Part shown: positions 1 through 64,000 of the stretch, in pieces
How positions within the stretch are numbered: position 1 is the first letter of the stretch
Layout: each line of letters begins with the position of its first letter
Source of the DNA: Candidatus Eiseniibacteriota bacterium
GTDB taxonomy: Bacteria; Joyebacterota; Joyebacteria; Joyebacterales; Joyebacteraceae
Assembly: GCA_030622115.1 (NCBI GenBank)
Contig: JAUXGN010000003.1
Location: 35,465-99,464, forward strand
Direction: 5' to 3'
Length of the DNA: 64,000 nt
Notes under the pieces: model-generated
What the model saw: the letters and a program-made list of their open reading frames with translations, nothing else
Database searches by the model: none
What the model was told of the DNA's origin: nothing
Translations under genes and position numbers: made by a program

Positions 1-120
1 AATAGCGCGACTGGGAAGTATGTCAGCTTCAGACTGACCCTCACTGTTGTGAGTGCCGATGATCGCACGGACGTGTTTGATGCTCTCCGTCGCCACCATG
101 ACGTGAAGCTGGTACTCTGA
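1..120 (+). CDS. 3' end (C-terminal ~39 aa) of an upstream gene truncated by the window edge; product unknown
   Basis: Open frame from base 1 to TGA at 118-120 (…YVSFRLTLTVVSADDRTDVFDALRRHHDVKLVL*), 24 nt upstream of the next gene. Confidence 0.3.
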   Translation, partial: NSATGKYVSFRLTLTVVSADDRTDVFDALRRHHDVKLVL

Positions 121-144
121 GCCCGGATCTCCGAGGGGTGGCGT

Positions 145-651
145 GTGGGCGCGGTTTCATTCACACCGATAGGCACCATTAGGACACCTCACAAACGGGC
201 TCAGGATACGCCCGTTCAACCCGCGTACGCCGAGGGCATCGAGGGGCGTGTCGAGCTCCTCCCGGAGTACGCAAAGGGCTTGAGGGATCTCTCCGGATTC
301 TCGCACATCTATCTCATCTATCATCTTCATCAGGCCGGTCCGCCGAGTCTCAAGGTGATCCCGTTCATGCAGGACCGTCACAGAGGCGTTTTCGCGACGC
401 GGTCGCCAAGGCGTCCGAATCCGATCGGTATGAGTCTCGTCAGACTTATCCGTGTTGAGGGGAACATCCTCCACGTCGAGGATGTGGATATCCTCGACTG
501 CACCCCGCTTCTGGACATCAAGCCATACATCTTCCGATTCGATTCCCGTGAGAAGGCGCGCTCCGGGTGGCAGGACGATGTGGACGAGGAGGCCGCGCGG
601 AAACAAGGAGTGAGGGGCTATCACGCCGAACCGGCAGAGGATGAGACGTAG
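145..651 (+). CDS. trmO: tRNA (adenine37-N6)-methyltransferase TrmO/TsaA (YaeB family)
   Basis: 168-aa ORF with GTG start; N-terminal 'IGTIRTPH', 'RPNPIGMSLVRL' and 'DGTPLLDIKPY' motifs typical of the YaeB/TsaA fold. Confidence 0.75.
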   Translation: MGAVSFTPIGTIRTPHKRAQDTPVQPAYAEGIEGRVELLPEYAKGLRDLSGFSHIYLIYHLHQAGPPSLKVIPFMQDRHRGVFATRSPRRPNPIGMSLVRLIRVEGNILHVEDVDILDCTPLLDIKPYIFRFDSREKARSGWQDDVDEEAARKQGVRGYHAEPAEDET

Positions 652-688
652 CAGTCTGTGACGGGACGTGGAATCTGGGGGATATGGC

Positions 689-1267
689 ATGGCACGGCAT
701 CTTGGAATCATCTTGAGCGTGCTGACACTCGCGGGGAGAGGCGCCGCCACGTCTTGGGCCGTGGCCCCGGGCCTTACGTTCGTTACGTCGGAATCAGACG
801 ACGATGATGAGGGTTCCCTTGAGGATTTCATCGCCGAGGTGACGACGTTCGGGGTTGAGATTCCGGTCATTGTCACACATCGCTTCAACGACGTGTTCTC
901 CATCACCGGCGTTGTCAGGTACAGCCTTGACTCCGTGAGCATCACCTTTCCCTCCGGATCGCCCCTCGAGGACATTGGCGAGACAGCATTCCTTCACAGA
1001 TTAGGGGCCATCGGCGCGCCGTCGCTCGACCTGGGCGTCTTCTACCTGCGACCGGAGATAGGCGTGGAGCTGGCTGGCCGGATCCATGGGGACCTCGGCT
1101 ACGTTCCCATCATTGGGCTCGGGGCCGGATTCTGGAGAAAACTGAACCCGGATCCACCGTCCGTGCACGCTTGGTTGTCTCCCGGTTCCGGGCGTAGTAC
1201 CATTGTGGCGCCATTGATGAATACGGTGCCTGTGGCCTCCGATCAGGGGGCCACGCGAGCATCCTGA
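689..1267 (+). CDS. hypothetical secreted protein (signal peptide, acidic DDDDE linker, beta-rich; alternative start 668)
   Basis: ORF 668..1267; internal Met at 689 is followed by a hydrophobic signal-like segment LGIILSVLTLAGRGAA; no recognisable catalytic motif. Confidence 0.4.
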   Translation: MARHLGIILSVLTLAGRGAATSWAVAPGLTFVTSESDDDDEGSLEDFIAEVTTFGVEIPVIVTHRFNDVFSITGVVRYSLDSVSITFPSGSPLEDIGETAFLHRLGAIGAPSLDLGVFYLRPEIGVELAGRIHGDLGYVPIIGLGAGFWRKLNPDPPSVHAWLSPGSGRSTIVAPLMNTVPVASDQGATRAS

Positions 1268-1292
1268 AAATCCGACCAGAGAGGGACAGAGC

Positions 1293-3404
1293 ATGAGTGA
1301 AGCAAGAGCATCTTCAAACCCCGCCCTTGAGGGCAATCCGCTGCTCAGAACCGACGGCATCCCGCGATTCGATGAGATCACCGCGGAGCACGTGATTCCC
1401 GCTGTGACACATGTCCTCGATGCGTTGACAAAGGAACTCTCCGAGCTCGAGACGACGCTCGCTCCCTCGTGGGACGGTGTGATGCTACCGCTTGAGGCTC
1501 TTGAGATTCCGATGGAGTACGCGTGGGATCCCGTCAAGCACCTGATGAGTGTCCGGAACTCACCCGAGCTCCGGAAAGCTCACGACGCCGTGTTGTCGGA
1601 TGTCGTTCAGATCAGGCTTCGTATCAAGCAGAGCAGGCCGATCTACGATGCACTCCGCGCTCTCAAGGACAGTGATGAGTGGAAGTCGCTGGATGGCGCG
1701 CAGCGTCGGGCCGTCGAACTCCGATTGAGGGAGGCCGAACACGCAGGTGTTGGACTCGACGGTGACGAACGCGAACGCTTCAAGGCGATCGAGAGCGAAC
1801 TCTCGCAGTTGGGCACTGATTTCCAGAACCACGTCCTCGACGCAACCAGAGCTTTCGATCTCATCATCACGGATGCATCGGACGCCGAGGGATGGCCTGA
1901 GACATTGAAGCAGCTTGCATCGCAGTCGTGGAGTCAGGCTAATCCCAGCAGCGAGGCGGCCACCACGGACGGCGGCCCCTGGCGTATCACGCTTGACTTT
2001 CCAGCCTTCGGTCCGTTCATGCAACACAGCAGGAACCGCGCGCAGCGTGAGGTGCTCTATCGCGCCCATCTGACGCGCGCGTCCCAGGGAGAGTGGGACA
2101 ACAGCGAGATCATAGGCAAAATGCTCAAGCTCAAGCTTGAGAAGGCAAAACTCCTGGGGTTCGACACGTATGCCGATCTCAGCCTCTCGGAGAAGATGGC
2201 ATCGAACGTGGATGCGGTCGAGGCGATGTTCGACAAGCTCGTGGGTGCTTCGAAACCACATGCGCAGAAGGACCTCGATGATCTGAAGACGCTCGCCAAG
2301 GAGGGCGGTCATGACGGTGATCTCAAGCACTGGGACACCGCATTCTGGTCCGAGCGGCTGAGAGAGTCGCGTTTCGACTACACGGACGACCAACTGAGAC
2401 CGTATTTTCCGATGCCGCGAGTTCTGGACGGGCTCTTCTCACTATCGAAGCGGCTCCTTGGAATCGTCATCGAGCGGGCCGATGGTGAGGTTCCCATCTG
2501 GCACGAGGATGTGCACTGCTTCCGAGTCTTGAACGAAGACGGAACTCAGATAGCCTCCTTCTACCTTGACGCGTATTCGCGGCCGGCCGAGAAGCGCGGG
2601 GGCGCGTGGATGAGTGAGTGCCTTGGCAGGCGCTTCGTAGATGGGAAGCTCCGGCTTCCGGTCATCTACCTGACATGCAACGGTACACCACCGGTCGGCG
2701 ACAAACCGTCGCTCATGGGGTTCCGGGAGGTCGAAACGCTCTTCCATGAGTTCGGTCACGGTCTTCAGGCGATGCTCACTACCATCGACTATGCCGATGT
2801 GGCCGGGATCAACGGAGTGGAGTGGGATGCGGTCGAACTCGCGAGCCAGTTCATGGAGAACTGGTGCTACCACAAGCCGACGCTGATGGGGATGACGTCA
2901 CACTTCGAGACAGGCGAGCCGCTTCCCGATGACCTCTTCGAGAAGATCTCGGCTGCGCGCACGTTCAAAGCTGGATCGCTCATGATGCGGCAGCTCGAGC
3001 TTGGCATGACGGATATGGAACTCCACAGCTCTCATGATCCCAACGGGGAGCGATCACCGTTTGATGTTCATCACGATGTCAGTCTGAAGACGGGCGTTCT
3101 CCCGCCCTTCAAGGACGGGCGGCTGCTCTGCTCCTTCGCTCACATCTTCGGTGGTCCCTACGCTGCAGGTTACTACAGCTACAAGTGGGCGGAAGCGCTT
3201 TCAGCCGACGCCTTCGCGGCGTTCGAGGAGATCGGACTGGACAACGAGGAGGCCGTCCGGGATCTCGGCAGGCGTTACAGGGACACGGTCCTCTCGCTCG
3301 GCGGCAGCCGGCACCCGATGGATGTCTTCCGCGAGTTCCGTGGCCGAGAGCCGAACACAGAGGCGCTCCTCAGGCATAACGATCTGCTGGAGGAGAAGCT
3401 CTAA
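1293..3404 (+). CDS. M3-family zinc metallopeptidase (oligopeptidase A / peptidyl-dipeptidase Dcp-like)
   Basis: 703 aa; HEXXH zinc motif 'FHEFGHGLQ' and the downstream 'EN' region in the canonical position of thimet/oligopeptidase A enzymes. Confidence 0.85.
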   Translation: MSEARASSNPALEGNPLLRTDGIPRFDEITAEHVIPAVTHVLDALTKELSELETTLAPSWDGVMLPLEALEIPMEYAWDPVKHLMSVRNSPELRKAHDAVLSDVVQIRLRIKQSRPIYDALRALKDSDEWKSLDGAQRRAVELRLREAEHAGVGLDGDERERFKAIESELSQLGTDFQNHVLDATRAFDLIITDASDAEGWPETLKQLASQSWSQANPSSEAATTDGGPWRITLDFPAFGPFMQHSRNRAQREVLYRAHLTRASQGEWDNSEIIGKMLKLKLEKAKLLGFDTYADLSLSEKMASNVDAVEAMFDKLVGASKPHAQKDLDDLKTLAKEGGHDGDLKHWDTAFWSERLRESRFDYTDDQLRPYFPMPRVLDGLFSLSKRLLGIVIERADGEVPIWHEDVHCFRVLNEDGTQIASFYLDAYSRPAEKRGGAWMSECLGRRFVDGKLRLPVIYLTCNGTPPVGDKPSLMGFREVETLFHEFGHGLQAMLTTIDYADVAGINGVEWDAVELASQFMENWCYHKPTLMGMTSHFETGEPLPDDLFEKISAARTFKAGSLMMRQLELGMTDMELHSSHDPNGERSPFDVHHDVSLKTGVLPPFKDGRLLCSFAHIFGGPYAAGYYSYKWAEALSADAFAAFEEIGLDNEEAVRDLGRRYRDTVLSLGGSRHPMDVFREFRGREPNTEALLRHNDLLEEKL

Positions 3405-3408
3405 CGAG

Positions 3409-4707
3409 ATGGCCAGAGTACTTCATCTCCTGTCACAGCGTCCCGGGCACACGGGCAGCGGAACCACCCTGGGAGCCATAGTGCATCACGCCGGAGAGGC
3501 CGGCTGGGATCAGATGGTCTCAGTCGGCATCCCATCCCAGACGTCCTCTCCCGATCTTGGCGACCTTGACCAATCAAGAATCCGCCCCGTGACGTTTGGC
3601 GGCGAGGATCTCCCGTTCGACATTCCGGGCATGAGCGACGTCATGCCATACGCGAGCAGTCGTTTCTCCTGCATGAGCACAGGCGAGTTCAATGCCTATT
3701 GCGCGGTTTGGACCCGTCATCTGGCTCGGCTGGTTGCCGACTTCAGGCCCGACGTCATCCATTCGCACCACATCTGGATCCTGAGTTCGCTCGTGAAGAG
3801 CGTCGCCCCGGATGTTCCGGTCGTGACCCAGTGCCACGCGACCGGGCTCCGTCAGATGCAGCTCTGTCCGGAATTCGCTCCGGCTGTCAGAAAGGGATGC
3901 GCAAGAAGTGAGGTGTTCATCGTCCAGCACGAGAGCTTCGTTGCCGCGCTGGTCGATGAGCTGGGCATCGCGTCCGAGCAGGTACACGTGGTCGGAGTCG
4001 GCTACAGGGACGATATTTTCAACCGATCCGGGCCGGATGATGCGAGCGGCTTCGCGGTAGGTGATGACGTAGCGGCAAGTGGCGACGCGGCAATCGCCCC
4101 GGCCCAGCGCATTCTCTATGCGGGCAAGTACAGCGCTGCAAAGGGTGTGCCGTGGCTTCTTGACGCCATCCAGAGGTTGACCGCAGAATTCCCCGGTCTC
4201 GTCCTCGACGTGGCCGGAAGCGGGGCAGGTGATGAGGCGGAATCCTTGAAAGCGCGCATGGAGGGCATGGCGCCCTCAGTGGAACTCCACGGGATGTTGT
4301 CTCAGACCGAGCTGGCTGCTCTCATGCGCCGCGCGTGCGTCTTCGTGCTTCCATCGTTCTATGAAGGTGTGCCACTGGTGCTCGCGGAGGCGCTTGCCTG
4401 TGGTTGCCGCTTGGTCTCGACGGCGCTTCCAGGTGTGCAGAACTCGATCGCAGGCCCGGCCGGAAGTGCAATAGAGCTTGTGCCGCTACCACGACTCGAG
4501 CAGATCGATCGGCCGGTTCCGGAAGACACATCTCTGTTCACTGAGGGATTGACACAGGCCATCAGGCGATCACTCATACGGGGACCGGTGGGAGATCCCG
4601 AGGCTGGAGCGCCCGATGCGCTCCAGGAGTTCCGGTGGGGCAACGTATTCGGTAGGATCGAAGAGGCTTGGTGGAGTGCGATCTCTTCCAGGCAGAGAGG
4701 GGAGTAG
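3409..4707 (+). CDS. GT4-family (group 1) glycosyltransferase
   Basis: True start is the ATG at 3409, 4 nt after the M3 stop. The six-frame ORF 3151.. is an upstream extension overlapping the previous gene. C-terminal 'VLPSFYEGVPLVLAEALACGCRLVST' is the GT-B EX7E donor-binding motif. Confidence 0.75.
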   Translation: MARVLHLLSQRPGHTGSGTTLGAIVHHAGEAGWDQMVSVGIPSQTSSPDLGDLDQSRIRPVTFGGEDLPFDIPGMSDVMPYASSRFSCMSTGEFNAYCAVWTRHLARLVADFRPDVIHSHHIWILSSLVKSVAPDVPVVTQCHATGLRQMQLCPEFAPAVRKGCARSEVFIVQHESFVAALVDELGIASEQVHVVGVGYRDDIFNRSGPDDASGFAVGDDVAASGDAAIAPAQRILYAGKYSAAKGVPWLLDAIQRLTAEFPGLVLDVAGSGAGDEAESLKARMEGMAPSVELHGMLSQTELAALMRRACVFVLPSFYEGVPLVLAEALACGCRLVSTALPGVQNSIAGPAGSAIELVPLPRLEQIDRPVPEDTSLFTEGLTQAIRRSLIRGPVGDPEAGAPDALQEFRWGNVFGRIEEAWWSAISSRQRGE

Positions 4708-4709
4708 AA

Positions 4710-6356
4710 ATGTCGACCCAGCATGCAAGAGATAGACGGGTTTTCGTGGATCGCACCCGGCTTGTCCTGTCCGTTCTACTGATTTCGGCTGCCCTTCTTC
4801 TATCGTCGTGCTCAAGGGCGCCCAAGAGCTATGAACTGACGATCCTGGGTACCGCAGATCTCCAGGGGATGCTCGAACCCTCGCGGATGAGCATCGACCT
4901 CGATGGCGACGGCGAACGCGAAGAGCTGGAGATGGGTGGGATAGCGCGCATCGCGACCCTCATCGATGAGATACGAGACGAGAGGCGGGGACGAATCGTT
5001 GTCGTCTCGGTCGGCGACGATCTCATGAACCGCTACTTCCACATGTACAAGGGCGAGGCGATCTTCAGCCTTATGTCCATGGCCGGATACGACACGTACG
5101 CCTTTGGAAATCACGAATTCGACAAGGGACCGGAGGTGCTCGCGGCCGCAGTCACGCACGCCGACTTCGACTGCCTCTGCAGCGATCTCGCCGTCGAGGG
5201 AACCGCCCTCGCGGGCTCATGTGATCCATGGGTCATCCGCAGCTACGATGGTCTCAAGGTCGGGTTCTTCTCGATTATGACCGAGGGATTCCCATACGTC
5301 ACGAGCGGTAACGACGTCGAGCTCAGCGGCACGAACCTCGAAACTGCGCATCGCGCCATCCGGGAGCTTAGAGCCAACGGAGCCAATCTCGTCGTCGCAC
5401 TCACGCACGTGGGCTTGGCAAGAGACATGGAGATAGCGAGAGAGGTGCCCGGCATAGACATCATCTTCGGAGGGCATTCCCATGACTACACGGAGAAGCT
5501 CGTGCGAGTCGGCGGCACGTTGATAGTCAACGGTGGTGAGAAGGGTCCGTATCTTGTCAGGCTGGATGTGTCCACGGGGCCCGACAAGCGTCTCGATCTC
5601 AGTACACCGCGCTTCGAACTCATCCCTGTGACGGGCGACGTAATCGAGGACGGGGACGTTGCAGAAATCCTCGCGGGCTACACGGAGTCGTTTCCAGAAG
5701 CGATCGTGCTCGGCACGACGGACGTCGCGTGGGACATGACCAAAGACACCATACGCGGCGGTGAGTCTACGGTGGCGAACCTCGTTAATGATCATCTTCG
5801 GAGCAAGTTCGGAGTCGATATCGTGGTGAACAACGCGGGGGCTTTCAGGGGGAAGAGAATCTATCCGGCCGGTCATGTCACTGACTCGATGCTCCACGAG
5901 ATCGATGAGTTCAGCAACTACGCGTACTCGCTTGGTATCGAGGGACGCTACATTCTTGAGCTGCTCGAGCGAAGTGCCGCTCTCGTTGGAGGAGGCGGGT
6001 TTCTGCACGTGTCGGGGCTTCGCTACACGATCGATCTCAGTCGTGCAGCTCAGGTCATCGTGCAGGATGCGGAGGGGCAATGGCGTGTGGACACGCCCGG
6101 CGAACGCGTGACAGTGGCGGAAGTGGAGGACGATTCCGGAGGCTGGGCGCCTCTCTATCCCGACCGCGTCTATCGGATCATGAGTAATAGTTTCATGGTC
6201 AAGCATGAAGGGGACGGGTATTTCTGGTTGAAGAAGTACGGGTTCGATTTCGACAACACCTACTCAACGTTCTACTCGATACTCGCTGAGGTAGTGTCAA
6301 GCACGGGCGAGCTCAATCCCGGAGAGCCCGACGGCCGGGTGAGCATCATACGCTAG
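4710..6356 (+). CDS. 5'-nucleotidase / UDP-sugar hydrolase family metallophosphoesterase, lipoprotein
   Basis: Lipobox 'LLLSSCS' after a signal peptide; calcineurin-like motifs 'GDDL', 'GNHEFD' and 'GGHSH'; C-terminal 5'-nucleotidase substrate-binding-like region. Confidence 0.8.
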   Translation: MSTQHARDRRVFVDRTRLVLSVLLISAALLLSSCSRAPKSYELTILGTADLQGMLEPSRMSIDLDGDGEREELEMGGIARIATLIDEIRDERRGRIVVVSVGDDLMNRYFHMYKGEAIFSLMSMAGYDTYAFGNHEFDKGPEVLAAAVTHADFDCLCSDLAVEGTALAGSCDPWVIRSYDGLKVGFFSIMTEGFPYVTSGNDVELSGTNLETAHRAIRELRANGANLVVALTHVGLARDMEIAREVPGIDIIFGGHSHDYTEKLVRVGGTLIVNGGEKGPYLVRLDVSTGPDKRLDLSTPRFELIPVTGDVIEDGDVAEILAGYTESFPEAIVLGTTDVAWDMTKDTIRGGESTVANLVNDHLRSKFGVDIVVNNAGAFRGKRIYPAGHVTDSMLHEIDEFSNYAYSLGIEGRYILELLERSAALVGGGGFLHVSGLRYTIDLSRAAQVIVQDAEGQWRVDTPGERVTVAEVEDDSGGWAPLYPDRVYRIMSNSFMVKHEGDGYFWLKKYGFDFDNTYSTFYSILAEVVSSTGELNPGEPDGRVSIIR

Positions 6357-6406
6357 ACTGGGGTCCCAGGGCGAACAGGACTGCACAGAGAACGGGAGAC
6401 AGGTCC

Positions 6407-8911
6407 ATGAGAACACAATCACTCACGTTGGCGGCCGCCGTCGCCTTGCTTCTTTTCGTCGGAGCGATGTGTGCCGCGGGCTCGACCGGGGATGAGATTA
6501 CGGCGAACGAATGGCCGGACACGGCGAACGAATCGCCGGACACGGCGAACGGTTACCGGCTTCCCTCACAGAGTCTCGTCGATATCATCGACGCGCCGAA
6601 GACACCGTGGGTCAGGGTTTCGCCGGATCACGAGTGGGTGGTTCTTATGGGACGGCCCAGCTATCCGTCGATTGCCGAACTCGCCGAGCGGGAACTCAAG
6701 CTGGCCGGCCTCCGTATCAAGCCACAGATCAACGCGCCCAGCAGGGCATGGACGGCGAACGGTCTCGTGATAGTCCGCATGGACGGCGCCGGCGAACGTC
6801 GGGTCACGGGGCTGCCCGACAATCCGAGGATCCAGTATCTGCGATGGTCACCGGATGGGGAGCGCTTCCTGTTCACGAACACGACCGCCGATGGAGTTGA
6901 ACTCTGGACCGTCGATATGGAGTCGGCGGGGGCTGTTCGCCTGACCGGTCCTGTTGTGAGCCTGACGGCAGAGTGTGGTCCCAGCTGGCTCGCGGATAGC
7001 AGGACCATCGTTCTGCTCCTCGTTCCGAAGGACCGCGGAGCTGAACCGGTTCCGCCACGAGTCCCGGGCGGACCGATCATCCAGGAGAGCGTGGGGCGGA
7101 AGGCCCCGGTCCGCACATACGCCGATCTCCTGAAGAGCGAGTATGACGAGGAACTCTTCGAGTACTACCTTTCGTCTCAGATCGCCAGAGTGACGCTCAA
7201 GGGAGAGATTACAGCTATCGGGCAGCCTGGGATCGTGTGGGATCTTGATCCATCTCCCAATGGGAAGTACATCCTCGTTCACACACTGCATCGCCCGTAC
7301 TCGTACGTTGTTCCAGCCGGTCGCTTCCCGATGCGCATAGAGGTTCTTGATATGAAGGGGAGGACCGTCCACAAGGTGGCCGACCACCCGCTTCGTGACG
7401 AGATCCCCATTGCCAGAGGAAGCACCTACAAGGGTCCCAGGAGCGTCCGGTGGCGCTCCGACGCCGGCGCGATGCTCTCGTGGGCGGAGGCGCTCGATGG
7501 CGGGGATGCCGCAGCGGAGTCGGATGAGCGTGACAGGGTCTTCCTTCTCGATGAGCCGTTCACTGGTATTCCCGGCATTCTGACGACGCTTGAGCTTCGC
7601 TTCGATGCTGTCTCCTGGGGGACTGGAGACCTGGCCATCGTCACAGAGTGGTGGTGGGAGAAGAGGACCGCTCGGGCCTGGCGAACACATCCGGACACAC
7701 CCGGGATTGAACCACGCCTGCTGGTAGATCGCTCGTGGGAAGACCGGTACAACGATCCCGGCAGACCTGTCATGACGGTCAACGAGGCGGGGCGCGATGT
7801 TCTGTTGACAACGGGGGACAGCGCCGGCATCTACCTCATCGGTGATGGAGCATCGCCGGAGGGCGACCGTCCGTTCCTGGATACGTTCGATCTCGGCACA
7901 GGAGAGAGCGCAAGGCTCTTTCGTTCCGAAGCACCGTACTACGAACGTCCCGTTGCTCTGCTCGACGGCGGCCGGCGCATTCTCACGCGGCGCGAGTCGG
8001 TAGATGATGTTCCGAACTACTTCCTGAGGGATCTTGGAACCGGTGAACTCACGCCGGTCACCACGTTTCCCCATCCGACACCCCAGCTTCGGGGAATCGA
8101 GAAGGAGCTCATCACATACCAGCGCGAGGATGGTCTCCAACTATCGGGGACCCTCTACCTTCCGGTGGGCCATGACCCCGATCACGGCGATCCCCCGCCG
8201 ATGGTCATGTGGGCCTACCCGCGCGAATTCAAGAGCGCCGACGCGGCCGGTCAGATAGACGACTCGCCATACCGGTTCGATCGCGTTGGGTGGTGGTCGC
8301 CGCTCCTCTGGCTCACGCAGGGCTACTCGGTTCTGGACGGTCCTGCGATGGCTATCGTTGGTGAGGGAGATGAAGATCCGAACGACACGTATGTCTCACA
8401 GCTTGTATCGAGCGCTGCTGCCGCCGTCGACGAGGTTGTCGGAAGCGCTGCTGCGGATCGTGACAGGATCGCGATCGGCGGTCACTCGTACGGTGCGTTC
8501 ATGACCGCGAACCTGCTGGCGCACTCTGATCTCTTCGCTGCGGGCTTGGCCAGGACGGGCGCCTACAACAGGACGCTGACTCCGTTTGGATTTCAGTCGG
8601 AGGACCGCACGTTGTGGGAAGCCCCCGAGGTCTACTTCGCGATGTCGCCGTTCATGCATGCCGACAAGGTGAATGAGCCGCTTCTCATGGTGCACGGAGA
8701 GGCCGACAACAACTCTGGCACATTCCCGATGCAGAGTGAGCGCTTCTACGGTGCAATCAAGGGGTTGGGTGGAACCGTCCGGCTCGTGATGCTCCCTCAT
8801 GAGAGTCACAGCTACCGCGCGCGGGAGTCCATCCTCCATCTTCTGTGGGAGACGGAGGAGTGGCTGGACACGTATGTTAAGAACCGTGATCTATCCGATG
8901 CTGGGGAATGA
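6407..8911 (+). CDS. S9-family serine peptidase (prolyl oligopeptidase/dipeptidyl-peptidase-like) with N-terminal beta-propeller, secreted
   Basis: Signal peptide; nucleophile elbow 'GGHSYGAF'; alpha/beta-hydrolase C-terminus with catalytic Asp/His region 'VHGEADNN…HESH'. Confidence 0.8.
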   Translation: MRTQSLTLAAAVALLLFVGAMCAAGSTGDEITANEWPDTANESPDTANGYRLPSQSLVDIIDAPKTPWVRVSPDHEWVVLMGRPSYPSIAELAERELKLAGLRIKPQINAPSRAWTANGLVIVRMDGAGERRVTGLPDNPRIQYLRWSPDGERFLFTNTTADGVELWTVDMESAGAVRLTGPVVSLTAECGPSWLADSRTIVLLLVPKDRGAEPVPPRVPGGPIIQESVGRKAPVRTYADLLKSEYDEELFEYYLSSQIARVTLKGEITAIGQPGIVWDLDPSPNGKYILVHTLHRPYSYVVPAGRFPMRIEVLDMKGRTVHKVADHPLRDEIPIARGSTYKGPRSVRWRSDAGAMLSWAEALDGGDAAAESDERDRVFLLDEPFTGIPGILTTLELRFDAVSWGTGDLAIVTEWWWEKRTARAWRTHPDTPGIEPRLLVDRSWEDRYNDPGRPVMTVNEAGRDVLLTTGDSAGIYLIGDGASPEGDRPFLDTFDLGTGESARLFRSEAPYYERPVALLDGGRRILTRRESVDDVPNYFLRDLGTGELTPVTTFPHPTPQLRGIEKELITYQREDGLQLSGTLYLPVGHDPDHGDPPPMVMWAYPREFKSADAAGQIDDSPYRFDRVGWWSPLLWLTQGYSVLDGPAMAIVGEGDEDPNDTYVSQLVSSAAAAVDEVVGSAAADRDRIAIGGHSYGAFMTANLLAHSDLFAAGLARTGAYNRTLTPFGFQSEDRTLWEAPEVYFAMSPFMHADKVNEPLLMVHGEADNNSGTFPMQSERFYGAIKGLGGTVRLVMLPHESHSYRARESILHLLWETEEWLDTYVKNRDLSDAGE
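6500..6552. repeat. in-frame 21-bp tandem repeat (2.5 copies) inside the S9 peptidase N-terminus, encoding TANEWPD-TANESPD-TANG
   Basis: acggcgaacgaatggccggac / acggcgaacgaatcgccggac / acggcgaacgg read directly from the sequence. Confidence 0.8.
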
Positions 8912-9015
8912 TCTGGCTGTATCCCTCTCGTTGGGTTCCTGATAACATGACGGACTGACGGGCCATCAGTGAGAATCCACGACCGCTCAGGGATCTACAT
9001 GCAGGAGGCGCACCG

Positions 9016-9363
9016 ATGAGCAACGAAGTGATTGCGATCTGCGGTCTGCACTGTCATGAGTGTGGCGCGTACATCGCAACGCAGAATGATGATGATGCGA
9101 AGCGTACTGAGGTTGCAGCGATGTGGTCGAAGATGTTCGATGTCGAGATCGCCCCACAAGCGATCAACTGCGACGGTTGTTCCCCAGGAGGGGAGAGGGT
9201 CTTCCAGCACTGTACCGTTTGTGATATTCGGAAATGCGGGATCGAGCGAGGTCTCGCCAACTGCGCGCATTGCGGCGACTACGTCTGCGAAAAGCTGGAG
9301 TCGTTCTTCGAGATGGCTCCCGACAATCGCGCACGCCTCGACGCAATCAGAGAGGGACTCTAG
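9016..9363 (+). CDS. small Cys-rich protein, DUF3795-like
   Basis: 115 aa with paired CxxC motifs (CGLHCHECGAY…CDGCSPGG…CTVCDIRKCG…CAHCGDYVC) matching the DUF3795 pattern; SD 'caggagg' upstream. Confidence 0.55.
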   Translation: MSNEVIAICGLHCHECGAYIATQNDDDAKRTEVAAMWSKMFDVEIAPQAINCDGCSPGGERVFQHCTVCDIRKCGIERGLANCAHCGDYVCEKLESFFEMAPDNRARLDAIREGL

Positions 9364-10065
9364 TTGACGGACGGACGTCTCCCGCAGCGGAGTGCGGCGC
9401 GTCGTCTACGAAGGCGCATCACGCGCTCGGATCTGTTCATGCGTTTCCTCTCTCTTGTGGCGACGTGTTTCATACGGGCGGTTGTTGCTACGCTCAGGAT
9501 AGAGTTTTCGCTTGACGAGGGGTACTCCCGGCTTGTTGAGAAGGGCGAACCGATCCTTTTCGCTTTCTGGCACGGGCGTTTCTTTCTCTTCATCCACTCG
9601 TTTCGCGACAGGCGTATCGCGATCAATACGGATGTCAGCTGGGCGGGTCAGTTATCTGCCGGAGTCCTGACGAGATTCGGGTATTCCGCTGTGCCGGGCT
9701 CGAGCGCGAGACGGGGGGCAAGGGCGCTGATCGCGATGCGCAAGGAGATTGCATTGGGCCACTCAGTAGCCGTGGCCACTGACGGACCCCGGGGGCCGCG
9801 TGCGAAGTCGAAGCCCGGCGTTCTCACAGTGGCGCGGGCAACGGGCTGTCCGATCGTCCCGGCCGCGACAAGTGCGAGACCTGCATGGGTGATTCGCAAC
9901 ACTTGGGATAGATTCACGATTCCCGTCCTGTTCGCCCGCTGTGCGATCGTGTTTGGGAAGCCGATCTACCCGGGCGACGCCGGGGAAGGACTGTCGACCG
10001 AGCTGCTCGACCGCGCCCTGAATGAGACCACCGCGAAGGCGGATTCGCTAGTGGGATACGTGTAG
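9364..10065 (+). CDS. DUF374-family lysophospholipid-acyltransferase-like protein
   Basis: TTG start directly after the previous stop (an internal ATG lies at 9439); 'FAFWHGRFF…VAVATDGPRGPRAKSKPGVLTVARATGCPIVP' resembles DUF374 domains found next to Kdo/lipid A transferases. Confidence 0.6.
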   Translation: MTDGRLPQRSAARRLRRRITRSDLFMRFLSLVATCFIRAVVATLRIEFSLDEGYSRLVEKGEPILFAFWHGRFFLFIHSFRDRRIAINTDVSWAGQLSAGVLTRFGYSAVPGSSARRGARALIAMRKEIALGHSVAVATDGPRGPRAKSKPGVLTVARATGCPIVPAATSARPAWVIRNTWDRFTIPVLFARCAIVFGKPIYPGDAGEGLSTELLDRALNETTAKADSLVGYV

Positions 10066-10177
10066 GTGCGCCCGATCTGGCTGTGGGCGCAGGGACGTGC
10101 GCCCGATCTGGCTGTGGGCGCAGGGACGTGCGCCCGATCTGGCTGTGGGCGCATCGATGTGCGCCCGATCCGGCGCC
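10066..10177. repeat. tandem array of a 31-bp unit (3 full copies plus a 19-nt partial), each unit holding a 7-bp perfect palindrome (TGCGCCC-N11-GGGCGCA)
   Basis: gtgcgcccgatctggctgtgggcgcagggac at 10066-10096 and 10097-10127, a variant at 10128-10158 and a partial at 10159-10177; lies intergenic between the DUF374 gene stop (10065) and the GNAT gene start (10199). Confidence 0.85.
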
Positions 10178-10198
10178 TGAGACAGCGGAGGGTGTACT

Positions 10199-11188
10199 GT
10201 GAATTCGCTTGATTTCGCGATACGCCAGATGATCGATGAGGACCTCGCGATTGTAGCTGAGATCGAAGCCGGCGTTTTCACCGACTGGTATCGCATGTAC
10301 CGCAAGCCTCAGGACGCGCTCGCCGAGCGCACCATCAAGGAACTCAGATACTCAACATCTCTTGACCCAGGTGCGAACCTCGTTGCCATAGCCGCGGATG
10401 GAGCGATGATCGGATTCGTCCTGGCTCGCACGTGGGGCGAAGTAGGTTGGTTCGGAACGTTCGGTGTGGCTACGCAGTTCCACGGTCTGGGCATAGGACG
10501 GGCGCTGATCGAAGGCGTCACCACTCACTTGAGAAAGAACTGCCGGATCATCGGTCTTGAGACCATGCCGGAGAGCGGAAACAACATTGGTCTCTACACG
10601 AAGACGGGCTATGCGGTCACTTTTCCCACACTGATCCTCGAACTCTCTCTCATACAACAGGCAGATCATCTGAGCGGCATGGGCGCAGGCGATATCATTC
10701 TCTGGGGAGGGAGTGACGAAGCAGCGAAGCCCGGCATGCTCGATGGAATGCGCGCTATCTCCAATGCGATCGTGTCCGGACTCGACTACACGCGCGAGAT
10801 CGAGGCCGTGCACGAACATCGGCTGGGCGAAACCTTCGTGGCCATGGACGGTGGCTCAGTGGCGGGATTTGCGATCGTCAGAACGGTACCGTACCGGGGG
10901 CAGGACACAACGGGCAGGGGGTACATCCACATCCTGTGTGTGCATCCCGAAGCCGATACCGACGCGGTACTGCTGAATCTCCTCCAGCAGATCTGGAGCA
11001 GGTGCACTTCCACCGGCCTGACACTTCTTGTGACGGGCATCGGCGGTCGCTACCAGTCCGCTCTTGGACTTCTCATGCAACACGGTTTCAGGGGGGTCAG
11101 AGCCGCGGTCAGGATGGTCGACCGCTCATCGGCAACCGAGGCATTCGAACTGAGCGCGGACATGAACCTGTCGCGCTGGGCCGGATAG
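10199..11188 (+). CDS. GNAT-family N-acetyltransferase (two tandem GNAT folds, MshD-like architecture)
   Basis: 329 aa; acetyl-CoA binding motif A 'QFHGLGIGRALIEGV' in the first half and a second acyl-CoA-binding-like region in the second half. Confidence 0.65.
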   Translation: MNSLDFAIRQMIDEDLAIVAEIEAGVFTDWYRMYRKPQDALAERTIKELRYSTSLDPGANLVAIAADGAMIGFVLARTWGEVGWFGTFGVATQFHGLGIGRALIEGVTTHLRKNCRIIGLETMPESGNNIGLYTKTGYAVTFPTLILELSLIQQADHLSGMGAGDIILWGGSDEAAKPGMLDGMRAISNAIVSGLDYTREIEAVHEHRLGETFVAMDGGSVAGFAIVRTVPYRGQDTTGRGYIHILCVHPEADTDAVLLNLLQQIWSRCTSTGLTLLVTGIGGRYQSALGLLMQHGFRGVRAAVRMVDRSSATEAFELSADMNLSRWAG

Positions 11189-11207
11189 ATAGCCTCGAAC
11201 TCACCAG

Positions 11208-11290
11208 TCCAGCACTAGTCCAGGATGTGAAGTTCGCCCAGCACCAGCCCACCACGCGGATCTGATCCAGCACTAGTCCAGGATGTGAAG
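11208..11290. repeat. 25-bp direct repeat (TCCAGCACTAGTCCAGGATGTGAAG) at 11208-11232 and 11266-11290; the second copy is the last 5 codons plus stop of the minus-strand gene 11273..11908
   Basis: Exact duplicate read from the sequence; the reverse complement encodes …LHILD*. Confidence 0.8.
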
Positions 11291-11908
11291 AAGGTCGTGG
11301 AAGAGGAAGTGGAGCCGTCCGATCAGGAGGGATATCCGCGCCATCAGCGTGTAGCCGAACGACGCGCCGAATGAGATCATGATGAACACGATCCCGATCC
11401 TCGCTCCGGCGCCGAGCACTCCCTTGTGTGGTTTGGAGAAGTAGAAGTACATGAGCGTTGTCACGACGCCGATGACCAGAACGATATTGCTCAAATCCGT
11501 CACAGTGAACCCAGTTACGGGCAGGAGCGTGGCCGTGACCTGGGGGAGGACATAGCCCTGCAGGTTCGCGGTGATCCCAAGGCCCGCGCCGATTCCCACC
11601 GTGAAAGCGATAGGCCACCGGGATAGCCACGCGATCTTCGGGAACCACCGGGAGAGCATTATCAGACCGAGTGCCCCGGGGATGAGGATGATCCACTTCT
11701 CAAAGCCGGTCTCATTCATGAACGTGTCGATGAGCATCGGCTTGACATCGAAGAACACCACGTAGATGAGCCAGTACCCGGCGGACACGCCCACGTAGAG
11801 GTGCTCAGCCAGCTTGTAGAACGGGTTGTCCTTGTAGAGAAACGATAGAATGGCGAGCGTGAGAAAGCCCGCGAGCCACGTTCCTATGATTGTCCCCATC
11901 GAACCCAT
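11273..11908 (-). CDS. polytopic integral membrane protein (~6 TM), uncharacterised; last gene of the lat operon
   Basis: 211 aa, strongly hydrophobic with several predicted helices; 14-bp gap to the upstream gene. Confidence 0.55.
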   Translation of the reverse strand: MGSMGTIIGTWLAGFLTLAILSFLYKDNPFYKLAEHLYVGVSAGYWLIYVVFFDVKPMLIDTFMNETGFEKWIILIPGALGLIMLSRWFPKIAWLSRWPIAFTVGIGAGLGITANLQGYVLPQVTATLLPVTGFTVTDLSNIVLVIGVVTTLMYFYFSKPHKGVLGAGARIGIVFIMISFGASFGYTLMARISLLIGRLHFLFHDLLHILD

Positions 11909-11922
11909 TCGATGCCTCTACG

Positions 11923-12762
11923 CTAGTTCTTGCGTCTCGTGAAGAAGTATCCCAGATTCCCGAGCACGATGAATCCTATGACGAGCAGATGCGCCCATTG
12001 CTGAGCCGGCATACCTCTGGTGGCCAGCCCAAGATGGCCGATCAGATTCTCGTACTCCGCGGCCCCTTTGAGTCCTCCGACAAGTCCTTCGATCTGTCCT
12101 GCCTGGAGATACGGATATGCGTCCGGGGCCATCACGGCAGTTGTTCCGAAGGTCATTCTCTGGCTGAATCTGGCCTGTGTGTAGCGCACCCAGTAGTCGA
12201 TGACGGCGCCATGCTCGAACCCGAAAAGGAGTTCGATGTCGTCGTAGGAGCGCACCCCGGTCATGACGGGAAGCTCGGCGAGCGGCGTGCCTCGGTAGTC
12301 GCTCGCGAAAATGTCGCCGATGTCACGGCCCATGGCGATCATCACGGCGATGTAGCCGGGACGGTAGCCGAGGTCGACGTAGTCGATGCCGTACTCCTTG
12401 TCGTACTCTGCTGCGATCTCCTCGAGCGCCATGTGTCCCAGGGGAAGACCAATGGCAATGTGACCGAGCATAGCGACCTTCACGTCCTTTGAGAACGCGT
12501 GTCTCAAGGCCGAGCGCAGCATCGGCATGAGCTCCGGCGCCGATGTGGCGTCGAAGTCTATCGAGACCATCATAACGTCCCCGGCCTCTAGTGATTCTAC
12601 GGCATCGTAGGCGAGCTGCACTGGTCGTGTCGGTGGGATCGGGGCGCCCACATTCAGAAGCAGCGGAATCGCGACGCAGACAAGCAGGATCAGAAAGATG
12701 ATCCTCCGGTCGAGGTTATTCATTGCTTCCCAGAAGCCTCTCTTCGGGGCGCTCTCCAACAT
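11923..12762 (-). CDS. bitopic membrane protein (N- and C-terminal TM helices flanking a ~200-aa soluble domain), uncharacterised
   Basis: 279 aa; TM 'IIFLILLVCVAIPLLL' near the N-terminus and 'LLVIGFIVLGNLGYFF' near the C-terminus. Confidence 0.55.
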   Translation of the reverse strand: MLESAPKRGFWEAMNNLDRRIIFLILLVCVAIPLLLNVGAPIPPTRPVQLAYDAVESLEAGDVMMVSIDFDATSAPELMPMLRSALRHAFSKDVKVAMLGHIAIGLPLGHMALEEIAAEYDKEYGIDYVDLGYRPGYIAVMIAMGRDIGDIFASDYRGTPLAELPVMTGVRSYDDIELLFGFEHGAVIDYWVRYTQARFSQRMTFGTTAVMAPDAYPYLQAGQIEGLVGGLKGAAEYENLIGHLGLATRGMPAQQWAHLLVIGFIVLGNLGYFFTRRKN

Positions 12763-12814
12763 TCGCTCCTATGCTCTTCTGCGTACGTTCCAATCCACTG
12801 AGTGGCTGCCCTCG

Positions 12815-13447
12815 CTACGAGAGGTAGCTTCGCTCAATGCCGAGTATGATCCTGAGAGACATTGAGACGGCGCCAAGCGCCGCTCCTATCTGTATTCCAC
12901 GCTTCGCTGCGAGCTGTGGGACATCCATTATCCACTCCTGCGCCGCCGGGAAGAAATCCGAGATCGCTGCGCCTATCGGCACTCTGCCAAGCATGACGAT
13001 GATGGCGGAGACCAGAAGCAGCGTGGCGATGGTGTTTCTGGCCCTGAAGGCCCGGTACGACGCGGACGCGATGAAGAACGCGAGAAGTGCGAACATCGTG
13101 CCCTGCAGCGGCACGATGACGTATGTGTATACGAACATGAACGGGGACTGCATGTGAAACGGGCTCCCGAAGCGTGCGAAGCCGATCGCTCCAACCACCA
13201 CGGTAACGACAAGTCCCACCAGGAGCGCGATGCTGTGTCCCCACCCTGTGTCCGTTCTGGCGATTCGCTTGGCGTGGGATCTGATCAGGTTATCGACTCC
13301 GAGGAGCATCGTGAAGCCCGAAACGATCGCAAACCACACCAGCAGCCGCTGCTCAAGTTCACCGAACGGCTCGTGTGGGATGAAGAACGCCACAATCAGA
13401 AAGAACCCGGTCAGGAATGTGATGACAAGAGGTACGGTTCTCTTCAT
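12815..13447 (-). CDS. polytopic integral membrane protein (~6 TM), uncharacterised; same size and topology class as 11273..11908
   Basis: 210 aa, hydrophobic; 7-bp gap to the upstream gene. Confidence 0.55.
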   Translation of the reverse strand: MKRTVPLVITFLTGFFLIVAFFIPHEPFGELEQRLLVWFAIVSGFTMLLGVDNLIRSHAKRIARTDTGWGHSIALLVGLVVTVVVGAIGFARFGSPFHMQSPFMFVYTYVIVPLQGTMFALLAFFIASASYRAFRARNTIATLLLVSAIIVMLGRVPIGAAISDFFPAAQEWIMDVPQLAAKRGIQIGAALGAVSMSLRIILGIERSYLS

Positions 13448-13454
13448 TGTTCGG

Positions 13455-14657
13455 CTAGCTCCCTGCCATCCACTGTTTCACTGTCTCCAACGCTCCGGAC
13501 AGCGCCGATGTTCCATCGGGCGCGATCGCGTACCCGATCGAGGCCAAGATGACCAGACCGACTACCAGATAAACGATTCCGATCTTGATCAGATCCTGAC
13601 CCTTGAGACTGCCCAACATGACGGGTTCGTGCGACAGATAGCTCGAAGCAGCGAAGATTTCCTCACCGATCAGTGTGTAGTCGCAAGCCGCGACGAAGAA
13701 CGGCAGCTGTGATGTCTCCTTCGTACCCGATATCTGAATGGCCCCGATTTCGTGCGCCGTCTCCGCCAGAATGAGTGACTCTGCGGCGAAGTAGCCGAGA
13801 AGGAAAACGGCTTCGGGCCGCTCGCGGACCATGATGCCGTCCACGCCCGCCGTGTATCCAAACTGGTCGTATGTGAGGTAGAAGACGCTCGACGGATCGA
13901 ATCTGTCCGACTGTCCCACCTCGGCGTAGGCCTGTTTCACGATCTCCTGTGCCGTGGTCATGACGATCGGATCTGCCGTCGGGACCAGAAGCGGCGTGCC
14001 GTGCTGCGCTACCTTCTTGGCCACGTGGCCAAGGATCGTGAGCGCAGCAAGCGTCCCGACCTCGCTCACAGTCTCGATTCCCGGCACATACAGCACCGGC
14101 CGTCCCATCTCTGTGGCCCGTCCCACGGCGTCGTCAACGGCGTCGAGTCCCGGTATCTTCCGTATGAAAAGCTCAGTTCCCGCCTTGGCACGGACGATAA
14201 AGAAGATGATCGAACCGCAGACGAGGATGACGGCGATGAGAGAACTGACCCGTCCGTGAGCGAACCACTGGGCCGTCGCAATGGCGGCGTCGCTCGGGAC
14301 CGAATCAACGAATCCGTCTATCGTGTGTGTACGAACGATGTACTGGTAGGTTCTGCCGTGATCGGCGTCCGCATCGACGAAGCCGGAATCCCTGGGTGGC
14401 GCTTCGCCGATGGAGGCAGGCTCTTCACCGGCCGCGTAGCGGAGTACCTCGAACCGCGTCACGGCAGGAGAGATGGTTGTGGTCGCAAGTTCCCAGGAGA
14501 CCGCGATTGCTCCTCCGCCATCGTCAGGAACATCATAGGCGGAGACACTACAGACGCACGGTGCCGGAGCCGGCGCCGGGGGAGCGGCTGCGCTCCCCCC
14601 AGCGACGGCGAGGATACTAAGCAGTACGAGAGTTACTGTGAGGCTCAGGTGCCTCAA
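13455..14657 (-). CDS. membrane protein with signal peptide, Pro/Ala-rich linker, extracytoplasmic beta-sandwich (FN3-like) region, TM helix, ~200-aa cytoplasmic domain and a C-terminal TM helix; uncharacterised
   Basis: 400 aa; the start codon abuts the lat stop (translational coupling); 'PPAPAPAP' linker; TM 'LIAVILVCGSIIFFIV' and 'IGIVYLVVGLVILASIGY'. Confidence 0.55.
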   Translation of the reverse strand: MRHLSLTVTLVLLSILAVAGGSAAAPPAPAPAPCVCSVSAYDVPDDGGGAIAVSWELATTTISPAVTRFEVLRYAAGEEPASIGEAPPRDSGFVDADADHGRTYQYIVRTHTIDGFVDSVPSDAAIATAQWFAHGRVSSLIAVILVCGSIIFFIVRAKAGTELFIRKIPGLDAVDDAVGRATEMGRPVLYVPGIETVSEVGTLAALTILGHVAKKVAQHGTPLLVPTADPIVMTTAQEIVKQAYAEVGQSDRFDPSSVFYLTYDQFGYTAGVDGIMVRERPEAVFLLGYFAAESLILAETAHEIGAIQISGTKETSQLPFFVAACDYTLIGEEIFAASSYLSHEPVMLGSLKGQDLIKIGIVYLVVGLVILASIGYAIAPDGTSALSGALETVKQWMAGS

Positions 14658-16022
14658 CTATAACTCCTTTGCTGCTCTTGTTATTGCATCGAGGGCCGTG
14701 TCGACCTCTGTGGACAGAACGTTGAGAGGTGGCCTGAATCGTACCGCCAATGGACCGGCAGAGAGAGCCATGACTCCGTATCCGGCGAGCCGGCCAAGAA
14801 GCCCATCGCGCATCTCGGACGAAGGCAGGTCGAACGCGGACATCAGTCCACGACCGCGAACGTTGGTGATCTTGCCGCCGGAATCATTCGCGATGCCGGT
14901 TATGCCGTCCAGGAAGCGCTTGCCCATTGAAGCCGCGTTCTCGACGAGATTCTCTTCGACGATCACCTCGATGTAGCGCTGGCAGCGAACCATATCGACC
15001 AGGTTGCCGCCCCATGTCGAGTTGATCCTTGATGACACGGCGAAGACGTTGTCCTCTACCTCCATGATCCTGTCGGAGGCCATGATCCCGCAGATCTGGG
15101 CCTTCTTGCCGAAGCACGCGATGTCGGGAACGAACCCGAGCTGCTCGAAGGTCCACATCGTTCCGGTCATTCCCATACCCGTCTGGATCTCGTCGACGAT
15201 CAGAAGGATATCCTGCTCGTCGGCGATCCGGCGCAGCGCCTGGAAGAACTCAGGACGGAAATGGTTGTCTCCGCCTTCGCCCTGGATCGGCTCAATCAGT
15301 ATGGCTGCGATGTCATTGGGGTTGTCCGCGATCGCCTTGTCTATCTGCGAAATGGCCTCACGCTCGGCCTTCTCAGTGGCCGCCAGATTTTCGCCCTCGA
15401 GAGGGAACCTCGCCTTGGGATTGAGGATGCGGGGCCAGTCGAACTTGGGGAAGTACTGGGTCTTCCTTGGGTCGAAGGTGTTGGTCACGGACAGTGTGTA
15501 GCCGGACCGGCCGTGGAACGCCTGCTCGAAGTGGATGACCTTCGATCCCTTCACCTCGTTGTCCGGCATGTCGGACGTGTTCACACCTGCTGCGATGTTC
15601 TTGCGTACCTTCCAGTCGAACGCGGTCTTGAGAGCGTTCTCGACGGCCAGAGCTCCTCCACTGATGAAGAAGAGGTGCTTGAGCTTGGGATGCGCGGCGA
15701 ATCTGCCGAACGTGTCAACAAACTCGGCCATCTCCGTCGTGTAAAGATCTGAGTTTGAGGGCTTGTTGATGGCCACTCTGCCCAGCTTCGCCACGAACGC
15801 GGGGTCCGTGAGTCTGGGATGGTTGAGCCCGATGGGGGAGGACGCAAAGAACGTGAAGAAATCGAGGAAGTCCTTCCCTGTGCGGGAATCGTGAATATAG
15901 GCTCCCTTGCTCTTTTCGAGATCGAGAACCATGTCGAACCCGTCGGCAAGTATGTACTTGCCCAACGTCTCATGCACCTTGTCCGGTGCTACCGTGCTGA
16001 CGAGTTTCCTCTCCGCCATCAC
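14658..16022 (-). CDS. lat: L-lysine 6-(epsilon)-aminotransferase, class III PLP aminotransferase
   Basis: 454 aa; 'NKPSNSD', 'FFISGGALAVENALKTAFDWK' and 'LLIVDEIQTGMGMTG' blocks, and an overall length matching actinobacterial Lat. Confidence 0.75.
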   Translation of the reverse strand: MMAERKLVSTVAPDKVHETLGKYILADGFDMVLDLEKSKGAYIHDSRTGKDFLDFFTFFASSPIGLNHPRLTDPAFVAKLGRVAINKPSNSDLYTTEMAEFVDTFGRFAAHPKLKHLFFISGGALAVENALKTAFDWKVRKNIAAGVNTSDMPDNEVKGSKVIHFEQAFHGRSGYTLSVTNTFDPRKTQYFPKFDWPRILNPKARFPLEGENLAATEKAEREAISQIDKAIADNPNDIAAILIEPIQGEGGDNHFRPEFFQALRRIADEQDILLIVDEIQTGMGMTGTMWTFEQLGFVPDIACFGKKAQICGIMASDRIMEVEDNVFAVSSRINSTWGGNLVDMVRCQRYIEVIVEENLVENAASMGKRFLDGITGIANDSGGKITNVRGRGLMSAFDLPSSEMRDGLLGRLAGYGVMALSAGPLAVRFRPPLNVLSTEVDTALDAITRAAKEL

Positions 16023-16285
16023 TGCCTCCGTTGTAACTTGCGGTGTTCGTTGGGTGGTTTAGTCAGATCCCGCGCTCGTCCGGAATCGCACGGCCCGGGC
16101 CTTTGCGGTCTGCTCTCGGCCCGACCCGGGGAGCACCGGTACCCGGAATGCGCGGCCAAGTTACCAATTCTATCAGTCTGCCGGGAGCAGTGTCCACCCG
16201 AATCTTGCGGCCCCTAGGGAACGCATGGGTACATGGTGACCCACGCAGCTGGGTAAGGAAGCCGGCCCACTTCGGTATCGCGGGC

Positions 16286-17206
16286 CTACTTCCGAGGAAA
16301 GAGGATCTGCAGTAGGGCAGGGGCTACGGGACGTCTCCGGAGTTGCTCCTCGATCTCCGTGCGGTCAAGGATCCCCTTCTCTGTGATCACGGATCTCACG
16401 AGATCGAGCGGGACAGCCTCGAGGTAGCCGTTCTCGACGGTGAGGTGAGCCGGTGGGTCACTGAGGATCTGGCTCGGATCGGCGAGACGGTTCCTGTTCC
16501 CCGCGAGCGCTTCAGGGATGAACCTATCCATGGGAGCTGCCACAACCATGGGCACATCATGCTCCCTGGCGGCGAGCGCAAGAGGGTAGGCGCCCGTTTT
16601 GCACACGATCTCTTTTGAGGTCACGCTGTCAGCGCCAATGAGTACGAGCCCACATTCAGAGATGCGACGGGGAAGGGCGGCGTCCACGACGAGGACGACC
16701 TCGATTCCAAGTGCCGATATCCGACGGGCCTGGGTCACGCCTTCCAGGACCGGGCGCGACTCAGACATAAGGACACGGAAGTTCCTTCCCGTCTCGCGTG
16801 CCTGCCGCAAAACTGCAAGTACACACTCACTCGTGCTGAGCGTCACGATAGTGACGTCATTCGTCACAATCTCGCATCCCTTCCTCCCGATGCGTTCGGT
16901 CGCCATTTCCGAACGTTCGATGGCCCGCTCGCATGCCATCGCGACCATTCCTCTCAGTGCCTCTATGCTGAGCCCGGAGAGAACCACACGCTGGGTGGCT
17001 GAGAGGATCTCTCCGGCGAGGTTGATAACCGGTGCCATTTCCCGCTGGGCGTTGGCAAGCTCCGTGCAAGCGGTCGTCAGCTCTTCCCAGAACTCCCCAG
17101 GGTCGGCCGCTTTCGAGGCTTCCGCCATCCCGGCCATCTCGAGAGCAGCCGCCCGCATGATCGCGGAAGCGCCCGAAGTAGAATCCAGTGCCAGCTGTTC
17201 GAACAT
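16286..17206 (-). CDS. eIF-2B alpha/beta/delta-family protein (ribose-1,5-bisphosphate isomerase / MTR-1-P isomerase-like)
   Basis: Real start is 'MFEQLALDSTSGAS…' at 17206. The six-frame ORF extends to 17554 through Pro/Arg-rich intergenic translation. Conserved 'VLVVDAALP…GADSV…KTGAYPLALAAREHDVPMVVAAP' core. Confidence 0.65.
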   Translation of the reverse strand: MFEQLALDSTSGASAIMRAAALEMAGMAEASKAADPGEFWEELTTACTELANAQREMAPVINLAGEILSATQRVVLSGLSIEALRGMVAMACERAIERSEMATERIGRKGCEIVTNDVTIVTLSTSECVLAVLRQARETGRNFRVLMSESRPVLEGVTQARRISALGIEVVLVVDAALPRRISECGLVLIGADSVTSKEIVCKTGAYPLALAAREHDVPMVVAAPMDRFIPEALAGNRNRLADPSQILSDPPAHLTVENGYLEAVPLDLVRSVITEKGILDRTEIEEQLRRRPVAPALLQILFPRK

Positions 17207-17301
17207 GGAGGCCTCCGTATGTGGAAGGGCATGATGAGAGCCCAGATGCGACACCGGTCTACGATGCTGGAATGACCATATCACCGGCTGGACTGGATGC
17301 G

Positions 17302-17323
17302 CCACTGCCATTCGTAGTATACT
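17302..17323 (+). promoter_or_regulatory. possible -10 element (TATACT at 17318-17323) for the ABC-F gene; no convincing -35
   Basis: Seen in the sequence 41 nt upstream of the ATG at 17364. Confidence 0.25.
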
Positions 17324-17363
17324 CCTGAAGTTCACAGAGTTCCTCTTTAAGAGAAGGCAGCGC

Positions 17364-19364
17364 ATGGTACTTCTGAGTGAATTGAGCATTTCCTTTGGCG
17401 GAACGCCCCTGTTCCGAAATCTCAGCTGGCGTGTCGGGGACCGGGACCGCGTCGGTCTCGTCGGGCCGAACGGTTGTGGAAAGACCACGCTTCTCCGACT
17501 GATCATGCGGGATGTGGGGGTCGATGCCGGGACCATCTCTGCCTCAAAGGGCACGACGTACGGCTACCTGCCTCAGGAGGAACTCACCGTATCCGGACGG
17601 ACGCTGTTCGATGAGGTGATGACCGTCCACGGCGAACTCCTCGAGATGGAGGTGCGCATGCGCGACCTCGAGCATCTCATGGCCGATACCGACCCGGATG
17701 GAAGCGAGCACGCGCGCGTCATGCGGGAGTATGCGGATCTCCAGCACCGCTTCGATGTGATGGGAGGCTTCACGATCGAGACACGTGTCGCGGAGGTTCT
17801 GTCCGGTCTAGGATTTACCCAAGATGACCACAGGAGGATGACTGAGGAATTCAGCGGCGGGTGGCAGATGCGGATCGCACTTGCGAAGCTCCTGCTCGCG
17901 TGCCCGACAGTGCTTCTCCTGGATGAGCCCACGAACCACCTGGATCTGGAATCCATCATCTGGCTTGAGGAGTACCTGTCGACGTATCCCGGAGCTGTGG
18001 TGCTCGTTTCTCACGACCGCTCGTTTCTTGACAGAGTCGTCTCCCGCATCAGTGAGCTCAGTTCCACGGGGATCGCCGACTACACGGGTGGCTATACGTC
18101 CTTTCTTGAGCAGCGAGAGAAACAGCGCGACGTGCTGATGGCAACCAGGCGTCAGGAGGAGCGGAGGATCGCGCACCTCCAGCGATTCGTGGACAGGTGG
18201 AAAGGCGACAAGAAGAAGGCGCCGCTCGTTCACAGCCGCGAGAAGATGATCGCACGCATCGAGCTTACGGAGATTCCACGGAGTACCAAGGCGATACACT
18301 TCAAGTTCCCGCAGCCTGAGCGGGGCGGAGCGGTGACGGTTTCCCTGAAGGGAATCCGTCAATCATACGGTGACAATGTTGTCTTCGACGGTCTGGATCT
18401 TGAGATCATCCGCGGAGATCGCGCGGCACTGGTCGGCGTGAATGGGGCCGGCAAATCGACACTGATGAAGATCATCGCCGACAAAATCGCGATAGCACGT
18501 GGCGAGAGGAAACTCGGGCACAACGTCACGATGCAGTACTTCGGTCAGGATCCGACCAAAGAGCTCAACCTCAACAACACCGTGCTGGGTGAGCTCGAGA
18601 CTGTCTCTCCCAATGACATGCGACCGAGGCTCCGCGGCCTGGCCGGAGCATTCATGTTCACCGGCAGCGACATCGACAAGCGAGTCAGTGTGCTGTCGGG
18701 CGGAGAGAAGAGCCGTCTCGCGTTCGCCAAGATGCTGCTCAGATCGGCCAACCTGCTCCTCCTCGACGAACCCACAAACCATCTGGACGTCGCATCGCGA
18801 GAGGTCCTCGAAGGAGCGCTCTCTCGATACGAGGGCACGATCTGCTTCGTGTCGCATGACCGCTCGTTCATGGACGCGATAGCGACCAAGGTCATCGAGG
18901 TCGGTGGCGGAACGCTGCGGACGTACATCGGTACGTACAGTGACTATCTCTGGGCCAAGAAGCGCGAGGCAGAAGAGAAGAACGTCTCACGCGGAGGGGG
19001 GAGCTCGGGAGGCCCGCGCAGCGCTCTGGGAGGCTTGCGGCACTCCGGGCGTTCGGACGGGGAAGCTCCCGCAAAGACCGGTAAGAGAAGAAGCGGTGGA
19101 CCCAAGAGCAAGGAACAGAAACGTCGGGAGGCCGAGGAACGGCAGAACGCCTCGCCGGCGAAGAAGGCTCTTCGCAGGAAATTGCGAGAGGCACGAGAAC
19201 GAATAGAAGTTGGAGAGAGCAGGCTCGAGGAGATCCTGATCGCGCTGACGGATCCAGCGGTCTACGGCGACGGGATGAAGGTCAAGGCGCTCTCGAACGA
19301 GCAGGAGGCGATTCACCAACGGGTCGACGAGCTCTACGGGTTCCTGGCCGAGCATGACGACTGA
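17364..19364 (+). CDS. ABC-F family ATPase (two ABC domains plus a C-terminal Lys/Arg-rich coiled-coil extension, Uup-like)
   Basis: 666 aa; two Walker A motifs (GPNGCGKTT, GVNGAGKST), two LSGGE/LSGG signatures, no TM domain, basic C-terminal tail. Confidence 0.85.
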   Translation: MVLLSELSISFGGTPLFRNLSWRVGDRDRVGLVGPNGCGKTTLLRLIMRDVGVDAGTISASKGTTYGYLPQEELTVSGRTLFDEVMTVHGELLEMEVRMRDLEHLMADTDPDGSEHARVMREYADLQHRFDVMGGFTIETRVAEVLSGLGFTQDDHRRMTEEFSGGWQMRIALAKLLLACPTVLLLDEPTNHLDLESIIWLEEYLSTYPGAVVLVSHDRSFLDRVVSRISELSSTGIADYTGGYTSFLEQREKQRDVLMATRRQEERRIAHLQRFVDRWKGDKKKAPLVHSREKMIARIELTEIPRSTKAIHFKFPQPERGGAVTVSLKGIRQSYGDNVVFDGLDLEIIRGDRAALVGVNGAGKSTLMKIIADKIAIARGERKLGHNVTMQYFGQDPTKELNLNNTVLGELETVSPNDMRPRLRGLAGAFMFTGSDIDKRVSVLSGGEKSRLAFAKMLLRSANLLLLDEPTNHLDVASREVLEGALSRYEGTICFVSHDRSFMDAIATKVIEVGGGTLRTYIGTYSDYLWAKKREAEEKNVSRGGGSSGGPRSALGGLRHSGRSDGEAPAKTGKRRSGGPKSKEQKRREAEERQNASPAKKALRRKLREARERIEVGESRLEEILIALTDPAVYGDGMKVKALSNEQEAIHQRVDELYGFLAEHDD

Positions 19365-19391
19365 TCGTAGGCCGATCGTATGCAGATATGT

Positions 19392-19424
19392 GGAAGGGCC
19401 GGGCACATCGTGCCCGGCCCTTCC
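19392..19424. terminator. GC-rich perfect hairpin (15-bp stem, 3-nt loop) between the convergent ABC-F and C25 genes; candidate bidirectional terminator
   Basis: ggaagggccgggcac-atc-gtgcccggcccttcc; no strong U-tract on either side. Confidence 0.5.
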
Positions 19425-19470
19425 TGCTGTAGCGTCACGCCGTGGTCGTACCGACGGTAGGCCGCCCGGC

Positions 19471-22400
19471 CTACTTCAGCAAAACGACCTTCTTCGTCAG
19501 CTTCGTGGCATCGGAAGTGAGTCTCACGAAGTAGACTCCGGATGATGCACGTTCGCCGTGGTCGTCAAGCCCGTTCCATACTACCGTCTTCCGCCCGGCA
19601 GACATCTCCTCTGCGAGAAGCGTCCGCACATGCTCACCGGCGACGTTGAAGACGCCGAGTTCAACCGCAGCGCCCCCATCAGGCACGAGGAAAGCGATGG
19701 TAGTGGTCGGATTGAACGGGTTCGGGAAGTTCTGTTCCAGGACCATTCGGCCGTGCGTCGTAACCCCACCCTCGTGCACACCAACCGGCTCCTCATATCC
19801 GAAGAATCCATTCCGGAGGAAGTTGTGCCGGAACGTCGCCCACTGGACACCGCTGCCGTCGTCGTAGTCACCCTCGACGTCCCAGACATACACGTTGGCG
19901 TCCATACCCGAGACGATGACCTCTACGTCACCATCATCATCGAAGTCGACGAGGGTCGGCGTGCAATAGATCTCGGCATCAGTCTGGATCGGCCATCCGG
20001 CCAGGATGCTGCCGTCGTCATCGAAGGCGTAGACCTTGCCGCTGTTGCATCCGATGACGATTTCCCAGTCGCTGTCGCCATCTATGTCGCCGACGGCAGG
20101 ACTCGAGTGGGTTCCCTCATCCATCATCTGAGGCCACCCCGGCAGACTGGAGCCGTACCAGGTCCATATATAGATACTGCCATCGACTCCTGCCTGGATA
20201 ATCTCGAGTTGACCGTTGCCGGTGATGTCGGCGACGGTGGGAGAGGGAGGAAAGTCCCCGCCCATGTCGACGTTCTTCGGCCAGCCGGGAAGCACCATAC
20301 CTTCGTGGTCGAACACCCATAGCGAGTCGTCATCCGCCGCAGCCAATACCTCAAGATCTCCATCGCCGTCCAGATCTGCGACGCAGGGGGATCCGATCGA
20401 TTTCTCCGATATGCGAACGGGCCAGCCCGGGACCCGCGTCCCGTCGGGGTTGAAGCAGTAGATGCTCTCTGAGCGTGATGGAACCAGAATCTCCAGCTCG
20501 TGATCTCCATCCAGATCGACGATAACGGCCGATCCGTATGCCCACGAAGCCATCAGATCGGCGAAGACGCCGTCCGTCGCCGCGTTGTTGTCTCCATCGA
20601 TCAGCTCAGAGCCGTTCGCGCTCCAGGCGTAAACGAAGCCGTCCGCACAGGGGATCACGACATCGTCGAGTCCGTCATGATCGAGGTCACCGAGAGCGGG
20701 CGTCGCCCAGCAGAACTTGGTCGTTGTCTTCGGCCACCCGTCAAGCACGGTGGCGTCCTCTGCGTTCCAGGCGAAGATCTCGTATTCCGGCTGGGGATCG
20801 CCCACATTGGCCCACGCGGCGCAGACGATTTCCGGATAGGGGTCGCCGTCCATCTCACCCACGGCTATTGAGGACCTGTAGCCGCCCTGTCCGTCAACCT
20901 CATAGACGCCTTCGGTCCTCGGGTCGCCGTCCCCGTCCCGGTACTCGACGCCGTTGTGATGCCAGCAGTAGATGTGGCCTGCGCCCACGAGGAGTTCGAG
21001 GTCACCGTCGAGATCGATGTCAACAAGGGCAGGCGTCCCGTATATGGACTCGCCGCCTGGGAGTGGCCAGCCCGGCTGACTCGGGGGGTTCGTGCTTATT
21101 TCGATGATATCCGAGTGATCGCCCTCGTTGCCGGAGGAGTCGATCGCCGCGACCTCGTAGTAGTAGCGAGTATTCTCATCCAGGCCGGCATCTTCGAAGT
21201 AGGAGATGAGTTCAACTGTGCCGTTGTTGGCCTGTGAGTATGGTCCCGCGAGGTGTTCGGCGCGATAGATGTTGTATCCCCAGAGATCGACGTCGTCCGT
21301 GGGATCCCACGTGAGATAGATGGTCGTCGATTTGACGCGTCCGGCGAGATTGAGCGGTTCTGCTGGAGGCGTAAGGTCGAAGAGCAACGTCCAGATTTTG
21401 CCATCCTCGTCGGAGAGTTCGAGTTCAAACGGCTGTGTCACGGCTGACACGATGTCGAACTCAAAGCTGCCCGCGCTCGCCACCTCTTGTCCTGCTGCGA
21501 TGTCACCCCAGCTGTCGGTACTGTCGGTGATAGTAACCTCAGCGCCGGGGTAGCGGAGGGTCCCTGTGACCAGGTCGGCGTCGCCGTCACCCTCATTGAG
21601 GATATCGATCGTCAGAGTGAGGTGCTCACCGATGTCGGGGATGCCGTCGCCGTTTCCGTCATCGCTCGCGTGGTTCCTGAGCTGGACCGGGATCGGACGG
21701 AACACGCGGAGCGTGTACTCGCTTATCCATGAGAGACGAGTTCCCTCAGAGAACTCGACCTCAAGAACAGTCTCATACTCATTGGGGCACGTATCGGCAA
21801 TCGTGATGGCGAAAGGAGCCGAGAGCGGCATCTCACTCGTCGCAGCGATGTCGCCGATGTACTCCGTTCCGTCGATGATTGCGATCGCCGGGTCGGTGCT
21901 CGTGAGCGTAGCGGTTACGGCAGTCGCCTGAGTCTGCCCGGCATTTCCGATGAGCATGCTGATCTCGATGCTCTCACCGGCTTCGGGCAGACCGTTGGCG
22001 TTCCCGTCACTCGGTGCGACCGCGTCGTCGTCGAGTGTGACCGATCTCACGGTGACGTATGCCCCGGCCGATGAGGTGACGACGATCGTGTCCTCATACG
22101 GCAGCTGGTTGGCGGCCGTGACAGTGATCGTCATCGAGCCGGTTGTCAGAGGAGCAAAGGACAGGAGCGCCTGGCCGGACGCGTTCGTTAACCCCGTGGC
22201 ATAGACTTCGCCGTCCTTGACGACGCACACGAGCGCACTGTCGACCGCCGCAGGGTTCGAAACCGAAACCGCCAGAGCGACCTGGCCGAGTGGCACGGTG
22301 TTGTTGTGCACGACCGTCATGCCGGCCGGTCTCGCAGTCCAGAGCCGAGCTTCAGGGTCTCCGAGCAGGACGAAGCTCATCTGGGTCCAGCGGTCCGTGT

Positions 22401-24189
22401 TGTCATAGGCTGACTCGGCGACATACGGAACCTTGCACATCGCGCTGACCACCCCGGCGCGAGTTGTGTCGAACGCGTGGAGATACTCGAACCAGGAGTA
22501 GTAGTAGTCCTTTGCCGTGGTCGGGAAACAGAATCTCGTCGGGCCGTAGACAAACGCTGTACCCCCGCCAGGGTTGTTGAGCACGTGCTCCGCAATGCAG
22601 TCGTACTCGATGGCGGTCGAGGTGCAGTTGAGCATCCAGATGAGACCCGACTTGCTGATTCCGTTCGTGAGAGCGTCGACATCCTGTATCGTGACGTAGT
22701 TCTCGAATCCCGCCCGCATGATGTCCTTGTTCCCGTGGCCTACGTGCGAGATGATGTTGTAGCCGCGTTCGAGCGAATCAATCATCGATACCCTGTTCAG
22801 AGGGAAGGAACTCGGGAAAGGTGAGTAGTTCTGGTAGACGAGCGAGGTGTGAATGGCCGGCGGGATGAGATGCAGCATTGGCTCCACGACATGCTCGGCG
22901 CCGTCGGTGCTCACGTAGTCGCCCGGTTGCCAGTCGTATGGGAACAGGACCTCGGCGAGAAAGAGATCCCTCTCAGTGAAGAGGGGATCAGGCGTCGCGA
23001 CGTAGGAGATGGTCTTGTCCACGAACGTTTCGGCTTCGATGATATTCGTGACAGTGGCCCTTCCTACGAACACATCGGGGTAGAGATCCAGACTGTCACC
23101 CGGGGATGATACGCCTCCGTACCCTTCGCCGAAGTAGTTGTCACCGTCACCATTCCAGTTTCCATCGAGGTCGCTGTAATACAGGTCTGTTGAGATGTCC
23201 CATCCACCATAGTATGAAGAGCGAATGAAGCGAATGGGTACTATGTTCGTATCCCCGCCCAGAAGCACATATGTGGTTCCCCAGGAGGCGAAGGCATCCT
23301 GAATGAACAACCGAATCCGTTCCGCCGTGTCGCTGCCACCTGTGTAGTTGGCGTTGATCCACGAGACGGTCTTGACAACGGCCGGCACACCCTTCTTCGT
23401 CTTCCAGTCGGCGATATCCTGGAAGCAGGGCGCCAGGTTCTCATCGGTGATGATGACGTACTCGACAAGGCTCCCCTCGAGAGAAGGGCCGTACCGAGGG
23501 GCGAACGCGCCGGCGCCCGTTCCATCCACCACCTCAACCGACTGTTTCGCGAACGCGGCTACATCCTCGGGATTCTCGACGAGCCCACGGACGATGCTGC
23601 GATAGCGCTCGTCCGAGCTTGCCGTTATCCGGTGGCGAGGCGCCGACCGATCGACACTCGCCACGAGCTTGATCTGTGCGGAGAGGTCGGTTGTGAGAAC
23701 CAGTCTGCCCGACAGTGGGTGGTACCTGAGAGGGGAGAGGGCTATGCTGGCGATATGGTAGCCTCCGAGATATCCGTCACCCAGAAAGACCGCACGGTCC
23801 GAAGGGTAGATGGCGTCGCTCTCGTAGATCGAGGCGTCCGGATCGGCCCGGGGTGGCGTCTCGCCGATGGGAACCTCGGGCTGAACGGGACGAACCCTGT
23901 GGACGCCCGGCAGTTCCTCCTCGGCTGTGAACGAGATGATGATGTCTTCCACCGCCATGTCCGCCGGGATCACGAAGTGGATGACTCTTGCAGGGATAGC
24001 GGGCGCGCCGACCTCGGCGAGCGAGCGATGTCCCTCGAGAGCAAGCTTCGAGAAACCGTCTTCCTGCAGGATCTCAATCTGTGACACATCAACAGGGAGA
24101 TCCACAGATGGACCTGTTGCCGCTGCTGAGAGGGCGACCAACGCGATCAGACAGAGAGCCAAGGTGAGAGCTGCCAATCTGGGGGTCAT
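19471..24189 (-). CDS. giant secreted C25 (gingipain-like) cysteine peptidase with FN3 domain, FG-GAP/'GWP' beta-propeller repeats and a T9SS C-terminal sorting domain
   Basis: Start at 'MTPRLAALTLALCLIALVALSAAATG' with an AAGGAGG SD 5 nt upstream. The six-frame ORF extends to 24288. Catalytic His in 'SHVGHGN' and Cys in 'WMLNCTSTAIEYDCIAEH'. Repeated 'LDGDGDLE…PGWP' units. C-terminus 'FPNPFNPTTTIAF…GVYFVRL…KKVVLLK'. Confidence 0.75.
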   Translation of the reverse strand: MTPRLAALTLALCLIALVALSAAATGPSVDLPVDVSQIEILQEDGFSKLALEGHRSLAEVGAPAIPARVIHFVIPADMAVEDIIISFTAEEELPGVHRVRPVQPEVPIGETPPRADPDASIYESDAIYPSDRAVFLGDGYLGGYHIASIALSPLRYHPLSGRLVLTTDLSAQIKLVASVDRSAPRHRITASSDERYRSIVRGLVENPEDVAAFAKQSVEVVDGTGAGAFAPRYGPSLEGSLVEYVIITDENLAPCFQDIADWKTKKGVPAVVKTVSWINANYTGGSDTAERIRLFIQDAFASWGTTYVLLGGDTNIVPIRFIRSSYYGGWDISTDLYYSDLDGNWNGDGDNYFGEGYGGVSSPGDSLDLYPDVFVGRATVTNIIEAETFVDKTISYVATPDPLFTERDLFLAEVLFPYDWQPGDYVSTDGAEHVVEPMLHLIPPAIHTSLVYQNYSPFPSSFPLNRVSMIDSLERGYNIISHVGHGNKDIMRAGFENYVTIQDVDALTNGISKSGLIWMLNCTSTAIEYDCIAEHVLNNPGGGTAFVYGPTRFCFPTTAKDYYYSWFEYLHAFDTTRAGVVSAMCKVPYVAESAYDNTDRWTQMSFVLLGDPEARLWTARPAGMTVVHNNTVPLGQVALAVSVSNPAAVDSALVCVVKDGEVYATGLTNASGQALLSFAPLTTGSMTITVTAANQLPYEDTIVVTSSAGAYVTVRSVTLDDDAVAPSDGNANGLPEAGESIEISMLIGNAGQTQATAVTATLTSTDPAIAIIDGTEYIGDIAATSEMPLSAPFAITIADTCPNEYETVLEVEFSEGTRLSWISEYTLRVFRPIPVQLRNHASDDGNGDGIPDIGEHLTLTIDILNEGDGDADLVTGTLRYPGAEVTITDSTDSWGDIAAGQEVASAGSFEFDIVSAVTQPFELELSDEDGKIWTLLFDLTPPAEPLNLAGRVKSTTIYLTWDPTDDVDLWGYNIYRAEHLAGPYSQANNGTVELISYFEDAGLDENTRYYYEVAAIDSSGNEGDHSDIIEISTNPPSQPGWPLPGGESIYGTPALVDIDLDGDLELLVGAGHIYCWHHNGVEYRDGDGDPRTEGVYEVDGQGGYRSSIAVGEMDGDPYPEIVCAAWANVGDPQPEYEIFAWNAEDATVLDGWPKTTTKFCWATPALGDLDHDGLDDVVIPCADGFVYAWSANGSELIDGDNNAATDGVFADLMASWAYGSAVIVDLDGDHELEILVPSRSESIYCFNPDGTRVPGWPVRISEKSIGSPCVADLDGDGDLEVLAAADDDSLWVFDHEGMVLPGWPKNVDMGGDFPPSPTVADITGNGQLEIIQAGVDGSIYIWTWYGSSLPGWPQMMDEGTHSSPAVGDIDGDSDWEIVIGCNSGKVYAFDDDGSILAGWPIQTDAEIYCTPTLVDFDDDGDVEVIVSGMDANVYVWDVEGDYDDGSGVQWATFRHNFLRNGFFGYEEPVGVHEGGVTTHGRMVLEQNFPNPFNPTTTIAFLVPDGGAAVELGVFNVAGEHVRTLLAEEMSAGRKTVVWNGLDDHGERASSGVYFVRLTSDATKLTKKVVLLK

Positions 24190-24464
24190 CACTTCCTCCT
24201 TCACCGCTTGTGTTTTCGGTTCGAGCGCCTCAGGGACAAGAACGGGATCGAAGCGCATTGTCGTACGCCCGATCCCGGTGCAAGTCACGCGGATACAAAC
24301 AGAGAAACATTACCGCGCTCAGAGCTACCGTTGGGCATCGCTTTCACGATGCGTCAGATCATCAATGTCGGCTCTTTCAGGACGGTAGCAGTGTGGTGAG
24401 CGGTGTTTCTCCCCTGATGCAGCTGCCGGATGCGAATGCCAGCTTGATTGTTTCTATTGAAGAT

Positions 24465-24520
24465 ATTGTAGCATAATTTACCGAGCGCGTCAAGGAGCAT
24501 CCGCTCGATGACGCGCTCGG
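24465..24520 (-). promoter_or_regulatory. near-consensus sigma70-type promoter on the minus strand (-35 TTGACG, 17-bp spacer, -10 TACAAT) whose -35 is embedded in a 12-bp perfect palindrome (CCGAGCGCGTCA-N16-TGACGCGCTCGG); drives the C25 gene through a ~270-nt 5' UTR
   Basis: Hexamers and spacing read from the reverse complement of 24465-24493; palindrome arms at 24481-24492 and 24509-24520. Confidence 0.5.
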
Positions 24521-24603
24521 TTTACCATATGCTCTGCAAGTGATGCCTGCCCAACTCCTACACCCGCAGTGCGCATCACTGCAACCGCCACTCACACACA
24601 AGA

Positions 24604-24649
24604 AGGCGGACAGAACCTGATCCCGACATGGGACCGGTCCTGTCCGCCT
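24604..24649 (-). terminator. hairpin (10-bp stem AGGCGGACAG/CTGTCCGCCT with an inner GGACCGGTCC palindrome) followed on the minus strand by UCUUGUGUGUG; candidate terminator of the upstream C25 gene
   Basis: Inverted repeat read from the sequence 26 nt downstream of the stop at 24675. Confidence 0.45.
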
Positions 24650-24674
24650 CTCTCGAACCTCGATTGTGGTGATA

Positions 24675-27600
24675 CTACTTCAGGAGTACCATCTTGCGCG
24701 AGTCTTCCCAATCGCCGATGGCGGCACGGACGAAGTAGACTCCGGATGAGACCTGCCTGCCACGCGAGTCCTTCCCGTTCCAGACGACCAAGTGGTTCCC
24801 CGCGGTAGCTGGTCCATCAACCAGGACTGAGACAAGCCTGCCGGCGACATCGTAGACGGCGAGGCGTGCGTGCGCGCCCTCGAGACCTACCGCGTAGCTG
24901 ATCGTCGTGGTGGGGTTGAACGGGTTTGGTGCATTCTGGTGGAGCCGGTTCGGGAGCGCTGCAGAAGCGTCAGCCACTCCCGTGTTACCGATGAGATTGA
25001 GATCCGTGAGGATCCTGGTCACGTATTCGAGATGCGTCGATGGATATCCCGATCCCGTCATGCCGCCGAGGATCACCGGTATCATGTAGCGGTGTGATCC
25101 GGTTGCAGGATCGACATAGTGCGTTCCCCTGCACTCGAGACTCTGGTCGCTCCAGAGCAGAGCACTGCCGGGCTCGCCGTCGGGGCCGACCTTGCTGATG
25201 AACTGATCCGGATCGGCCTGGTAGTCATACGTGAAGTAGAGTCCATCCATGACAGTTCCGGTTGCGCCATCCAGTGACTGGACGTTCCCGATGCTCTTCC
25301 CGTTCCCCATCGCGTACGTGCAATGGAAGCGCTCCCACAGATCCAGCGTCGTTTCGGTTCCGTTGACCTTGTACTGGCCACCGAAGTTCGGTTCCTCAGT
25401 GTAGAGGCTTCCGCCGTCGTCCACGAACGCGATGAGCTGAGCAGCTTCATCGTCCGACATCGGTACGTTGAAGCCGCCGAAGTTGATGACCCCGCCCAGA
25501 TAGATGATGAGGTCGAAGGGACTGAGATCTTCCGGCAGCGTCTCGGAGTAGATGTAGAACTCGCCTATCGAGTCAAGCGTCTGAAGCCACGGCACTTCCG
25601 TGCCGTCTTCCTCAGAGAAGGTATCGTTCACTCCGTCGAACGGCATGTCGCCGTCGTCGGCGTCCCACAGGAGTACCTTGGCGTTCACGCTTGCTGCTAT
25701 CGGACCGACGCAGTCAACAAGACTGTCCTCGTTGCCCCAGAGATCTCCCGCCATCACCGCGTAGTAGTATGGCTCCGCATTCGACACGGTTGTGTCGTCG
25801 AGAGTCGTGCCGTCGGGCACGAGCAGCCCGGAAGCGATGGGCGTGAGTCCGGACACGTCCGCGAATGGCGTGGACTCGCGGTAGACCTTGTAGTACGCAA
25901 AGTCGCTGGGGGCGACATAGCCCGTCCAGTCGAGTTCCACGAGGCCGCCCAGATCGAACGGATCGGCAGCTATCAGCGTGCCGATGGGGTCGGGCGCGGT
26001 CGTGTCCAACGGCTGGTCGACGATTGTGAGTGTCTCTTCGTGAGGAAGCATGTCGGGTCCCGTCACCATCATGGAGAGAGCGCCCTCGACAGTCGGATCG
26101 ATGTCCACTTCAGCGATTCCATCGGCGCCCGTTGTGAAGACCGCATCGATCTCATCGTTGTGAAGGTAGATGGACACGCCTTCAATGGCTCCATCATCAT
26201 TCTGAATCGTTACAACGAACGGCTCACCGGATAGCGGGATACTCGTGGGGCAGTTAACGGTCGCGGTTGAAGGCTCGTGAGACCATATCCTCATCTCAGG
26301 ATCACCCAACAGATTCAGCTCGTAGAGCACGTAGCGCGTGTAGCCATCGGTACGGGCTTCGCTGACGAACACATCCTTGTGAGCAGCGTGGGCCACGCCG
26401 ATGATATCGTTGCCGTGGTTGTACAGCTGGCTGAAGAACTCGCGGTCGTACCGATCGGACGTTCCGTTGCCTGGTCCACCGGGCGAGCCCCATCCATAGC
26501 GGCTGTTGCCGACAAATGCCACGCCGCCGCCGGGAGAGTTCATCCAGTGCTCGGCGATACAGTCGTAGTCGATGGCGGCCGGATAGCATCCGATCGTCAC
26601 GAAGATGCCCTGCCTGTCTCCGTTGCTCATGCCATCGAAGTCGGAGCGGTAGAGTGACGAGCTGCCGATGCAGAGGACACTGTAGTGGGCGTGGCCGTTG
26701 TGATTCGTGATGTTCTGACCGGCGTTGAGATTGCTCATGGTTCGCGATTTCGTCAGGAGTCCGTTCGTTTCATAGAGCTTCGTGATCGGATCGAACTGTC
26801 CGGGAACCGATTCATCGTCGATGTAGTTCTTGCAGATGGCATGGTCGGTCCATGGATCGGTCCACAGCACTTCCGCGAGGAAGAGCATGTTCTCCTGGTA
26901 GTCGGTAGGGAGCGTGTTCCCGGCAGGAGAACCCTCGTACGTGAGAACCTTCGTGACGAAGCGCGATGCTTCCGTCGTCGAGTTCACTGGAGCGCGGCCG
27001 ACATAGACGTCCGCATAGAGATCGATGCTGTCCTGCGTGATCTCGCCCCATGTGCTGTCGCCATCGCCGTTCCACGTGCCATCGAGGTCGCTGTAGTAGA
27101 GATCGCAGATCGGCGAATTCTCGCTTCCGCTTCCGACGTTGTATGCGTAGGCTGCACGCGCCGGCACGATATTGGTGTCGCCTCCCAGGAGAACCCACAG
27201 AGTGCCGTGGTTCTCGTAGTAGTCGATGATACAGTTTCGGACCATCTCCGCGTTGTCGACACCGTCGTAGTTCGCATAGATCCAGGAGGTCGAAACAATC
27301 TCTGTTGTGAGGCCCTTCTGTTCCTTCCAGTCGGCAAGAGGCTGGAAGAGGGACTCGTATGTTGAGCTTGTCACGATGAGATAGTCGACTTGATCATCTC
27401 TTGTCGTGAGGGTGGAAGCCGCCTCAACATCATACGGATTGACCACGAAGTCCCTGACCCTCCCGACCACAACCGCATCCGCCCGTTCAGATCGTCTCGC
27501 GGGGACCCGAGATACTCTCGTGTCCCGCTCGAGTTCGAGAGTGACAGTGATGCTCTCATTCAGCGTAAGCCTGCCGTCGAGCGGACTGTACTGGAGTGGG

Positions 27601-28079
27601 TAGACCGCAACCGTCGCAACCCGATGTCCGGACATGTTGCCCGTGTCCATGAGGCGACAGGCCATCGAAGGATACGGCGCAGGCGACTCATATACGCTCG
27701 GTTCGGGGTCGATCCACTCCGGGATCCTCGGGAGCGAGAGCGGGATCTGCGGCTGGACCGGTCGGATTCTGAATCTTTCGGGAAGCACGCTCACTCGCGC
27801 GACCGTCGCTGATGCGCTCGAGGCCGTCATCCCGTCAGGGAGAGCGAATCGTATGAATGCGACCGGGAGTTCCGGGCGACCCAGTTCGAGCGTGGATCTC
27901 AGGCCTTTCATCTCTATGACATCGTACCCGGTCACGCGTGAGGTCACGAGTTCGTGAGACGAGAACTCCATCGAATATGCAAGTGAAGGGGCCGCGAGCG
28001 CGGCCGGAGCCCAGAGACACATGATCATGACGACCACGAGGGCTGAAGACAATACGATCCGACGCTCAGACAGCCGCAT
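24675..28079 (-). CDS. second secreted C25 (gingipain-like) cysteine peptidase with T9SS C-terminal sorting domain; paralog of 19471..24189
   Basis: Start 'MRLSERRIVLSSALVVVMIMCLWAPAALA' with the AAGGAGG SD at a 6-nt spacing. The ORF's first ATG at 28085 abuts the SD. Shared 'LLGGDTNIVP', 'GHAH…' and 'IDYDCIAEH' blocks. C-terminus 'APNPFNPTTTISY…GVYFVRA…RKMVLLK'. Confidence 0.75.
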   Translation of the reverse strand: MRLSERRIVLSSALVVVMIMCLWAPAALAAPSLAYSMEFSSHELVTSRVTGYDVIEMKGLRSTLELGRPELPVAFIRFALPDGMTASSASATVARVSVLPERFRIRPVQPQIPLSLPRIPEWIDPEPSVYESPAPYPSMACRLMDTGNMSGHRVATVAVYPLQYSPLDGRLTLNESITVTLELERDTRVSRVPARRSERADAVVVGRVRDFVVNPYDVEAASTLTTRDDQVDYLIVTSSTYESLFQPLADWKEQKGLTTEIVSTSWIYANYDGVDNAEMVRNCIIDYYENHGTLWVLLGGDTNIVPARAAYAYNVGSGSENSPICDLYYSDLDGTWNGDGDSTWGEITQDSIDLYADVYVGRAPVNSTTEASRFVTKVLTYEGSPAGNTLPTDYQENMLFLAEVLWTDPWTDHAICKNYIDDESVPGQFDPITKLYETNGLLTKSRTMSNLNAGQNITNHNGHAHYSVLCIGSSSLYRSDFDGMSNGDRQGIFVTIGCYPAAIDYDCIAEHWMNSPGGGVAFVGNSRYGWGSPGGPGNGTSDRYDREFFSQLYNHGNDIIGVAHAAHKDVFVSEARTDGYTRYVLYELNLLGDPEMRIWSHEPSTATVNCPTSIPLSGEPFVVTIQNDDGAIEGVSIYLHNDEIDAVFTTGADGIAEVDIDPTVEGALSMMVTGPDMLPHEETLTIVDQPLDTTAPDPIGTLIAADPFDLGGLVELDWTGYVAPSDFAYYKVYRESTPFADVSGLTPIASGLLVPDGTTLDDTTVSNAEPYYYAVMAGDLWGNEDSLVDCVGPIAASVNAKVLLWDADDGDMPFDGVNDTFSEEDGTEVPWLQTLDSIGEFYIYSETLPEDLSPFDLIIYLGGVINFGGFNVPMSDDEAAQLIAFVDDGGSLYTEEPNFGGQYKVNGTETTLDLWERFHCTYAMGNGKSIGNVQSLDGATGTVMDGLYFTYDYQADPDQFISKVGPDGEPGSALLWSDQSLECRGTHYVDPATGSHRYMIPVILGGMTGSGYPSTHLEYVTRILTDLNLIGNTGVADASAALPNRLHQNAPNPFNPTTTISYAVGLEGAHARLAVYDVAGRLVSVLVDGPATAGNHLVVWNGKDSRGRQVSSGVYFVRAAIGDWEDSRKMVLLK

Positions 28080-28130
28080 CTGCATCCTCCTTGAGCCGAC
28101 AATAACAACCATAACTACAACTATTACCAT

Positions 28131-28159
28131 ATTTTAACCTAATCCAACGGATTCGTCAA
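28131..28159 (-). promoter_or_regulatory. sigma70-type promoter on the minus strand (-35 TTGACG, 17 bp, -10 TAAAAT) ~45 nt upstream of the second C25 gene
   Basis: Reverse complement of 28154-28159 = TTGACG and of 28131-28136 = TAAAAT. Confidence 0.45.
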
Positions 28160-28276
28160 GGATTTATGAACCGCGCACCACATCATCGCGACTGGCCTGC
28201 GTTCCTTGATACTCTGACGCTGGCTTCATGCATACGTTGCGGCTTGTTCCGCTCCACCAGCATGGTTGCCGTGAGA

Positions 28277-28302
28277 ACGCCCCCGGCAGTCGCCGGGGGC
28301 GT
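28277..28302. terminator. GC-rich hairpin (11-bp stem ACGCCCCCGGC / GCCGGGGGCGT, loop AGTC) ~45 nt downstream of the paralog-A gene; candidate terminator or attenuator
   Basis: Inverted repeat read from the sequence; T-rich run on the plus side only. Confidence 0.35.
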
Positions 28303-28348
28303 TCTATTAGTGATCCGTACTCACGCCGTAAGCTCTCTCTATACTATG

Positions 28349-29584
28349 CTATCTATAGAAGGACTTGATCGTGCCCCAACTCGAGCGCTCGACCGGGATC
28401 TCAGTCTCCATGAGCCATGTGTCATCAAGCATGATGCCTGCGCCGCCCGCGGTCCCGGGCCCGCAGCCGTTGTCCGTGGTGTTGAAGGTCAACTTGAACT
28501 GGAAGAACGTCCCCGGCAGGAGATCCGTGATATCGATGCCGTCGAGACCGTGCGCGGACCACCCGTCACACTGCCCGAAATCGCCCCACCAGGCTCCGAC
28601 CTGGTTCCAGACTACCCCTCCGTCGACTGTCACCGACTCCGTGTAGTAGTCGTTGTCCACCTGCGGTACCTCGGCGTGGAGGGCAAAGAAGAGAGTACAG
28701 GCCGACGCGGGGGTGAGACCGGAGATATCCACCTGCGGTGAGATGAGGGAATTGGAGAGATCTGGTGGGATGAGACTGGTATCTGCGTCATCTCCACACC
28801 ACCAGCTGGTCGGGTCACTGTATGCCGGGCACGCACGTGTGATCTGGTGCCAGTAGTCGCCTGATGACGCGGGGACTGCTGGAGTGCAGAGCCCGCCCGA
28901 TTCCACGTCGTCCAGGAAGTAGACGGCGCCGCCGTAGAAATCGAAGATCGTCACGTTGTCTACCATATAGGCGCCTCCGACCGAGTCGTAGTCGCCATCC
29001 TCATCGGAATAGGCGCCGTCCGATACGAAGCGGAAGCGAGCTTCTACAGGATTGTCAGCCACATTGAGCACGAAGCCGTACGCACCTAAGTCGACCCAGG
29101 TGCCGCCGCTGATCAGGCCGCAGTACCCGGCGTTCTGCGCTGTGAAAACCCCGCCGATTTTCACATCGACATACGTGAAATCATAATCCTGCTCGCTGTC
29201 GTAGTAATGCACGAATGTGAGAATGGGATAGTAGGCGGTGCTCACATCCGTCGTCGGGATGATGAGAAGGTCGGTCCATGTGTTGCCGTAGCCGCCATTG
29301 GTGTCGTATGCGAAGTTACCACACCACCAGTGGTTCGTGTCGTAGGCCATGTACGTGTCAACATGGAAATGCGGAGTGGCGACAGCCGTCTCATCCACAG
29401 TCGTCCATCCGTTGGTTCCACTTTCCATGTCGTCGAACCAGAGCATGGCGGGCCGGGGGCCGAGGTCGGAATAGTCGGCGACCGACGCCTGCTGTCTGGC
29501 TGGGAGGATGGGGGAAAACAGTACGACTGCCGCGAGGGCTACGAGAACAGTCCTTGCAGTCATGATAGGACCTCCTTTGCGCAT
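28349..29584 (-). CDS. secreted Cys/Trp-rich protein of an unrecognised family with an internally duplicated module (paralog A)
   Basis: 411 aa; signal peptide; 'WWCG' appears twice (HWWCGNFAYD / SWWCGDDADT) with aromatic-rich beta-strand periodicity; no HEXXH; conserved C-terminus 'PVERSSWGTIKSFYR'; alternative start at 29563. Confidence 0.6.
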   Translation of the reverse strand: MRKGGPIMTARTVLVALAAVVLFSPILPARQQASVADYSDLGPRPAMLWFDDMESGTNGWTTVDETAVATPHFHVDTYMAYDTNHWWCGNFAYDTNGGYGNTWTDLLIIPTTDVSTAYYPILTFVHYYDSEQDYDFTYVDVKIGGVFTAQNAGYCGLISGGTWVDLGAYGFVLNVADNPVEARFRFVSDGAYSDEDGDYDSVGGAYMVDNVTIFDFYGGAVYFLDDVESGGLCTPAVPASSGDYWHQITRACPAYSDPTSWWCGDDADTSLIPPDLSNSLISPQVDISGLTPASACTLFFALHAEVPQVDNDYYTESVTVDGGVVWNQVGAWWGDFGQCDGWSAHGLDGIDITDLLPGTFFQFKLTFNTTDNGCGPGTAGGAGIMLDDTWLMETEIPVERSSWGTIKSFYR

Positions 29585-29692
29585 GAGATCGTCTCTCTCC
29601 GCTCGATCGGCGGCGGATAGGCCAGCTACGACTGATTCTTGGCCGCGGATCCCACATTGTCAACACAAAAAACCACATTCGCGGGTTGGGAT

Positions 29693-30952
29693 TCATCGAT
29701 ACAGCGCCTTGATCCTACCCCAGCTCTTGCGCTCAACCGGAACATCCGTTGTCTCAAGCCAGATGTCGTCGAGCGCAATCCCGGCTCCTCCCGCGACCCC
29801 CGGTCCGCATCCGTTCGATGTCGTGAAGAAGCGGATCATGAACTTGAATGATGTCCCAGGGAAGAGATGCGTAATGCCGTGTCCGGTAACGCCCGCGTTT
29901 CCCCAACCGTCGCACGACTCGAAGTCACCCCAGTACGCTCCCAACTGATACCACGATGCTCCATCATCTACCGATGCGTAGACGCTCCAGTAGTCGTTAT
30001 CCACGGTTGGCACTTCGGCGTGCAGCATGTAGCGCAGCGTGCAGGCGACCGAGCGATCGAGGCCGCTCAAGTCGACCGCCGGTGACTCCAGACGATTGTC
30101 CAGGTTGGGCGGGATGTGGCCGGTATCGGCGTCGTCTCCGCACCACCAGCTGCATGGATCGCTGTAGGCGGCGCACCGCCTGTCAGTGATGTGCCAGTAG
30201 TCTCCCACGGCCGGACGCACGCTGGGATTGCAGAGACCTCCGTTCTCGACATCGTCGAGAAAGTACGTCTCACCGCCGTAGTAGTCGAAGACCTTGATGT
30301 TATCAACGTGGTACGCGCCGCCGATCGAGTCGAAGCCACCGTCTTCATCTGAGATCGTGCCGTCCGAGAGAAAGCGGAAGCGAAGCTCCAGCGGGTGGTC
30401 GTATCCCTCGACAACGTATCCGTAGACACCGAAGTCCTGCCAGGAACCACCGGGTATCAGACCGCAGTAGCCCGGGTTCAGATCTGTGAATTCACCCCCG
30501 TCCTTCACTTGCACGTAGGTGAAATCGGAGCCCGGCTCGGAGTGGTAGTAGTGCGCGAATGTGAGTATCGGGTAGTCGGCGCCGGACACGTCGATGAGAG
30601 GTAGCTCAAGGCGATCGTCCCACTGGTCTCCGTATCCACCGTCCGAGTCGAAATCGAACGAACCGCACCACCATGAGCGTTCGCCCTCAAAGGCCATGTA
30701 GGTGTTCACATGAAAGTGCGGCGCTACGCCCCACGTGTTGTCTCGGTGATTCCAGCCGGCTTCGCCGCTCTCCATGTCGTCGTACCAGATAACGGTGCCC
30801 CGCGTCCTCGGGGATCGGAATGCGCGTGTGTCCATCTCGGGAGTTGCTCTGCCGTACGTGGGAAACACGAGAACCAGCGTGACGATCAGGAGAAGGCCGA
30901 CGAGATTTCTCATGTGAGTACGCCGCATCTGCGGGGATTTCGATCCGGACAT
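29693..30952 (-). CDS. secreted Cys/Trp-rich protein (paralog B, ~60% identical to 28349..29584)
   Basis: 419 aa; AAGGAGAG SD; same module order and Cys positions; C-terminus 'PVERKSWGRIKALYR'. Confidence 0.6.
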   Translation of the reverse strand: MSGSKSPQMRRTHMRNLVGLLLIVTLVLVFPTYGRATPEMDTRAFRSPRTRGTVIWYDDMESGEAGWNHRDNTWGVAPHFHVNTYMAFEGERSWWCGSFDFDSDGGYGDQWDDRLELPLIDVSGADYPILTFAHYYHSEPGSDFTYVQVKDGGEFTDLNPGYCGLIPGGSWQDFGVYGYVVEGYDHPLELRFRFLSDGTISDEDGGFDSIGGAYHVDNIKVFDYYGGETYFLDDVENGGLCNPSVRPAVGDYWHITDRRCAAYSDPCSWWCGDDADTGHIPPNLDNRLESPAVDLSGLDRSVACTLRYMLHAEVPTVDNDYWSVYASVDDGASWYQLGAYWGDFESCDGWGNAGVTGHGITHLFPGTSFKFMIRFFTTSNGCGPGVAGGAGIALDDIWLETTDVPVERKSWGRIKALYR

Positions 30953-31097
30953 GGTACTCTCCTTGGCGCAGATCGTAGGATCAGCGTGTCCGGTCTTGGG
31001 GAGGCTACGGGAAGTCTGGCAGCAGCTTCATTCTTCCTTCTGTGGGCAACCGTTGTCAATGAATATACTCCTCACGCATCCCGATACAAGCACAGGC

Positions 31098-31126
31098 TTG
31101 ACAGACACGTCTCTTAGACCTAAGAA
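31098..31126 (+). promoter_or_regulatory. possible promoter for the CsgG-like gene (consensus -35 TTGACA, 17 bp, weak -10 TAAGAA)
   Basis: Hexamers read from the sequence in the divergent intergenic region. Confidence 0.3.
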
Positions 31127-31211
31127 TACAGCTGTGGTTGATTCAATACTCTTGCGGACTCCGGACTGCTGAAGGGTGTCGGGGGGACGTGCCAATGTGG
31201 AGGGTGTGTTG

Positions 31212-32147
31212 ATGAAGACAAGAAGAACGGCTCTGTGGACCATTCTGGTCATGTTCCTGGTGGTGGCTGCTGTCTCACCGCCCGCGGGAGCGAAGAAGGA
31301 CGAGGCGCCGGCGGGTCTCAAGAAGATGATCGCGGTCGTCGAGTTCGAGGACAAGAGCGACCGCAGCCGCTGGAACTGGACCGGTCCCAATCCTGGTCGC
31401 GGGATGTCCGACATGCTTGTGACCGCGCTTGTTCAGTCCGGCGCGTTCAGTGTGATGGAGCGTGAGCAGCTGGATCATGTCCTTGCCGAGCAGAACCTCG
31501 GACAGTCGGGGATGGTCACGGCCCAGACCGCGCCTCAGTTGGGAAAACTCCTCGGTGTTGCAGCCATCGTCTACGGCTCGGTGTCCGAGTTTGGCTACAT
31601 GGCATCCGATACCGGCGGCAGCATTCCCGGGTTGGGCGGCGGCGGATTTTCGAAGACGACGGCGCGCGTCTCCATCGACGTCCGTCTGATAGACACGACG
31701 ACGGCGGAGATCATCCTGGCCGAGACCGCATCGGACGAGAAAACGCAGATGGGACTCAAGCTCAGAACGCAGGATTTCTCCTTCGGGCACGACGGCAAAT
31801 TCGATCAGACGCTTGTGGGCAAGGCCACGCGTGAGGCGATCGAGGATCTGGTCGAGAGCATAGTTGAGGCACTCGAAGATGTCCCCTGGACCGGGCGGAT
31901 CATCAAGGCCTCCGGTGGGAAGATCTACCTCAACGCCGGACAGAGTATCGGCATCACGTCAGGGATGAGATTCAACGTCTACAGGATGGGGGAGGCTCTG
32001 ATCGATCCGGTCACAGGATTGGATCTGGGAGCTGAGGAGGAGTTGCTCGGCGTCATTGAGGCGTCCGATATCAAGGAGAAGTACTCCATCTGTTCGCTCG
32101 TCAGTGGTTCGGGACTCGATGCCGGAGACATGGTTCGCTACGAGTAG
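31212..32147 (+). CDS. CsgG-family (curli production assembly/transport component-like) secreted or lipoprotein
   Basis: ATG at 31212 (the in-frame GTG at 31176 is also possible); 'KKMIAVVEFEDKS…GRGMSDMLVTALVQSGAFSVMEREQL' matches the CsgG N-terminal core. Confidence 0.65.
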   Translation: MKTRRTALWTILVMFLVVAAVSPPAGAKKDEAPAGLKKMIAVVEFEDKSDRSRWNWTGPNPGRGMSDMLVTALVQSGAFSVMEREQLDHVLAEQNLGQSGMVTAQTAPQLGKLLGVAAIVYGSVSEFGYMASDTGGSIPGLGGGGFSKTTARVSIDVRLIDTTTAEIILAETASDEKTQMGLKLRTQDFSFGHDGKFDQTLVGKATREAIEDLVESIVEALEDVPWTGRIIKASGGKIYLNAGQSIGITSGMRFNVYRMGEALIDPVTGLDLGAEEELLGVIEASDIKEKYSICSLVSGSGLDAGDMVRYE

Positions 32148-32166
32148 CATCCAGCGAGGAGATAGG

Positions 32167-33378
32167 ATGAACAGAGAGACAATCGTGATAGTGCTGGCCG
32201 GAGGCAAGGGGAAGCGACTCTGGCCGCTGACGCGAGACCGCGCCAAGCCTGCCGTGCCGTTTGGCGGCATCTATCGCATCATCGACTTCAGTCTCTCTAA
32301 CTGCATCAATTCGGGCCTCAAACGGATCTTCGTGCTGACGCAGTACAAGTCGCGGTCGCTCGCGCTGCACCTGAGACAGGGGTGGGGATTCCTCAGCCAC
32401 TGGGTGGGTGAGTTTATTGAGAGCGTGCCCGCGCAGCAGCGCCTCGGTGAGGATTGGTACCGAGGCACCGCCGATGCGATATGGCAGAATGTACATCTAC
32501 TCGATCGCGCCGGACCGCGGTTCACACTCATTCTATCGGGCGACCATATCTACGCGATGAACTACAACTCGATCCTCGCTTTCCACGCGGCGTCCGGAGG
32601 CGACGTGACAATCTGCGTGCAGGAGCGCAGCATCGATGACGCGTCCGGTCTCGGGATAGTCGAGGTAGATGAGCGGATGATCGTGCGCGGCTTTCAAGAG
32701 AAGCCCGATCATCCGACGACGATGCCGGGCGCTCCCGATCGCGTGTTGGCCTCGATGGGAATCTACGTGTTCAAGACCGACGCCATGGTAGAGATCCTCG
32801 AGTCAGTGATCGCAGACGGGAAATACGACTTCGGTCACGACGTGATCCCGAGGATGGTGGAGCAGGGAGCGGACGTGAGGGTGTTCGTGTTCAGGGATGG
32901 GGATGAACCCGGCTACTGGCGCGACATCGGGACAACGGACGCCTACTGGGCGGCCAACATGGATCTTGTGGAGATCATTCCTCAGCTGAATCTGTACGAC
33001 ACGAACTGGCCGATTCACACGTACCAGGGAGGACATCCTCCAGCGAAGTTTGTGTTCGCCGGAGGCGGAGGTGGGGGGAGGATGGGCGCTGCCGTGGACT
33101 CCATCGTTTCCACCGGCGCAATAATCTCTGGCGGCAGGATCCAGCGTTGCGTTCTCTCGCCCGGCGTGAGAACGAACAGCCACAGCTATGTGTTCGAGTC
33201 CATTCTCATGGAGGATGTCGACGTTGGGCGCTACGCGAAGCTCCGCCGCGTCATTGTCGACAAGGGCGTGCGGATTCCCCCCAAGACGCAGATCGGCTAT
33301 GATTCCGAAGAGGACGCGGAACGCTTCACAACAACCGAGAGCGGCATAGTTGTCATCCCGAAGGAGTTCCGATTCTGA
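32167..33378 (+). CDS. glgC: glucose-1-phosphate adenylyltransferase
   Basis: 'VLAGGKGKRLWPLTRDRAKPAVPFGGIYRIIDFSLSNCINSG…VLTQYKSRSL' is the canonical GlgC N-terminus; the six-frame ORF 32056.. carries a spurious upstream extension. Confidence 0.9.
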   Translation: MNRETIVIVLAGGKGKRLWPLTRDRAKPAVPFGGIYRIIDFSLSNCINSGLKRIFVLTQYKSRSLALHLRQGWGFLSHWVGEFIESVPAQQRLGEDWYRGTADAIWQNVHLLDRAGPRFTLILSGDHIYAMNYNSILAFHAASGGDVTICVQERSIDDASGLGIVEVDERMIVRGFQEKPDHPTTMPGAPDRVLASMGIYVFKTDAMVEILESVIADGKYDFGHDVIPRMVEQGADVRVFVFRDGDEPGYWRDIGTTDAYWAANMDLVEIIPQLNLYDTNWPIHTYQGGHPPAKFVFAGGGGGGRMGAAVDSIVSTGAIISGGRIQRCVLSPGVRTNSHSYVFESILMEDVDVGRYAKLRRVIVDKGVRIPPKTQIGYDSEEDAERFTTTESGIVVIPKEFRF

Positions 33379-33425
33379 AAGGATGAGGTCGCACCGGACG
33401 CCCCCCCCGAGAGGTTCGCTGCTCC

Positions 33426-34163
33426 GTGGACCGACAGCATCCGCAGAAGACGCAGGCGTGGAGTCGGCGGAACGCCGAGTACCGGCGCGGTGTACTGATT
33501 GCCGTGGGCCTGTCGGTTGCGGTGCACGTCCTTCTTTCGCTGGCGCTGGCGCCGTTCAGGGATAGGATACCGGTTGTTCGCCACATAGGTTACTACGGAC
33601 CGACGCGCATCCTTCCTGAGATATCGATAGAGCGAGCAACGGCTAATCTGGAGTCCAGGGTTCGTCCGACGATCGGACGCGGAGCGACCAACGCCTTTCA
33701 TATAGTCCCGATCACGATCACCGACTGGGCCGTGCCGAGTGACGAGGCCGATGAGGCCGAGTCGAACGATGTGGCCGATGACGCGAGTGCCGGCGATAAC
33801 CTGCTCGCAGAGCTTGAGATGTCGTTGCCGCAGCCCCAGAGCCGGGACATGGTCGTCCTGCACCTTGTGACTCCTGAGTATCCTGTTTCATCCACGACAG
33901 CGGGCGTCGAGGGAGTTGTCGTCTTCCGTCTGCATGTGACGAAGACGGGGGAGGTGGTGAACGCGTGGCTGCTGCGGTCGGAAGTCGACCGCGCCTGCGA
34001 GCGCGCTGCACTCAGAGCTCTTCGTCGCTGGCGCTATCGTCCCTGTATCGTGGACGGCGAACCTGTGAGCTTCCTCGGTGATCAGGCCGTCCGCTTCCGA
34101 CTCCTTGACCCCTTCGAAGATGGCGCTGCGGAGTCTCGCGCGGACGTGCCCGGCCGGAGGTAG
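33426..34163 (+). CDS. tonB: TonB-family energy transducer
   Basis: GTG start; N-terminal TM anchor; C-terminal TonB_C fold 'PEYPVSSTTAGVEGVVVFRLHVTKTGEVVNAWLLRS…ALRALRRWRYRP'. Confidence 0.7.
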   Translation: MDRQHPQKTQAWSRRNAEYRRGVLIAVGLSVAVHVLLSLALAPFRDRIPVVRHIGYYGPTRILPEISIERATANLESRVRPTIGRGATNAFHIVPITITDWAVPSDEADEAESNDVADDASAGDNLLAELEMSLPQPQSRDMVVLHLVTPEYPVSSTTAGVEGVVVFRLHVTKTGEVVNAWLLRSEVDRACERAALRALRRWRYRPCIVDGEPVSFLGDQAVRFRLLDPFEDGAAESRADVPGRR

Positions 34164-34268
34164 CACTGCACCTTGACATTGCAGTGTGTGGTGGCGGACA
34201 CTCGTGGGGCAATGCCGCGTGCTAGCGTGCGATGGTTCCAACTCAAGGCCAGGACGAAAGGATCTCCG

Positions 34269-36188
34269 ATGCACCGATCCGGGACGATGATTTTCATTGC
34301 TGTCCTAATGCCCGTCCTGCTTGCGGCGGCTCCCGTGTCCGGTGCGTCCGACGACGCCCCGCGTGGCGGGGACGCGGAGTTCGTGTTCGTGGAAGAGGTC
34401 GCAACCGGCGATCGGTGCGTCGGGCTGTCTGTCTTCCAGGGAACGGAGATCGAGGAATTCGAACTCGAGATCATCGGTGTGGTCCGAGGTGTGTCGCCGG
34501 GGAGCGATCTCATTCTTGCTCGGGCAGAAGGCGAGCTGCTTGAGAAGACCGGTATCATGCACGGTATGAGCGGCAGTCCCGTCTACAAGGACGGCCGCCT
34601 GATCGGAGCGATCGCCTCCGCGTGGTCATTCTGCAAGGATCCGATAGCTGGGATCACTCCCATCAAGGAGATGCTTCGCGCGTATGACATGCTGGACGAG
34701 ATGCCCACCTCGGCGGGCGCGCCCGGGGGCGCGGCCGGTCCCGCGTTCGATCAGATAACCGGCGGAGAGGTGTGGGGATCGCGCGTAGCATGGGTATCGA
34801 GGGCGGCGGGAATTGGAACCGGCGGCGCTTCTGAACAACTCCAGTGGTCGTCAACCGCTCGCATCCCCGAAGCCACACTGAGGGGGATCAGTGCTCCCGC
34901 CGATGGCTCGGAACTGACGCCACTCAGCGTGCCTCTCTTCGTGTCGGGCGCCGAACCTCGTTTCCTGGACGGTGCTCGCGGGGTTCTGTCGGGGCTGTCT
35001 CTGACTCCTGTTGCTGGAGGGATGTCGGCAAGCGGGTCTGCGTCAGGGGAAGCAGCGGCGCTTCTCCCCGGGGCTTCAGTCGGTGTCCAGTTTGTGCGCG
35101 GCGACGTCAACATGACGGCTGTCGGAACGGTGACGCATCGCGATGGCGATCGCATCCTCGCGTTCGGGCATCCAATGTTCCACGCCGGACCGGTCGAACT
35201 CCCAATGGTCGGAGCCTTCGTGCATACCACGATGCCCATGCTCTCGTCATCGCACAAGTTCGCCTCCGGGACCGAGCTTGTGGGCACGTTCTATCAGGAC
35301 CGAAGCAGGATGGTGGCCGGTCGACTGGGCCGTGCGCCCAAGATGCTGCCGCTCGCGGTCGCGGTTCACTCACCGACAGGCGGTGTGCGCGAATTCGGAT
35401 TCGAGGTGCTGCGTTCTCCCACCTACACATCACTCTTCTCAAGCCTGGCAGTGGCCGGCGCCATCTCCGAGGTTACGAAGTCGGCGGGTCCGGCGGATGT
35501 CGTGTTGCGAATACGCCTCGTTATGGATGAGGGTGAGATTAGCTATGGCAATCGTTTCTTCAGCGAGATGCCAACGTTTCGAAGTGCGGGCGAACTTGCT
35601 ACGCTCATGGATATCATGCTTCTGAACGAGTTCGAGAACCATGAAATCGAGCGCATCGAACTGGAAGTTGAACTCGACGAGACCCGGCGACGGGCCGCCA
35701 TCGTGCGGATCAGCACCGACAGAAGTACCTACGCTCCCGGGGACGTCGTCAGGGTCAACGTCGTCCTTCGCAACTGGCAATCAGGGCTCACGGAGCGAAC
35801 GATCGAGCTCCCCCTCCCGGAATCTGAACAAGAAGGTCAGATCTTCCTCTGGGTTGGCGGAGCGGAGGAGTATCACGAATTGGAATCGGGCAGGCTGGGC
35901 GATGGGCTTGTGCCGCGAAGCTACGGCCAGCTCATCGATCTGATAGCTCGATCTCGCTCCGAAGACACCGTCGTTGCCCAGCTTCTTTCCCTGAGACCAG
36001 GCCTCTCCCTTTCGGGAGACGAGCTTCGAAGCCTACCAGGAAGGGCGGCATTGGCCATGGCGTCCGTTGCATCGAGCGGGGCCGCGGTTCGCACCGAGAT
36101 GACAGTGCTCGCACAGGATGAGTTCACATATGACCGGTCTGTGATCGGATCGCACCAAATCCAGTTGACAGTCAGAACGGATCGATAA
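34269..36188 (+). CDS. secreted serine peptidase with an S55 (SpoIVB-like) / trypsin-fold catalytic motif and a large C-terminal extension
   Basis: Start at 'MHRSGTMIFIAVLMPVLLAAAPVSG' with an AAAGGA SD; 'GIMHGMSGSPVYKDGRLIGAI' resembles the SpoIVB catalytic-Ser block (GMSGSP). Confidence 0.5.
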   Translation: MHRSGTMIFIAVLMPVLLAAAPVSGASDDAPRGGDAEFVFVEEVATGDRCVGLSVFQGTEIEEFELEIIGVVRGVSPGSDLILARAEGELLEKTGIMHGMSGSPVYKDGRLIGAIASAWSFCKDPIAGITPIKEMLRAYDMLDEMPTSAGAPGGAAGPAFDQITGGEVWGSRVAWVSRAAGIGTGGASEQLQWSSTARIPEATLRGISAPADGSELTPLSVPLFVSGAEPRFLDGARGVLSGLSLTPVAGGMSASGSASGEAAALLPGASVGVQFVRGDVNMTAVGTVTHRDGDRILAFGHPMFHAGPVELPMVGAFVHTTMPMLSSSHKFASGTELVGTFYQDRSRMVAGRLGRAPKMLPLAVAVHSPTGGVREFGFEVLRSPTYTSLFSSLAVAGAISEVTKSAGPADVVLRIRLVMDEGEISYGNRFFSEMPTFRSAGELATLMDIMLLNEFENHEIERIELEVELDETRRRAAIVRISTDRSTYAPGDVVRVNVVLRNWQSGLTERTIELPLPESEQEGQIFLWVGGAEEYHELESGRLGDGLVPRSYGQLIDLIARSRSEDTVVAQLLSLRPGLSLSGDELRSLPGRAALAMASVASSGAAVRTEMTVLAQDEFTYDRSVIGSHQIQLTVRTDR

Positions 36189-36197
36189 GGAGGGATA

Positions 36198-38270
36198 ATG
36201 CCTCGATCGCCCAGAACGAGATTCCCGATAGTGCTGATCACGATCCTGTTCGTGACCCTCACGGGTTCAGCCGGAGCTGTTTCGACATCGTACTGGCTCA
36301 CGGACGAGTATCGGGAATTCCTTGACGGAGCGCCGACCGGCGTCTCCCTTCTGGAAGCCGGGCGTCTGGTTTTGGGACCGGCTCCTGAGAGAATCGAGAT
36401 TCCGGAAGTGCAGTATGTGTGGGGTGCGGTCGAGGGGCGCGACGGAGTGATGCACATAGTCACGGGAACACCAGGCAGGCTGTACCGGATCAAGCGGGGT
36501 GACTTCGAACTCCTTATCGAGATGGAAACGCAGGATCTGCCGGCGATCGCGGCCGGACCGGATGGAACCATCTACGTAGGGACATCGCCCGGTGGAGAGG
36601 TCTACCGGGTTCGTGTGGATGAGGATCCTGAGCTGCTCTGCGAGACGGGAGACGGGTATATCTGGAGCATGGTCTGGTCCGAAGCGCATGGTCTTCTCGT
36701 CGGTACAGGGGAGATGGCCAGGGTGGTGGCGGTCGATTCCAGGGGACGGATGGAGGTCATCTACGAGTCGAGCGATCTCAACATCGTTGTGCTCGCTACG
36801 ATCGGTGACAGAGTTCTCGCAGGAACCAGTGGGGACGGTCTCTTGCTCGACGTTACGCCGGGCCAAAGGGTCAGTGTTGTCTATGACTCGCCGTACGATG
36901 AGATCTCCGGTGTTGTGTCGTCAAGCGATGGCGCTCTCTACTTCTCTGCGACCAGCGTTGATCTGAATGGGATGCTTGATGAGTTCGCAGGTTCGGAGCT
37001 TCCGATCGGTAACGGTTCCGTCTACAGGGTGAGTGGTGGAGGGGCGATCGAAATATGGCATTCCGCGGACGCGCCAGTCGTCTCACTGGCGGCCGGGCCG
37101 GATGGGGCCATTTGGGCGGGGACCGGCGCCGGCGGCCGCGTGTTCTCTGTCAGGCCGAGCGAGGCAGGTTTGATGGTCGATCTCGATGAGGAGGAAATCC
37201 TGGCAATGGCCGCGACTCCTGATGGGATCGTCTTCACCACCGGTACTCCAGGATCCGTCTACAAGGTTCGCGAGGGGACGTTGGAGTCGGGAAGGTATGA
37301 ATCCGACGTGCTCGATGCGGCGACGTCGGCTTCCTGGGGGAGCTTGAGCATCAGAGCGGAGGAATGGGGTGGTCGTCTCACTGTCGGTACTCGCTCGGGC
37401 AATGTTATGGAACCCGACGACACATGGAGCGACTGGATCGATCTTGTCGACGGCTCGATTGTGAGCCCTGGGGCTCGCTTTCTTCAGTGGGCAGTCGAGT
37501 TCGATCGCGGTCGGGGTTCAGGGCCGATCGTGCACGCTGTTGAGATAGCTTTCCTTCGGGAGAACGTGGCGCCCGAGATCCTGCGTGTGAATGTCTATCC
37601 GGCCGGGCGTGGTTTCTCCGATCGTGAGAACTCCGCGGGTAGTGCGAGCCAGACTCTGTCTTCCGGGGTCGATGTCACATATTCCATCAACGCCTCAGAG
37701 CACTCCGCTCTGGGCGCGCCGCCGGTGGTGAGAGGACTCAGAACGGCGGAGTGGGATGTCATGGATATGAATGGAGACATCCTGTCATTCGACGTCTATG
37801 TGAAGAGCGAGAGCGATGAGGAATGGGGTCTGATGGAGGAAGGGCTTGAACGAACCCTCCATACGTGGGACTCCGTTTCGATGCCGGATGGGGATTATCG
37901 AATCCGGGTTCTGGCCACAGATGCACCGGACAACCGTGCGGATCTCGCTGCCACCGCAGAGGCCGTGAGTCCCATTTTCACCGTGGACAACAGTCCGCCG
38001 AGTGTGGATGGCATCGAGCTCAGGCGCAACGGGAGAGCGATTGTCATCGGCGCGAGCATCAGGGATGCTCTGAGTCCGGTAGTCGGAGTGGAGGTGTCGA
38101 TCGATTACGGGGAGTGGATGCCGGCGTTTCCTGTCGATGGGATGTTCGATTCGCGTGCCGAAGCGGCAACGTTCAGATTTGAGGATCTGGCGCAGGGGCG
38201 GCACGCTGTGGCGGTCAGGGCGGCCGACCGGGCGGGAAACATAGGTGTGGCGCGGATTGCCGTGAACTAG
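36198..38270 (+). CDS. secreted beta-propeller protein with C-terminal Ig-like domains, uncharacterised; 10 nt downstream of the S55-like gene
   Basis: Strong AAGGAGGG SD; signal peptide; repeated 'GPDGxIYVGT…GGxVYRV' blades. Confidence 0.5.
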   Translation: MPRSPRTRFPIVLITILFVTLTGSAGAVSTSYWLTDEYREFLDGAPTGVSLLEAGRLVLGPAPERIEIPEVQYVWGAVEGRDGVMHIVTGTPGRLYRIKRGDFELLIEMETQDLPAIAAGPDGTIYVGTSPGGEVYRVRVDEDPELLCETGDGYIWSMVWSEAHGLLVGTGEMARVVAVDSRGRMEVIYESSDLNIVVLATIGDRVLAGTSGDGLLLDVTPGQRVSVVYDSPYDEISGVVSSSDGALYFSATSVDLNGMLDEFAGSELPIGNGSVYRVSGGGAIEIWHSADAPVVSLAAGPDGAIWAGTGAGGRVFSVRPSEAGLMVDLDEEEILAMAATPDGIVFTTGTPGSVYKVREGTLESGRYESDVLDAATSASWGSLSIRAEEWGGRLTVGTRSGNVMEPDDTWSDWIDLVDGSIVSPGARFLQWAVEFDRGRGSGPIVHAVEIAFLRENVAPEILRVNVYPAGRGFSDRENSAGSASQTLSSGVDVTYSINASEHSALGAPPVVRGLRTAEWDVMDMNGDILSFDVYVKSESDEEWGLMEEGLERTLHTWDSVSMPDGDYRIRVLATDAPDNRADLAATAEAVSPIFTVDNSPPSVDGIELRRNGRAIVIGASIRDALSPVVGVEVSIDYGEWMPAFPVDGMFDSRAEAATFRFEDLAQGRHAVAVRAADRAGNIGVARIAVN

Positions 38271-38368
38271 ATTTCTCACACGAGACCGAAACCCTGGGAG
38301 TGGATCCGGTGTCGAAGTAGTGGGCGAGTTGTGCCCGCATCCGTCGTATTCGAATCAGGAGACCGTCA

Positions 38369-38959
38369 GTGGATTGCCGGAAAGCAGAAGCGCTCATTCA
38401 GATGGAACTCGATCGTGCTCTGGCGGGCGATGATGATCGCTTCAGCACGACTGTGGATTCCTCGGAGATGGCGCTTCTGGACGACCACATTGGTGGATGT
38501 CCCCGATGCGCAGCGCTCAGGCGTGGGTTCGTTGCGATCGATGCGGCCTTGAGAAGCGCTCCGATCGAGAAGGCCCCAGTGTGGCTGGCCGCCGCCGTCA
38601 TGTCCGAGATCGCAGAGACGTCAACTGCTCGACGGTTCACCGTCCCGCTCGGTCTCTACACAACGGTGGCCGTTGGAGTGGCGGGGGCCGTTCTCGTTCT
38701 CGTTCGATCCGGAACGGGGCAGGTGGCAGGGCGAGCGCTGGGTGTACTCTCCAACGCTCTGTCGTCGCTTCTTGGATCTGCTCAAGATGCCATCACGAGT
38801 TCGGCCGGCTTCCAGACTGCGCAGGCGTCCCAGATGGGTGATGTCGCTTTTGGGATTCTCTGTGGACTCGTCGCTGTTTCGGTTGCCTCCATTGCCATCT
38901 TGGGTCTCAGGACAGCGCGCGAACTGACCCACGAGCTGCAGCCGATCTCCCTTCACTAG
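38369..38959 (+). CDS. zf-HC2 anti-sigma factor (membrane-spanning)
   Basis: GTG start with an AGGAGA SD; N-terminal 'C…A…LDDHIGGCPRCAALRR' H-x3-C-x2-C zinc-finger pattern followed by TM segments. Confidence 0.55.
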   Translation: MDCRKAEALIQMELDRALAGDDDRFSTTVDSSEMALLDDHIGGCPRCAALRRGFVAIDAALRSAPIEKAPVWLAAAVMSEIAETSTARRFTVPLGLYTTVAVGVAGAVLVLVRSGTGQVAGRALGVLSNALSSLLGSAQDAITSSAGFQTAQASQMGDVAFGILCGLVAVSVASIAILGLRTARELTHELQPISLH

Positions 38960-39136
38960 CGCAAGCAACCTCAAGACAATGCTAACTACCCAGACGTCCA
39001 GGTCCGCGAGATCCGCACCCACGTGTCGAGCGGGATCGAATGCGAGCCTCGAGGCGTATGCGAGGACGCGTGTGGGCGAGCTGAAACTCGGATGGGTATC
39101 TTGTGTGGATGATGGGTTTCAGGTCGGACGGGGAGG

Positions 39137-39189
39137 CGTTGGCCGATCTCGTGCCGCGTCTCACTCTACGCAGACGGGATCGGCCAACG
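39137..39189. repeat. 12-bp perfect inverted repeat (CGTTGGCCGATC-N29-GATCGGCCAACG) in the convergent intergenic region
   Basis: Read directly from the sequence. Confidence 0.6.
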
Positions 39190-39200
39190 TCGGCGAAAAT

Positions 39201-39632
39201 CTACTGATCCTGATTCGTGTCGCCGTCCGTCCGTCCGGCGCCGGGCACGAGCTGGACGGGCTTGCCGTTCTTCTCGATATCGACGGCATTCCGCTTCACG
39301 ATCACGTGGAAGATGATGAGACCGATTCCGAGAAAGAGCGGGACGAGGGCGCCGATGGCGGCATCATTCCATATGCCGAGAGTAATGAAGCCGATGACCT
39401 GGGCGATGCCGATTGCGAGAAGAGCGATGCCCCATCCGAGCGCCGCGTTGCCGCCGGGTCTCTTCTCTGGACGAATAATCGTCGGATCGTAGATACCCTT
39501 CTGGAGAGCCAGTTCGAACGACTCCTTGCGTGTCCGGTCCCCGTTCATGAATCCTTTGACAATCAGCATTACTATGAGCACTGCGGACCCGATGCTGACC
39601 AGGGCGGTCATGAAGCCAAAGAACATACTCAT
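39201..39632 (-). CDS. small integral membrane protein (4 TM), uncharacterised
   Basis: Start 'MSMFFGFMTAL…' with an AAGGGAGAG SD; hydrophobic throughout. Confidence 0.45.
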   Translation of the reverse strand: MSMFFGFMTALVSIGSAVLIVMLIVKGFMNGDRTRKESFELALQKGIYDPTIIRPEKRPGGNAALGWGIALLAIGIAQVIGFITLGIWNDAAIGALVPLFLGIGLIIFHVIVKRNAVDIEKNGKPVQLVPGAGRTDGDTNQDQ

Positions 39633-39993
39633 TGTGGATCTCTCCCTTCTCTGCCCAGGCCGCACCGCCGATGTTTCCGATTCTCCAGATCCACTGGCAC
39701 GACGGCCGCTGAGCTGCCCGTTTTCACCTCTATTATCGTTCTGTTCATTTTCTTTGACATCGATCCGCCGGAGTATGTTTCAGCTGATACAGCCCTCCCG
39801 GGAGCAGGCACCGGTCATCATGGCCGATACGACAGTATGTCAGGAGAGACAGTCCGGTTCAGCGATGCTTGGAGTATGAAACAGTTTGGATCAGGAAGGG
39901 GTTCTGGTACCATTACACGCTGGTCCCGGGGGACGGGTTTTCGTCTGCCCGACCGCAGCACTGCAGAGCTGGGCGCGCAGACGCGGAGGGCCA

Positions 39994-40587
39994 ATGGCTA
40001 GATCGGATTCTCCGCGCACCCACATATCGACGGACGACCAGCTGGTGGCGAAGGTCCAGGCCGGCGACCAGAGCGCGTACGCTGTTCTGGTCGAGCGCTA
40101 CTCGGACTTCGTGTTCACGATCGCGGTGAGGATCATAGGTGATGAGGATGACGCGGCCGACATCGCTCAGGAGACGTTCGTTCGCGCCTACAAGGCGATA
40201 GGCCGATTCAGAGGCGACTCGAAATTCTCGAGTTGGCTCTATCGAATAGCGGCCAATCGGGCGCTCACGCACCTCAAGCGCAAGAAGCGACGCCCCCAGA
40301 CGGTGGACATCGATCTCGGGGCTCACATCGAGGCGGATGCGCTGACGAGCGGCAATCGCGATGACCCCGGTCAGCAAGTGCTTGACGATGAGTTCCGTCG
40401 GGCCATGCGCGACGCTGTGTCCAAGCTACCGGAGCAGTACCGAACAGTCATAGCGCTCTTCTATCTCGAAGAGAGGAGTTACAAGGAAGTCGCCGAGACG
40501 CTCGGCATTCCGATGGGAACACTCAAGACTCATCTTCATCGGGGCCGGGCGATGTTGAGAGAGGTTCTTAAGGAACGAGGATTCTGA
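39994..40587 (+). CDS. ECF-subfamily RNA polymerase sigma-70 factor
   Basis: Region 2 'DAADIAQETFVRAYKAIGRFRGDSKFSSWLYRIAANRAL' and region 4 'SYKEVAETLGIPMGTLKTHLHRGR'. Confidence 0.85.
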   Translation: MARSDSPRTHISTDDQLVAKVQAGDQSAYAVLVERYSDFVFTIAVRIIGDEDDAADIAQETFVRAYKAIGRFRGDSKFSSWLYRIAANRALTHLKRKKRRPQTVDIDLGAHIEADALTSGNRDDPGQQVLDDEFRRAMRDAVSKLPEQYRTVIALFYLEERSYKEVAETLGIPMGTLKTHLHRGRAMLREVLKERGF

Positions 40588-40602
40588 GAGCGGGAGGAAA
40601 GA

Positions 40603-41418
40603 GTGAGCGAGAGCAGTCTGGATTTCCTGTTCGACAGGAGGAGTATCCTTCATTTCAAGGATGAGGAGATTCCTCAGGATGTTCTGAACAAGGTGCTTGT
40701 GGCTGCACAGCGGGCATCGGCGCCGGGTGGGACTCTGACCGGCGGTTACCGCGGGGCACAGCCAATCTCCATCATCGTAGTTAAGAACAAGGCTCGCAGA
40801 GCTCAGTTGAACGAGATGCTGTGTGAAGGACGGAAGGTCTGCATTCAGGAGGCGCCGGTCTCTCTGATCTTCTGTGTCGACACGCATCGCCTGAACAGGT
40901 GGGCCGCCCTTGATGGTGGAGAGTCTCATTTTGGCGGCATGGGCGTTCTGTGGGTATCCCTGCGGGCGGTCTACACGGCTGCTCAGAACTCCGTCATCGC
41001 AGCTGAGGCCATGGGGCTTGGATCGCAGTACATCCAGGAGATCGTTTGGCAGCCGCATACGGCGCTGGACTTCTTCGAGCTTCCAAAGCAGGTGATGCCG
41101 GTCACGATGCTTGTTCTGGGCTATCCATCCGAGCGACCACCGCTTGCTCCAACGCTTCCTCTTGAGGCGATCGTGCATGAGGAGACCTATCACGATCCCC
41201 CTGACGAGGAGCTGCTCGCCCACTACGCCGACAAGGAAGCCTACTATCAGGATTGGATCAGCAACCTTCCGGAGGACTCGAAGCTCAGGAAGCACATCAA
41301 GAAGCAGGGCGTGGAGACACTGGCTCAGTTCGTCTCGCAAGTCACGTACACCGAGAGCTTCTACAGGTGGCGGGACGACATGATCAAGATCAACCTCGCT
41401 GTGTCCGAACTGGAGTAG
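40603..41418 (+). CDS. nitroreductase-family protein
   Basis: 271 aa; 'RRSILHFKDEEIPQDVLNKVLVAAQRASAPGG' FMN-binding N-terminal block and the overall nitroreductase fold pattern. Confidence 0.65.
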   Translation: MSESSLDFLFDRRSILHFKDEEIPQDVLNKVLVAAQRASAPGGTLTGGYRGAQPISIIVVKNKARRAQLNEMLCEGRKVCIQEAPVSLIFCVDTHRLNRWAALDGGESHFGGMGVLWVSLRAVYTAAQNSVIAAEAMGLGSQYIQEIVWQPHTALDFFELPKQVMPVTMLVLGYPSERPPLAPTLPLEAIVHEETYHDPPDEELLAHYADKEAYYQDWISNLPEDSKLRKHIKKQGVETLAQFVSQVTYTESFYRWRDDMIKINLAVSELE

Positions 41419-41480
41419 TTTGCGTGCTGACCAGGGTAGACCACGCGGGTTCGAGCACACCGGGGGAGAGAGATACACTC

Positions 41481-41516
41481 AAGGGGACGTGGCAGATCGG
41501 TCTGTAGCGTCCCCTT
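41481..41516 (+). terminator. weak candidate terminator hairpin (AAGGGGACG-N18-CGTCCCCTT) after the nitroreductase gene
   Basis: Inverted repeat read from the sequence; poor U-tract. Confidence 0.25.
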
Positions 41517-41562
41517 CTCATGCATGCACTTGCGATGGCCGCGCAGTCGCAGGAAGGTGAGT

Positions 41563-42774
41563 ATGGAACGGGACATCGTCGCCCTGACGGTTTCTATCGT
41601 TCTTATGATCATCCTCGTCCGGTTCCGGTTGGACCTTGGGATCGCGATGCTCCTCGGCGCGGTGAGCATGGCACTGGTCTCCGGCAGAGCCATTGGCTGG
41701 ACGGGGGTTGAAGTGTGGCGCGCCGTCATCGCGAAGGACTCGCTTCTGCTCTTTGGCCGCATCGCAACGATCCTGATGCTGAGCGCGCTCGCAGGAAGGC
41801 TCGGGTACCTGGATCATGTCGTGTCGGGACTCAAGCGCATGATCCGGGACAATCGAGTCGTCGTCGCGCTCGTTCCCGCCTTTGGAGGTCTTCTCCCCAT
41901 GCCGGGGGGGACCATGCTGACAGCGCCGATGGTGGAGAACGCGCTCAAGTCGACGGACGCCAAGCCGGAAGAACGCTTCTTCATTGCTTACTGGTTCCGC
42001 CACGTTTGGGAATATGTCTGGCCGCTCTACCCTGCCCTGGTTCTTGCCGCCGCCCTTATCGACCGCCCGGTGGCCGACATAGCCCGTGTCACCTACCCGC
42101 TTACGCTGGCGGCCATCGCAAGCGGCGTCCTGCTCGTGTTGAGGCGGACGCCCGCCGGCCGAAACGAGACTCCGGCCGAGGGGCGCAAGGGAGCGGGGTT
42201 GGCTCTCGCCAAGGGGGCTCTGCCCTTTGCCGTTGTCATCGTTGGCGCGCTCGTGTTCAAGTTCGAAGTCATGCTTGTCGTGCTCGCCGTAGTGTTCCTT
42301 CTGGCCGTGTTCGAGAAGGCGCACGTCCGTGACGTACTCGCCTCTCTGAGGAAGGGAACCGAGTTCCAGATAGTCACGCTCGTGTTCGGCGTCAGTGCGT
42401 ACAAGCACCTCCTCATTGCGACCGGGATCCGCGAGGCCGTTCCTGGGTTCTTGATGCAGATACAAGTGCCGGAACTCCTCGTCATCATAGCCGTGCCGAT
42501 GCTCATCGGGCTCGTGACAGGTGTCACCGCGGCGTTCGTTGCTGTGACGTTCCCCCTGCTAATGCCCATCATTGTGAGCGGCGGCAGCATCGACATGGAA
42601 CTCGTGATGCTGGCCTTCGGCTCCGGGTTCGTCGGATGTTTGCTTTCTCCGGTGCATCTCTGCCTCGTGTTGTCGCGCGAGTACTTCGGCGCCGGGTTTG
42701 GCGGGATATACCGACTCCTTATCCCCGCTACTCTTGCCATTATGGCCGTTGCGGTGGCCATAGTGCTCCTGTAG
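41563..42774 (+). CDS. polytopic membrane protein (10-12 TM), DUF401-like putative permease
   Basis: Start 'MERDIVALTVSIVLMII…' (the ORF also opens at 41524); 'PAFGGLLPMPGG' loop between hydrophobic halves. Confidence 0.45.
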   Translation: MERDIVALTVSIVLMIILVRFRLDLGIAMLLGAVSMALVSGRAIGWTGVEVWRAVIAKDSLLLFGRIATILMLSALAGRLGYLDHVVSGLKRMIRDNRVVVALVPAFGGLLPMPGGTMLTAPMVENALKSTDAKPEERFFIAYWFRHVWEYVWPLYPALVLAAALIDRPVADIARVTYPLTLAAIASGVLLVLRRTPAGRNETPAEGRKGAGLALAKGALPFAVVIVGALVFKFEVMLVVLAVVFLLAVFEKAHVRDVLASLRKGTEFQIVTLVFGVSAYKHLLIATGIREAVPGFLMQIQVPELLVIIAVPMLIGLVTGVTAAFVAVTFPLLMPIIVSGGSIDMELVMLAFGSGFVGCLLSPVHLCLVLSREYFGAGFGGIYRLLIPATLAIMAVAVAIVLL

Positions 42775-42864
42775 GATAAACGCTCGCCATATTCGTGTGG
42801 TACTCAAGACGATGCCGGAGGTGTCGGTGCAGTCATTGGGCTTGCTTCCGTTCGTGGAGGGTGT

Positions 42865-43812
42865 GTGAAGGAGCACCGAACAGCCGTGGCAGCAACGGTG
42901 CTCTCCGGTCTACTCTGGGGATCGTCCTTCGTAGTTGTGAAGCTCGGACTCAGAACGATAGATCCCTACTGGTTTGTTTTCATGCGATTCGCGACGGCTT
43001 CGGCAATCGCGATCGGTTATGTGGCGGCCTTGGGAAGACTCTCCGGGCTCCGCGCGGCGCTCAGGCATCCGCTGGTCATCTGGCTTGGCGTCACGAACGC
43101 CGTCGGTTTTGTGATGCAGTTCCAGGGGCAGACCCTGACCACTGCGAGCAAGGCGGCGCTCTTCGTAAACAGCAGCACCATTCTGGTTGCCATAGCGTCG
43201 TGGTTCGTGTTCAGAGAGCGCCTGACGCGTGTGAAGACTGCAGCCGTCGTGCTGGGAATGATCGGTGTTGTCATGGTGACAACCGGTGGACGTTTCAGAC
43301 TGATGCCGGGAGCCGAACTCACCGGGGATGCTCTCATCTTCGGCGCCGCCATCATCTGGACGGCTTTCATCCTTCTCAACAAGAGAATCGTGGCCGAGCA
43401 CATTGCCGATGTGCGCGTTCTGACCGCGGCGATGGTCACGGTGACGGCACTGACGGCACTTCCTCTCGCCGCGGTTTTTGGGAGAGGTGGTTTGCCGGAG
43501 CTCTCCGTAGATCTGTGGGTCGTCGCCTATACGGCGCTCTTCTGCACTGTCCTGCCTTTTCTGCTGTGGACGTGGGGGCTGAAGCGCATCTCAGCGACCG
43601 GTTCCTGCGTGATACTGCTCGTAGAAGTCGTTTTCGCTCTCACCCTGGCGACGGTCGTGCTCGGTGAGCGCTTGTCCACAGGCGTCATGTTGGGAGCAGT
43701 TCTCATTGTCTCCGCCGTCGCTCTGACATCGCTGGGAGGGGGGGATGAGACGGTCGCGGGTCCCGATGTTGTTCCGGACTACACGGTCGAGGAAGAGGAG
43801 GAACTTCCATGA
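42865..43812 (+). CDS. EamA/DMT-superfamily transporter (10 TM)
   Basis: Two EamA-like halves, e.g. 'LLWGSSFVVVKLG…' and 'LFCTVLPFLLWTWGLKRISATG'. Confidence 0.7.
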   Translation: MKEHRTAVAATVLSGLLWGSSFVVVKLGLRTIDPYWFVFMRFATASAIAIGYVAALGRLSGLRAALRHPLVIWLGVTNAVGFVMQFQGQTLTTASKAALFVNSSTILVAIASWFVFRERLTRVKTAAVVLGMIGVVMVTTGGRFRLMPGAELTGDALIFGAAIIWTAFILLNKRIVAEHIADVRVLTAAMVTVTALTALPLAAVFGRGGLPELSVDLWVVAYTALFCTVLPFLLWTWGLKRISATGSCVILLVEVVFALTLATVVLGERLSTGVMLGAVLIVSAVALTSLGGGDETVAGPDVVPDYTVEEEEELP

Positions 43813-44867
43813 AGAACCGAATCGCGTATCTCGCCGGCCGCGGCCGCGCAGCCGGCGCCGTTGGACTGCTTCTTCTGATGTTGGTGTGCTCGGGAGTGCC
43901 GTCATCGGCTGCCGACGCCTCAGGCTCAGATGGTGGCGAGAACGCACCGGATTCCCTTATCGCCCGCGCCGGGCGGGAAATCGACGCCGGCAGGTCGGGT
44001 GCAGCCGAGGCGCTCTACCTCAAGGTTCTCAAAATCGACGATGACGACCACCGCGCCGAGCATGGCTTGGCGATCGTCGGCCTGATGAGAGAAGACGCCG
44101 AGTTCGCTATCAAGCACGCCAGAAGAGCGATCAAGCGCGATCGTGGGAACTCGGAGTACCATCTGATGCTCGCGTACGGCTATGGGATGAAGGCGAGCGA
44201 AGGCGGGTTCAGAGCCATGTTCTACGGAGGGAAGTACAAGAGCGAGTGCGAGACGGCCGTCGAGTGCGATCCCAAGAACGTCGATGCGCATCTGGGGTTG
44301 CTCCAGTACTACGCGCACGCGCCGGGATTCGCCGGGGGAGGCATGGAGCGAGCGGAAGCGACCGTGCGCACGATCGAGGACCTGGACGAGTTCAGCGGGT
44401 TCCGGGCCCGCGCGATGGTGGCCATGTCGCAGGGGGACAAGGAGGCCGCTGAGACCGCCTATCTGGCCGGCGCCCAGGTCGACACGACCAACATCCACGG
44501 TTGGAGGAGTCTCAGCCGGTTCTACATGAGGGAGGAACGGTACGCCGACGCCATTCCGATCGGCCGACGCATCCTGCGGATCGACCCGGAGATGGAGCGA
44601 GCCACCTATATGCTGGCCACGGCAGAGTTCCTCCTCGGTGACGACATCCCGGCGGCCGAAGAAGGGTTCCTGGATCTCATCGCCCGCGGCGAGGAGATAG
44701 ACACGGGAACTCTCGCCTCGTCCCACTGGAGACTGGGTCTTGTCTACGCGGGACGAGGAGAGCACACGAAGGCTCGCGCCGAGTGGGAGACGGCTCTTGA
44801 GATAGAGCCCGGCCACGAGGGTGCGTCCGAGGAGCTGAACGATCTGCAACCGCACCGTCCAGAGTAA
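43809..44867 (+). CDS. secreted TPR-repeat protein
   Basis: ATGA overlap with the upstream gene; signal peptide; repeated 34-residue TPR-like helices (…AEALYLKVLKIDDDDHRAEHGLAIV…). Confidence 0.6.
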   Translation: MKNRIAYLAGRGRAAGAVGLLLLMLVCSGVPSSAADASGSDGGENAPDSLIARAGREIDAGRSGAAEALYLKVLKIDDDDHRAEHGLAIVGLMREDAEFAIKHARRAIKRDRGNSEYHLMLAYGYGMKASEGGFRAMFYGGKYKSECETAVECDPKNVDAHLGLLQYYAHAPGFAGGGMERAEATVRTIEDLDEFSGFRARAMVAMSQGDKEAAETAYLAGAQVDTTNIHGWRSLSRFYMREERYADAIPIGRRILRIDPEMERATYMLATAEFLLGDDIPAAEEGFLDLIARGEEIDTGTLASSHWRLGLVYAGRGEHTKARAEWETALEIEPGHEGASEELNDLQPHRPE

Positions 44868-44886
44868 CAGCAATAGCGCCGACTAC

Positions 44887-46833
44887 ATGGAGACAGATAT
44901 GAGCGACAAACGACGTCTGGGAGCAGATGCATACGGCGGCTGCAAGGGAGAGGACTACAAACCCTACACGGGGCACGCGGTCACCATCCCTGAGTTTACG
45001 CTCCGGTCCGTACTCACCGGCGCTCTGATCGGCATTGTGTTCGGCGCCGCCAACGCCTATCTCGGTCTCAAGGTCGGCATGACGGTGTCGGCGTCCATTC
45101 CGGCAGCCGTCATTGCCATTGCGCTGAGCCGGTTCTTCCGCTCACGGCCTACGGTGCTTGAGAACAACATGGTTCAGACCGTGGGTTCTGCCGGCGAGTC
45201 CCTGGCAGCAGGTATTATTTTCACGATCCCGGCGCTCATAGTACTCGGCTTCATGCCGGAGCTCTCGAAGATCTTCGCGCTGGCGGTCGTGGGAGGACTT
45301 CTGGGCGTGCTCTTCATGATCCCGCTTCGTCGTCACCTGATGATAGGTGAACATGGGAAGCTGCCGTTTCCCGAGGGCACAGCGTGTGCGGAGGTGCTCG
45401 TCGCCGGTGACGCGGGAGGTTCGCGTGTCTCCCGGATTCTGGCGGGATTGGGCGTCGGTGCGCTGTACAAGTTCCTGATGGAGGGCCTGCACCTTTGGCC
45501 TGATCGTCCCGTCTGGAATATTCGTGGAGTCGAGGGTGCTCAGGTGGGCGGTGAGGTGACGCCCGCGCTTCTGGGCGTTGGATACGTTATCGGCCCGCGC
45601 ATCTCAGGCATAATGCTCGCCGGTGGAGCCGTCGCGTGGCTCGTACTCATTCCGATCATCAAGATGGTGGGAAACGGTCTGGCCGAGCCGCTCTATCCCG
45701 CGAGTGTTCCCATAGCGGAGATGGGTCCGGGCGAGATCTGGGACAACTACATACGCTACATCGGGGCGGGAGCCGTCGCGTTCGGCGGGCTTGTCACGCT
45801 CATCAAAGCGATACCCACGATGGTCAGTTCGTTCGGCGCGGGTTTCAAGGAGCTGCTGGGGCGTTCGGGTGGAGTGACCGAGGCCGTGAGGACTGCGCGC
45901 GATCTTCCAACGAAGCTCGTGTTGTGGGGAGCCGTGCTCCTGGGGATCGTGGCTTGGCTTCTGCCCGCGATACCGGTCAATGCGATAGGTGCATTGCTCA
46001 TAGTGGTCTTCAGCTTCTTCTTTGTAACCGTATCCTCCCGGATCGTCGGTCTCGTCGGCTCCAGCTCAAACCCCGCGTCGGGTATGACCATAGCGACGCT
46101 CCTGGCCACCAGCCTCATCTTCCTCGGCATGGGGTGGACGGGGAAGGCGGGCATGATCGGGGCCATTTCCATAGGGGCCGTCGTATGTATCGCGATCTGC
46201 ATCGCCTCAGACACGTCGCAGGATCTGAAGACCGGTTTCCTGATTGGAGCGACGCCTCGACGGCAGCAGATTGGGGAGGTCATCGGTGTGCTGAGTTCGG
46301 CGCTCGCGATCGGCTGGGTTGTCTTCTTCCTGCACCGCGCATACGGGATCGGATCGGAGAGGCTCCCGGCCCCGCAGGCCGTACTCATGTCCATGGTCGT
46401 CAAGGGCGTGCTCACTCAATCACTTCCTTGGACGCTCGTTTTCATAGGAGCGTTCATGGCCGCGTGCGTTGAGCTTCTCGGCATTCCATCTCTACCTTTC
46501 GCTGTGGGGCTCTATCTTCCGCTCAGGCTCTCAACGCCCATCATGACAGGGGGACTCGTGAGACATATCGTGGAGCGTACGCGTGACCCCGAGAGGCGGC
46601 ATGCCCGACGCGAGCACGGTGTCCTCTTCAGCTCGGGGCTCATTGCGGGCGGCGCCCTGATGGGTATCGGTGTGGCTGCACTGGTCAATGCGGGGCTTGA
46701 TAAGCACATCAGGATCGGGTACGGCTGGGCCGGGGGCGCCTCCGGACTCGTTGCCGCACTTCTCTTTGGTCTCCTGACGCTGTCACTCCATCTGTCCGCA
46801 AATGGACGGGCGAGCGAGACATCTGACGACTAG
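44887..46833 (+). CDS. OPT-family oligopeptide transporter
   Basis: 648 aa, ~16 TM; N-terminal 'IPEFTLRSVLTGALIGIVFGAANAYLGLKVGMTVSASIPAAVI' is the OPT signature; alternative start at 44899 carrying a GGAGA SD. Confidence 0.8.
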   Translation: METDMSDKRRLGADAYGGCKGEDYKPYTGHAVTIPEFTLRSVLTGALIGIVFGAANAYLGLKVGMTVSASIPAAVIAIALSRFFRSRPTVLENNMVQTVGSAGESLAAGIIFTIPALIVLGFMPELSKIFALAVVGGLLGVLFMIPLRRHLMIGEHGKLPFPEGTACAEVLVAGDAGGSRVSRILAGLGVGALYKFLMEGLHLWPDRPVWNIRGVEGAQVGGEVTPALLGVGYVIGPRISGIMLAGGAVAWLVLIPIIKMVGNGLAEPLYPASVPIAEMGPGEIWDNYIRYIGAGAVAFGGLVTLIKAIPTMVSSFGAGFKELLGRSGGVTEAVRTARDLPTKLVLWGAVLLGIVAWLLPAIPVNAIGALLIVVFSFFFVTVSSRIVGLVGSSSNPASGMTIATLLATSLIFLGMGWTGKAGMIGAISIGAVVCIAICIASDTSQDLKTGFLIGATPRRQQIGEVIGVLSSALAIGWVVFFLHRAYGIGSERLPAPQAVLMSMVVKGVLTQSLPWTLVFIGAFMAACVELLGIPSLPFAVGLYLPLRLSTPIMTGGLVRHIVERTRDPERRHARREHGVLFSSGLIAGGALMGIGVAALVNAGLDKHIRIGYGWAGGASGLVAALLFGLLTLSLHLSANGRASETSDD

Positions 46834-46937
46834 GTCCACGGGCTTGTGGTATCGTGCCGACAGCATCGTCTATCCGGCCGATGATGGGAGAGAATGCCTT
46901 TCCTCCGCAATACGCAAACTATCCGGGAGGAAAAGTC

Positions 46938-46966
46938 TTGACGGGAGGCGGCAGGACTCATACGTT
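46938..46966 (+). promoter_or_regulatory. candidate sigma70 promoter (-35 TTGACG, 17 bp, -10 TACGTT) for the PhaR-like/MFS-acyltransferase/GT4 genes
   Basis: Hexamers read from the sequence ~55 nt upstream of the TTG start at 47021. Confidence 0.35.
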
Positions 46967-47020
46967 AATGGTGCGTTGCACAAAAGTGACGGAGTGGACT
47001 CGGAGTGAGTAGGAGTCACA

Positions 47021-47338
47021 TTGAGACTCATCCTCAAGTACTCGAACAGGCGTCTCTACGACACGCATCAGGGAAAGGTCATCACCCTTCTTGAACTGTC
47101 CGAGCTGGTGCTCGCCGGCGAGGACATCCACGTTGAGCGGAAGGGTACGGGCGAGGATATCTCGGCCGTCACGATGATCCACGCGATCCTGGAATACGTG
47201 AGACGCAATCCGGATGATGAAGCCAGGGCAGATCTGGCCGAGCGAGTGCTTCACGCGCTTCGTGGATCGTTCGAGGACGATGATAGGGCCACCCGCGGCG
47301 CGACTGAGAGCGAGAAGACGAGAGTCGGGGCGATATGA
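47021..47338 (+). CDS. PhaR-like DNA-binding protein (PHA/PHB accumulation-regulator DNA-binding domain)
   Basis: TTG start with an AGGAG SD 5 nt upstream; 'ILKYSNRRLYDTHQGKVITLLELSELV' matches the PhaR N-terminal 'KKYPNRRLYDT' signature. Confidence 0.6.
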   Translation: MRLILKYSNRRLYDTHQGKVITLLELSELVLAGEDIHVERKGTGEDISAVTMIHAILEYVRRNPDDEARADLAERVLHALRGSFEDDDRATRGATESEKTRVGAI

Positions 47339-49620
47339 CGGGCACAGCCGACAATCGGGGCCATATGACGGGCACAGGCAACAAGAGAAAGGGCTTCGCG
47401 GAGCTCGTCCGCAATAGGGACTTCACGCTGCTCTGGATGGGGTCATTTGCGTCTCAGATGGGTGACCATCTGAATCTGATGGCCTTGACCGCGCTCATCT
47501 TCGCGATCTCAGGTGGTGAGAAAACGAGCGGTCTCGAGTTCTCAAAGATCCTGCTTCTGTCCAGCGCGCCCGTTCTGTTCATCGGTCCGATCTCAGGGGT
47601 CTATGCAGACCGGATCAGCCGTCGCACCCTGATGATAGCGTCCGACTTCATACGGGCGCTGCTCGTCGCCGCAATTGCGCTGGTCTCGAGTTCCATGGTC
47701 ATCGTGTACATCCTGATATTCCTCGTGTTCACCATCAACCGCTTCTACCTGTCGGCCAAGTCGGCCGCACTCCCGCAGATCGTGAAGCACGACAATCTCA
47801 TGTCCGCGAATTCGCTTCTGAACATCGCGGGTGTGGCAGCGATCATAGTCGGTCCCGCGGGCGGAGGACTTCTCGTCGAGCGATTCGGCTTCACAGTCGG
47901 GTTCTTCGCGGACTCCGCGACCTATGTTGTTTCGGGGACCCTCGTTGCCTTCATGACCTTGAGAGGCATTACGGGAGTGGCCGCGGCGCGCGAGGAAGAT
48001 CTGGCCGTCAGAAGAAAGAAGGTCGGGGAGGCGGCGCGCCATGCGCTTCACGCGCACAGCCGCGTGGAATTTGCGGAAGATGCGGTTCGCATCGGCCACG
48101 AGATCGCGGCGCCGATAGGAGAGGAAGTCGAGGTGATCAGCTCGGCCTACCAGAGGCTGATCGCAGATCTCAAGGACGGCATAGCTCAGATGAGGGGGCA
48201 TGCGATAGTCATCTACTCGACAGTCTCCGTGTCGAGCCTGATGTTCGTCATCGGATTCACCATGGTTGCACTGCCCGTCCTTGTCAGGAACGAGTTCGCG
48301 ATGGGGCCCGCGCAACTCGGCATACTGTTCTCGCTTGCCGGCGTGGGAATGCTCGTAGGATCCGTTCTCGTTGGGCACTTTTTCTCACACACACCGCGTC
48401 GAGCCATCATCGGCGTGAGCTTCTTCCTATACGGAGCCATTGTCATCGGGATTGCGCAGTCATCGACGATCGTTCTTGCGTCGGTCGGTGTTCTCTTCAT
48501 GGGTGTTTTCATAGCGCCGGCTATGATCACCTGTGACACAGTCGTGCACGAGACGATGCCGAAGGACAGTGTCGGCAAGGCGTTTGGTTTTCGCGACATG
48601 GTGTCCAAGGCGGCGTTCGGACTCGCCGGGATCATGTCCGGTGTTATAGTGGACATCATCGGCCCACGGAATCTCCTGGTTTCGGTGGGTCTCGTTGCGA
48701 TGGCCTACGCCGGCATCTCGGTCTTTCTATTCGCCGACACATCGAGGCTCAATCTCCTCAATGCATATCCGCTTCTTCGCGTAACCGCGAGGCTGGCGGC
48801 GGCGCTGCCCCGGCGCATCAGCTACTGGATCGTTGTCCCCCTCGCCGATCTGGCCGCGTTCGTCCTCAAGACCAAGCGGAGGCATGCAGAGGAGAATGCC
48901 GGGCACGTGCTCGGGAAACCGTCGAACAGCAGGGAGGCGAAGGTCCTGGCCAGGAGAATGTTCAGGAGCTACGGGCGTTACTATGCGGATTTCCTCGGTT
49001 TGGGTGGCCGGCACGTGAACAGTGTGGGTGACAGGGTGAAATTCCGAGGGATCGAGCATCTTCAGGGGGCGCTCAGCATTGGGAAGGGAGTCATCTTCGT
49101 CTCGGCTCATCTCGGCAGCTGGGATATGGGTGGAGCGGCCATGGCGGCCGCAGAGGGTCTACCCGATCTCTCGGCCGTCGTCGAGCCGGTCTCCGAGGAT
49201 GCATCAGAGAACGCCGTCTCTGCCTTGCGGGAGCGCGGTGGCGTCAACGTCATTCCGTTGGGCCAAACGCTCAAGGTGTGGCGGGCGCTGCGGAGAAACG
49301 AGATCGTCTTCCTTCTGGGAGAGCGACTTGTTGGCGCCGATGGTGTCGATGTGGAGTTCTTCGGGAAACGGACAGTGCTGCCGAGAGGGGCGGCCTACCT
49401 CGCTCTGAGGAGCGGGGCGCCCATCGTTCCAGGCTTCTGTATACGTAGGTCTGATGGAAGCTACGAGGTGCTCATTGAGCAACCAATAGAGACTGATGTC
49501 GGTGACAATTTCGACGCAGCCGTGAGAATATACACGCAGAGACTCGCCGGTGTTATCGAGCGCTACATCGCGCGCTACCCGGATCAGTGGTGCATGTTGC
49601 AGCCTGTCTGGACGCCGTGA
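47335..49620 (+). CDS. fusion protein: N-terminal MFS transporter (~12 TM) plus C-terminal lipid-A-biosynthesis-type (LpxL/HtrB/PatA-like) acyltransferase domain
   Basis: ATGA overlap with the PhaR-like gene; MFS motif 'GPISGVYADRISRR'; C-terminal 'FVSAHLGSWD' HX4D acyltransferase motif and 'YPDQWCMLQPVW' ending typical of PF03279 enzymes. Confidence 0.7.
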   Translation: MTGTADNRGHMTGTGNKRKGFAELVRNRDFTLLWMGSFASQMGDHLNLMALTALIFAISGGEKTSGLEFSKILLLSSAPVLFIGPISGVYADRISRRTLMIASDFIRALLVAAIALVSSSMVIVYILIFLVFTINRFYLSAKSAALPQIVKHDNLMSANSLLNIAGVAAIIVGPAGGGLLVERFGFTVGFFADSATYVVSGTLVAFMTLRGITGVAAAREEDLAVRRKKVGEAARHALHAHSRVEFAEDAVRIGHEIAAPIGEEVEVISSAYQRLIADLKDGIAQMRGHAIVIYSTVSVSSLMFVIGFTMVALPVLVRNEFAMGPAQLGILFSLAGVGMLVGSVLVGHFFSHTPRRAIIGVSFFLYGAIVIGIAQSSTIVLASVGVLFMGVFIAPAMITCDTVVHETMPKDSVGKAFGFRDMVSKAAFGLAGIMSGVIVDIIGPRNLLVSVGLVAMAYAGISVFLFADTSRLNLLNAYPLLRVTARLAAALPRRISYWIVVPLADLAAFVLKTKRRHAEENAGHVLGKPSNSREAKVLARRMFRSYGRYYADFLGLGGRHVNSVGDRVKFRGIEHLQGALSIGKGVIFVSAHLGSWDMGGAAMAAAEGLPDLSAVVEPVSEDASENAVSALRERGGVNVIPLGQTLKVWRALRRNEIVFLLGERLVGADGVDVEFFGKRTVLPRGAAYLALRSGAPIVPGFCIRRSDGSYEVLIEQPIETDVGDNFDAAVRIYTQRLAGVIERYIARYPDQWCMLQPVWTP

Positions 49621-49681
49621 CAACGCGGCGTCAAGCAGCATCCTGCGCTTGGGATCCAGAGCACGGTCAGAGGTTGAGACA

Positions 49682-50872
49682 TTGAAGATAGGCATCGTCA
49701 CACCCGCGTTCCATCCCTATCCCGGAGGCGTGACCGAACACGTCTACCACACCTACCGGGAGCTCTGCCGTCTTGGGCACGATGTCCGCATCGTGACGAC
49801 GAACTTCGGAGATGGTGGTTCTCCCTGCGAGGATCATGTCATCCGGATAGGTCGGGCTATCTCAGTGCCGGCCAACGGTTCCATCTGTCCGGTCGCCGTG
49901 GATCTGAAGATGGCCCGCCAGCTGAAGGGTGTGTTCGACGCGGAGCGATTCGACATCCTGCACCTGCATGAACCGCTCATGCCTACGCTGTGTCTAACAG
50001 CACTGGGGCAGGCCGATGTTCCCGTTGTCGGGACGTTCCACGCCAGCAACGACCGCTCACTGGGATACCGGGTGTTCAGGCCGCTGCCCGATCACTACGT
50101 GCGGCGGCTCAGCAGGCGCATCGCCGTCTCGAGCGCGGCGCGGCAGACGGCGTCGCGCTACTTCCCCGGCGAATACAGCATTGTCCCCAACGGCGTCGAC
50201 GTCGAGCGATTCAGGTCTGCCGTGCCCTTGTCCGAACTCGAGGATGGAGGATTCAACATCCTCTTTGTCGGAAGGATGGAGCCGCGCAAGGGAGCGAAGT
50301 TTCTTCTGAAGGCGATGCCCGCGATTCTGGACGCGGTGCCGAACGCGAGACTTGTCGTTGTCGGCGGCGGGCCGCTCGCGAGCTACTACGGATCACACGT
50401 ATCGGACCTGTGCCGTGACCACATCGTGTTCACCGGGTTCATCTCCGGTGATCTGCTCGCACGCCACTACGCGACCGCAGACGTATTCTGTTCTCCTGCA
50501 ACCGGGGGAGAAAGCTTTGGGATCGTGCTTCTTGAGGCTATGGCGGCGGGGGCGGCCATCGTCGCGTCCAGCATATCCGGTTATCGCGATGTGGTGAAGG
50601 ATGGACAAACCGGGGTTCTCGTTGCGCCCGGATCGCCGGAATCGATCGCGAACGCCGTGATCAGATTGGCGCGTAGGCCCGATCTCAGAGACGGACTTGT
50701 CGCAAGAGCGAGTGAGACTGTGAAACGCTATGCGTGGCCAAGAGTGACGCAGGAGATCCTGTCGGAGTACTACGCGGCATTGGGGATGCATCACCCGGAC
50801 GAGACCCGCGAGCGTGTCTGCAACGGTGAACAGACCCGCGCCGTTCGCGTCCAACAGAAGACGCACAGCTGA
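49682..50872 (+). CDS. GT4 glycosyltransferase, PimA-like (phosphatidylinositol mannosyltransferase-type)
   Basis: TTG start after the upstream stop (the six-frame ATG at 49550 overlaps the previous gene); 'KIGIVTPAFHPYPGGVTEHV' N-terminus and 'GGESFGIVLLEAMAAGAAIVAS' EX7E block. Confidence 0.7.
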   Translation: MKIGIVTPAFHPYPGGVTEHVYHTYRELCRLGHDVRIVTTNFGDGGSPCEDHVIRIGRAISVPANGSICPVAVDLKMARQLKGVFDAERFDILHLHEPLMPTLCLTALGQADVPVVGTFHASNDRSLGYRVFRPLPDHYVRRLSRRIAVSSAARQTASRYFPGEYSIVPNGVDVERFRSAVPLSELEDGGFNILFVGRMEPRKGAKFLLKAMPAILDAVPNARLVVVGGGPLASYYGSHVSDLCRDHIVFTGFISGDLLARHYATADVFCSPATGGESFGIVLLEAMAAGAAIVASSISGYRDVVKDGQTGVLVAPGSPESIANAVIRLARRPDLRDGLVARASETVKRYAWPRVTQEILSEYYAALGMHHPDETRERVCNGEQTRAVRVQQKTHS

Positions 50873-51101
50873 TGATCCGATGTTCGCGGCGGCAGTTGGT
50901 CGTTGCTGTCTTTCCGGAGAAGGAGGTGGATGCGTATGCGAATTCGTACGGTGCCGCCGCGGGGTGGAGAGGTGTGAGCGAAGCGTGAGATCCGCGATGA
51001 GCACTTGATTATGCAGGTCCTCACCGGGGCCCCGAAGCTGTATCTTCTACCCAAAGAGCGGGTGAGGCCAGAGCAGGATCCGAGATAGGGAGGGGTGAAC
51101 C

Positions 51102-51671
51102 ATGCTTGACAAGGCAGAACTGGGGCGGCGGGTGAAGCTCGAGAGGCTGGCCAAGGGTATGACCCTGAAGCAGGTCGCAGACGGCTCCAACATGTCTCCT
51201 ACACACATATCAGAGATTGAACGTGGAAGGACGTCACCGACGGTCGGAGCGCTGCTGCGCATTGCGCACGCTCTGGGCAAGCCGGCGACCTACTTCGTTG
51301 AAGAGGAACAGCTGCCGAGCGTTTCAGTAGTGCGTAAGCACGAGCGCCCCCATCATGTTGTCACGGACGGCGACAGGACCGTGGCTCAGGTCGACTTCCT
51401 GACCACCGGGATACCGGCTGGACGACTGCGTGTGGTGGAGTTGCAGGACTTTGAGTCAGGCCCACTGCAGACTCGTCCACACGATGGCGAGGAGATCCTT
51501 ATCGTTGAGTCGGGGAACATCAAGGTGACAATCGACGGCGATGAGCACGAACTGGCGGCGGGTGACTGCATTCAGTTCAAGGGCAGCATGTCTCACCGGA
51601 TCGAGAAGCAGGGTTCGGGCGGCGCACGGGTATTCTGGGTAACGACGTCGGAAGGTGTGCTGTCGCACTAG
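51102..51671 (+). CDS. XRE-family HTH transcriptional regulator with C-terminal cupin domain
   Basis: 'MTLKQVADGSNMSPTHISEIERGRTSPTVGALLRIAHALG' HTH_3 pattern; cupin-like 'EEILIVESGNIKVTIDGDEHELAAGDCIQF'. Confidence 0.8.
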   Translation: MLDKAELGRRVKLERLAKGMTLKQVADGSNMSPTHISEIERGRTSPTVGALLRIAHALGKPATYFVEEEQLPSVSVVRKHERPHHVVTDGDRTVAQVDFLTTGIPAGRLRVVELQDFESGPLQTRPHDGEEILIVESGNIKVTIDGDEHELAAGDCIQFKGSMSHRIEKQGSGGARVFWVTTSEGVLSH

Positions 51672-51720
51672 GCAGTTCGAAGTCCTTTCTCTTCGCCGAT
51701 TGGGTGAAAGGAGCAGATAC

Positions 51721-53670
51721 GTGCGTCCGTCGCGCATGGCTGCGTTTGCCATCACAGTCGTATGCTTGTTCGCACTCGTGGTTGGCGGCGCAGCAATAGG
51801 CCACGCCGGGATCGCCGATATCCCCGGCCTGTCTGATTCAAGTCTTGAGGCTCTCTCCGGACGCGGGTTTGTTGCCGTCTCAGGAGGTGCATCGAATCCC
51901 GCACAGGGCTATTCGATACTCCGCAAGCAGGGCGTCGATCCATTCATCACTGCCGACATCGTGCTGCGAGCGACGCGTCTCTTCCTCGACGAGATCCTTC
52001 TTACATTGGAGGAAGAGGAGCTCTACGAGCGTCTCGAGGAGCTGTCTCGTGAGATGGTGCGGCTGAGCGGGGACCAGTATCTGCGCGCAACCGACTCGAC
52101 TGTCAGAGAGGCGGCGCGTCTCAACCTGGCTTTCTTTTCGGTCGGTCTGAGCCTGCTGGACCCGGAGTTCTTCCCATCCGAGACGGCGCTGGGACTGGTC
52201 GAGAGGGAACTCGCGCTTATCGAAGAGGGAACGGTTGTGGGGTTCTCGCCCATCATGGGCGCTACGCCGCTTGACGGCGTAGCTGGGCCGGGCGAAGATT
52301 ACTCACACTACATCTCTCAAGGCCACTACGCTTCGAGTGAGCGCCTCAGGAGATTTCATAGAGCGGTCACGTGGTACAGCAGAATGGCATTCGCTCTGCC
52401 CGAGGGCCGAGTCGAGGACTACCGTCTCACCATTCAGGCTCTGCTCGTCGTGCGCGCTCTGGAGGAAGAGGCCGGTGATTGGTTGGAGCTCTGGAGCCTT
52501 GTTTATGATCCGTTGCTCTTCTTCCATGGTGGAGCGGGTGATCCGACCGTCCTTGATTACATGGAGATCGCGGGTGACGTCTTCGGTGAGGAGTTCGGCA
52601 TCGAGCTTCTCTCCGATCAGGAACTCGTCATGCGTTTCGCGGAGCGAGTGGGGGAGATTGCCCCTCCCCATTTCGAGACACATGAGCTGAGAGGTCTTCG
52701 CTTCCTGTGTCCGAGGGACTTCCACTACAAGCAGGGCTTCCGACGATTGGGGAGTGCGTCCGACGACGCGCCTTCGGTCGCCTTGAGTCTGATGGCGCTC
52801 CTCGGTTCCAGGGCCGCAAGATCTGTGCTCGACGAGCAGGACGCGTTTGACCGTGAGATCTACCGGTTGGGATACCGCGAACTCGAACTCGAGCTGGAGA
52901 AGGCCACCTACGGGGACTGGACGAGGGATCTGTACTGGAGTTGGCTCCACGCCATCTCTGCGCTCTTCGAACCGTCGGGGAATCAACTTCCCGACTTCGC
53001 AAGGACGCGTGCGTGGGAGACGCGGATGCTATCGACCGCAGCGGCCGCGTGGGCCGATATGCGGCGAGCGCCTGCCGGGCATCTGGATCCGGCATTCAGT
53101 CTCAGGGGCGCACTGCCGGAGGTGGAGGGGCACTGTCTTACGGTCGAGCCCTACCCGGAGCTTTATGTCCGGCTCAGAGACCTTCTGGACAATCTCAGGG
53201 ACAAGCTATGGAAGAGCTACCTGCTTGACGACTCCATCGCGGCCAGGATGGACACATATCGCGACTTCCTCGTTTCTCTGGAAGGGGCATGCACCACTCC
53301 TATCGGATATGCGGGGCAGCTGGGCGCTGAATCGGACGCCCCACTGAAGCAGGCATCCGGCTCGGGTTTCATTGGAGGAGTCGAATCCGGCAGACAGCGG
53401 AGATCGCCCACTGAGAGCGCGGCCTTCATCGCGTTGGTATACCGGGACTTCGGAACCGGGACGGTCATCGAGGTCGCTGTGGGGGATCCCGATCTGATCT
53501 ACATCAGAGTCGGGCAGGGAGAAGACGAACTGATCTTCGGAGGTGTGATCTCCTCGTTCTACGAGTTCAAGACGACGGGGGAAGAAGCCCTCACGACCGA
53601 CGAATGGCTGAGAGAGCTCGACGGCTCTCCGCCAAGGCCCGAGTGGGTGATGGTTTTTCTTGAGGAGTAG
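51721..53670 (+). CDS. large secreted/membrane-anchored hypothetical protein
   Basis: GTG start 7 nt after an AGGAG SD (internal ATG at 51736); hydrophobic N-terminal anchor 'MAAFAITVVCLFALVVGGAAIGHA'; helical, acidic, no recognised catalytic motif. Confidence 0.5.
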   Translation: MRPSRMAAFAITVVCLFALVVGGAAIGHAGIADIPGLSDSSLEALSGRGFVAVSGGASNPAQGYSILRKQGVDPFITADIVLRATRLFLDEILLTLEEEELYERLEELSREMVRLSGDQYLRATDSTVREAARLNLAFFSVGLSLLDPEFFPSETALGLVERELALIEEGTVVGFSPIMGATPLDGVAGPGEDYSHYISQGHYASSERLRRFHRAVTWYSRMAFALPEGRVEDYRLTIQALLVVRALEEEAGDWLELWSLVYDPLLFFHGGAGDPTVLDYMEIAGDVFGEEFGIELLSDQELVMRFAERVGEIAPPHFETHELRGLRFLCPRDFHYKQGFRRLGSASDDAPSVALSLMALLGSRAARSVLDEQDAFDREIYRLGYRELELELEKATYGDWTRDLYWSWLHAISALFEPSGNQLPDFARTRAWETRMLSTAAAAWADMRRAPAGHLDPAFSLRGALPEVEGHCLTVEPYPELYVRLRDLLDNLRDKLWKSYLLDDSIAARMDTYRDFLVSLEGACTTPIGYAGQLGAESDAPLKQASGSGFIGGVESGRQRRSPTESAAFIALVYRDFGTGTVIEVAVGDPDLIYIRVGQGEDELIFGGVISSFYEFKTTGEEALTTDEWLRELDGSPPRPEWVMVFLEE

Positions 53671-53685
53671 TAGACTCTTCGCAGA

Positions 53686-54846
53686 TCAGACCACCGAGTG
53701 ATCCAGATCGACATCGCCTTCCGAGAACCGCCTCGCGTTCAACCTGTCGATATCCAGATCCGGCTTCTGTCCGAGGATGAGCTGCGAGAGAAGGGATGAC
53801 ACCTTCGGCGCGATCATGAACCCATGACCGCTGAAGCCGTTCGCCTGGAAGAACCCGTCGACTCCATCAGTCTCACCGATGATAGGCTGCGCATCCGGCG
53901 TTACATCGTAGAGGCCCGCCCACTGACGCACCACCTTCACGTGCTTGAGAGCCGGCATGAGGAAACTCAGCTTGCGCGACATCATCGTCAGGAAATCGAT
54001 ACTCGATTCCTCGTTGAAACCAGGAGCCTCGTCCGCGTAGGCGAACCCGCCTATCACTGACCCATGCTTCACTTGGCGAAAGTAGATGCCGAAACTGAAC
54101 GAGATTATCATCGGGTCGAAGAAACGTTCCAGTGGTTCCGTCACGAGAATCTCCCGGCGATAGGGAGTGATAGGGATTTCCACGTCCACAGTCCGAGCCA
54201 GCGGAACGCTGTGGCTTCCTGCTGCGTTCACAACACGAGGTGTGTTGATGATCCCTCGCTCGGTCTCGACGCCCACGATTCGATTCCCCTCACGGAGGAT
54301 ACGAGTCACCGGCGTGAAGAGCTCGATCTCGACGCCAAGTCTCACTGCAGCTTGAGCGTACGCCTTCGTTGCGAGAAAGGGGTTCGCGCTTGCGTCCGTT
54401 GGGCAGTAGGTGGCCATGCGAACACCGTCGGTGTTCACTTGTTTGACCACACGAGACGCGATTTCCTCAGGCTGGAGGATCTCCACATCGAGTCCGAGTC
54501 TGCGCTGGAGTTCGAAGTTCTTGTGGAACTGCTCTACGTCCTCGTCCGTGTAGGCAAGAACGAGATAGCCTCCCTGCAGAAATTCGATGTCGGCATCCAG
54601 CTCTTCCTCGATCGTCTTGAAGATGCGTACGCTGTCCATGGCAAGCTGCGCGTTCGGTTCCGTGCTCCACTGCTGCCGGATCCCGCCTCCACATCTGCCC
54701 GTGGCTCCGCTCGACAGATACTCCGACTCGAGTAGAACGCAATTCGTCATCCCGCCCTTGGCGAGGTAGTACGCGACAGCAGCGCCAATGATGCCGCCAC
54801 CTATGATCACGCAGTCAGCGTTGGTTCTCATGACGCCTCTTGTCAA
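53686..54846 (-). CDS. FAD-dependent oxidoreductase, sarcosine oxidase beta / PDH1-beta-like amino-acid dehydrogenase subunit
   Basis: 'DCVIIGGGIIGAAVAYYLAKGG' dinucleotide fold; DAO family; last of four overlapping minus-strand genes. Confidence 0.8.
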   Translation of the reverse strand: MTRGVMRTNADCVIIGGGIIGAAVAYYLAKGGMTNCVLLESEYLSSGATGRCGGGIRQQWSTEPNAQLAMDSVRIFKTIEEELDADIEFLQGGYLVLAYTDEDVEQFHKNFELQRRLGLDVEILQPEEIASRVVKQVNTDGVRMATYCPTDASANPFLATKAYAQAAVRLGVEIELFTPVTRILREGNRIVGVETERGIINTPRVVNAAGSHSVPLARTVDVEIPITPYRREILVTEPLERFFDPMIISFSFGIYFRQVKHGSVIGGFAYADEAPGFNEESSIDFLTMMSRKLSFLMPALKHVKVVRQWAGLYDVTPDAQPIIGETDGVDGFFQANGFSGHGFMIAPKVSSLLSQLILGQKPDLDIDRLNARRFSEGDVDLDHSVV

Positions 54847-55118
54847 TCCTCGTCACTTGCACCGGCGAGGATTCCTATCTCCACCGGCATAGTTGGCGGT
54901 CGGTCCAGAAGGGGTTTCATGTCGGCGACTTCTCCGCCGATCCTCTCTGTGATGATCCGAGCGATGAGACGCGAGCATGTCCTGCCCTGGCAGGGCCCCA
55001 TTCCTGTTCGGAGGACCCGCTTCAGTTCCTCCAGCGTGGTCAGACCCGAGTCGATAGCCTCGACTATCTCACCGTAGGAAACATCCTCACACCTGCATAT
55101 GATCACGTCGTCTTTCAA
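54843..55118 (-). CDS. BFD-like [2Fe-2S]-binding small subunit
   Basis: 91 aa; '[12 protein letters not shown]…GPCQGRTC' CxC…CxxxxC pattern; ATGA overlaps on both sides. Confidence 0.7.
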
Positions 55119-55615
55119 CTCCGGTCACCTCTGCGTCTGAAGTGCCTCACTGCCATCACGTGCTCTACCGGGACCTCGATCGATACGAGGGGTGTTCTGT
55201 CGAGCGCCTTGGTGTTGATCACACGAACGACGAGCGCGTCGCAGACAGCCTCGCCCTCTCTGTTGAGGGCCGACACGATCTCGCCCTTTTCGGGGAGCGG
55301 CGCGTACTCGTACGGGAGCACAACAACTCCCACACCGTCGGATCGACTCGCGTCGACGACGAATATGGCGAGGCCCGGACACGCGCTGATGCATAGCCCG
55401 CACCCGTTGCACTTGTCGTAGTCGACCGTCGGGGTGTTGTTGATGTCGCCCTCTATGATAATGGCGCCTTTCGGGCACGCCTGCACGCAGGGATTGCACG
55501 GGATGGATTCCACGCATTCGATGACGACAACGGGCCCCGCCTTCAACCTCGCGGGTGGCGGTGACAGCCGCCTCAATCCCTCGCCCCTCAGTATGCCGTC
55601 CCGTCTGTGGTTCAT
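55115..55615 (-). CDS. 4Fe-4S dicluster ferredoxin-domain subunit
   Basis: Two 'CxxCxxCxxxCP' motifs ([21 protein letters not shown]). Confidence 0.75.
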
Positions 55616-57075
55616 TAGGAACCAACCTTGAACATCTTCCTCTTTCCTTCTCGCGCCGTAGCGCCGAACGGGCCCGCCCGGAGTGTCTTGAGACTGCTTG
55701 TCGCCTCAGATCTCAGTCGCTTGAGCTCTTCTCTATCGACCTCTCTGCACAGTAGCTCAGCAGCCGCGAGCCCGGCAAGTCGCCCCTCTATCATAGCAGT
55801 TGACGCCTCTTCGATCCCCGATGCGTCGCCTGCTATGAAGACGCCGGAGATACTGGTCTCAAGATCCGGGTCGTGTGCCGCTACCGGCCCTCCAAGCTCG
55901 GCCACGTAGGTCTCTCGACATCCCATCTGGAAGGCCAGCTCGCAGTTCGGTGTCAGCCCGACAGCGAGACACACGGTATCCACCGAAAGGGTGCGCTCGG
56001 ATCCCGGCACAGGCTGCCAGTGATCATCCACGCGGCATATCTCAGCGGACTCCACGCGGTCGGGCCCCGTGACCCTCTGAACAGTATGCGATGTCAGGAT
56101 CGGTACGCCCGCCCTTCGTATCTTCGCGGCGTGTACGTGGTAGCCTCCCACCTCCGGCGCGGCATCGATGACGGCCGCAACGTCAACGCCGGCCTGCAGC
56201 AGTTGATATGCGACGATCAGACCGATGTTTCCCGCTCCCACCATGAGCACGCGTTTCCCGGGAACGACACCATGCACGTTCATCAGAGTCTGAACGGCTC
56301 CAGCGCCGTAGACGCCCGGGAGGTCGCAATTCTCGAACGCCAGCATGTTCTCGGAGGCGCCCGTCGCAAGGATCACGGCGTCCGCTCTGAGTTCGATATG
56401 ACGTCTGTTTGCCAGAAGCGAGAGTGTCCGGTCTGGATAGAGTCCGAGAACTGTCGTTCCCAGCATGAGCTTGACAGGAAGACCGCTGAGGTTCGCGATC
56501 AACTCGTCCCCAATGTCGATTCCGCGGATCTGCGCGTAGTGCTCGCGCGAGCCGAAGAACATGTGGGTCTGCTTGATCAGCTGCCCGCCGGGGACATCGT
56601 TCTCATCAATGACGATCGTTTCTACTCCCATGCGTCCGGCGTATGCTGCTGCCGACAGTCCCGCCGGTCCCGCGCCCACGATAGCGAGCGATACTGTCGC
56701 GACATCCTTGGCGCCTCGTCTCGCTTCGGTCGGCCGAGAACCCGGGGAGAAGGATTCGGTGAGCAGGATGGCTCCCTTTCCTCGCTGGGTTTCGACCTTC
56801 ATGTCTTCCTTGAGTGGGGTCACGCAGGTCATGATGTTCGGGATTCCGTCGACCGTCATCAGACATGACGAGCATCGTCCTATGGCGCAGAAGAAGCCTC
56901 TCGGACGCTTTCTCTTGATGCTCTCCCGAAACACTCGAATGCCGTTCGCGTGAAGCGCGGCTGCGATACTCTCGCCCTCGAATCCGAGTAGCTTCCTGCC
57001 ATCGAATTCGAATTCGATCTCTCGACCGCGGTCAAACTCGAGTATCGGGTGTTGGGTCAGTCGCACGACCGGCAT
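55615..57075 (-). CDS. sarcosine oxidase alpha / PDH1-alpha-like NAD(P)/FAD-dependent oxidoreductase subunit with N-terminal 2Fe-2S region
   Basis: N-terminal '[19 protein letters not shown]'; '[16 protein letters not shown]' and a second GxGxxG '[15 protein letters not shown]' pyridine-nucleotide-disulfide oxidoreductase fold. Confidence 0.8.
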
Positions 57076-57278
57076 CTCCGAAGCTGGAGTCTTTTACTCA
57101 GACAGTAACGTTTTGACGCTCGCACCGTCTGGGAGTAAGATGGGGTTCAAGAGAACGCTCCCACCTTGCGGGAGCGTCTCTCCGAACACCTTCGATGACG
57201 ATAGCACTCCCGGAGGCCGGGGGCAATACGAATGTCCCAGCAAGAGCGCCGTTGTTCCTGAGGTGGGTGGGAGATGAC

Positions 57279-58097
57279 ATGAGAGTGGCCACAGCTATGA
57301 CGATAGCCGGTTCGGATTCATGCGGTGGGGCCGGAATCCAGGCTGATCTGAAGACGATGATCGCCTTTGGTGTGCACGGGACGAGCGCACTTACGTCGAT
57401 CACGGCACAGAACACCCTCGGTGTGGGGAAGACCCTTCACCTTCCGGCCGAGCTCGTCGGAGAGCAGATCGACGCGATCATGGATGACATGGGGGCGGAT
57501 GCCGCGAAGACCGGAATGCTGGCTACCGAGGAGATCATGGAGGTCGTCGCTGATCGTATCCGAACACGCAGGATTCCCAACGTTGTCGTGGACCCGGTCA
57601 TGGTGGCGACGTCCGGCGTGAGACTGATGGATGAGAAGGCGACTGACGTATTCGTGAGGGAGATTCTCCCTTTGGCGCTTGTGATCACTCCCAATGTAGA
57701 CGAGGCTCGAGTTCTGGCCGGATTCACTGTGGACACACTGGCAGCGATGAGAGATGCGGCGCGCGCGATCTACGATGTGACCGGAGCATCTGTCCTGGTC
57801 AAGGGTGGACACATGGGCGGAGACGCGACTGATGTCCTCTACGATGGAGTGGAATTCCGCGACCTCACGGGCAGGAGGATAGAGGGAGGAAGAATCCACG
57901 GGACCGGTTGCACGCTTGCGGCCGCGATCGCGTCCGGGCTCGCGTGCGGCGACGCTCTCACGCGAGCCGTCGAGAACGCGAAAGACTTCGTGACCCGCGG
58001 CATCGAGGAATCGTTCGACATCGGGAGAGGCAGTGCGCTCTTCAACCACACGGTTCATGCCGTGTCTGCCGGGGGTGACGGCAGGATGGAGGAGTAA
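57279..58097 (+). CDS. thiD: hydroxymethylpyrimidine/phosphomethylpyrimidine kinase
   Basis: '[20 protein letters not shown]' N-terminus and '[11 protein letters not shown]', 'VKGGH' blocks; the six-frame ORF has a spurious N-terminal extension. Confidence 0.85.
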
Positions 58098-58098
58098 A

Positions 58099-59037
58099 TT
58101 GAAGCACGTGTTTGGACCAGTACCATCACGAAGACTCGGTCTATCTCTCGGTATCGACCTCCTGACACCAAAGATCTGCACGATGGACTGTACATACTGC
58201 GAGCTGGGCCCGACGACCGACAGGAGAATCGAACGAGGTCGTTTCGTCAACCTGGATGAGGTCCTGGACGAGCTCAGGACGCGTCTTGCCGAGGAGCCGG
58301 ATGTGGATTTCGTCACGTTCTCGGGTTCCGGTGAGCCGACGCTGAGCCTTGATCTAGGGCCTGCGATCGACGGTGTCCGGGTGGTGACGGATACGAGGAT
58401 AGCGGTTCTCACGAACGGGAGCCTGATGACGGATCCCGATGTCCGGAAGGCTCTGATGAGAGCCGATGTCGTGATCCCCTCCGTGGATGCCGTTTCCATG
58501 CAGGCGTTTCAGCGTATCAACAGGCCCCATCCCGGCCTGGATCCTGAGGCCATTGTCGAGGCCATAGCCACTTTTACGGCGGAGTTTGACGGTGAGGTCT
58601 GGCTCGAGACCGTAATCGTGAGGGGCGTGAACGACGATCTTCAAGAGGTGTCGCGACTTGCGCACGCGGCCGGTTTGATCTCTCCGGCAAGAATTCACGT
58701 GAACACCGTCGTGCGACCACCGGCCGTGGCCGGAACTGAGGCGGTAGGTGACGGTCGCCTGCACGAGATTGCGGAGGCTCTCGGTTCCCTTGCGGAGGTG
58801 GTGGCGCCGCCGAGCGTTCAGTCGCACCAGTTCGCAGCCGACTCGGTGGAGGTGATCATTGACATGGTGGCCCGGAGACCTGTCACGATCGGAGACATAG
58901 CATCAGCGCTGGGCTTCAGCCTCGCCGAAGCCGCGAAGATTGTTGGATCACTCCTCGATGGCAAGCGGTTAGAGGTTGTACGGCATGGGGATCTGCTGTA
59001 CTATGTACCCATTGCTCGCAAAGGGGAGGGGTCGTGA
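58099..59037 (+). CDS. radical SAM protein (CX3CX2C) with a C-terminal winged-helix-like region; specific function unknown
   Basis: TTG start 5 nt after a GGAGG SD (GTG at 58108 is also possible); 'FGPVPSRRLGLSLGIDL…CTMDCTYCELG' cluster motif. Confidence 0.65.
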   Translation: MKHVFGPVPSRRLGLSLGIDLLTPKICTMDCTYCELGPTTDRRIERGRFVNLDEVLDELRTRLAEEPDVDFVTFSGSGEPTLSLDLGPAIDGVRVVTDTRIAVLTNGSLMTDPDVRKALMRADVVIPSVDAVSMQAFQRINRPHPGLDPEAIVEAIATFTAEFDGEVWLETVIVRGVNDDLQEVSRLAHAAGLISPARIHVNTVVRPPAVAGTEAVGDGRLHEIAEALGSLAEVVAPPSVQSHQFAADSVEVIIDMVARRPVTIGDIASALGFSLAEAAKIVGSLLDGKRLEVVRHGDLLYYVPIARKGEGS

Positions 59038-59756
59038 AGCTTGCTATAAAGGGATTCGACCATATGTCCCTTGTTGACTGGGATGGAATGGTCGCTGCGA
59101 CGCTGTATCTGCCTAGCTGCAATTTCCGATGTCCCTATTGTCACAACGCCGGGCTTGTTCTCTTGCCCGACCAGTACGAAACCATCTCGCTGGATGATGT
59201 GATCTCTTACGTCACCGAGCACAATGATTTCCTCGACGGTGTGTGCATCACCGGCGGTGAGCCGTGTATGCACAAGGGTCTTCCCAATCTGATCCGGACT
59301 CTCAGAGACTCCGGCATGCGCGTCAAGCTGGACACCAACGGCTCGTTTCCCGACATGCTCGACCGACTCATTGCAGATGAGTTGGTGGATTATGTGGCGA
59401 TGGACGTCAAGGCTCCATTGGACTTCGAGTCATACGCGAGGAGCGCTGGCATCACTGATCGTCGTATTTTCAACAAGGTTCGTGAGAGCATCGATATCCT
59501 GTTGGATGGTCGGGTCGACTATGAGTTCCGAACGACCGTCGTGCCCACACTGCACCGAGCCAGCGATATGAAGCTGATCGCGGAACAGATTCGGGGAGCG
59601 CGACGCTACGTCATCCAGAACTACATCGCTCGTGACACGCTGGATCCCGCCTTCATGGATGAGTCTCCCTACAACTCAGAGCGTCTGAACGAATTCAAGG
59701 AGATGGTGGGGCGCAAGGTTGAGGAGTGTGTCATCAGAGGGAAGGTTGATGTGTAG
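59034..59756 (+). CDS. NrdG/PflA-like glycyl-radical-enzyme activating protein family radical SAM protein
   Basis: ATGA overlap with the upstream gene; 'DWDGMVAATLYLPSCNFRCPYCHNAGL' and 'GVCITGGEP' match class III RNR activase family proteins. Confidence 0.7.
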   Translation: MKLAIKGFDHMSLVDWDGMVAATLYLPSCNFRCPYCHNAGLVLLPDQYETISLDDVISYVTEHNDFLDGVCITGGEPCMHKGLPNLIRTLRDSGMRVKLDTNGSFPDMLDRLIADELVDYVAMDVKAPLDFESYARSAGITDRRIFNKVRESIDILLDGRVDYEFRTTVVPTLHRASDMKLIAEQIRGARRYVIQNYIARDTLDPAFMDESPYNSERLNEFKEMVGRKVEECVIRGKVDV

Positions 59757-59840
59757 GGACATCGACGGTGTTGCTACTCCCTGATCATCGCTGCGGTGTT
59801 GGCCGACACGCGAGACGAAGTGGAGAGATGAACGAAGATG

Positions 59841-59862
59841 CGCCGGCTGCCGCCGGCGTTTT
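59841..59862 (+). terminator. short intrinsic-terminator-like hairpin (CGCCGGC-tgcc-GCCGGCG) followed by TTTT
   Basis: Read directly from the sequence ~85 nt after the stop at 59756. Confidence 0.4.
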
Positions 59863-59916
59863 CATGTTTGGCAGCGCCATTCTGCGAGGAAATGCCTGCG
59901 CCCACGGGCAGGGAAC

Positions 59917-60645
59917 CTAGCGTCGGCGTCTCGGCTTGCGGGACGGCGGTCTCGGGTCGCGTGGCCCGGGAAGGAGTGTGTGTCGCCGATACATGCGCGC
60001 CCGTAGCTGCTTGACACTGGTTGCACCCCGGGCGTCGTTCGGGTCGATCTCGTGTGTTCCCACGATCAAGAGCACGAAGGTGTAGCAGGAGGCCAGCACC
60101 AAGACAAGCGACGCCACGATCGTTGTCGGTCCAAGTGAGAGAGCGCTTACCACTCCGGCGACGCCGTAGCAGGTTCCAGCGATCGCGTGGATCCAGCGGA
60201 GGTTACGGTTGGCGATCGGCGTGACCGAATTCAGGAATGCGAGCGCAAGGAGCAGCGTTGGTTGAACAGTGACTCCGAGCGGGGAGAAGACGAACGCCGG
60301 CAGGTCTCCCGAGTGGCCGGGGTAGGCGACCGCGAAGCCGGCCGCCACCAGCATGAGACCGAGTCGAAGCCGGGGCGTGTGCTCGAACGACGTGTGGAAG
60401 CTGGGGCGGATCGCCTCGCGGAACCATGCAACTGCGAGCGCTCCACTCACAAGCCCTCCCGCCAACCACCAGGCGGGATGTGAACGAAGTGCTACGGTAG
60501 TCGTCGCGAAGGCGAGTGCCATGTAGGCGCTCAAGACCCTCCCGACCTTCTCGCGCCGGATCCACCATACGACGGCGACCGTGAAAATGAGCAGATGATG
60601 AAACCCCGCCAGCGGTAGATGGCGAAGCGCGATCTCGACATCCAT
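59917..60645 (-). CDS. integral membrane protein (6-7 TM) with a basic Pro/Arg-rich C-terminal tail, uncharacterised
   Basis: 242 aa, hydrophobic; 3-nt gap to the upstream HypE-like gene. Confidence 0.45.
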   Translation of the reverse strand: MDVEIALRHLPLAGFHHLLIFTVAVVWWIRREKVGRVLSAYMALAFATTTVALRSHPAWWLAGGLVSGALAVAWFREAIRPSFHTSFEHTPRLRLGLMLVAAGFAVAYPGHSGDLPAFVFSPLGVTVQPTLLLALAFLNSVTPIANRNLRWIHAIAGTCYGVAGVVSALSLGPTTIVASLVLVLASCYTFVLLIVGTHEIDPNDARGATSVKQLRARMYRRHTLLPGPRDPRPPSRKPRRRR

Positions 60646-60648
60646 TCT

Positions 60649-61716
60649 CTACGTCATGCCTTTCCTCAAAGCTTGCTTATCGAGATACTCCTCGAAGCGA
60701 ATCCAGAATGGATCGACCTTCGGGTGCTCGAGGTCGTGCTCTCCGTGTTCATCACGGACGATGATGCCCCGCTCTGCAGGCAGCAGTTCTCCCACGGCCG
60801 ATGCGGGAATGCCCTCGGCTTCGAGGGCCGCGAGTACGGCATCGACGCTCTCCGGCGCCACGGTTGCCACGAGTGTGCCTTCGCTGATGGCCTTGTATGG
60901 ATCTATGTCGAAGACCTCACAGACTCTCATGACCACATCCTGGGTTACGATGCTGCTCTTGTCGACCAGGAGTCCATGGCCGGATGCGCTCGCGATTTCG
61001 AACAACGCTCCCCATATTCCACACTCGGTCGCATCGTGCATGGCCGTCGCGCGGCCGGCCTTCGTGACGATGGCCGCATCACGCACGACCGACATCTGGT
61101 AGAAGACTTCCTGAGCTCGCCGCGTTGTATCCTCTCCGAGCGCTTCCGTGATGAACTCAGGGAACTGCATCGACATGAGCCCGGTCGTTTCGATCGCCGG
61201 CCCCTTCGTGATGATGATGACGTCACCCTCGGATGCCTTCCTCGGATCGACCAGGTCCTCTGGGCGTCCCACGCCGATCACCGTGGCTCCACCGACCATC
61301 GGGTAGTTGCAGCCGGCGTACCTGGCTGTGTGTCCCGTTACGATGGCCACGCCGAGGCGTTTGGCCTCCTGGTGTATTGTGTCCCATATCGTGGTGAGCG
61401 TCTCCTCGTCCATTTCGGGAGGCAGGTTCAGATCGACGGTGAAGTAGCGCGCCGGGATCCCACTCACCGCGACGTCGCTGAGCAGTATGTGGAATGCAAA
61501 CCACGCGGCGCGTTCCCAGCCGAGCGCCGGTGCGATGAAGAACGGATCGCACGACATGACCATGATCTGGTCTCCGATCTCCACGGCGCCGAAATCGACA
61601 CCGTGTGTCGGTCCGACTCGCACGGAGGGATCGGCCGCGCCGAGTCGAGGGAAGATGACCTCATCGAAAAACTCTGGTGTCGCCTTGCCGAGCGGCGGGA
61701 GCTTGGTTGTTGACAT
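60649..61716 (-). CDS. AIR-synthase-related (PurM superfamily) protein, HypE-like
   Basis: 'SDVAVSGIPARYF…LGVAIVTGHTARYAG' parallels the HypE 'NDVAVSGAIPRYL…GIAIVTGDTKV' block; PurM N- and C-domain arrangement. Confidence 0.6.
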   Translation of the reverse strand: MSTTKLPPLGKATPEFFDEVIFPRLGAADPSVRVGPTHGVDFGAVEIGDQIMVMSCDPFFIAPALGWERAAWFAFHILLSDVAVSGIPARYFTVDLNLPPEMDEETLTTIWDTIHQEAKRLGVAIVTGHTARYAGCNYPMVGGATVIGVGRPEDLVDPRKASEGDVIIITKGPAIETTGLMSMQFPEFITEALGEDTTRRAQEVFYQMSVVRDAAIVTKAGRATAMHDATECGIWGALFEIASASGHGLLVDKSSIVTQDVVMRVCEVFDIDPYKAISEGTLVATVAPESVDAVLAALEAEGIPASAVGELLPAERGIIVRDEHGEHDLEHPKVDPFWIRFEEYLDKQALRKGMT

Positions 61717-61802
61717 TGTCTGCCAGTCCTTCCTGTTCGTGCTGTCGCGTCTGAGTTCTGATCCCGCGGCCCTCGTTGCTTCCGTTGGCGATTGCCGCGG
61801 CG

Positions 61803-62261
61803 CTACTTCAACTTCAAGTACTTCGCCAGTGTGGCGCGATGACTTGCGAACGCTATGTCGTGAGGCAGATCTGCAGATGTGAAGAAGTGAGCGTCCGCTG
61901 CATCATCACCTGGAGTAAGCGTTCCCCCGAGAATGCGCGCGGTGAAAGCGAAACAGACGATGGGAGTCCTCGGGTCTTCTCCACTCGACCAGGAATCGAA
62001 TAGACAATCGATTCCGATCCGAAGTCCGGTCTCCTCCTCGACTTCACGCACCGCGCTCTCCTCCGGCGTCTCGTTCTGCTCGATGAACCCCGTGGGGAGG
62101 CACCAGAGTCCCTCGCCCGGTGGGTACTTGCGTCTGACAAGCAAGATGGCGCCATCGCGCTCGGCTATCACGGCGGTGACCGGAGCGGGATTCAAGTAGA
62201 GAATGTAGTTGCAGTCGGGGCACATGGGTCTTGAGTGACCACGCACATTCCTCATAGCCAA
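61803..62261 (-). CDS. NUDIX hydrolase with N-terminal zinc-ribbon
   Basis: 'CPDCNY' ribbon; Nudix box 'GFIEQNETPEESAVREVEEETGL'. Confidence 0.8.
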   Translation of the reverse strand: MAMRNVRGHSRPMCPDCNYILYLNPAPVTAVIAERDGAILLVRRKYPPGEGLWCLPTGFIEQNETPEESAVREVEEETGLRIGIDCLFDSWSSGEDPRTPIVCFAFTARILGGTLTPGDDAADAHFFTSADLPHDIAFASHRATLAKYLKLK

Positions 62262-62366
62262 GTGTGCTCCGCAGCGCGGACAGTACTCAAGGCTTCGGTA
62301 GTTGTTCTGTCCATCGATATCGTAGCTGATACGCGTGTCCTCCAGCGCGAGGCGGTTGTGGTGGCG

Positions 62367-63047
62367 TCACCGAGCGTCTTCCCCTCGCCCCGAATGCTCG
62401 CGACTCGCGGCAAGGGCGTTCTGGAGAGTGTCGATTGCGGCAATGGGGTCGTCTGCGAAACAGACGGCGGACACGACGGCCGCGAATCTCGCTCCGGCCG
62501 CCACTACCATTGCCGCATTCCGGACTCCCAGTCCACCGATAGCAACTATCGGGACATTGGGCATTGCCTTCGTGATGTCGACTATCCTGTCAATCCCGAC
62601 CGGGTCATCGGCATCGGGCTTCGTATCGGTCGCAAACACCGGTCCCACTCCGAAGTAGTCCACGTCCGCATCCACGGCCACAGCGTCCGCAACCGTATTG
62701 ACAGAGAGCCCGACTATGGCGCCCGGTCCGACGATTCTCCGAGCGATCACAGCGTCGGCATCCTGCTTCCCGACGTGGACGCCGTCAGCATGAACTGCCG
62801 CGGCGATGTCGGGGCGATCATTGATGATGAGCCTGGTCCCGGTCCCGTTGGTCACATCCCTGAGCGCACGCGCCAGTGTCAACAGCTCGGGGTCGGGAAG
62901 CTCCTTCTCCCTGAGTTGTATGATCGGGACACCGCATCGAACGGCCGCGCGCGCGAGCTCGACGTGCGGGATATTCGGGGCTGTGATAACGAGGTAGAGC
63001 CCGCTTCCTACGAGCCTGCTGCAGATGCCGCCGTCATCTGAACTCAT
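62367..63047 (-). CDS. thiE: thiamine-phosphate synthase
   Basis: 'VPIIQLREKE', 'INDRPDIAAAVHADGVHVGQDD', 'VGLS' and 'DYFGVGPVFATDTK' blocks. Confidence 0.85.
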   Translation of the reverse strand: MSSDDGGICSRLVGSGLYLVITAPNIPHVELARAAVRCGVPIIQLREKELPDPELLTLARALRDVTNGTGTRLIINDRPDIAAAVHADGVHVGKQDADAVIARRIVGPGAIVGLSVNTVADAVAVDADVDYFGVGPVFATDTKPDADDPVGIDRIVDITKAMPNVPIVAIGGLGVRNAAMVVAAGARFAAVVSAVCFADDPIAAIDTLQNALAASREHSGRGEDAR

Positions 63048-63087
63048 GGCTGGCTCCCTTGGTGCTGCGTGTCGGTGTGCCGAGACA

Positions 63088-63876
63088 TCAAGGTGTACTG
63101 CTGTCGCCTAGCTCGGCGAGGATTTGCTTCGCTACCTTTCGGCCCGAGAGAAGCATGCCTCCGAAGATTGGGCCCATTCTGTAACCGCCGTGGACCGCTG
63201 CTGCAGCCATGCCGGCCACGTAGAGTCCGGGGAAAACCTCGCCGGTCTTCTCGACGACCGTCTTCTCACCGTTTTCGGCCCACATACTCTTCTCGCCCAC
63301 AATGCCTCCGGTCTCCGTCGCGAGTCTGACGCCCATCTTCCGAACGGTGACATGAACGATGTCCGAATCATGGCCGGTGGCATCCAGTACGATCTGCGCG
63401 GAAATCGACAGCGGGTCAACGTGAAGCCCGGCTGCGGTAACGGGGCTCCAGAGGATGACCACGCCTGAGATGCGGTCGCGTGAGAAGAGGACGTCTTCGA
63501 CCTTGCACGTGTTGAAGATCTTGAGGCCTGCCTTGCTTGCACCGTACGCAAGAGCCGCGGCAGTTTGCACTGCGTCCGCCGTATAGTATCCCTCGTCGTG
63601 AGGACGGTAGTCTATTCCGAAGTCGTCCATGATCGGCAGGGCGTCCTTCCGGACAACGATCTCGTTGAAGAGCATTCCTCCGCCCCAGATGCCACCGCCG
63701 GTTGACAGCTTGCTTTCGAAGAGAGCGACATTCCTCCCGGTCTCAGCCAAGTATCTGCCGGCGACCAGTCCGGCCGGTCCGGCTCCCACGATGGCCACAT
63801 CCAATTCCAATGACTCCGAGAACTTCTCGAAGAACCGCTGTGATATGGCTCTCGTAACGGCAACATCACTGATCAT
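63088..63876 (-). CDS. thi4: Thi4-family thiazole synthase (archaeal/sulfide-dependent type)
   Basis: '[20 protein letters not shown]…GGGIWGGGMLFNEIVV' and 'VLDATGHD' blocks; GGAGAG SD. Confidence 0.8.
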   Translation of the reverse strand: MISDVAVTRAISQRFFEKFSESLELDVAIVGAGPAGLVAGRYLAETGRNVALFESKLSTGGGIWGGGMLFNEIVVRKDALPIMDDFGIDYRPHDEGYYTADAVQTAAALAYGASKAGLKIFNTCKVEDVLFSRDRISGVVILWSPVTAAGLHVDPLSISAQIVLDATGHDSDIVHVTVRKMGVRLATETGGIVGEKSMWAENGEKTVVEKTGEVFPGLYVAGMAAAAVHGGYRMGPIFGGMLLSGRKVAKQILAELGDSSTP

Positions 63877-63931
63877 GGTTCTCTCCTCTGCTCTTCCGGA
63901 ATCGCCGCGGCCGACCGAGCGTCAAAAAGCA

Positions 63932-63980
63932 CGGGACCCTTGTCCCGGACAGAGAAATGCGGGACCCTTGTCCCAGACAG
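63932..63980 (-). promoter_or_regulatory. two 21-nt near-identical hairpin-forming elements (CGGGACCCTTGTCCC[G/A]GACAG, period 28) in the 5' region of thi4; truncated by the window end; function unknown
   Basis: GGGAC-ccuu-GUCCC stem-loops read from the sequence 56-104 nt upstream of the thi4 start. Confidence 0.35.
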
Positions 63981-64000
63981 GGGAGCCCCGCGTCATTCGC

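Follow-up and report, generated by a model that had tools for sequence, protein, structure and literature searches.

Gene content and organization of the lat locus

The window analyzed here is a 64,000-nucleotide stretch from a Candidatus Eiseniibacteriota bacterium. It contains five co-directional ORFs on the minus strand, lat followed by four genes for membrane proteins that we refer to as A, B, C, and D (Table 1). Direct reading of the sequence confirmed the coordinates and junctions listed in an earlier note on this DNA. The lat stop codon (TAG, 14660..14658) directly abuts the TTG start codon of gene A at 14657, and the remaining genes are separated by 7 bp (A-B, 13448-13454), 52 bp (B-C, 12763-12814), and 14 bp (C-D, 11909-11922). 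Inside the end of lat, 6 nt before the TTG, is an AAGGAG motif; with this internal Shine-Dalgarno sequence, the stop-start junction is consistent with translational coupling.

Table 1. Features of the lat-ABCD locus, in window coordinates.
Feature	Coordinates	Strand	Basis
Gene D, 211 aa, six-TM	11273..11908	-	topology prediction
Gene C, 279 aa: N-terminal TM, 224-aa Rossmann-like alpha/beta domain, C-terminal TM	11923..12762	-	model, topology prediction
Gene B, 210 aa, six-TM	12815..13447	-	topology prediction
Gene A, 400 aa: signal peptide, extracytoplasmic FN3, TM, cytoplasmic DUF6754, TM	13455..14657	-	PF20539, topology prediction
DUF6754 region of A, residues 128-375: TM, conserved alpha/beta domain, second TM	13533..14276	-	Pfam
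FN3 beta-sandwich domain of A, residues about 33-125	14283..14561	-	
lat, L-lysine 6-transaminase, class-III PLP aminotransferase	14658..16022	-	TIGR03251 + PF00202
Promoter-like site: TGGACA, 18 nt, TAGAAT, extended -10	16167..16196	-	10/12 consensus matches
IF-2B-family protein, 306 aa from ATG at 17206	16286..17206	-	PF01008 E=2.5e-44

The packing of lat and ABCD is operon-like, and a scan of the locus found no terminator-like sites between the five genes, in keeping with the earlier proposal of a single transcript. The scan returned two weak terminator-like sites, both within coding sequence and fewer than expected from shuffled sequence. The IF-2B-family gene upstream, which scores under all NCBIfam equivalog cutoffs, had been suggested as a possible sixth member. 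This is not supported: it is probably a separate transcription unit, because 263 bp separate it from lat and this leader contains the promoter-like site at 16196..16167, which by its consensus match is a candidate promoter for lat-ABCD. No Rfam elements were detected in the leader, and neither a lysine riboswitch nor further lysine-pathway genes were found near lat-ABCD.

As a genuine L-lysine 6-transaminase, lat matches the TIGR03251 equivalog model over its full length (residues 13-450, profile positions 1-431 of 433) and, at 653.3 bits, exceeds the cutoff of 520.8. It also carries the class-III aminotransferase domain PF00202 (E = 3e-80). The spacing of a GGAGG motif makes the ATG at 16019 the probable start, rather than the GTG at 16022.

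The nearest ABC protein (17364-19364) is encoded in divergent orientation and is classified by its ABC_tran_Xtn and ABC_tran_CTD domains as a soluble ABC-F type protein, not a transporter ATPase. With no Walker-type ATPase among A-D either, the statement that the module lacks an ATPase stands. The window also contains peptidase genes of the M3, S9, and C25 (two, gingipain-like) families; the organism is proteolytic.

The four membrane proteins

The four proteins had been considered unplaceable in any known family, and searches with Pfam, NCBIfam, PDB-profile, and PADLOC models, together with fold searches of C, recovered no characterized family for them. Gene A does have a Pfam family, DUF6754 (PF20539), which it matches at E = 2e-111 (371.6 bits against a gathering threshold of 27, profile positions 2-249 of 257), so that it can be assigned, although to a catalog entry without a function. 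We found no mention of DUF6754 in the searchable literature, and a PDB profile search returned no solved relative of the region by sequence. The TTG start of A is required for its signal peptide and is kept in the full-length homologs P0001 (93% identity, 100% coverage) and L001. A was described previously as a bitopic protein with an FN3 domain and a cytoplasmic domain of ~200 aa; both domains are present, the latter being the DUF6754 alpha/beta domain, but two TM helices remain after signal-peptide cleavage. More than 7,600 homologs of A exist, and PF20539 is present in 120 of 120 among those listed. An alignment of 38 sequences contains ~70 invariant DUF6754 columns, rich in polar and acidic residues (R166, E183, D251, E293, E299, D326, E332-E333). 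The AlphaFold2 model of A has a mean pLDDT of 73 with residues 267-330 below 50, leaving DUF6754 only partly modeled, and the fold-search list for A was filled by FN3 matches.

B and D were described as two six-helix proteins of ~210 aa with similar topology. Each is predicted to have about six TM helices, but they share no detectable homology with each other. Profile searches of Pfam, NCBIfam, and PDB yielded no relative of either protein. The positive-inside rule orients B with both termini in the cytoplasm, while the orientation of D is ambiguous. The B family comprises 2,420 representatives at 50% identity and conserves the cytoplasmic motifs SASYRAFRARN and GIERSYL; the conserved loops of D are LYKDNPFYKxAE and YFFFSKEHKG. 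Scattered TMD0_ABC matches occurred in 6 of 37 B family members, along with one ABC2_membrane_3 match, none making a credible ABC permease.

C is not the second bitopic protein it was taken for, since two TM helices flank its 224-aa domain. The model is confident (pLDDT 93.6) and consists of a TM helix, a Rossmann-like domain, and a second TM helix, with the domain probably periplasmic according to topology. Profile searches of Pfam, NCBIfam, and PDB with C gave nothing, and its fold searches reached nothing more specific than Rossmann-like domains at 5-13% identity, with no match to characterized transporter, respiratory, or defense families.

Conservation and duplication of the ABCD module

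Using tblastn with the window proteins, we sampled 80 species-genome loci containing an A homolog. A, B, C, and D occurred together and co-directionally in nearly all of them, an arrangement that we define as the ABCD module and that the window locus shares with its A-B-C-D order and short junctions. The 80 loci span at least eight phyla, including Eisenbacteria, Zixibacteria, WOR-3, Fermentibacteria, Ignavibacteria, TA06, and Cloacimonadota, and the genes are tightly packed throughout, with median A-B, B-C, and C-D gaps of 12, 0.5, and -1 nt (68-90 instances). Module proteins remain 45-55% identical across phyla.

Two or three tandem copies are common, and in many phyla the module has been duplicated as a four-gene unit without lat. 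Such ABCD-ABCD(-ABCD) arrays were found in Zixibacteria, Ignavibacteria, WOR-3, and TA06. In multi-copy loci the best match of each copy always lay in another locus, never in the same one (70 to 0 for A, 55 to 0 for B, 49 to 0 for C, and 47 to 0 for D), and paralogs within a locus are 44-60% identical, indicating that the four genes were duplicated together long ago. By these comparisons, ABCD is shown to be an ancient, self-contained module whose four genes have been passed on and duplicated together in candidate phyla of the FCB group.

Linkage to lat has a much narrower distribution. Only loci L001-L011, with A identity of at least 62%, have lat beside ABCD; it is missing from the other 69 of the 80, outside this immediate clade, including two further Eisenbacteria (L044 and L078). 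L001-L003 separate lat from A by 0-1 nt, L004-L006 and L009-L011 by about 17-70 nt, and L008 by about 195 nt (L007 gives no gap value). The entire region is collinear in L001-L011 (ABC-F, IF-2B, lat, ABCD, GNAT), so the adjacency of lat reflects general synteny, not a specific coupling. Thus, lat lies directly upstream of A and shares its operon in one Eisenbacteria lineage only, and we have little doubt that ABCD is conserved as an autonomous module whose link to lat is specific to that lineage. Such a link at most hints at amino-acid-derived substrates in a proteolytic organism.

Possible functions of the module

Co-inheritance and duplication of the whole module make it likely that the products of A-D form a single membrane complex. 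Our best account, about an even bet, is that ABCD is a four-subunit inner-membrane complex whose function is probably translocation, and that lat was acquired in one Eisenbacteria lineage. The complex would contain about 16 TM helices, with B and D as its membrane core. The best-conserved motifs of B and D, short charged loops that are cytoplasmic in B by the positive-inside rule, would dock the highly conserved DUF6754 domain of A, while C and A would expose their Rossmann-like and FN3 domains, respectively, to the periplasm. A solute or small envelope substrate could then be moved across the inner membrane. This layout is loosely importer-like by analogy, with B and D resembling permeases, C offering a tethered receptor-like domain, and A a cytoplasmic alpha/beta domain, although the binding-protein analogy is weak given the generic fold matches of C. 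As ABCD contains no P-loop ATPase, coupling could occur via an ion gradient or an unlinked partner, and lat would have joined the operon secondarily.

Classification of ABCD specifically as a transporter or translocase is tentative, somewhat short of an even chance. At 45-55%, the cross-phylum identity exceeds what is usual among substrate-specific transporters and is in line with core machinery, and the recurrent Tol/Exb, TolB, and LptE neighbors suit an envelope role equally. A more ambitious version, in which the DUF6754 module (A-D) is a new class of four-subunit inner-membrane translocation machine widespread in candidate phyla of the FCB group, is rather unlikely: a non-P-loop cytoplasmic alpha/beta domain would serve as engine or gate alongside a doubly TM-anchored periplasmic receptor-like domain, c4 and c5 (described below) might operate with the module in many lineages, and tandem copies would represent different substrate specificities, with the Eisenbacteria copy devoted to amino-acid- or lysine-linked uptake.

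The genomic neighborhoods elsewhere bear on an alternative in which ABCD is a cell-envelope machine, not a nutrient transporter, acting for example in trafficking of lipids, glycans, or outer-membrane components or in division-linked envelope remodeling. The commonest neighbors in other genomes are a MutL/GlmL-type actin-fold ATPase with a 375-aa protein, Tol/Exb genes, and other amino-acid catabolic genes; LptE, TolB, and a TonB-dependent receptor also occur. Among 47 informative A loci, 15-19 carry the MutL-like ATPase (c4; PF13941, E = 4e-123) and its partner c5 at most 5 kb upstream of the first A gene, and reciprocally ABCD adjoins c5 in 18 of 35 informative c5-centered loci. The c5 protein has a weak, below-cutoff match (E = 3e-4) to the barrel-sandwich hybrid domain RnfC_N. 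The association survives rearrangement, as it occurs both co-directionally (c11-c6-c4-c5-ABCD) and divergently (ABCD facing c4-c18-c5-ExbB/TolQ-ExbD/TolR-TonB/TolA-TolB). Very high conservation across phyla and the periplasmic FN3 domain of A also favor an envelope machine tied to Tol/Exb and c4/c5, as would the GT-B glycosyltransferase halves among the Foldseek neighbors of C, but these are generic Rossmann matches with TM-scores of 0.2-0.35. ABCD is missing at about half of c5 loci, genes c4, c5, c6, and c11 are absent within 64 kb in the window and its clade, and 2 or 3 ancient tandem paralogs are typical of substrate-specific systems and unusual in core envelope machines. We consider this alternative unlikely overall.

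The earlier note favored a complex dedicated to lat, that is, a lysine or diamine uptake or channeling system or a membrane metabolon with LAT, at least for this Eisenbacteria copy. The lat/A junction with its internal Shine-Dalgarno sequence speaks for it, as do the lat-ABCD order, which 11 related loci keep at A identities as low as 62% and mostly with 0-70 nt between lat and A, and the gingipain-like C25 peptidases of a proteolytic organism. Upstream neighbors in other phyla, besides TonB-dependent uptake genes, likewise include amino-acid catabolic genes (GcvT/GcvP; urocanase with an amidohydrolase). Dedication to lysine is not supported, given the 69 loci without lat, two other Eisenbacteria among them, the equal synteny of ABC-F, IF-2B, and GNAT in the 11 loci, which deprives the adjacency of specific signal, and duplication of the module without lat. 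A lack of conserved lat synteny in relatives, named in the earlier note as a refuting observation, is what we see beyond the immediate clade. Other lysine-pathway genes and a lysine riboswitch are absent nearby, and LAT is soluble with no membrane-docking feature identified. A lysine-specific role is therefore improbable even for this copy; the fusion with lat is an operon accident confined locally to a single lineage, and the label "lysine transporter" should not be propagated.

Still more improbable is a membrane-anchored enzyme or group-translocation system in which DUF6754 and/or the C domain would be catalytic and B/D a scaffold or conduit; the polar and acidic invariant columns of DUF6754 and the alpha/beta nature of both soluble domains, common in nucleotide- and sugar-utilizing enzymes, would fit, but no P-loop, GxGxxG, cofactor, or nucleotide motif was recognized by eye or Pfam, fold searches single out no enzyme family, and NAD(P) or nucleotide chemistry is unlikely if the C domain is periplasmic.

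ABCD is carried by thousands of genomes of little-understood and mostly uncultured phyla, many of them with several copies (Zixibacteria, WOR-3, Fermentibacteria, Ignavibacteria, Eisenbacteria, Cloacimonadota). Were it a new transport or envelope machine, it would supply a part now missing from metabolic reconstructions of these sediment and digester organisms and represent a new architecture for membrane biology.

Comparison with known systems

Characterized LAT is a soluble enzyme with catabolic or biosynthetic roles that is not known to have a dedicated membrane partner. The LAT described here differs in having as its operon partner a module that exists without lat in most loci.

Homology to an annotated transporter, which would have spoken against a novel system, was looked for, and none was detectable for A-D by Pfam, NCBIfam, or PDB profiles. 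With ABC type I, TRAP, and TTT importers the module shares only a layout, namely two ~210-aa polytopic subunits with conserved charged loops (B and D) and a cytoplasmic alpha/beta domain (A); its tandem paralogous copies are likewise a feature of substrate-specific uptake loci. B and D do not match BPD_transp_1, DctQ/DctM, or TctA/TctB in Pfam or NCBIfam. An ABC importer has permeases of a known family with an EAA coupling loop, for which B and D give no credible hit in Pfam or NCBIfam, and its operon contains or adjoins the gene for a Walker A/B nucleotide-binding subunit, of which ABCD has none. Importer binding proteins are two-lobed and soluble or lipid-anchored, whereas C has one Rossmann-like lobe and two TM anchors. 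ECF (EcfT/S-component), TRAP, and TTT subunits gave no match to A-D at E up to 1 (Pfam, NCBIfam), and no membrane subunits of these systems appeared among 37 B and 29 D family members. PADLOC anti-phage defense models likewise gave no match to A-D at E up to 0.01.

Rnf and Nqr complexes (NqrD/NqrE, RnfA/RnfE, NqrC/RnfG, and the NqrA/RnfC N-terminus) combine paired ~200-aa six-TM subunits with a subunit bearing a TM-anchored periplasmic domain, and ABCD is similar in its six-TM pair B/D and, probably, in C, with the weak RnfC_N match of its frequent neighbor c5 as a further resemblance. No Rnf-Nqr or FMN_bind family in Pfam or NCBIfam matches A-D, however. The ABCD invariant columns include no conserved Cys or His for cofactors, C is Rossmann-like instead of having the FMN_bind fold, and no homology between B and D is detectable. 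ABCD is provisionally set apart from known systems by sequence searches that gave no match and by fold searches of C, its one non-FN3 domain compared in this way, that gave nothing specific. Its obligatory subunits B, C, and D have no family entry, unlike A, which is a full-length, high-scoring DUF6754 member sharing the usual N-terminal FN3 domain of that family.

Layout of the lat operon

In the window, lat, the gene for L-lysine 6-transaminase (LAT), is followed on the same strand by four genes for membrane proteins, termed A, B, C, and D, whose co-directional set we refer to as the module. An earlier note had described the five genes as an operon in which the lat stop abuts the start of A, with gaps of 7, 52, and 14 bp at the A-B, B-C, and C-D junctions, and this layout was confirmed both by the ORF listing and by reading of the sequence. 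The TTG start of A (14657) directly abuts the lat stop codon (TAG, 14660-14658), and AAGGAG is found 6 nt upstream of it. The signal peptide of A is only encoded if this TTG is used, and the same start is kept by full-length homologues, namely the protein P0001 (93% identity, 100% coverage) and the copy in the related locus L001. The operon appears real. No terminator-like site was found between the five genes, in a scan whose total was lower than the yield from shuffled sequence.

The lat product scores 653 bits against TIGR03251 (cutoff 520.8) and is predicted to be a bona fide L-lysine 6-transaminase. Its start is probably the ATG at 16019 rather than the GTG at 16022, judging from the spacing to GGAGG. 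A gap of 263 bp, which contains a promoter-like site, separates lat from an upstream IF-2B-family gene. The idea that this leader holds a lysine riboswitch, or any other RNA element, was rejected: Rfam gives no match there with E ≤ 1, and across the whole window no match exceeds the gathering score.

The mechanical 422-aa ORF at the IF-2B-family gene is an overextended version that overlaps a divergent ABC-F gene; starting from the ATG at 17206 the product has 306 aa, with the Pfam domain match beginning at residue 10. This protein falls below all NCBIfam equivalog cutoffs, the top one being ribose-1,5-bisphosphate isomerase (131 versus 314 bits), and would be a divergent, sugar-phosphate isomerase-like protein. 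Synteny of this gene with lat is seen in all seven loci of the clade that reach far enough upstream. Near the end of D is a perfect 25-nt direct repeat, TCCAGCACTAGTCCAGGATGTGAAG, with a 29-nt periodicity and a degenerate third copy. One perfect copy overlaps the last codons and stop of D, and the second is located in the convergent spacer of 84 bp that leads to a GNAT gene. The repeat could represent a small duplication of the 3' end of D or a repeat element.

Table. Features of the window discussed in the text, in window coordinates.
Feature	Position	Strand	Length	Basis
lat	14658-16022	-	454 aa	ORF listing and minus-strand reading
A	13455-14657	-	400 aa	ORF listing and minus-strand reading
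B	12815-13447	-	210 aa	ORF listing and minus-strand reading
C	11923-12762	-	279 aa	ORF listing and minus-strand reading
D	11273-11908	-	211 aa	ORF listing and minus-strand reading
IF-2B-family gene	16286-17206	-	306 aa	
Mechanical IF-2B ORF	16286-17554		422 aa	
Promoter-like site	16196..16167			
Repeat, perfect copies	11208-11232, 11266-11290		25 nt	
Repeat, degenerate copy	11237-11261			
M3 peptidase	1293-3404			
S9 peptidase	6407-8911			
C25 peptidase	19471-24288	-		
C25 peptidase	24675-28130	-		
Adjacent pair of proteins	28349-29584, 29693-30952	-	~415 aa each	
CsgG-family lipoprotein	31176-32147	+		
DUF401 membrane protein	41524-42774	+		

Linkage to lat is confined to one lineage

More than 7,600 homologues of A are present in the protein collection, and a genome scan confirmed 507 loci, the best 80 of which come from Eisenbacteria, Zixibacteria, WOR-3, Fermentibacteria/Aegiribacteria, Ignavibacteria, TA06, Cloacimonadota, Stahlbacteria, Acidobacteriota, and unclassified MAGs. 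Because ORF calls in these loci are mechanical, statements on gene presence rest on tblastn with the window proteins as queries. By this measure, almost all loci of sufficient length contain A, B, C, and D together.

The earlier note had suggested that the operon is a dedicated lysine or diamine membrane system, and had named synteny with lat in relatives as one point on which this reading turned. Among the best 80 of 507 loci, lat adjoins the module only in L001-L011, the closest relatives (62-93% identity in A; three labeled Eisenbacteria). It is not beside the module in the other 69, including two further Eisenbacteria (L044 and L078), so a dedicated lysine role does not hold up beyond the immediate clade. 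In L001-L011, collinearity extends to the ABC-F, IF-2B, and GNAT genes on either side, making the lat linkage particular to this lineage and part of a broader conserved gene order. The spacing between lat and A varies even here, with a gap of 0-1 nt only in L001-L003, approximately 17-70 nt in six others, and approximately 195 nt in L008 (L007 was left out). The association with lat is ordinary operon drift, and the earlier interpretation is partly supported: the operon and the unassignable membrane proteins stand, but the lysine link is limited to one lineage. For this particular copy alone, a dedicated lysine or diamine system is improbable.

The module is inherited and duplicated as a unit

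Median intergenic gaps within the module are 12, 0.5, and -1 nt (68-90 instances), and tandem ABCD-ABCD(-ABCD) arrays occur in loci from Zixibacteria, Ignavibacteria, WOR-3, and TA06. Paralogs in the same locus are 44%-60% identical, and every copy has its closest relative in another locus rather than in its own (another locus/own locus: A 70/0, B 55/0, C 49/0, D 47/0). This pattern points to ancient duplications that involved all four genes jointly, which is the best available evidence that their products function together. ABCD is shown to be an ancient membrane module of four genes that is autonomous and inherited as a set, and that lat joined in one lineage. No second ABCD copy is present in the 64-kb window.

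In several triple arrays (L029, L036, L052, L059, and L068), the third copy of A is only about 270-300 aa long. These short copies probably lack the FN3 domain, in which case FN3 would be accessory to the module and not part of its core.

Anatomy of the four proteins

The earlier note could assign none of the four proteins to a family. This holds for B, C, and D, which match no Pfam or NCBIfam family, but not for A, in which DUF6754 (PF20539) covers residues 128-375 (E = 2e-111). We know of no function for DUF6754. In A, the FN3 domain is followed by a TM helix (~135-158), positive residues (RAKAG...FIRK), an alpha/beta domain of about 200 aa, and a second TM helix (~353-380). Across 38 sequences, about 70 columns of the cytoplasmic domain are invariant. 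The structural model covers the DUF6754 domain only in part, with pLDDT below 50 at residues 267-330, and all 60 matches listed in a fold search with A were FN3.

C, whose model has very high confidence (pLDDT 93.6, pTM 0.87), is a doubly wound Rossmann-like domain with one TM helix on its N-terminal and one on its C-terminal side. The domain is acidic, whereas the two short tails of the protein carry positive charge, and by the positive-inside rule the domain is probably periplasmic.

B and D each have six hydrophobic segments in family averages. Conservation peaks at short loops that carry charge, namely SASYRAFRARN and GIERSYL for B and LYKDNPFYKxAE and YFFFSKEHKG for D. B is predicted to be N-in/C-in but the charge distribution of D is ambiguous, and we do not claim the opposite membrane orientations of an NqrD/NqrE-like pair. 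Two resemblances seen by eye, between B and D as a duplicated pair and between the DUF6754 domain of A and C as paralogs, were rejected (hhalign probability ≤3% in two independent set-ups).

The B family comprises 2,420 representatives at 50% identity. Many homologues (P0243-P0389) reach 260-670 aa because the TM3-TM4 loop, predicted to be periplasmic, carries a large insert past residue ~100. Pfam scans of ten such inserts gave one WD40 beta-propeller, one marginal DUF2157, and eight without a match, and they are uninformative as a clue to function.

Recurrent neighbors outside the clade

The most frequent upstream neighbors of the module are two families, c4 and c5. The first, c4, is an actin-fold ATPase of the MutL/GlmL family with 620 aa (PF13941, E = 4e-123). 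The second, c5, has 375 aa, is highly conserved (67% mean column identity), and gives only weak barrel-sandwich hybrid matches. Ahead of the pair there are usually two small membrane proteins, c11 and c6. Of 47 informative loci, 15-19 carry c4 or c5 no more than 5 kb upstream of their first A gene, and ABCD adjoins c5 in 18 of 35 informative metagenome loci centered on c5; the association is not obligatory. It survives rearrangement, being found both in a co-directional layout (c11-c6-c4-c5-ABCD) and in a divergent one, with ABCD facing c4-c18-c5-ExbB/TolQ-ExbD/TolR-TonB/TolA-TolB, where c18 is another neighbor family. A missing ATPase or partner elsewhere in the window was considered and rejected: the 64 kb contain no homologue of c4, c5, c6, c11, or c18.

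The c11-c6-c4-c5 string is itself conserved over several phyla (L012-L160; e.g., L012:4408-6794, L014:6788-7909, L086, and L095), with no B12 mutase near c4 and with ABCD alongside in about half of cases. In Zixibacteria-type loci, it is fused to a TolQ-TolR-TolA-TolB cluster. The MutL-like c4/c5 pair looks like an uncharacterized system of its own.

Other neighbors of the module include LptE and TolB, a TonB-dependent receptor with ExbB, ExbD, and TonB in Fermentibacteria, and genes of amino acid catabolism (glycine cleavage T and P proteins; urocanase with an amidohydrolase).

Possible activity of the module

The A-D products probably assemble into a single complex in the inner membrane, with about 16 TM helices in total. 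In it, B and D would dock the DUF6754 domain of A through their charged loops, and the C domain and the FN3 of A would face the periplasm. Substrate translocation is, tentatively, the likeliest activity, favored by the ancient tandem paralogs, the TonB-dependent uptake and amino acid catabolic neighbors, and the proteolytic gene content. The window encodes M3, S9, and two C25 peptidases, which indicate a proteolytic lifestyle. Both C25 (gingipain-like) cysteine peptidases are very large, with a propeptide and FlgD_ig-type C-terminal domains, and one also has FG-GAP beta-propeller repeats.

The main alternative is an envelope or division-linked machine tied to Tol/Exb and the c4/c5 pair. The very high conservation across phyla and the recurring Tol, TolB, and LptE context speak for it; we regard it as rather unlikely. 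A membrane-anchored enzyme or group-translocation system is improbable.

ABCD here is a member of a large, uncharacterized, and apparently new kind of four-component membrane module, which is worth pursuing as a dark-matter target. Elsewhere in the window, two adjacent proteins without a Pfam match lie next to a CsgG-family lipoprotein gene; further along, a DUF401 membrane protein is encoded.

Comparison with known systems

PDB profile searches gave only FN3 matches for A and nothing credible for B, C, D, the DUF6754 region, or c5, and no consistent Pfam or NCBIfam match emerged among 37 members of the B family and 29 of the D family. PADLOC returned no match for the module components, and a known defense system was rejected. 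Our literature search found no paper mentioning DUF6754, PF20539, or PF13941, and nothing relevant on Eisenbacteria and LAT. On these results, and with the ABC protein near the module being of the soluble ABC-F type, the module has no place among the ABC, ECF, TRAP/TTT, Rnf/Nqr, or Tol/Exb systems. The nearest system in layout is a binding-protein-dependent importer, from which the module differs in having no P-loop ATPase. What the two would share is a pair of polytopic subunits of about 210 aa with conserved coupling-type loops, one tethered alpha/beta domain predicted to be periplasmic, and one cytoplasmic alpha/beta domain, a likeness that is one of analogy and not of membership.

Follow-up and report, generated by a model that had tools for sequence, protein, structure and literature searches.

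The locus described here raises the question of what a pair of large C25 peptidases does for a bacterium that, unlike the Porphyromonas host of the gingipains, is uncultured, rich in GC and placed outside Bacteroidota, and of how such enzymes would reach the cell surface. Gene A (19471..24189, minus strand) and gene B (24675..28079, minus strand) encode C25 peptidase precursors of 1572 and 1134 aa within a 64-kb window, by which we mean the whole stretch of DNA analyzed. With a probability of roughly three in four, we read A and B as anciently diverged secreted zymogens of the gingipain type (MEROPS C25, clan CD), each predicted to have its own conserved sigma70-type promoter. The C25 pair by itself offers little gain beyond annotation, and NCBI already labels the A family 'C25 family cysteine peptidase'. 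What the pair adds is a view of gingipain-type zymogens with type IX secretion (T9SS)-type sorting domains as core genes, each in single copy and under its own promoter, throughout an uncultured lineage, while the larger potential value lies in a short C-terminal tail, WGxIKxxYR, carried by the genes beside them.

Architecture of the two precursors

From the N- to the C-terminus, A is composed of a signal peptide, a prodomain, the C25 domain, an Ig domain, two CARDB-like modules, an FN3 module, an FG-GAP propeller and a T9SS C-terminal sorting domain (CTD); the order in B is signal peptide, prodomain, C25 domain, Ig domain, FN3-like module, a family-specific alpha/beta domain and CTD. The maximal open reading frames are longer (19471..24288 for A and 24675..28130 for B, both minus strand), and the lengths of 1572 and 1134 aa count from ATG 24189 and ATG 28079. 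Each of these codons follows a Shine-Dalgarno match, AGGAGG/GGAGG at 5-6 nt spacing in A (AGGAGG at 24195..24200, minus strand) and at 6 nt in B (AAGGAGG at 28086..28092, minus strand), and each opens a Sec-type signal peptide, the N-termini being read directly off the sequence as MTPRLAALTLALCLIALVALSAAA in A and MRLSERRIVLSSALVVVMIMCLWAPAALA in B. The starts also fit the lengths of the orthologues, 1573 aa for A and 1133-1134 aa for B, and the sizes given for the two proteins in an earlier, sequence-only reading of the locus are thereby borne out.

Membership in the C25 family is supported by matches to the Peptidase_C25 model (PF01364, cutoff 23) of 183.3 bits for A (E 1e-53, model positions 1-374 of 374) and 205.3 bits for B (E 2e-60, positions 1-373 of 374), with Peptidase_C25_C also above its cutoff in A. 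The catalytic domains occupy aa 244-616 of A (22342..23460) and aa 233-597 of B (26289..27383), both on the minus strand. His211 and Cys244 of RgpB align with His485 (22735-22737) and Cys522 (22624-22626) of A and with His463 (26691-26693) and Cys498 (26586-26588) of B, and the dyad with its surrounding GHG and C motifs is invariant in 23 of 23 A-family and 15 of 15 B-family sequences, down to 33% identity. The full-model matches and this alignment agree with the earlier claim of a His/Cys dyad in both proteins. The Propeptide_C25 model (PF08126, cutoff 22) scores 26.2 bits in A and 33.2 bits in B; in A this model and profile matches place a prodomain of the gingipain type at aa 26-209 (23563..24114, minus strand).

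Downstream of these parts the two proteins diverge. The FN3 module of A (aa 941-1030; 21100..21369, minus strand) is identified by Pfam fn3, at 21.3 bits with the whole protein and 25.2 bits with the isolated segment (cutoff 25), together with a profile match. The beta-propeller that follows (aa 1036-1465; 19795..21084, minus strand) is matched by FG-GAP_3 at 59.9 bits in six stretches (cutoff 26.9) and by profiles. FG-GAP-type repeats number eight when read from the sequence; a strict search pattern for the DxDxDGxxE-type motif picks out five of them, and there are six [GD]WP linkers. The propeller profile matches Photorhabdus PLL/PHL lectins (E values from 9e-15 to 2e-11) as well as integrin alphaV (E 1e-4). 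An FN3 module and a propeller had been ascribed to one of the two proteins; Pfam finds both in A, but FN3 does not set it apart, given the FN3-like module of B. The fusion of C25 domain and propeller is indeed absent from the Porphyromonas gingipains, yet it is not rare and is the defining feature of a family of orthologues, about 1575 aa long, in Eisenbacteria and Krumholzibacteria.

The alpha/beta domain specific to B (aa ~800-1040; 24960..25682, minus strand) has no match in Pfam and NCBIfam scans, and a homology search with this domain only returned just four fragments, all of B orthologues. The C-terminal 448 aa of B, modeled with AlphaFold, reach a pLDDT of 62, with the alpha/beta part ill-resolved and of low confidence, and Foldseek searches with this C-terminal model matched only FN3, FlgD and CTD sandwiches.

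Conservation of the gene pair

Judged from its orthologues, the pair is an ordinary and widely conserved one for an Eisenbacteria-type lineage. Full-length orthologues number at least 90 for A (the family figure exceeds 110) and about 50 for B, and many in both sets are named Candidatus Eisenbacteria. A homologue of A, in L005, is encoded on the complete Eiseniibacteriota chromosome CP070702.1. The two genes had been described as tandem paralogs; they are paralogues, but with 32% identity between them and a separate orthologue set for each they are best regarded as old ones rather than as products of a recent tandem duplication. The arrangement [MAM-like x1-2][B][A], flanked by a divergent CsgG-like gene and a convergent ABC-F gene, is shared by orthologous loci, with protein identities of 53-68% among the syntenic clusters. 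Across the lineage A and B are single, length-invariant orthologues in fixed synteny, and such tight conservation would also fit a housekeeping role and not a purely nutritional one.

The C-terminal sorting domain and the question of export

The C-terminal sorting domains of A (aa 1484-1572; 19474..19740, minus strand; T9SS type A / FlgD_ig-like) and B (aa 1046-1134; 24678..24944, minus strand) are each recognized by TIGR04183 and FlgD_ig, and that of B by Foldseek as well. TIGR04183 (trusted cutoff 23) gives 32.2 bits for A and 24.3 bits for B, its matches ending 2-3 residues before the stop. The FlgD_ig scores (PF13860; 36.2 bits in A, 27.7 bits in B) lie over the gathering score of 27, and those of Por_Secre_tail (PF18962; 22.5 and 17.3 bits) under its gathering score, also 27. 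By these scores the CTDs are of a FlgD_ig-like subtype; describing them as canonical Por/T9SS domains was correct as far as TIGR04183 goes and otherwise slightly generous. From the C-terminal sorting domain alone, we infer that A and B would be exported by a T9SS.

These same scores suit a more skeptical view, in which the domain is a mere FlgD_ig-type beta-sandwich, the organism has no T9SS, and export or anchoring follows another route. Scans of the ORFs in the window with Pfam and NCBIfam found no gene for the T9SS machinery (PorK/L/M/N, Sov/SprA, PorU/V), and none was found among 10 candidate ORFs from related loci, outer-membrane-barrel-like ORFs included, where naive ORF calls at high GC are mostly spurious. 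Most of the T9SS literature, to go by two papers, confines the system to Bacteroidota (PMC7463736, PMC10202324), and in the NCBI taxonomy Eiseniibacteriota belong to none of the named superphyla. Even so, we consider this view unlikely. Besides exceeding the trusted cutoff of TIGR04183 in both proteins, the domain forms the very C-terminus, closing with K[MV]VLLK. Many secreted proteins of related genomes that are otherwise unrelated have the same type of CTD at their end, which is the behavior expected of a sorting domain; examples are an M6 peptidase in genome L084 and, with a CTD-like end, a 651-aa protein in L005. The CTD of B is modeled by AlphaFold with a pLDDT of 76-89, and Foldseek matches it to the CTDs of PorU (6za2), PorZ (5m11) and a T9SS substrate chain (8glk_D). 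The name given by NCBI to the orthologues is 'T9SS type A sorting domain-containing protein', and one review (PMC12398890) widens the range of T9SS and its CTDs to include the FCB superphylum. The pair offers a clean test case for type IX secretion outside Bacteroidota; the literature searched never combined Eisenbacteria or Eiseniibacteriota with T9SS or gingipains.

MAM-like neighbors and their C-terminal tail

A secreted tandem MAM-like protein of 411 aa, up1 (28349..29584, minus strand), is encoded next to B on its upstream side and ends in VERSSWGTIKSFYR; its paralogue up2 (419 aa, 57% identity; 29693..30952, minus strand) ends in VERKSWGRIKALYR. The conserved cluster of three to four genes that includes them had gone unremarked in the earlier reading. 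Pfam adds a weak match to InhA-like_MAM. A structure model of up1 (pLDDT 79) shows a tandem beta-sandwich fold and finds its best matches in the InhA2 M6 peptidase (4yu5/4yu6, E 1.5e-6) and the MAM domains of meprin. In contrast to InhA and meprin, up1 and up2 lack a catalytic domain, are rich in Cys and carry a distinctive C-terminal tail. Residues 51-221 of up1 also align (E 1e-8) with the InhA-like MAM region of a C25 protein, P0196. This protein and others from Latescibacteria-type MAGs (e.g., P0187) are 40-42% identical to B over prodomain, C25 and Ig domains and have the same CTD. They differ in that an InhA-like MAM domain is fused in cis ahead of the CTD in which they end, whereas here the MAM-like proteins are encoded by separate upstream genes and end in the WGxIKxxYR tail. 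Other lineages have C25 peptidases with InhA-type MAM domains fused to them, and the arrangement of the genes here is maintained; on this evidence the MAM-like proteins probably belong to one surface module with A and B, as accessory subunits for binding.

The tail comprises the last 14 codons of up1 (28352..28393, minus strand) and lies at 29696-29737 (minus strand) in up2. Its consensus is C..TPVExx[ST]WGxIK[AS][LM]YR-COOH, with the core PVExx[ST]WGxIKxxYR. In metagenomes it terminates at least 49 unrelated secreted protein families, and within families it alternates with T9SS domains. None of the NCBIfam models matches it, and WGxIK-type motif strings are absent in this sense from the literature searched. 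The proposal that the tail is the mere last strand of the MAM-like fold is weakened by its unpacked state in the model (pLDDT 35-42) and by its presence on these many unrelated families. Tag-bearing genes lie directly upstream of the peptidase pair in every syntenic locus, and at none of 80 tagged metagenomic loci is a C25 domain encoded. Around 89 tagged genes there was no C25 domain and no homologue of CsgG, TonB or other window neighbors tested, save ABC-F at 2 loci, and the only recurrent neighbor family consisted of T9SS-CTD proteins.

We tentatively put forward the possibility that WGxIKxxYR is an undescribed C-terminal signal for sorting, anchoring or docking that Eisenbacteria-like bacteria employ in place of the T9SS type A domain. 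Should this be so, the tail would be the means by which the products of the cluster [tagged MAM-like][C25 B][C25 A] come together as a proteolytic module at the surface; the boldest version of the idea would have the tail processed by one of the two C25 enzymes, both relatives of PorU. A widespread new signal for sorting or anchoring, shared by dozens of secreted families, would pose the question of the envelope machinery that serves it, and would improve the prediction of localization for many metagenomic proteins.

Probable gingipain-type enzymes rather than PorU

The boldest version touches on a further alternative, that one of the two C25 proteins is the PorU-like C-terminal signal peptidase or sortase of the lineage, acting on T9SS cargo or on the WGxIKxxYR-tagged neighbors. 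PorU, too, belongs to the C25 family and bears a CTD (PMC5445135; PDB 6za2), and in these two respects it resembles A and B. The single, length-invariant state of both genes, their fixed synteny and the tagged genes adjoining them upstream are consistent with such a role, as is the match of the A profile to the PorU C25 domain (E 6e-13). The same profile, however, matches RgpB better (2e-21), and that of B reaches PorU through the CTD only (5e-4), leaving the catalytic domain of PorU unmatched. The PorU equivalog model NF033707 yields 71.3 and 74.8 bits for the pair against a cutoff of 420, and the PorU2 model 27 bits against 450. Other N-terminal domains precede the C25 domain of the PorU model (positions 367-737), whereas the C25 domain of A and B comes straight after a prodomain of the gingipain type. 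In the A profile that prodomain matches the one of Kgp (5mun) with E 6.8e-13 and the one of RgpB with 8e-6; for the B profile the E value is 1.3e-13 with the Kgp prodomain and 1.8e-13 with RgpB. Model scores and architecture speak against A or B being PorU itself, and a PorU-like role for one of them, at odds also with the lack of C25 domains at the 80 tagged metagenomic loci, appears quite improbable. On profile evidence A and B are nearer to gingipains than to the sortase.

RgpB, RgpA and Kgp of Porphyromonas gingivalis (MEROPS C25; PDB 1cvr, 4ief, 4rbm, 5mun) have their parts in the same order as A and B: signal peptide, N-terminal prodomain, caspase-like His/Cys domain, Ig-like domain, adhesion modules and T9SS type A CTD. 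The gingipain prodomain is inhibitory. Sequence identity to the gingipains is low and detectable by HMM only, and the S1 specificity residue Asp163 of RgpB aligns with a variable column (His433 in A) beside an insertion, next to which the equivalent of RgpB Glu152 also falls. The adhesion modules differ as well. Where RgpA and Kgp carry haemagglutinin/adhesin domains, A has an FG-GAP/PLL-lectin-like propeller with FN3 and CARDB-like modules, and B an FN3-like module and the novel alpha/beta domain; lectin-like and MAM-like binding partners occupy the place that adhesin domains have in Porphyromonas. A view of A and B as mere adhesins, with a C25 scaffold that has lost catalysis, might be suggested by the dominance of large lectin-like and MAM-associated binding modules in the architecture, but it is very hard to reconcile with the invariance of His, Cys and the GHG and C motifs throughout both families and with the retention of the prodomain, a latency device.

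Proposed function

For A and B as gingipain-type zymogens, a route of export and activation can be modeled on the Porphyromonas gingipains (PMC5445135). The precursors would cross the inner membrane via Sec and fold in the periplasm, where the prodomain would hold them latent, and the CTD would carry them over the outer membrane. The sorting domain would then be cut off and the enzyme released or anchored at the surface; loss of the prodomain would activate it for the cleavage of extracellular protein. The lectin-like, calcium-type FG-GAP propeller of A would most likely tether the enzyme to glycans or particles, a role analogous to that of the haemagglutinin/adhesin domains in RgpA and Kgp. 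Genes close by encode an oligopeptide transporter and M3 and S9 peptidases, to which the cleavage products may be passed on. Pfam matches confirm the M3, S9 and OPT genes that had been listed among the neighbors, and a further one, listed as S55, is an S55-like protein; Aminotran_3 was matched too. A proteolytic scavenging lifestyle is plausible in this setting. In one anoxic sediment metagenome study exported C25 genes were the most abundant class of exported peptidase (PMC6752024), and the pair bears on the attack of detrital protein by sediment and soil bacteria.

Transcription signals

A strong Shine-Dalgarno sequence and a sigma70-like promoter had been proposed for each gene, and the motif scan agrees. 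The promoter of A, TTGACG-17-TACAAT with its -10 preceded by TG (24465..24493, minus strand), is kept in genomes L001, L004 and L083. That of B (TTGACG-17-TAAAAT; 28131..28159, minus strand) lies 51 nt before the start codon and recurs as an identical element 51-52 nt ahead of the start in the same three genomes, where the Shine-Dalgarno sequences of both genes are also found at orthologous positions. In the comparison with gingipains, sigma70-type promoters and strong Shine-Dalgarno sequences are features of the A and B side. The scan returned 9 sigma70-like sites in 12.4 kb, with 3.6 +/- 1.6 expected; promoter-like sites were likewise found for up1 (TTGACA-17-AAGAAT; 29635..29663, minus strand) and up2 (31030-31059). 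No RNA element was found in the window with Rfam. A GC-rich hairpin followed by a T-rich tract lies 3' of B (24605..24648, minus strand), recognized by reading and missed by a simple scan; this terminator-like element would part the transcription units of B and A. Overlapping the -35 of the A promoter is a palindrome, CCGAGCGCGTCA-N16-TGACGCGCTCGG (24481..24520, minus strand), whose core AGCGCGTC ... TTGACGCGCT is invariant in four of four genomes and which is a candidate operator. The leader of A varies in length, from 275 nt here to about 358 nt in L001 and L004 and 50 nt in L083.

Two gingipain-family zymogens with T9SS-type sorting domains

The adjacent minus-strand genes A and B are a lineage-typical, already annotated pair encoding gingipain-family zymogens with T9SS-type sorting domains. 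The sequence-only reading had picked out a real feature and read its essentials correctly, but it overstated the novelty of what is a newly varied architecture within the known gingipain type. What adds interest to this otherwise modest C25 pair is the conserved cluster in which it lies and an undescribed C-terminal tail on the adjoining proteins.

An ORF search of the window gave long reading frames at 19471-24288 (A) and 24675-28130 (B), both on the minus strand, which translate into 1572 and 1134 aa from ATG codons at 24189 and 28079. An SD sequence (AGGAGG/GGAGG) lies ~6 nt before each start, the N-termini look like typical Sec signal sequences, and orthologues measure 1573 aa (A) and 1133-1134 aa (B). 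Because all three fit these starts, the coordinates, sizes and strand first reported are right; the end coordinate then given, 28159, falls on the -35 hexamer of the promoter of B.

In Pfam searches A contains Propeptide_C25 (26.2 bits, cutoff 22), Peptidase_C25 covering the full model (183 bits, cutoff 23), the Ig-like Peptidase_C25_C (34.1 bits, cutoff 25), fn3 (21.3 bits in the whole protein and 25.2 bits as an isolated segment, cutoff 25), six stretches of FG-GAP_3 (59.9 bits) and FlgD_ig (36.2 bits, cutoff 27), with two weak CARDB/DUF11-like modules between the Ig and FN3 domains. A thus carries the FN3 module and FG-GAP propeller originally ascribed to it. The propeller has eight FG-GAP-type repeats, five of which fit a strict DxDxDGxxE-type pattern, and six [GD]WP linkers, and its family profile matches the Photorhabdus PLL/PHL lectin propellers (E 9e-15 to 2e-11) and integrin alphaV (E 1e-4) in the PDB. 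B contains Propeptide_C25 (33.2 bits), Peptidase_C25 (205 bits) and FlgD_ig (27.7 bits). FN3 had been described in one paralogue, but B too has an FN3-like module, which aligns weakly to that of A and is modelled as a beta-domain whose pLDDT reaches 89. The ~240 aa that follow it are predicted at low confidence to be beta-alpha-beta, match no Pfam or NCBIfam family, and in a domain-only search retrieve solely fragments of B orthologues. On one ENA contig (2,220,267 bp; proteins P0180 and P0404) a B orthologue apparently comes in two pieces, one of 695 aa with the C25 part and one of 392 aa with the alpha/beta domain and the CTD; the gene may be frameshifted, a pseudogene or naturally split.

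Both proteins end in a CTD that exceeds the cutoff of TIGR04183, the NCBIfam T9SS type A sorting domain (A 32.2 and B 24.3 bits, cutoff 23), while Pfam Por_Secre_tail falls under its gathering score in both. The T9SS C-terminal domain reported earlier is therefore present, but as the FlgD_ig-like flavour of type A domains rather than in its canonical Por form. T9SS machinery genes are absent from the 64-kb window and from ten ORFs of related loci. Published phylogenies place Eiseniibacteriota near the FCB group. NCBI taxonomy lists it among the unplaced candidate phyla. Most of the T9SS literature restricts the system to the Bacteroidota (PMC7463736, PMC10202324), and in one review (PMC12398890) both the T9SS and its CTDs reach into the FCB superphylum. 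Against this background the CTD might not be a T9SS signal at all, a reading that we consider improbable. The same domain also ends an M6 peptidase, a 651-aa protein of comparison locus L005, beta-helix proteins and many ORFs of the metagenomic loci, which indirectly supports the view that it behaves as a sorting domain.

The catalytic His/Cys dyad claimed for both proteins is borne out by phmmer alignment against the PDB. RgpB His211/Cys244 align with His463/Cys498 of B (second His of NHNGHAH, Cys of TIGCYP) and His485/Cys522 of A (second His of HVGHGN, Cys of MLNCTS), and the pair is invariant in 15 of 15 B-family and 23 of 23 A-family sequences, the A-family set extending to 33% identity. 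The RgpB S1 residue Asp163 aligns with a variable column beside an insertion. Family profiles searched against the PDB match RgpB (A 2e-21, B 1.8e-13), the Kgp prodomain (A 7e-13, B 1.3e-13) and PorU, the last over the catalytic region for A (6e-13) and over the CTD only for B (5e-4). The match of the A profile to PorU could suggest a PorU-like sortase role, but the architecture speaks against it and the PorU equivalog model gives 71-75 bits against a cutoff of 420, so that PorU identity is rejected and a sortase-like function is quite unlikely. With the dyad invariant, an adhesin built on a dead enzyme is very improbable indeed. By architecture and score, A and B are both gingipain-like zymogens.

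Each protein has a 100% identical NCBI entry. A has more than 90 full-length relatives (~1575 aa, 48-85% identity); those with a name are entered under Candidatus Eisenbacteria as 'C25 family cysteine peptidase / VCBS repeat / T9SS type A sorting domain-containing protein'. Further relatives stand at 33-37% identity, the named ones from 'Candidatus Krumholzibacteria'. When genomes were scanned, full-length relatives of A turned up in Eisenbacteria MAGs, the complete chromosome CP070702.1 among them, and relatives at 27% identity in one WOR-3 and one 'Bacteroidales' MAG. B has ~50 full-length orthologues (54-88% identity), all within the Eisenbacteria lineage, and over the prodomain, C25 and Ig domains it shares 40-47% identity with many further C25 proteins that bear a CTD. 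The C25-propeller fusion of A, singled out as foreign to Porphyromonas gingipains, is indeed absent from them, but given its many named orthologues it counts in this lineage as a standard family that already has its annotation. Identity between A and B is only 32% in the first 700 aa and 51% in the CTD; their sequences mark them as paralogues of long standing, each of which has orthologues of its own. In one anoxic estuarine sediment, exported C25 genes are reported to be the most abundant class of exported peptidase (PMC6752024).

Gingipain export and maturation provide a model for the steps that A and B may follow (PMC5445135). By this analogy, the precursors would be exported by Sec, fold in the periplasm as prodomain-inhibited zymogens and cross the outer membrane in a CTD-dependent manner. 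The CTD would then be removed and the enzyme released or anchored on the surface, and removal of the prodomain would be followed by extracellular proteolysis, with the A propeller and the MAM-like proteins serving as modules for binding. M3, S9 and OPT genes close by fit peptide uptake but are no proof of the proteolytic lifestyle first proposed.

A conserved cluster with MAM-like neighbours

Comparison of the window with loci L001, L004 and L083, whose A orthologues are 53-68% identical, revealed a conserved order: a divergent CsgG-like gene, then MAM-like gene(s), B and A, then a convergent ABC-F gene. Two MAM-like genes are present in the window, L001 and L004, and one in L083. In L003 (A at 51% identity) there is no B within 10 kb upstream, and in the Krumholzibacteria-type locus L084 (A at 36% identity) A stands alone, and a Peptidase_M6 protein nearby (L084:15772-18396) has the same FlgD_ig CTD. 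The CsgG-family lipoprotein gene (31176-32147, plus strand; PF03783, E 1e-41) divergently adjoins the cluster and keeps its position in L001, L004 and L083; no link to the cluster was found, nor, among the loci listed, any CsgG homologue near other genes with the C-terminal tail of up1 and up2 described below.

The window's MAM-like genes, up1 (28349-29584) and up2 (29693-30952), lie upstream of B on the minus strand and encode Cys-rich proteins, 57% identical, with signal-peptide-like N-termini. Both match Pfam InhA-like_MAM weakly (E 0.008 and 0.03). The AlphaFold model of up1 (pLDDT 79, pTM 0.69) predicts two beta-sandwiches, and in the PDB it comes closest to the InhA2 M6 peptidase (E 1.5e-6) and to MAM domains of meprin. 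M6 (InhA) is thus the family whose MAM domain these proteins resemble, and an M6 protein is also what lies near the A homologue in L084. Residues 51-221 of up1 align (E 1e-8) to the InhA-like MAM region of Latescibacteria-type C25 peptidases; in those MAG proteins the MAM domain is fused before the CTD, whereas in the window the MAM-like proteins are separate genes. Because the two are fused in some lineages and adjacent here by conservation, we infer that the MAM-like proteins work together with the C25 enzymes.

A consensus scan placed four minus-strand sigma70-like sites, one per gene, with first hexamers at 31059, 29663, 28159 and 24493; the 12.4-kb region holds 9 such sites against 3.6 +/- 1.6 in shuffles. 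In all four genomes (window, L001, L004, L083) TTGACG-17-TAAAAT lies 51-52 nt before the B start and TTGACG-17-TAnnnT lies upstream of A at a variable distance (50-359 nt), and the GGAGG-type SD is kept in orthologous loci. Since phylogenetic footprinting retains these elements, the earlier proposal that each gene has its own promoter is supported as a prediction. The MAM-like genes have a promoter-like TTGACA-17/18-AAGAAT (window 29635-29663 and 31030-31059), conserved in L001 and L083, with a -10 unlike those of A and B. GC-rich hairpins lie 3' of up1 (28304-28275) and B (24648-24605). Overlapping the -35 hexamer of the A promoter is a perfect 12-bp inverted repeat, CCGAGCGCGTCA-N16-TGACGCGCTCGG (24481-24520), which the B promoter lacks. 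Across four genomes in which protein identity is only 53-68%, the core of this repeat does not vary, so it is a likely operator.

A portable C-terminal tail

The up1 and up2 proteins end in VER[SK]SWG[TR]IK[SA][FL]YR, encoded at 28352-28393 and 29696-29737 (minus strand), with a wider consensus of ...PVExx[ST]WGxIKxxYR. In the up1 model the tail is predicted to be unpacked (pLDDT 35-42). The MAM-like family is small (251 matches at E <= 1e-3 among 1.84 billion representative proteins). Every form of 400-446 aa, including those as low as 35% identity, has [ST]WGx[IV]Kxx[YF][RK] at its C-terminus, and long forms of 1078-1815 aa with the same N-terminal domain end in a T9SS CTD instead. In a third subfamily (P0256, P0257, P0270, P0277, P0281) the C-terminus lacks the motif, and VExxSWGx[IV]KxxYR sits in a ~30-aa insertion within the first MAM-like domain, a beta-sandwich (columns ~170-200 of alignment A6). 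This internal placement favours a portable recognition motif over a signal confined to the terminus.

A metagenome scan with the back-translated tail plus a stop codon found at least 80 loci, in which at least 89 ORFs end in the tail, one of those listed being a MAM-like homologue. Among the matches listed, clustering of the 76 tagged ORFs that reach 100 aa gives at least 49 unrelated groups, and 52 of 63 complete ones have signal-peptide-like N-termini by a crude test. Positions that the search did not impose are also conserved in these matches: P -15, V -14, E -13, A/S -4, L/M -3, and R at -1 in 72 of 85. T9SS-type CTDs are also encoded in 17 of the 80 loci listed and a C25 domain in none, and one family spanning 21 loci, among the matches listed, includes six proteins that end in the tail and seven that end in a T9SS CTD. 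A 'choice-of-anchor J' domain occurs in one tagged protein. The tail itself matches no NCBIfam model, and our literature search found no paper with the motif. Because it ends unrelated, mostly signal-peptide-bearing families and alternates with T9SS CTDs, the tail is put forward as a new candidate signal for sorting, anchoring or docking. A looser copy, ETSWGALKRHSRR, ends a TolB/PD40-like ORF of unrelated fold (L005:18547-19044, minus strand) a few kb from the A homologue of CP070702.1, a complete Eiseniibacteriota chromosome.

Other genes in the window

Six long ORFs without a family match (57318-58499, 40426-41478 and 157-975 on the minus strand; 60619-61713, 62235-63041 and 38979-40001 on the plus strand) have Arg/Ser/His-rich, low-complexity translations and look like antisense or out-of-frame artefacts of 60% GC sequence. 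At 11273-14657 (minus strand) a DUF6754 protein (E 2e-111) is followed by three same-strand polytopic membrane proteins of 210-279 aa that match no Pfam or NCBIfam family; the DUF6754 gene adjoins a class-III aminotransferase in related loci too. At 47335-49620 (plus strand), MFS transporter domains and a lipid A biosynthesis acyltransferase domain occur together in a single 761-aa ORF.

Follow-up and report, generated by a model that had tools for sequence, protein, structure and literature searches.

The inverted repeat that covers the -35 box of the promoter of a giant C25 peptidase gene in this 64-kb stretch of DNA (64,000 nucleotides, hereafter the window) is, as its pattern of change among related loci indicates, a hairpin kept by selection on structure. 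We consider it probable that this hairpin is the terminator or insulator of the upstream, co-directional peptidase gene (C25-A) and that it overlaps the promoter from which the leader RNA of the downstream gene (C25-B) would be transcribed. A palindrome on a -35 box is easily misread as an operator, and it is the cross-genome comparison presented here that separates a structure-selected hairpin from a protein site. If correct, our reading extends terminator-promoter overlap, known from ribosomal-protein operons of enterobacteria, to the tandem secreted proteases of an uncultured phylum, with the 4.7-kb C25-B gene being transcribed through a conserved leader RNA that has no Rfam entry.

C25-B encodes a 1572-aa protein in which Pfam recognizes a Peptidase_C25 domain, FG-GAP repeats and a C-terminal end of the FlgD_ig/Por_Secre_tail type. 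Its closest named homologues are from Candidatus Eisenbacteria, where the protein, at around 1575 aa, is well conserved; an exact-sequence look-up of the window's own protein gave no match. The gene immediately upstream on the same (minus) strand, C25-A (ORF 28130-24675), is by Pfam a second C25 peptidase, and its TAG stop codon (24675-24677) lies 154 nt before the hairpin. C25-A probably starts at ATG 28079 and not at the listed ATG 28130; ATG 28079 stands behind AAGGAGGA and yields a protein of 1134 aa, as in the orthologues. The comparison set comprised 14 distinct loci including the window, with C25-B proteins 51-100% identical to that of the window. Loci L081-L089 and L100 came from exact-protein look-ups, and L094, L097 and L098 from a promoter/leader DNA pattern; the pattern scan of metagenomes returned 10 stretches, among them the chance matches L092, L093, L095 and L096 and three near-duplicates of other loci. 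Entries L001-L080, matched through a C-terminal secretion-domain peptide pattern, belong to unrelated phyla. The order C25-A, intergenic region, C25-B is shared by the window and ten loci (L081-L085, L087, L094, L097, L098 and L100).

The C25-B promoter reads, on the minus strand, TTGACG (24493-24488), a spacer of 17 nt and TACAAT (24470-24465), the latter preceded by TG (24473-24472) and C to give an extended -10 (24465-24473). The earlier note had described this as a near-consensus promoter, and the comparison bears it out, more through conservation than through the match itself: at 10/12 consensus positions plus the TG the match is by itself not significant, as 11 sites with 10/12 matches are found in the window against 5.6 +/- 2.5 in shuffles. 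The entire unit (-35, 17-nt spacer, TGn, TAnnAT) is in register in 14/14 loci, all of which carry TGnTAnnAT. TTGAC is invariant in 13 of these, the exception being L088u with TTGAG, and TTGA(C/G) accordingly covers the full set. Between lineages, the spacer sequence and all DNA upstream of the hairpin have diverged beyond alignment. In the corresponding regions of L087, L094 and L098 (1.2-2 kb), the C25-B promoter is the single promoter-like site, with 0.1-0.2 expected. This phylogenetic footprint across 14 loci and the sole occurrence in three orthologous regions identify the C25-B promoter, at the level of comparative evidence, as genuine and of the housekeeping sigma-70 type with an extended -10, its hexamers being TTGACA- and TATAAT-like, 17 +/- 1 nt apart and kept as a unit. 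Hexamers of the housekeeping sigma-70 type do not suit an ECF sigma factor, and an ECF factor is therefore unlikely to act at this promoter. The distance of about 270 nt from promoter to peptidase gene given in the earlier note also stands, with the ATG at 24189-24187 behind the ribosome binding site AAGGAGGA (24201-24194), both this site and the N-terminus being conserved in the orthologues. C25-A has a promoter of its own, TTGACG-17-TAAAAT (28159-28131, minus strand), which all orthologous loci retain and whose -35 is free of any hairpin; the C25-A and C25-B promoters both carry TCCTTGAC.

The 12-bp perfect palindrome originally noticed on the -35, CCGAGCGCGTCA (24520-24509) and TGACGCGCTCGG (24492-24481) on the minus strand with 16 nt in between, proved to be part of a larger repeat. 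Beyond thirteen perfect pairs (24521-24509 with 24492-24480) the stem continues, past a 2x2 internal loop, with 4 further pairs that are capped by a GGAT loop. The arms thus measure 19 nt each, are 89% complementary and lie 4 nt apart, and together they make up a 42-nt hairpin (24480-24521, minus strand) whose 3' arm (24498-24480) encloses the -35 (24493-24488). Folding of the gene strand gives -35.7 kcal/mol (z = -7.3; 0/200 shuffles as good), that of the other strand -34.0 kcal/mol (z = -7.6). Stem-loop inverted repeats of such strength number six in the whole 64-kb window, and four of them stand directly after genes of the cluster (19392-19424, 24480-24521, 24604-24649 and 28274-28305). The palindrome at the -35 is thus not a chance feature.

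Comparison with the related loci reveals what has been conserved. A hairpin with the -35 in its 3' arm and with compensatory changes is present in 12/14 loci, so that the palindrome is indeed conserved upstream of orthologous C25 genes, a point on which the earlier note had let its proposal depend. The hairpin lies over the -35 in all 11 loci with C25-A directly upstream and in L086, which has a different upstream context, and it is missing from L089, which has tRNA genes upstream, and from L088u, a rearranged paralogue array in which a separate hairpin directly follows the stop codon. Its length is 36-48 nt (66 nt in L086), its stem spans 17-21 bp, and the offset of the fold-back axis differs among loci (13, 15, 16, 18, 19 or 38 nt). 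For the arm alignment the 3' arm was anchored at the -35 and one fold-back axis was chosen per sequence, a procedure that leans slightly towards pairing; in this alignment 87% of the cells pair, compared to 34-55% when the partner is slid. Changes on both sides are seen at 7/18 pairs, and the 18 double-change cells were reached by 0/500 shuffles. Among the eight closest loci the arm sequence is near-invariant. In the wider lineage of the window it is GAGCGCGTCA/TGACGCGCTC, in L087 GGGGGGTCA/TGACCCCC and in L094, L098 and L100 GGGCG/CGCCC, while the inner 4-5 bp occur as the compensatory variants GAGC/GCTC, GGAG/CTCC and GGGAC/GTTCC, the segment between the arms being self-complementary. Mismatches on the gene strand are of the G:U type in 19 cases versus the A:C type in 9, and the isolated hairpin is more stable on the gene strand by >1 kcal/mol in 8/11 loci; both counts are drawn from related sequences and are suggestive at most.

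Two of the compared loci deserve separate description. The hairpin loop of L086 contains a 24-nt insertion, a self-pairing tandem duplication that brings the axis offset to 38 nt. In this locus (L086 1-290; protein 85% identical) a truncated opposite-strand ORF (MDEYTTDPIWVGLDVHQNSV...) takes the place of C25-A upstream of the hairpin. This ORF has no Pfam match, and an initial guess that it encodes an IS110-type transposase was dropped on that account. A 17-mer in L086, GAGCCCGACCGTTCCAT, is common to L087 only. The duplication and the upstream context of L086 may be the trace of an insertion. L088 (1-10731) is from one Eisenbacteria genome with three tandem FG-GAP/C25 paralogues, of which the middle one only has the promoter and leader, the -35 (TTGAGA) there lying outside any hairpin.

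We propose that the hairpin would work as RNA, on the gene strand, and that its role would be that of an intrinsic terminator or insulator towards transcripts coming from the co-directional C25-A gene. Its 3' arm at the same time contains the -35, and its A/T-rich tail the spacer and -10, of the C25-B promoter. With the -35 inside the 3' arm and the tail doubling as spacer and -10, the C25-A and C25-B transcription units would be joined through a terminator-promoter overlap. The hairpin would then terminate transcription and would shield the folding decision of the C25-B leader from upstream read-through, and it may in addition couple the C25-A and C25-B promoters.

The position of the hairpin agrees with this proposal. 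It begins 17-55 nt past the C25-A stop codon in 8/11 measurable loci, the distance in the others being 86 nt (L085), 116 nt (L087) and 154 nt (window), and in L082, L083, L094, L097 and L098 (17-29 nt) it is apparently the first structure after C25-A. The tail varies: it is TTTTTGTGG in L087, L094 and L098, with 6 T in the first 10 nt, compared to 3-5 elsewhere; the window, with UAAAUUAUGCU and 4 T, has a weakly U-rich tail. A simple terminator rule, which asks for an uninterrupted stem, a loop of 3-8 nt and 5 T in 8, flags the -35 hairpin in 0/4 scans (window, L087, L094 and L098). In stem and position, then, the element is what one expects of an intrinsic terminator: the transcribed strand forms a stable, GC-rich stem-loop whose pairing has been maintained, and a co-directional stop codon lies shortly upstream. 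Assuming that the hairpin is the terminator, its stem and tail share bases with the next promoter, and the arrangement is kept where the genes are collinear and lost where they are not, in a sample that is small and in which L086 keeps the hairpin despite its different upstream context.

The -35 hairpin is not the only one in its surroundings. In the window, the first hairpin after C25-A (24593-24649, minus strand) starts 25 nt past the stop codon and has a better tail, UCUUGUGUGUG, than the -35 hairpin. It is lineage-specific, and the extra hairpin that L081 has at this position is not its homologue. Two tandem hairpins thus precede the C25-B promoter in the window, and because the one with the better tail is already present upstream, the role of the -35 hairpin as a terminator in this genome would be that of a backup, second in line. 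Two other post-gene hairpins, 19392-19424 (after C25-B, between convergent genes) and 28274-28305 (after the 411-aa gene discussed below), have perfect GC-rich stems of 15 and 14 bp, respectively, and no clear U tract in the window; they resemble the -35 hairpin in size and GC content and have similarly poor U tracts. Terminators in this genome seem to be hairpin-dominated. In the same genomes these hairpins are equally conserved and show compensatory changes of their own, for example CCCCCGG/CCGGGGG versus CCTCCGG/CCGGAGG. Since terminator hairpins of the cluster are conserved to the same level, conservation of the arms at the -35 requires no bound protein.

This bears directly on the interpretation offered in the earlier note, namely that the palindrome is a classic operator of a dimeric regulator. 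Here, a homodimer would sit on both arms and repress or activate the promoter by covering the -35, and we now regard this as improbable. Its appeal is clear: the -35 is overlapped by a repeat with 13 perfect bp, orthologous genes have this repeat upstream as well, with arms that hardly change among the eight closest loci, and the symmetric two-arm changes of the deeper lineages would also be expected of a homodimer site that co-evolves with its protein. A dimer operator of fixed geometry would, however, predict half-sites at a rigid centre-to-centre distance, a spacer without self-complementarity and no strand bias, and is disfavoured on each of these counts, as the arm spacing varies from one orthologous locus to another (see the axis offsets above), the inter-arm segment pairs with itself and shows compensatory changes that an operator does not need, and the mismatches lean towards G:U on one strand. 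In the deeper lineages the arms alter their sequence with retention of pairing, and ordinary terminator hairpins of the cluster match them in sequence conservation. The genomic context adds to these objections. The palindrome 12-mer occurs within the 64-kb window as the two arms only; a further match at 9419 carries one mismatch and is no more than chance would give. The looser two-arm pattern occurs once per locus and always at the orthologous position. Further copies from which a regulon could be defined were thus absent from the window and from the fetched loci, as were copies at other promoters. The XRE-cupin regulator and ECF pair that had been suggested as nearby candidates were not located. 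Of the 18 genes run against Pfam, which extend from the palindrome about 15 kb towards lower and 13 kb towards higher coordinates, none is a regulator gene, and the flanks of 8 orthologous loci, 6 kb each, contained none either.

A hairpin selected for its structure need not be a terminator, and we assign a small but real probability to its being instead a 3'-end stabilizer or a processing site (for instance for RNase III) in transcripts that read through from C25-A into C25-B, or else a DNA cruciform, in which last case recognition of the -35 would become supercoiling-sensitive. Covariation demonstrates that the pairing is selected and is silent on the role. The U tract is weak in the lineage of the window and in L100, the stem of 17-21 bp is long, and the hairpin has been kept where another one already follows the upstream gene (window and L081), all of which would fit such a role. 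Against it, in the deeper lineages the stem runs straight into a canonical U tract, and the location, 17-55 nt past the stop codon, is that of a terminator, while the toleration of G:T mismatches at several positions argues specifically against a cruciform. That the repeat is without function, the right arm being kept as promoter only and the left arm being a chance or hitch-hiking copy, is very improbable. The right arm does hold the -35, and the C25-A promoter has the same upstream bases (TCCTTGAC), yet the left arm lies outside the promoter in a flank that cannot be aligned and nevertheless mirrors every change of the right arm, and the fold z-score of -7.3 likewise speaks against it. The reading of the hairpin as terminator or insulator of C25-A, overlapping the C25-B leader promoter, is accordingly the one we prefer.

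The RNA that the promoter would start downstream of this element is a conserved leader of about 225 nt with its own intrinsic terminator at the end, and C25-B would be expressed solely by read-through of that terminator. The suggestion in the earlier note that the 270-nt stretch up to the ATG may carry additional control is supported by what we find there, a conserved structured RNA with an intrinsic terminator. In the window the leader comprises about 224 nt (24235-24458, minus strand), with a start at about 24458 inferred from the -10 and an end at the terminator U tract; among loci its length is 180-290 nt. Its hallmark is the invariant motif ACUGCUAC, located 15-16 nt after GGAG, which occurs as a single copy per related locus and always in the leader, the leader itself being found once in each of the 14 loci. 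The composite pattern of GGAG, 16 nt and ACTGCTAC (24385-24412, minus strand) has one match in the window versus 0.03 expected. The motif region forms a helix with a downstream GGYAG, in the window between GCUACCG (24389-24383) and CGGUAGC (24324-24330, minus strand), which closes a central domain whose size lies between 52 and 118 nt even in the lineage to which the window belongs. The leader terminator, CCGGGAUCGGGCG...CGCUUCGAUCCCG followed by UUCUUGUC (24235-24278, minus strand), shows covariation, with pair 282/317 being CG in 5, UA in 4 and UG in 2 sequences. A promoter scan of the window revealed no promoter-like site between this terminator and the ATG, from which it follows that C25-B depends on read-through.

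Alternative partners of the 5' arm of the leader terminator were sought by duplex search. In 11/14 loci the best such partner lies 29-56 nt upstream, and in the window the predicted partner includes CGGUAGC, the 3' strand of the motif-region helix, a predicted alternative pairing that at most hints at an attenuator-like design. The leader structure as a whole appears partly supported by covariation. Rfam 15 returned 0 matches in the window at gathering thresholds, and a permissive Rfam search of the intergenic region gave chance-level microRNA and snoRNA matches only (E >= 0.25). Two other identities were considered and rejected: a leader peptide, on inspection by eye, as there is no conserved start codon or reading frame around ACUGCUAC, and an RfaH ops element at CGGUAGC, which is not conserved across lineages. 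The leader is thus a candidate new cis-regulatory RNA and the more novel part of the locus.

A more ambitious joint reading would take promoter, hairpin and leader together as a single RNA regulator of the attenuation type, not described before, that is dedicated to the giant FG-GAP/C25 peptidase of Eisenbacteria. We put this forward tentatively and judge it less likely than not. As parts of that same tentative proposal, the leader would sense a ligand or protein or recruit an antiterminator, and the -35 hairpin would be an insulator that gives the leader a defined 5' end. The hairpin may, moreover, pass terminating polymerases on from C25-A to the C25-B promoter.

The wider neighbourhood of the two peptidase genes is as follows. 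An ABC-F gene is convergent with C25-B. C25-A is preceded by two proteins without Pfam families and then by a divergent CsgG-like gene. This group of genes occupies 28349-30952 (minus strand) and 31176-32147 (plus strand); the two proteins are paralogues of unknown function (411 and 419 aa) whose genes adjoin the divergent CsgG-like gene, and their only domain match is a sub-threshold InhA-like MAM match. All collinear loci examined have one or both of the paralogue genes ahead of C25-A; the CsgG-like gene was seen in the window and L081 only. The genes of unknown function, the CsgG-like gene and the C25 pair may form a secretion or surface module.

Several known systems invite comparison. Palindromic operators that overlap -35 boxes are bound by dimeric repressors or activators, and the C25-B element is like them in that a perfect inverted repeat covers the -35; it differs in its variable spacing, self-complementary spacer, strand-biased mismatches and single copy, and in having no linked regulator. 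Intrinsic terminators of GC-rich bacteria include hairpin-dominated ones with poor U tracts. With these the element shares a GC-rich gene-strand stem-loop soon after a stop codon, compensatory pairing and, in some lineages, a U-rich tail. It differs in its long and interrupted stem and, in the window, in its weak U tract and in having another hairpin between itself and the gene. Attenuation leaders comprise riboswitches, protein-responsive leaders and recruiters of processive antiterminators (LoaP- and EAR-type). The C25-B leader is organized in the same manner, with a promoter, a conserved structured RNA, an intrinsic terminator and then a long gene, and with a predicted alternative pairing of the 5' arm of the terminator, but it belongs to no Rfam family and its structure is partly backed by covariation. 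The closest parallel to the hairpin-promoter element is found in Salmonella, where Brandis, Cao and Hughes (2019, PMC6735719) showed the secE-nusG promoter to be overlapped by the tufB terminator, and where initiation falls as the polymerase load on that terminator rises (PMC6735719). In both systems the terminator of the upstream unit, as which we read the hairpin here, shares DNA with the promoter of the co-directional unit that follows, and in both the overlap is conserved over a long evolutionary distance while the units are collinear and is missing where collinearity is broken. The C25 element differs from tufB-secE in its host, Candidatus Eisenbacteria, and its genes, two paralogous secreted C25 peptidases, in the placement of the -35 inside the 3' arm of the stem, and in the long structured leader downstream; coupling of expression has been shown experimentally for tufB-secE, whereas at the C25 locus it is a possibility read from the sequence. 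At that sequence level, the C25-A/C25-B element has the defining features of a terminator-promoter overlap.

Follow-up and report, generated by a model that had tools for sequence, protein, structure and literature searches.

Several lineage-specific sorting tags have pointed the way to a dedicated envelope machine, among them LPXTG, PEP-CTERM and the C-terminal domain (CTD) of T9SS cargo, and such tags are in routine use for surface-proteome prediction. LPXTG, PEP-CTERM and GlyGly-CTERM are tripartite, with a motif, a transmembrane helix and a basic cluster. The T9SS CTD (TIGR04183/PF18962) is a folded Ig-like domain of 70–100 residues, and dockerins, at about 70 residues, are domains that bind Ca. 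The closest described protein bodies are the InhA-like MAM domain (PF20773), found in B. anthracis InhA2 (PDB 4yu5/4yu6), and the gingipain adhesins (Kgp K1, PDB 4itc; PF07675), which are parts of a protease polyprotein. In the window, the whole 64,000-nucleotide stretch of DNA analyzed here, two neighboring genes encode proteins in which a body of the MAM type is followed by a 15-residue C-terminal tag.

A tandem pair of exported two-domain proteins

The two paralogs, A and B, are co-directional and lie on the minus strand, with the following features.

29693–30952, minus strand: gene of paralog B, 419 aa (ORF list, family alignment, AF2 model)
30845–30952, minus strand: signal peptide region of B, residues 1 to ~36, a basic n-region followed by a hydrophobic helix
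30269–30802, minus strand: domain 1 of B, residues ~51–228, an InhA-like MAM jelly roll with WWCG and an acidic SDGxxSDEDG
29747–30268, minus strand: domain 2 of B, residues ~229–402 (hhalign halves, AF2 strands)
28349–29584, minus strand: gene of paralog A, an ORF of 411 aa, probably 404 aa from Met8 (ORF list, BLASTP)
28925–29455, minus strand: domain 1 of A, residues ~44–220 (alignment with B and the family; weak PF20773 match)
28403–28924, minus strand: domain 2 of A, residues ~221–394 (alignment with B and the family; hhalign halves)

BLASTP aligns A and B with 61% identity over 369 aa (E 9e-168), in agreement with the initial annotation, which had described tandem paralogs of about 60% identity and of 411 and 419 aa. 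The length of B stands, while 411 aa is the ORF length of A. The true start of A is most likely Met8 (ATG 29563), giving 404 aa, because the ribosome-binding site AAAGGAGG precedes this ATG and the N-termini of homologs agree, an equivalent Met starting P0004 and P0005. Each protein had also been read as internally duplicated, with two WWCG modules, and profile comparison of the N- and C-halves bears this out (hhalign probability 93.7%, E 2e-7, 139 columns). WWCG is located at residues 86 and 261 of A and at residues 94 and 269 of B. Domain 2 of B, which carries WWCGDDADT and NGCGPG, is a diverged duplicate of domain 1. The proteins contain 8–9 Cys and 15–16 Trp, and the claimed conservation of Cys positions holds across an alignment of 36 family members, with five cysteines invariant and two nearly so. 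As also claimed, A and B have no catalytic motif, a sequence scan finding no HExxH in either, and the T9SS CTD is missing from both: neither matches PF18962, PF13860 or TIGR04183, the models by which T9SS type A cargo was sought.

Secretion, proposed earlier for the pair, agrees with the N-termini. Sec-type signal peptide features are present in A, B and all aligned homologs, as judged by a heuristic and by the N-terminal helix in AF2. In B this helix spans residues 10–29, and homologs finish the signal region with AxA-like sites. Neither N-terminus contains the lipobox L-[AS]-[GA]-C of bacterial lipoproteins.

The AF2 model of B (pLDDT 81.7) consists of two beta-sandwich domains. Fold comparison, together with profile-level homology to PF20773, shows that the earlier guess of a MAM or jelly-roll fold was correct. 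Taken singly, the two paralogs reach 16.2 bits (E 0.0077) and 14.4 bits (E 0.027) against PF20773, below its gathering threshold of 26.9; homology to this model is found at the level of the family profile, with the same fold. Searches of PDB sequences with a single protein and with a profile gave no match, and fold comparison alone succeeded. The window proteins match neither PF05547 (Peptidase_M6) nor, in the Pfam search, PF07675 (gingipain cleaved-adhesin). Unlike InhA2-type M6 peptidases, A and B present the domain tandemly duplicated and free-standing, with no M6 catalytic domain. Unlike gingipain adhesins, they are separate genes, not protease polyprotein parts, and they are associated with C25 peptidases in one ortholog group only. 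In our reading, A and B are exported by the Sec route and lack catalytic function; each consists of a tandem pair of MAM/CBM-type jelly-roll domains that arose by an ancient internal duplication and share homology with the accessory MAM domain that immune-inhibitor-A (M6) peptidases carry. Judging from the fold class, they are most likely adhesin- or lectin-like binding modules that act outside the cytoplasm.

A and B are members of a large family that is present in multiple copies in Candidatus Eisenbacteria/Effluviviacota-type bacteria. No record of the exact B sequence was found. The family comprises 414 clusters, with 1322 representatives for its profile, and 117 loci were found in species-representative genomes. 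All 79 loci that were kept come from MAGs labeled Eisenbacteria/Effluviviaceae or from unlabeled MAGs, and copy number reaches at least six per MAG. Large T9SS cargo proteins also begin with this two-domain module. The published Effluviviacota paper does not mention the A/B family, and our literature search found no link between Eisenbacteria and T9SS. More than 400 clusters of "hypothetical proteins" are hereby given a fold and a likely role.

A conserved tag on unrelated exported proteins

Both proteins end in PVER(S/K)SWG(T/R)IK(S/A)(F/L)YR, the shared motif already noted in the initial annotation.

29696–29740, minus strand: tail tag of B, PVERKSWGRIKALYR, directly before the TGA stop (logo; short low-pLDDT helix in AF2)
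28352–28396, minus strand: tail tag of A, PVERSSWGTIKSFYR, directly before the TAG stop

The 15-residue consensus is [PA]-V-E-x-x-[ST]-W-G-x-[IVL]-K-[AS]-[LMF]-[YF]-R-stop. Six-frame translation of the window gave no further copy of the A/B tail. The tag is conserved in all 36 aligned family members. W(-9) and K(-5) never vary among 64 unique tails (logo) or in any loop form described below, and 62 of the 64 tails have the terminal Arg. Across unrelated hosts, W, G and K are invariant and V-E, S/T and R nearly so. The motif occurs 106 times in 1.28 Mb, compared to 0–1 times in shuffled sequence, and 87 of these matches lie within two residues of a stop. Synonymous codons in the tag vary freely, therefore selection acts on the peptide. 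An origin of the tail as a DNA-level element is ruled out by these free synonymous sites and by the lack of conservation in the downstream sequence. AF2 leaves the tag unpacked and at low pLDDT in C-terminal and loop contexts alike, low-confidence regions of this kind being no proof of disorder.

The initial annotation raised the possibility that the motif is a new sorting or anchoring signal. This idea passes the test of recurrence, since the motif ends many unrelated exported proteins and matches nothing catalogued. Genome loci yielded 14 carriers outside the family, including beta-helix, FG-GAP and cohesin proteins, and DUF11 and small proteins are further hosts. Hosts are soluble proteins with beta-sandwich, beta-helix or propeller folds. 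A metagenome scan, with at least 120 stretches, returned at least 129 tail-ended ORFs; among the matches listed, 8 belong to the family and 121 do not, the latter falling into at least 57 clusters. A signal-peptide-like N-terminus was present in 69 of 82 carriers among these matches, compared to 32% of background ORFs, and 80 of 121 have a Cys or CxxC within 20 residues upstream of the tag. The GC content of carriers in the listed metagenome matches ranges from 0.46 to 0.79, suggestive of taxonomic breadth. A 40-aa tail query against a database of 5.8 billion proteins gave 37 short candidates past the word prefilter, which makes them extra examples and not a census; more diverse tag fragments were among the results.

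The tag is also found inside proteins. Members of one large subfamily carry it within a surface loop (62 of 78 clusters), and none of these 62 has a C-terminal copy, one copy per protein being the rule. By class, the family counts 67 tail, 16 internal and 5 CTD, and the beta-helix cluster has 16 members with the tail and 7 with the CTD. The tag was found in none of 46 ORFs with a T9SS-CTD-like ending, called by regex on the last residues and not by HMM. In two families, homologous bodies bear either the tag or the T9SS-type ending. The terminal Arg is replaced by Leu in several loop copies, which leaves no conserved, fixed site of cleavage after Arg and weakens the idea that loop copies are cleaved there to recreate a ...YR end.

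No Pfam or NCBIfam model matches the tag; in NCBIfam, whole proteins had no match at E up to 1, and isolated tails went unmatched even at E up to 10. The searchable literature contains none of the motif strings. Like the LPXTG, PEP-CTERM and GlyGly-CTERM signals, the tag is short, lies at the extreme C-terminus of many signal-peptide proteins within a lineage and shows the "choice-of-anchor" behavior of the domains that carry it. However, it lacks the hydrophobic segment of these sortase/exosortase-type signals, and no dedicated enzyme gene was found near its carriers, in contrast to the sortase, exosortase and rhombosortase signals. Like the T9SS CTD, it is modular, lies at the C-terminus and recurs across many unrelated exported proteins that the same genomes encode, but it has no sequence similarity to that much longer domain and can occupy an internal loop. 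The terminal residue is Arg and not aromatic, as it would be in the beta-signal of outer-membrane beta-barrels. The pattern is the one proposed for a modular tag, with the same end on unrelated exported proteins, selection at the protein level and a frequency far above chance, and its conservation is as strong as that of LPXTG, PEP-CTERM and the T9SS CTD.

Possible roles of the tag

The tag is probably a new sorting or anchoring signal, because an uncatalogued tail also ends dozens of unrelated exported proteins. Our reading of the whole, to which we lean on balance, is that A and B are exported tandem MAM binding proteins with an exposed targeting or docking tag, the partner of which we infer. 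Lying outside the fold, the tag would be an autonomous, exposed peptide on many unrelated exported proteins. It would stand in for the T9SS CTD on homologous proteins and may be functional both in a surface loop and at the C-terminus. A conserved partner, whether sorting machinery, a scaffold for anchoring or some component of the envelope, would recognize the tag and deliver or hold the tagged protein at its envelope or surface destination. To our knowledge there is no outer-membrane export route for proteins without a CTD, therefore the tag carriers might stay in the periplasm. We regard it as doubtful, if worth stating, that the tag is the signal of an unrecognized sorting or surface-anchoring pathway of Eisenbacteria/Effluviviacota-type bacteria, parallel to T9SS and with a dedicated reader that can also read it in loops. 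Such a pathway possibly reaches other FCB-related uncultured bacteria, and the reader possibly acts on the invariant Lys. Clustering of neighbors across 84 genome sources and 120 listed metagenome loci revealed no recurrent gene beside tag genes beyond lineage synteny.

The tail could instead be a generic amphipathic membrane-binding helix that would tether exported proteins to one leaflet of a membrane with no specific receptor, like the helices at the C-termini of E. coli PBP5/PBP6 or MinD. AF2 does render the WGxIKxxYR core as a short helix in C-terminal and loop contexts, with W, I, L/M and Y on one face and K/R opposite, and its hydrophobic moment (0.36–0.54) is within the range of known membrane-targeting sequences. 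However, this moment is mostly no higher than in shuffled versions of the peptide: a value as large is reached by 13–34% of shuffles for most forms and by 4% for paralog A. The predicted helix has a pLDDT below 55. Helices of this type do not typically begin with a conserved acidic V-E or have a mean hydrophobicity near zero, and the sequence is conserved far beyond what a generic helix needs. We consider this explanation unlikely.

Another candidate is a covalent handle, in which the invariant Lys or a site of cleavage or transpeptidation would link the protein to peptidoglycan, LPS or another protein through an L,D-transpeptidase or a PorU-like C25 "sortase". Braun's lipoprotein (Lpp) offers a precedent, its C-terminal ...YRK being linked by an L,D-transpeptidase. 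The Y-R end of the tag recalls the Lpp terminus, but the likeness is loose, the last residue being Arg and not Lys, and some loop forms replace this Arg with Leu. The invariance of K(-5) and W(-9) in every tail and loop form is compatible with such chemistry, as is the alternation with the T9SS CTD, itself a sortase substrate. C25-family genes with weak similarity to PorU also adjoin A and B, but this link is limited to one ortholog group, and no linked enzyme gene recurs near carriers. Overall, a covalent handle seems quite unlikely.

C25 peptidases beside the pair

A and B are located upstream of two C25 genes with T9SS CTDs and are co-directional with them, confirming the arrangement first described.

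24675–28130, minus strand: C25 peptidase, 1151 aa, with propeptide and T9SS-type CTD (domain search; synteny)
19471–24288, minus strand: second C25 peptidase, 1605 aa, with FG-GAP propeller and T9SS-type CTD (domain search; synteny)
31030–31059, minus strand: promoter-like site upstream of B, TTGACA-N18-AAGAAT (consensus match only)
29635–29663, minus strand: promoter-like site upstream of A, TTGACA-N17-AAGAAT, with the same hexamers as for B (consensus match only)
28275–28304, minus strand: GC-rich hairpin downstream of A, with a 13-bp stem and a GACT loop (read from sequence)

Both C25 proteins contain Peptidase_C25, Propeptide_C25 and FlgD_ig/Por_Secre_tail domains. The co-occurrence of the pair with C25 genes holds for this ortholog group, with synteny in at least 13 other MAGs, but not for most family paralogs. 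A C25 gene lies within 10 kb in only 18 of 83 family sources, and other paralogs occupy conserved unrelated contexts, for example between selA and arsB. The linkage is conserved for one ortholog group only. A tight operon is not supported, as each of the four genes has its own promoter-like site; the hairpin downstream of A is terminator-like, without a T-run.

Chaperones, inhibitors, propeptide-like partners, adhesins and lectins had all been put forward as roles for the pair. The fold class favors the adhesin or lectin, and the scarcity of C25 genes near the family argues against the others. It is improbable that A and B serve the C25 peptidases exclusively, as chaperones, inhibitors or propeptide-like partners with a tail specific to that system: besides the unrelated contexts of other paralogs, at least 57 unrelated clusters of proteins bear the tail, both C25 proteins own a Propeptide_C25 domain, each gene has a separate promoter-like site, and a hairpin lies between A and the C25 gene. 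The conserved place upstream of two C25 genes suggests instead that A and B of this ortholog group are separate adhesin or substrate-binding partners of the proteases, analogous to the adhesin domains in gingipains.

Least probable of all is an intramolecular role for the tail, as a capping strand, an autoinhibitory plug of the jelly-roll binding site or a degradation or quality-control tag with no part in targeting, since the invariably short spacing of 3–8 residues after the last strand of the last domain, the upstream Cys or CxxC in 80 of 121 carriers among the matches listed and the usual single copy would agree with it, but the tag occurs on unrelated folds (beta-helix, FG-GAP propeller, cohesin, DUF11 and small proteins), is packed by AF2 in neither context and, unlike a fold element, is absent exactly where the T9SS CTD is present.

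Returning to a sorting or anchoring signal, the tag marks, among the sequences analyzed, several dozen or more unrelated exported families of metagenome-only phyla, and action from a loop would be unusual. If it is a true targeting or anchoring signal, it would mark out the part of the surface or periplasmic proteome that these organisms handle without T9SS, and a tag profile combined with phylogenetic profiling would provide a handle for finding the machine that reads it. Dockerin-type modules resemble the tag as modular C-terminal elements on diverse secreted binding and beta-helix proteins and differ from it in being calcium-binding domains rather than 15-residue peptides. One of the tag carriers contains a cohesin domain.

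Tandem double-MAM paralogs beside two C25 peptidases

The features of the locus, in window positions, are as follows.

31176–32147, plus strand: CsgG-family (curli secretion channel-like) lipoprotein gene (PF03783, E 1e-41)
31030–31059, minus strand: promoter-like site 5' of B, TTGACA ... AAGAAT
29693–30952, minus strand: gene B, ORF of 419 aa
29635–29663, minus strand: promoter-like site 5' of A, TTGACA ... AAGAAT, hexamers identical to those of B
28349–29584, minus strand: gene A, ORF of 411 aa (404 aa if the start is Met8)
24675–28130, minus strand: C25 cysteine peptidase, 1151 aa, with C25 propeptide and FlgD_ig/Por_Secre_tail T9SS-type C-terminal domain (CTD)
19471–24288, minus strand: C25 cysteine peptidase, 1605 aa, with C25 propeptide and FlgD_ig/Por_Secre_tail T9SS-type CTD

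A and B are co-directional tandem paralogs, as initially annotated, with 61% identity over 369 residues (E 9e-168), in a window of ~60% GC throughout. The true start of A is most likely Met8 (ATG 29563); AAAGGAGG lies 5' of this codon, and this start agrees with that of the closest homologues. Alignment of the N-terminal half of the family against the C-terminal half (hhalign probability 93.7%, E 2e-7, 139 columns) confirmed the proposed internal duplication, and each protein has two WWCG motifs. Neither A nor B contains HExxH, a lipobox or a CTD, so that the contrast drawn earlier with the CTD-bearing proteases downstream holds. The MAM- or jelly-roll-like fold, offered as a guess, was also correct: the fold is ordinary, consisting of tandem InhA-type MAM domains, and A and B are new as a family.

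A database search with B gave 414 relatives at E up to 1e-3, nearly all of 397–446 aa and all without names; those with a named source are from Candidatus Eisenbacteria. An exhaustive profile search returned 1322 representatives, with ~56 core two-domain proteins. Species-representative genomes yielded 117 loci encoding a relative; the 79 retained come without exception from MAGs that bear the label Ca. Eisenbacteria, Ca. Effluviviaceae or plain "bacterium", and several single MAGs hold at least six each. By these counts and labels, the family is large, lineage-restricted and strongly paralogous. Several of the MAG names appear in the description of Ca. Effluviviacota, which does not discuss the family.

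Both C25 genes lie directly downstream of A and B on the same strand. This order recurs in at least 13 other MAGs, as one or two paralogs (84% down to ~48% identical to B), a ~1140-aa C25 and usually then a ~1580-aa C25. The conserved order suggests a functional connection for the window's ortholog group, in keeping with the partnership raised initially. Given the structural resemblance of A and B to gingipain adhesin domains, it is reasonable to infer that they may act as adhesin or substrate-binding partners of the C25 protease, encoded apart from it. The partnership does not extend to the family as a whole, since a C25 gene lies within 10 kb in only 18 of 83 family sources and other paralogs have conserved positions of their own in unrelated contexts. 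Both peptidases partially match the NCBIfam model of the T9SS sortase PorU (~71–75 bits against a cut-off of 420), and the 1605-aa C25 has a further match, to the C-terminal section of "T9SS-dependent M6-like inactivated metalloprotease".

All four genes have separate sigma-70-like promoter matches, and a GC hairpin of 13 bp lies 3' of A; the genes are neighbours with no evident single operon. The identical hexamers suggest that the promoter was copied along with the gene when the tandem pair arose. At the orthologous position in two other genome loci (L005 and L006), a terminator-like hairpin with a T-run is followed by TTGACA. The CsgG-family gene is divergent and directly upstream of B, with an equal position in syntenic locus L003; beyond it, both loci have glgC-like, TonB_C, Peptidase_S55 and 690-aa propeller-like genes.

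A modular peptide tag on unrelated proteins

PVExxSWGxIKAMYR forms the protein end in 36/36 aligned members, 3–8 residues past the last strand of domain 2. We took a census of this tag across ORFs called in 84 genome sources (1.28 Mb). Six-frame translation gave 106 occurrences of the core motif, compared with 0–1 in shuffles, and 87 of these lie within two residues of a stop codon. The 64 unique tails give the logo [PA]-V-E-x-x-S/T-W-G-x-I/V/L-K-A/S-M/L/F-Y/F-R, with W(−9) and K(−5) invariant. Synonymous codons are free to vary (six at Arg(−1), both codon families at Ser(−10)) and the DNA 3' of tag genes is not conserved, which indicates selection on the peptide rather than on a DNA element. 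A TAG stop, as in gene A (28349–28351), follows the tag in 79% of tail-bearing genes and 46% of other long ORFs at the same loci (L001–L083 and the window; Fisher p 2e-6, for genes that, being paralogous, are not independent).

No Pfam or NCBIfam model (June 2026) matches the whole proteins or the isolated tails at E up to 10, and the motif strings do not occur in the searchable literature. Unlike sortase/exosortase-type signals, the tag has no transmembrane segment or basic cluster; it does not end in an aromatic residue as the OMP beta-signal does, and it shares no similarity with the T9SS CTD.

Fourteen non-family ORFs in the genome loci end in the tag, including beta-helix/PMP-repeat, FG-GAP and cohesin-domain proteins, a ~450-aa family and several without a Pfam match; most begin with a signal-peptide-like segment. 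Short database matches add further distinct contexts upstream of the tag. A metagenome scan with a degenerate DNA pattern (V-E-x-x-S/T-W-G-x-hydrophobic-K-x-hydrophobic-Y/F-R-stop) matched at least 120 stretches, where a rough estimate of chance predicts ~1. Among the matches listed, 129 ORFs end in the tag. Just 8 are double-MAM family members, and the remaining 121 form at least 57 BLAST clusters (43 singletons); the GC of their contigs ranges from 0.46 to 0.79. A signal-peptide-like N-terminus is found in 69/82 full-length carriers among these matches (median 256 aa), compared with 32% of background ORFs by the same crude test, and exemplars have Beta_helix, DUF11 or Cleaved_Adhesin domains or no known domain. 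The tail, first raised as a possible new signal, is a widespread, uncatalogued, modular peptide tag, and this is the reason that the finding merits follow-up.

Among the matches listed (L084–L203), 80/121 non-family carriers have a cysteine within 20 residues upstream of the tag, frequently paired as CxxC or CxC (...ACGDCNSPVEP..., ...CPPCVTPVED...), which looks like a disulfide staple at the end of the preceding domain. Tag-bearing genes cluster in L018 and L025; L018 (13.3 kb) has one family member and three unrelated carriers (beta-helix, 290-aa unknown, FG-GAP) within 12 kb. In L061, L068 and L077, carriers are interleaved with runs of T9SS-CTD cargo genes. P0276, a 68-aa predicted protein, has little besides a signal peptide and the tag, with a short Cys-rich stretch between them, and could be a natural minimal carrier for experiments.

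The tag, the CTD and internal copies

Classes of 94 unique near-full-length family ORFs
C-terminal tag: 67
Internal tag copy: 16
Fusion of 1343–1695 aa with a T9SS-type CTD end, without tag: 5
Degenerate or truncated: 6

The motif was found in 0/46 ORFs with a T9SS-CTD-like C-terminal pattern, as defined by a regular expression on the last residues rather than an HMM. In one beta-helix cluster among the metagenome matches listed, 16 members end in the tag and 7 in the CTD.

Most surprising are the internal copies. A large subfamily carries TVEExSWGxIKxLYR and ~20 charged residues inside a domain 1 loop, at the position of B residues ~121–127. These proteins have no C-terminal copy, and often end in another basic tail (e.g., ...ESPYRRF). 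A database search with one of them gave 78 new clusters; the loop copy is present in 62, all of which lack a tail copy. In an AF2 model of a loop-form protein (pLDDT 79), both jelly rolls are retained, while residues 110–141 fall below pLDDT 50 and WGAIKALYR forms a short helix that is not packed. At the C-terminus, the tag behaves likewise in the first AF2 model. Together, loop copies and models indicate that the tag can do without a free carboxylate and is not tied to one host fold.

Candidate role of the tag and minor variants

The data best support the reading of an exposed, autonomous peptide, which a putative conserved partner would recognise in trans. Modularity, strong position-specific conservation, CTD exclusivity, positional flexibility and the predicted lack of packing point to a tag that would target or dock exported proteins and may be functionally parallel to the CTD. 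No recurrent partner gene was found among the neighbours of carriers in genome and metagenome loci. A covalent handle, by way of the invariant Lys or of a sortase-like reaction, remains as an alternative; Leu in place of the terminal Arg in some loop copies speaks against cleavage at a fixed site after Arg. Another is a generic amphipathic membrane anchor, although the hydrophobic moment does not stand out from that of shuffles and the conservation is more specific than such an anchor would need. An intramolecular element is contradicted by the unrelated host folds.

One tag copy per protein is the rule. A rare exception is P0160 (342 aa, from the representative search), which combines an internal ASWGTIKERYR with GSWGRVRSLYR, a C-terminal variant in which Arg replaces the invariant Lys. 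The loop-insert subfamily has its own conserved ending in place of the SWG tail, a predicted helix followed by ...[IV]PESPY[RAG][KR]F, in the following members.

L077:10037–11389
L068:8618–9943
L073:11320–12696
Relatives P0324–P0340
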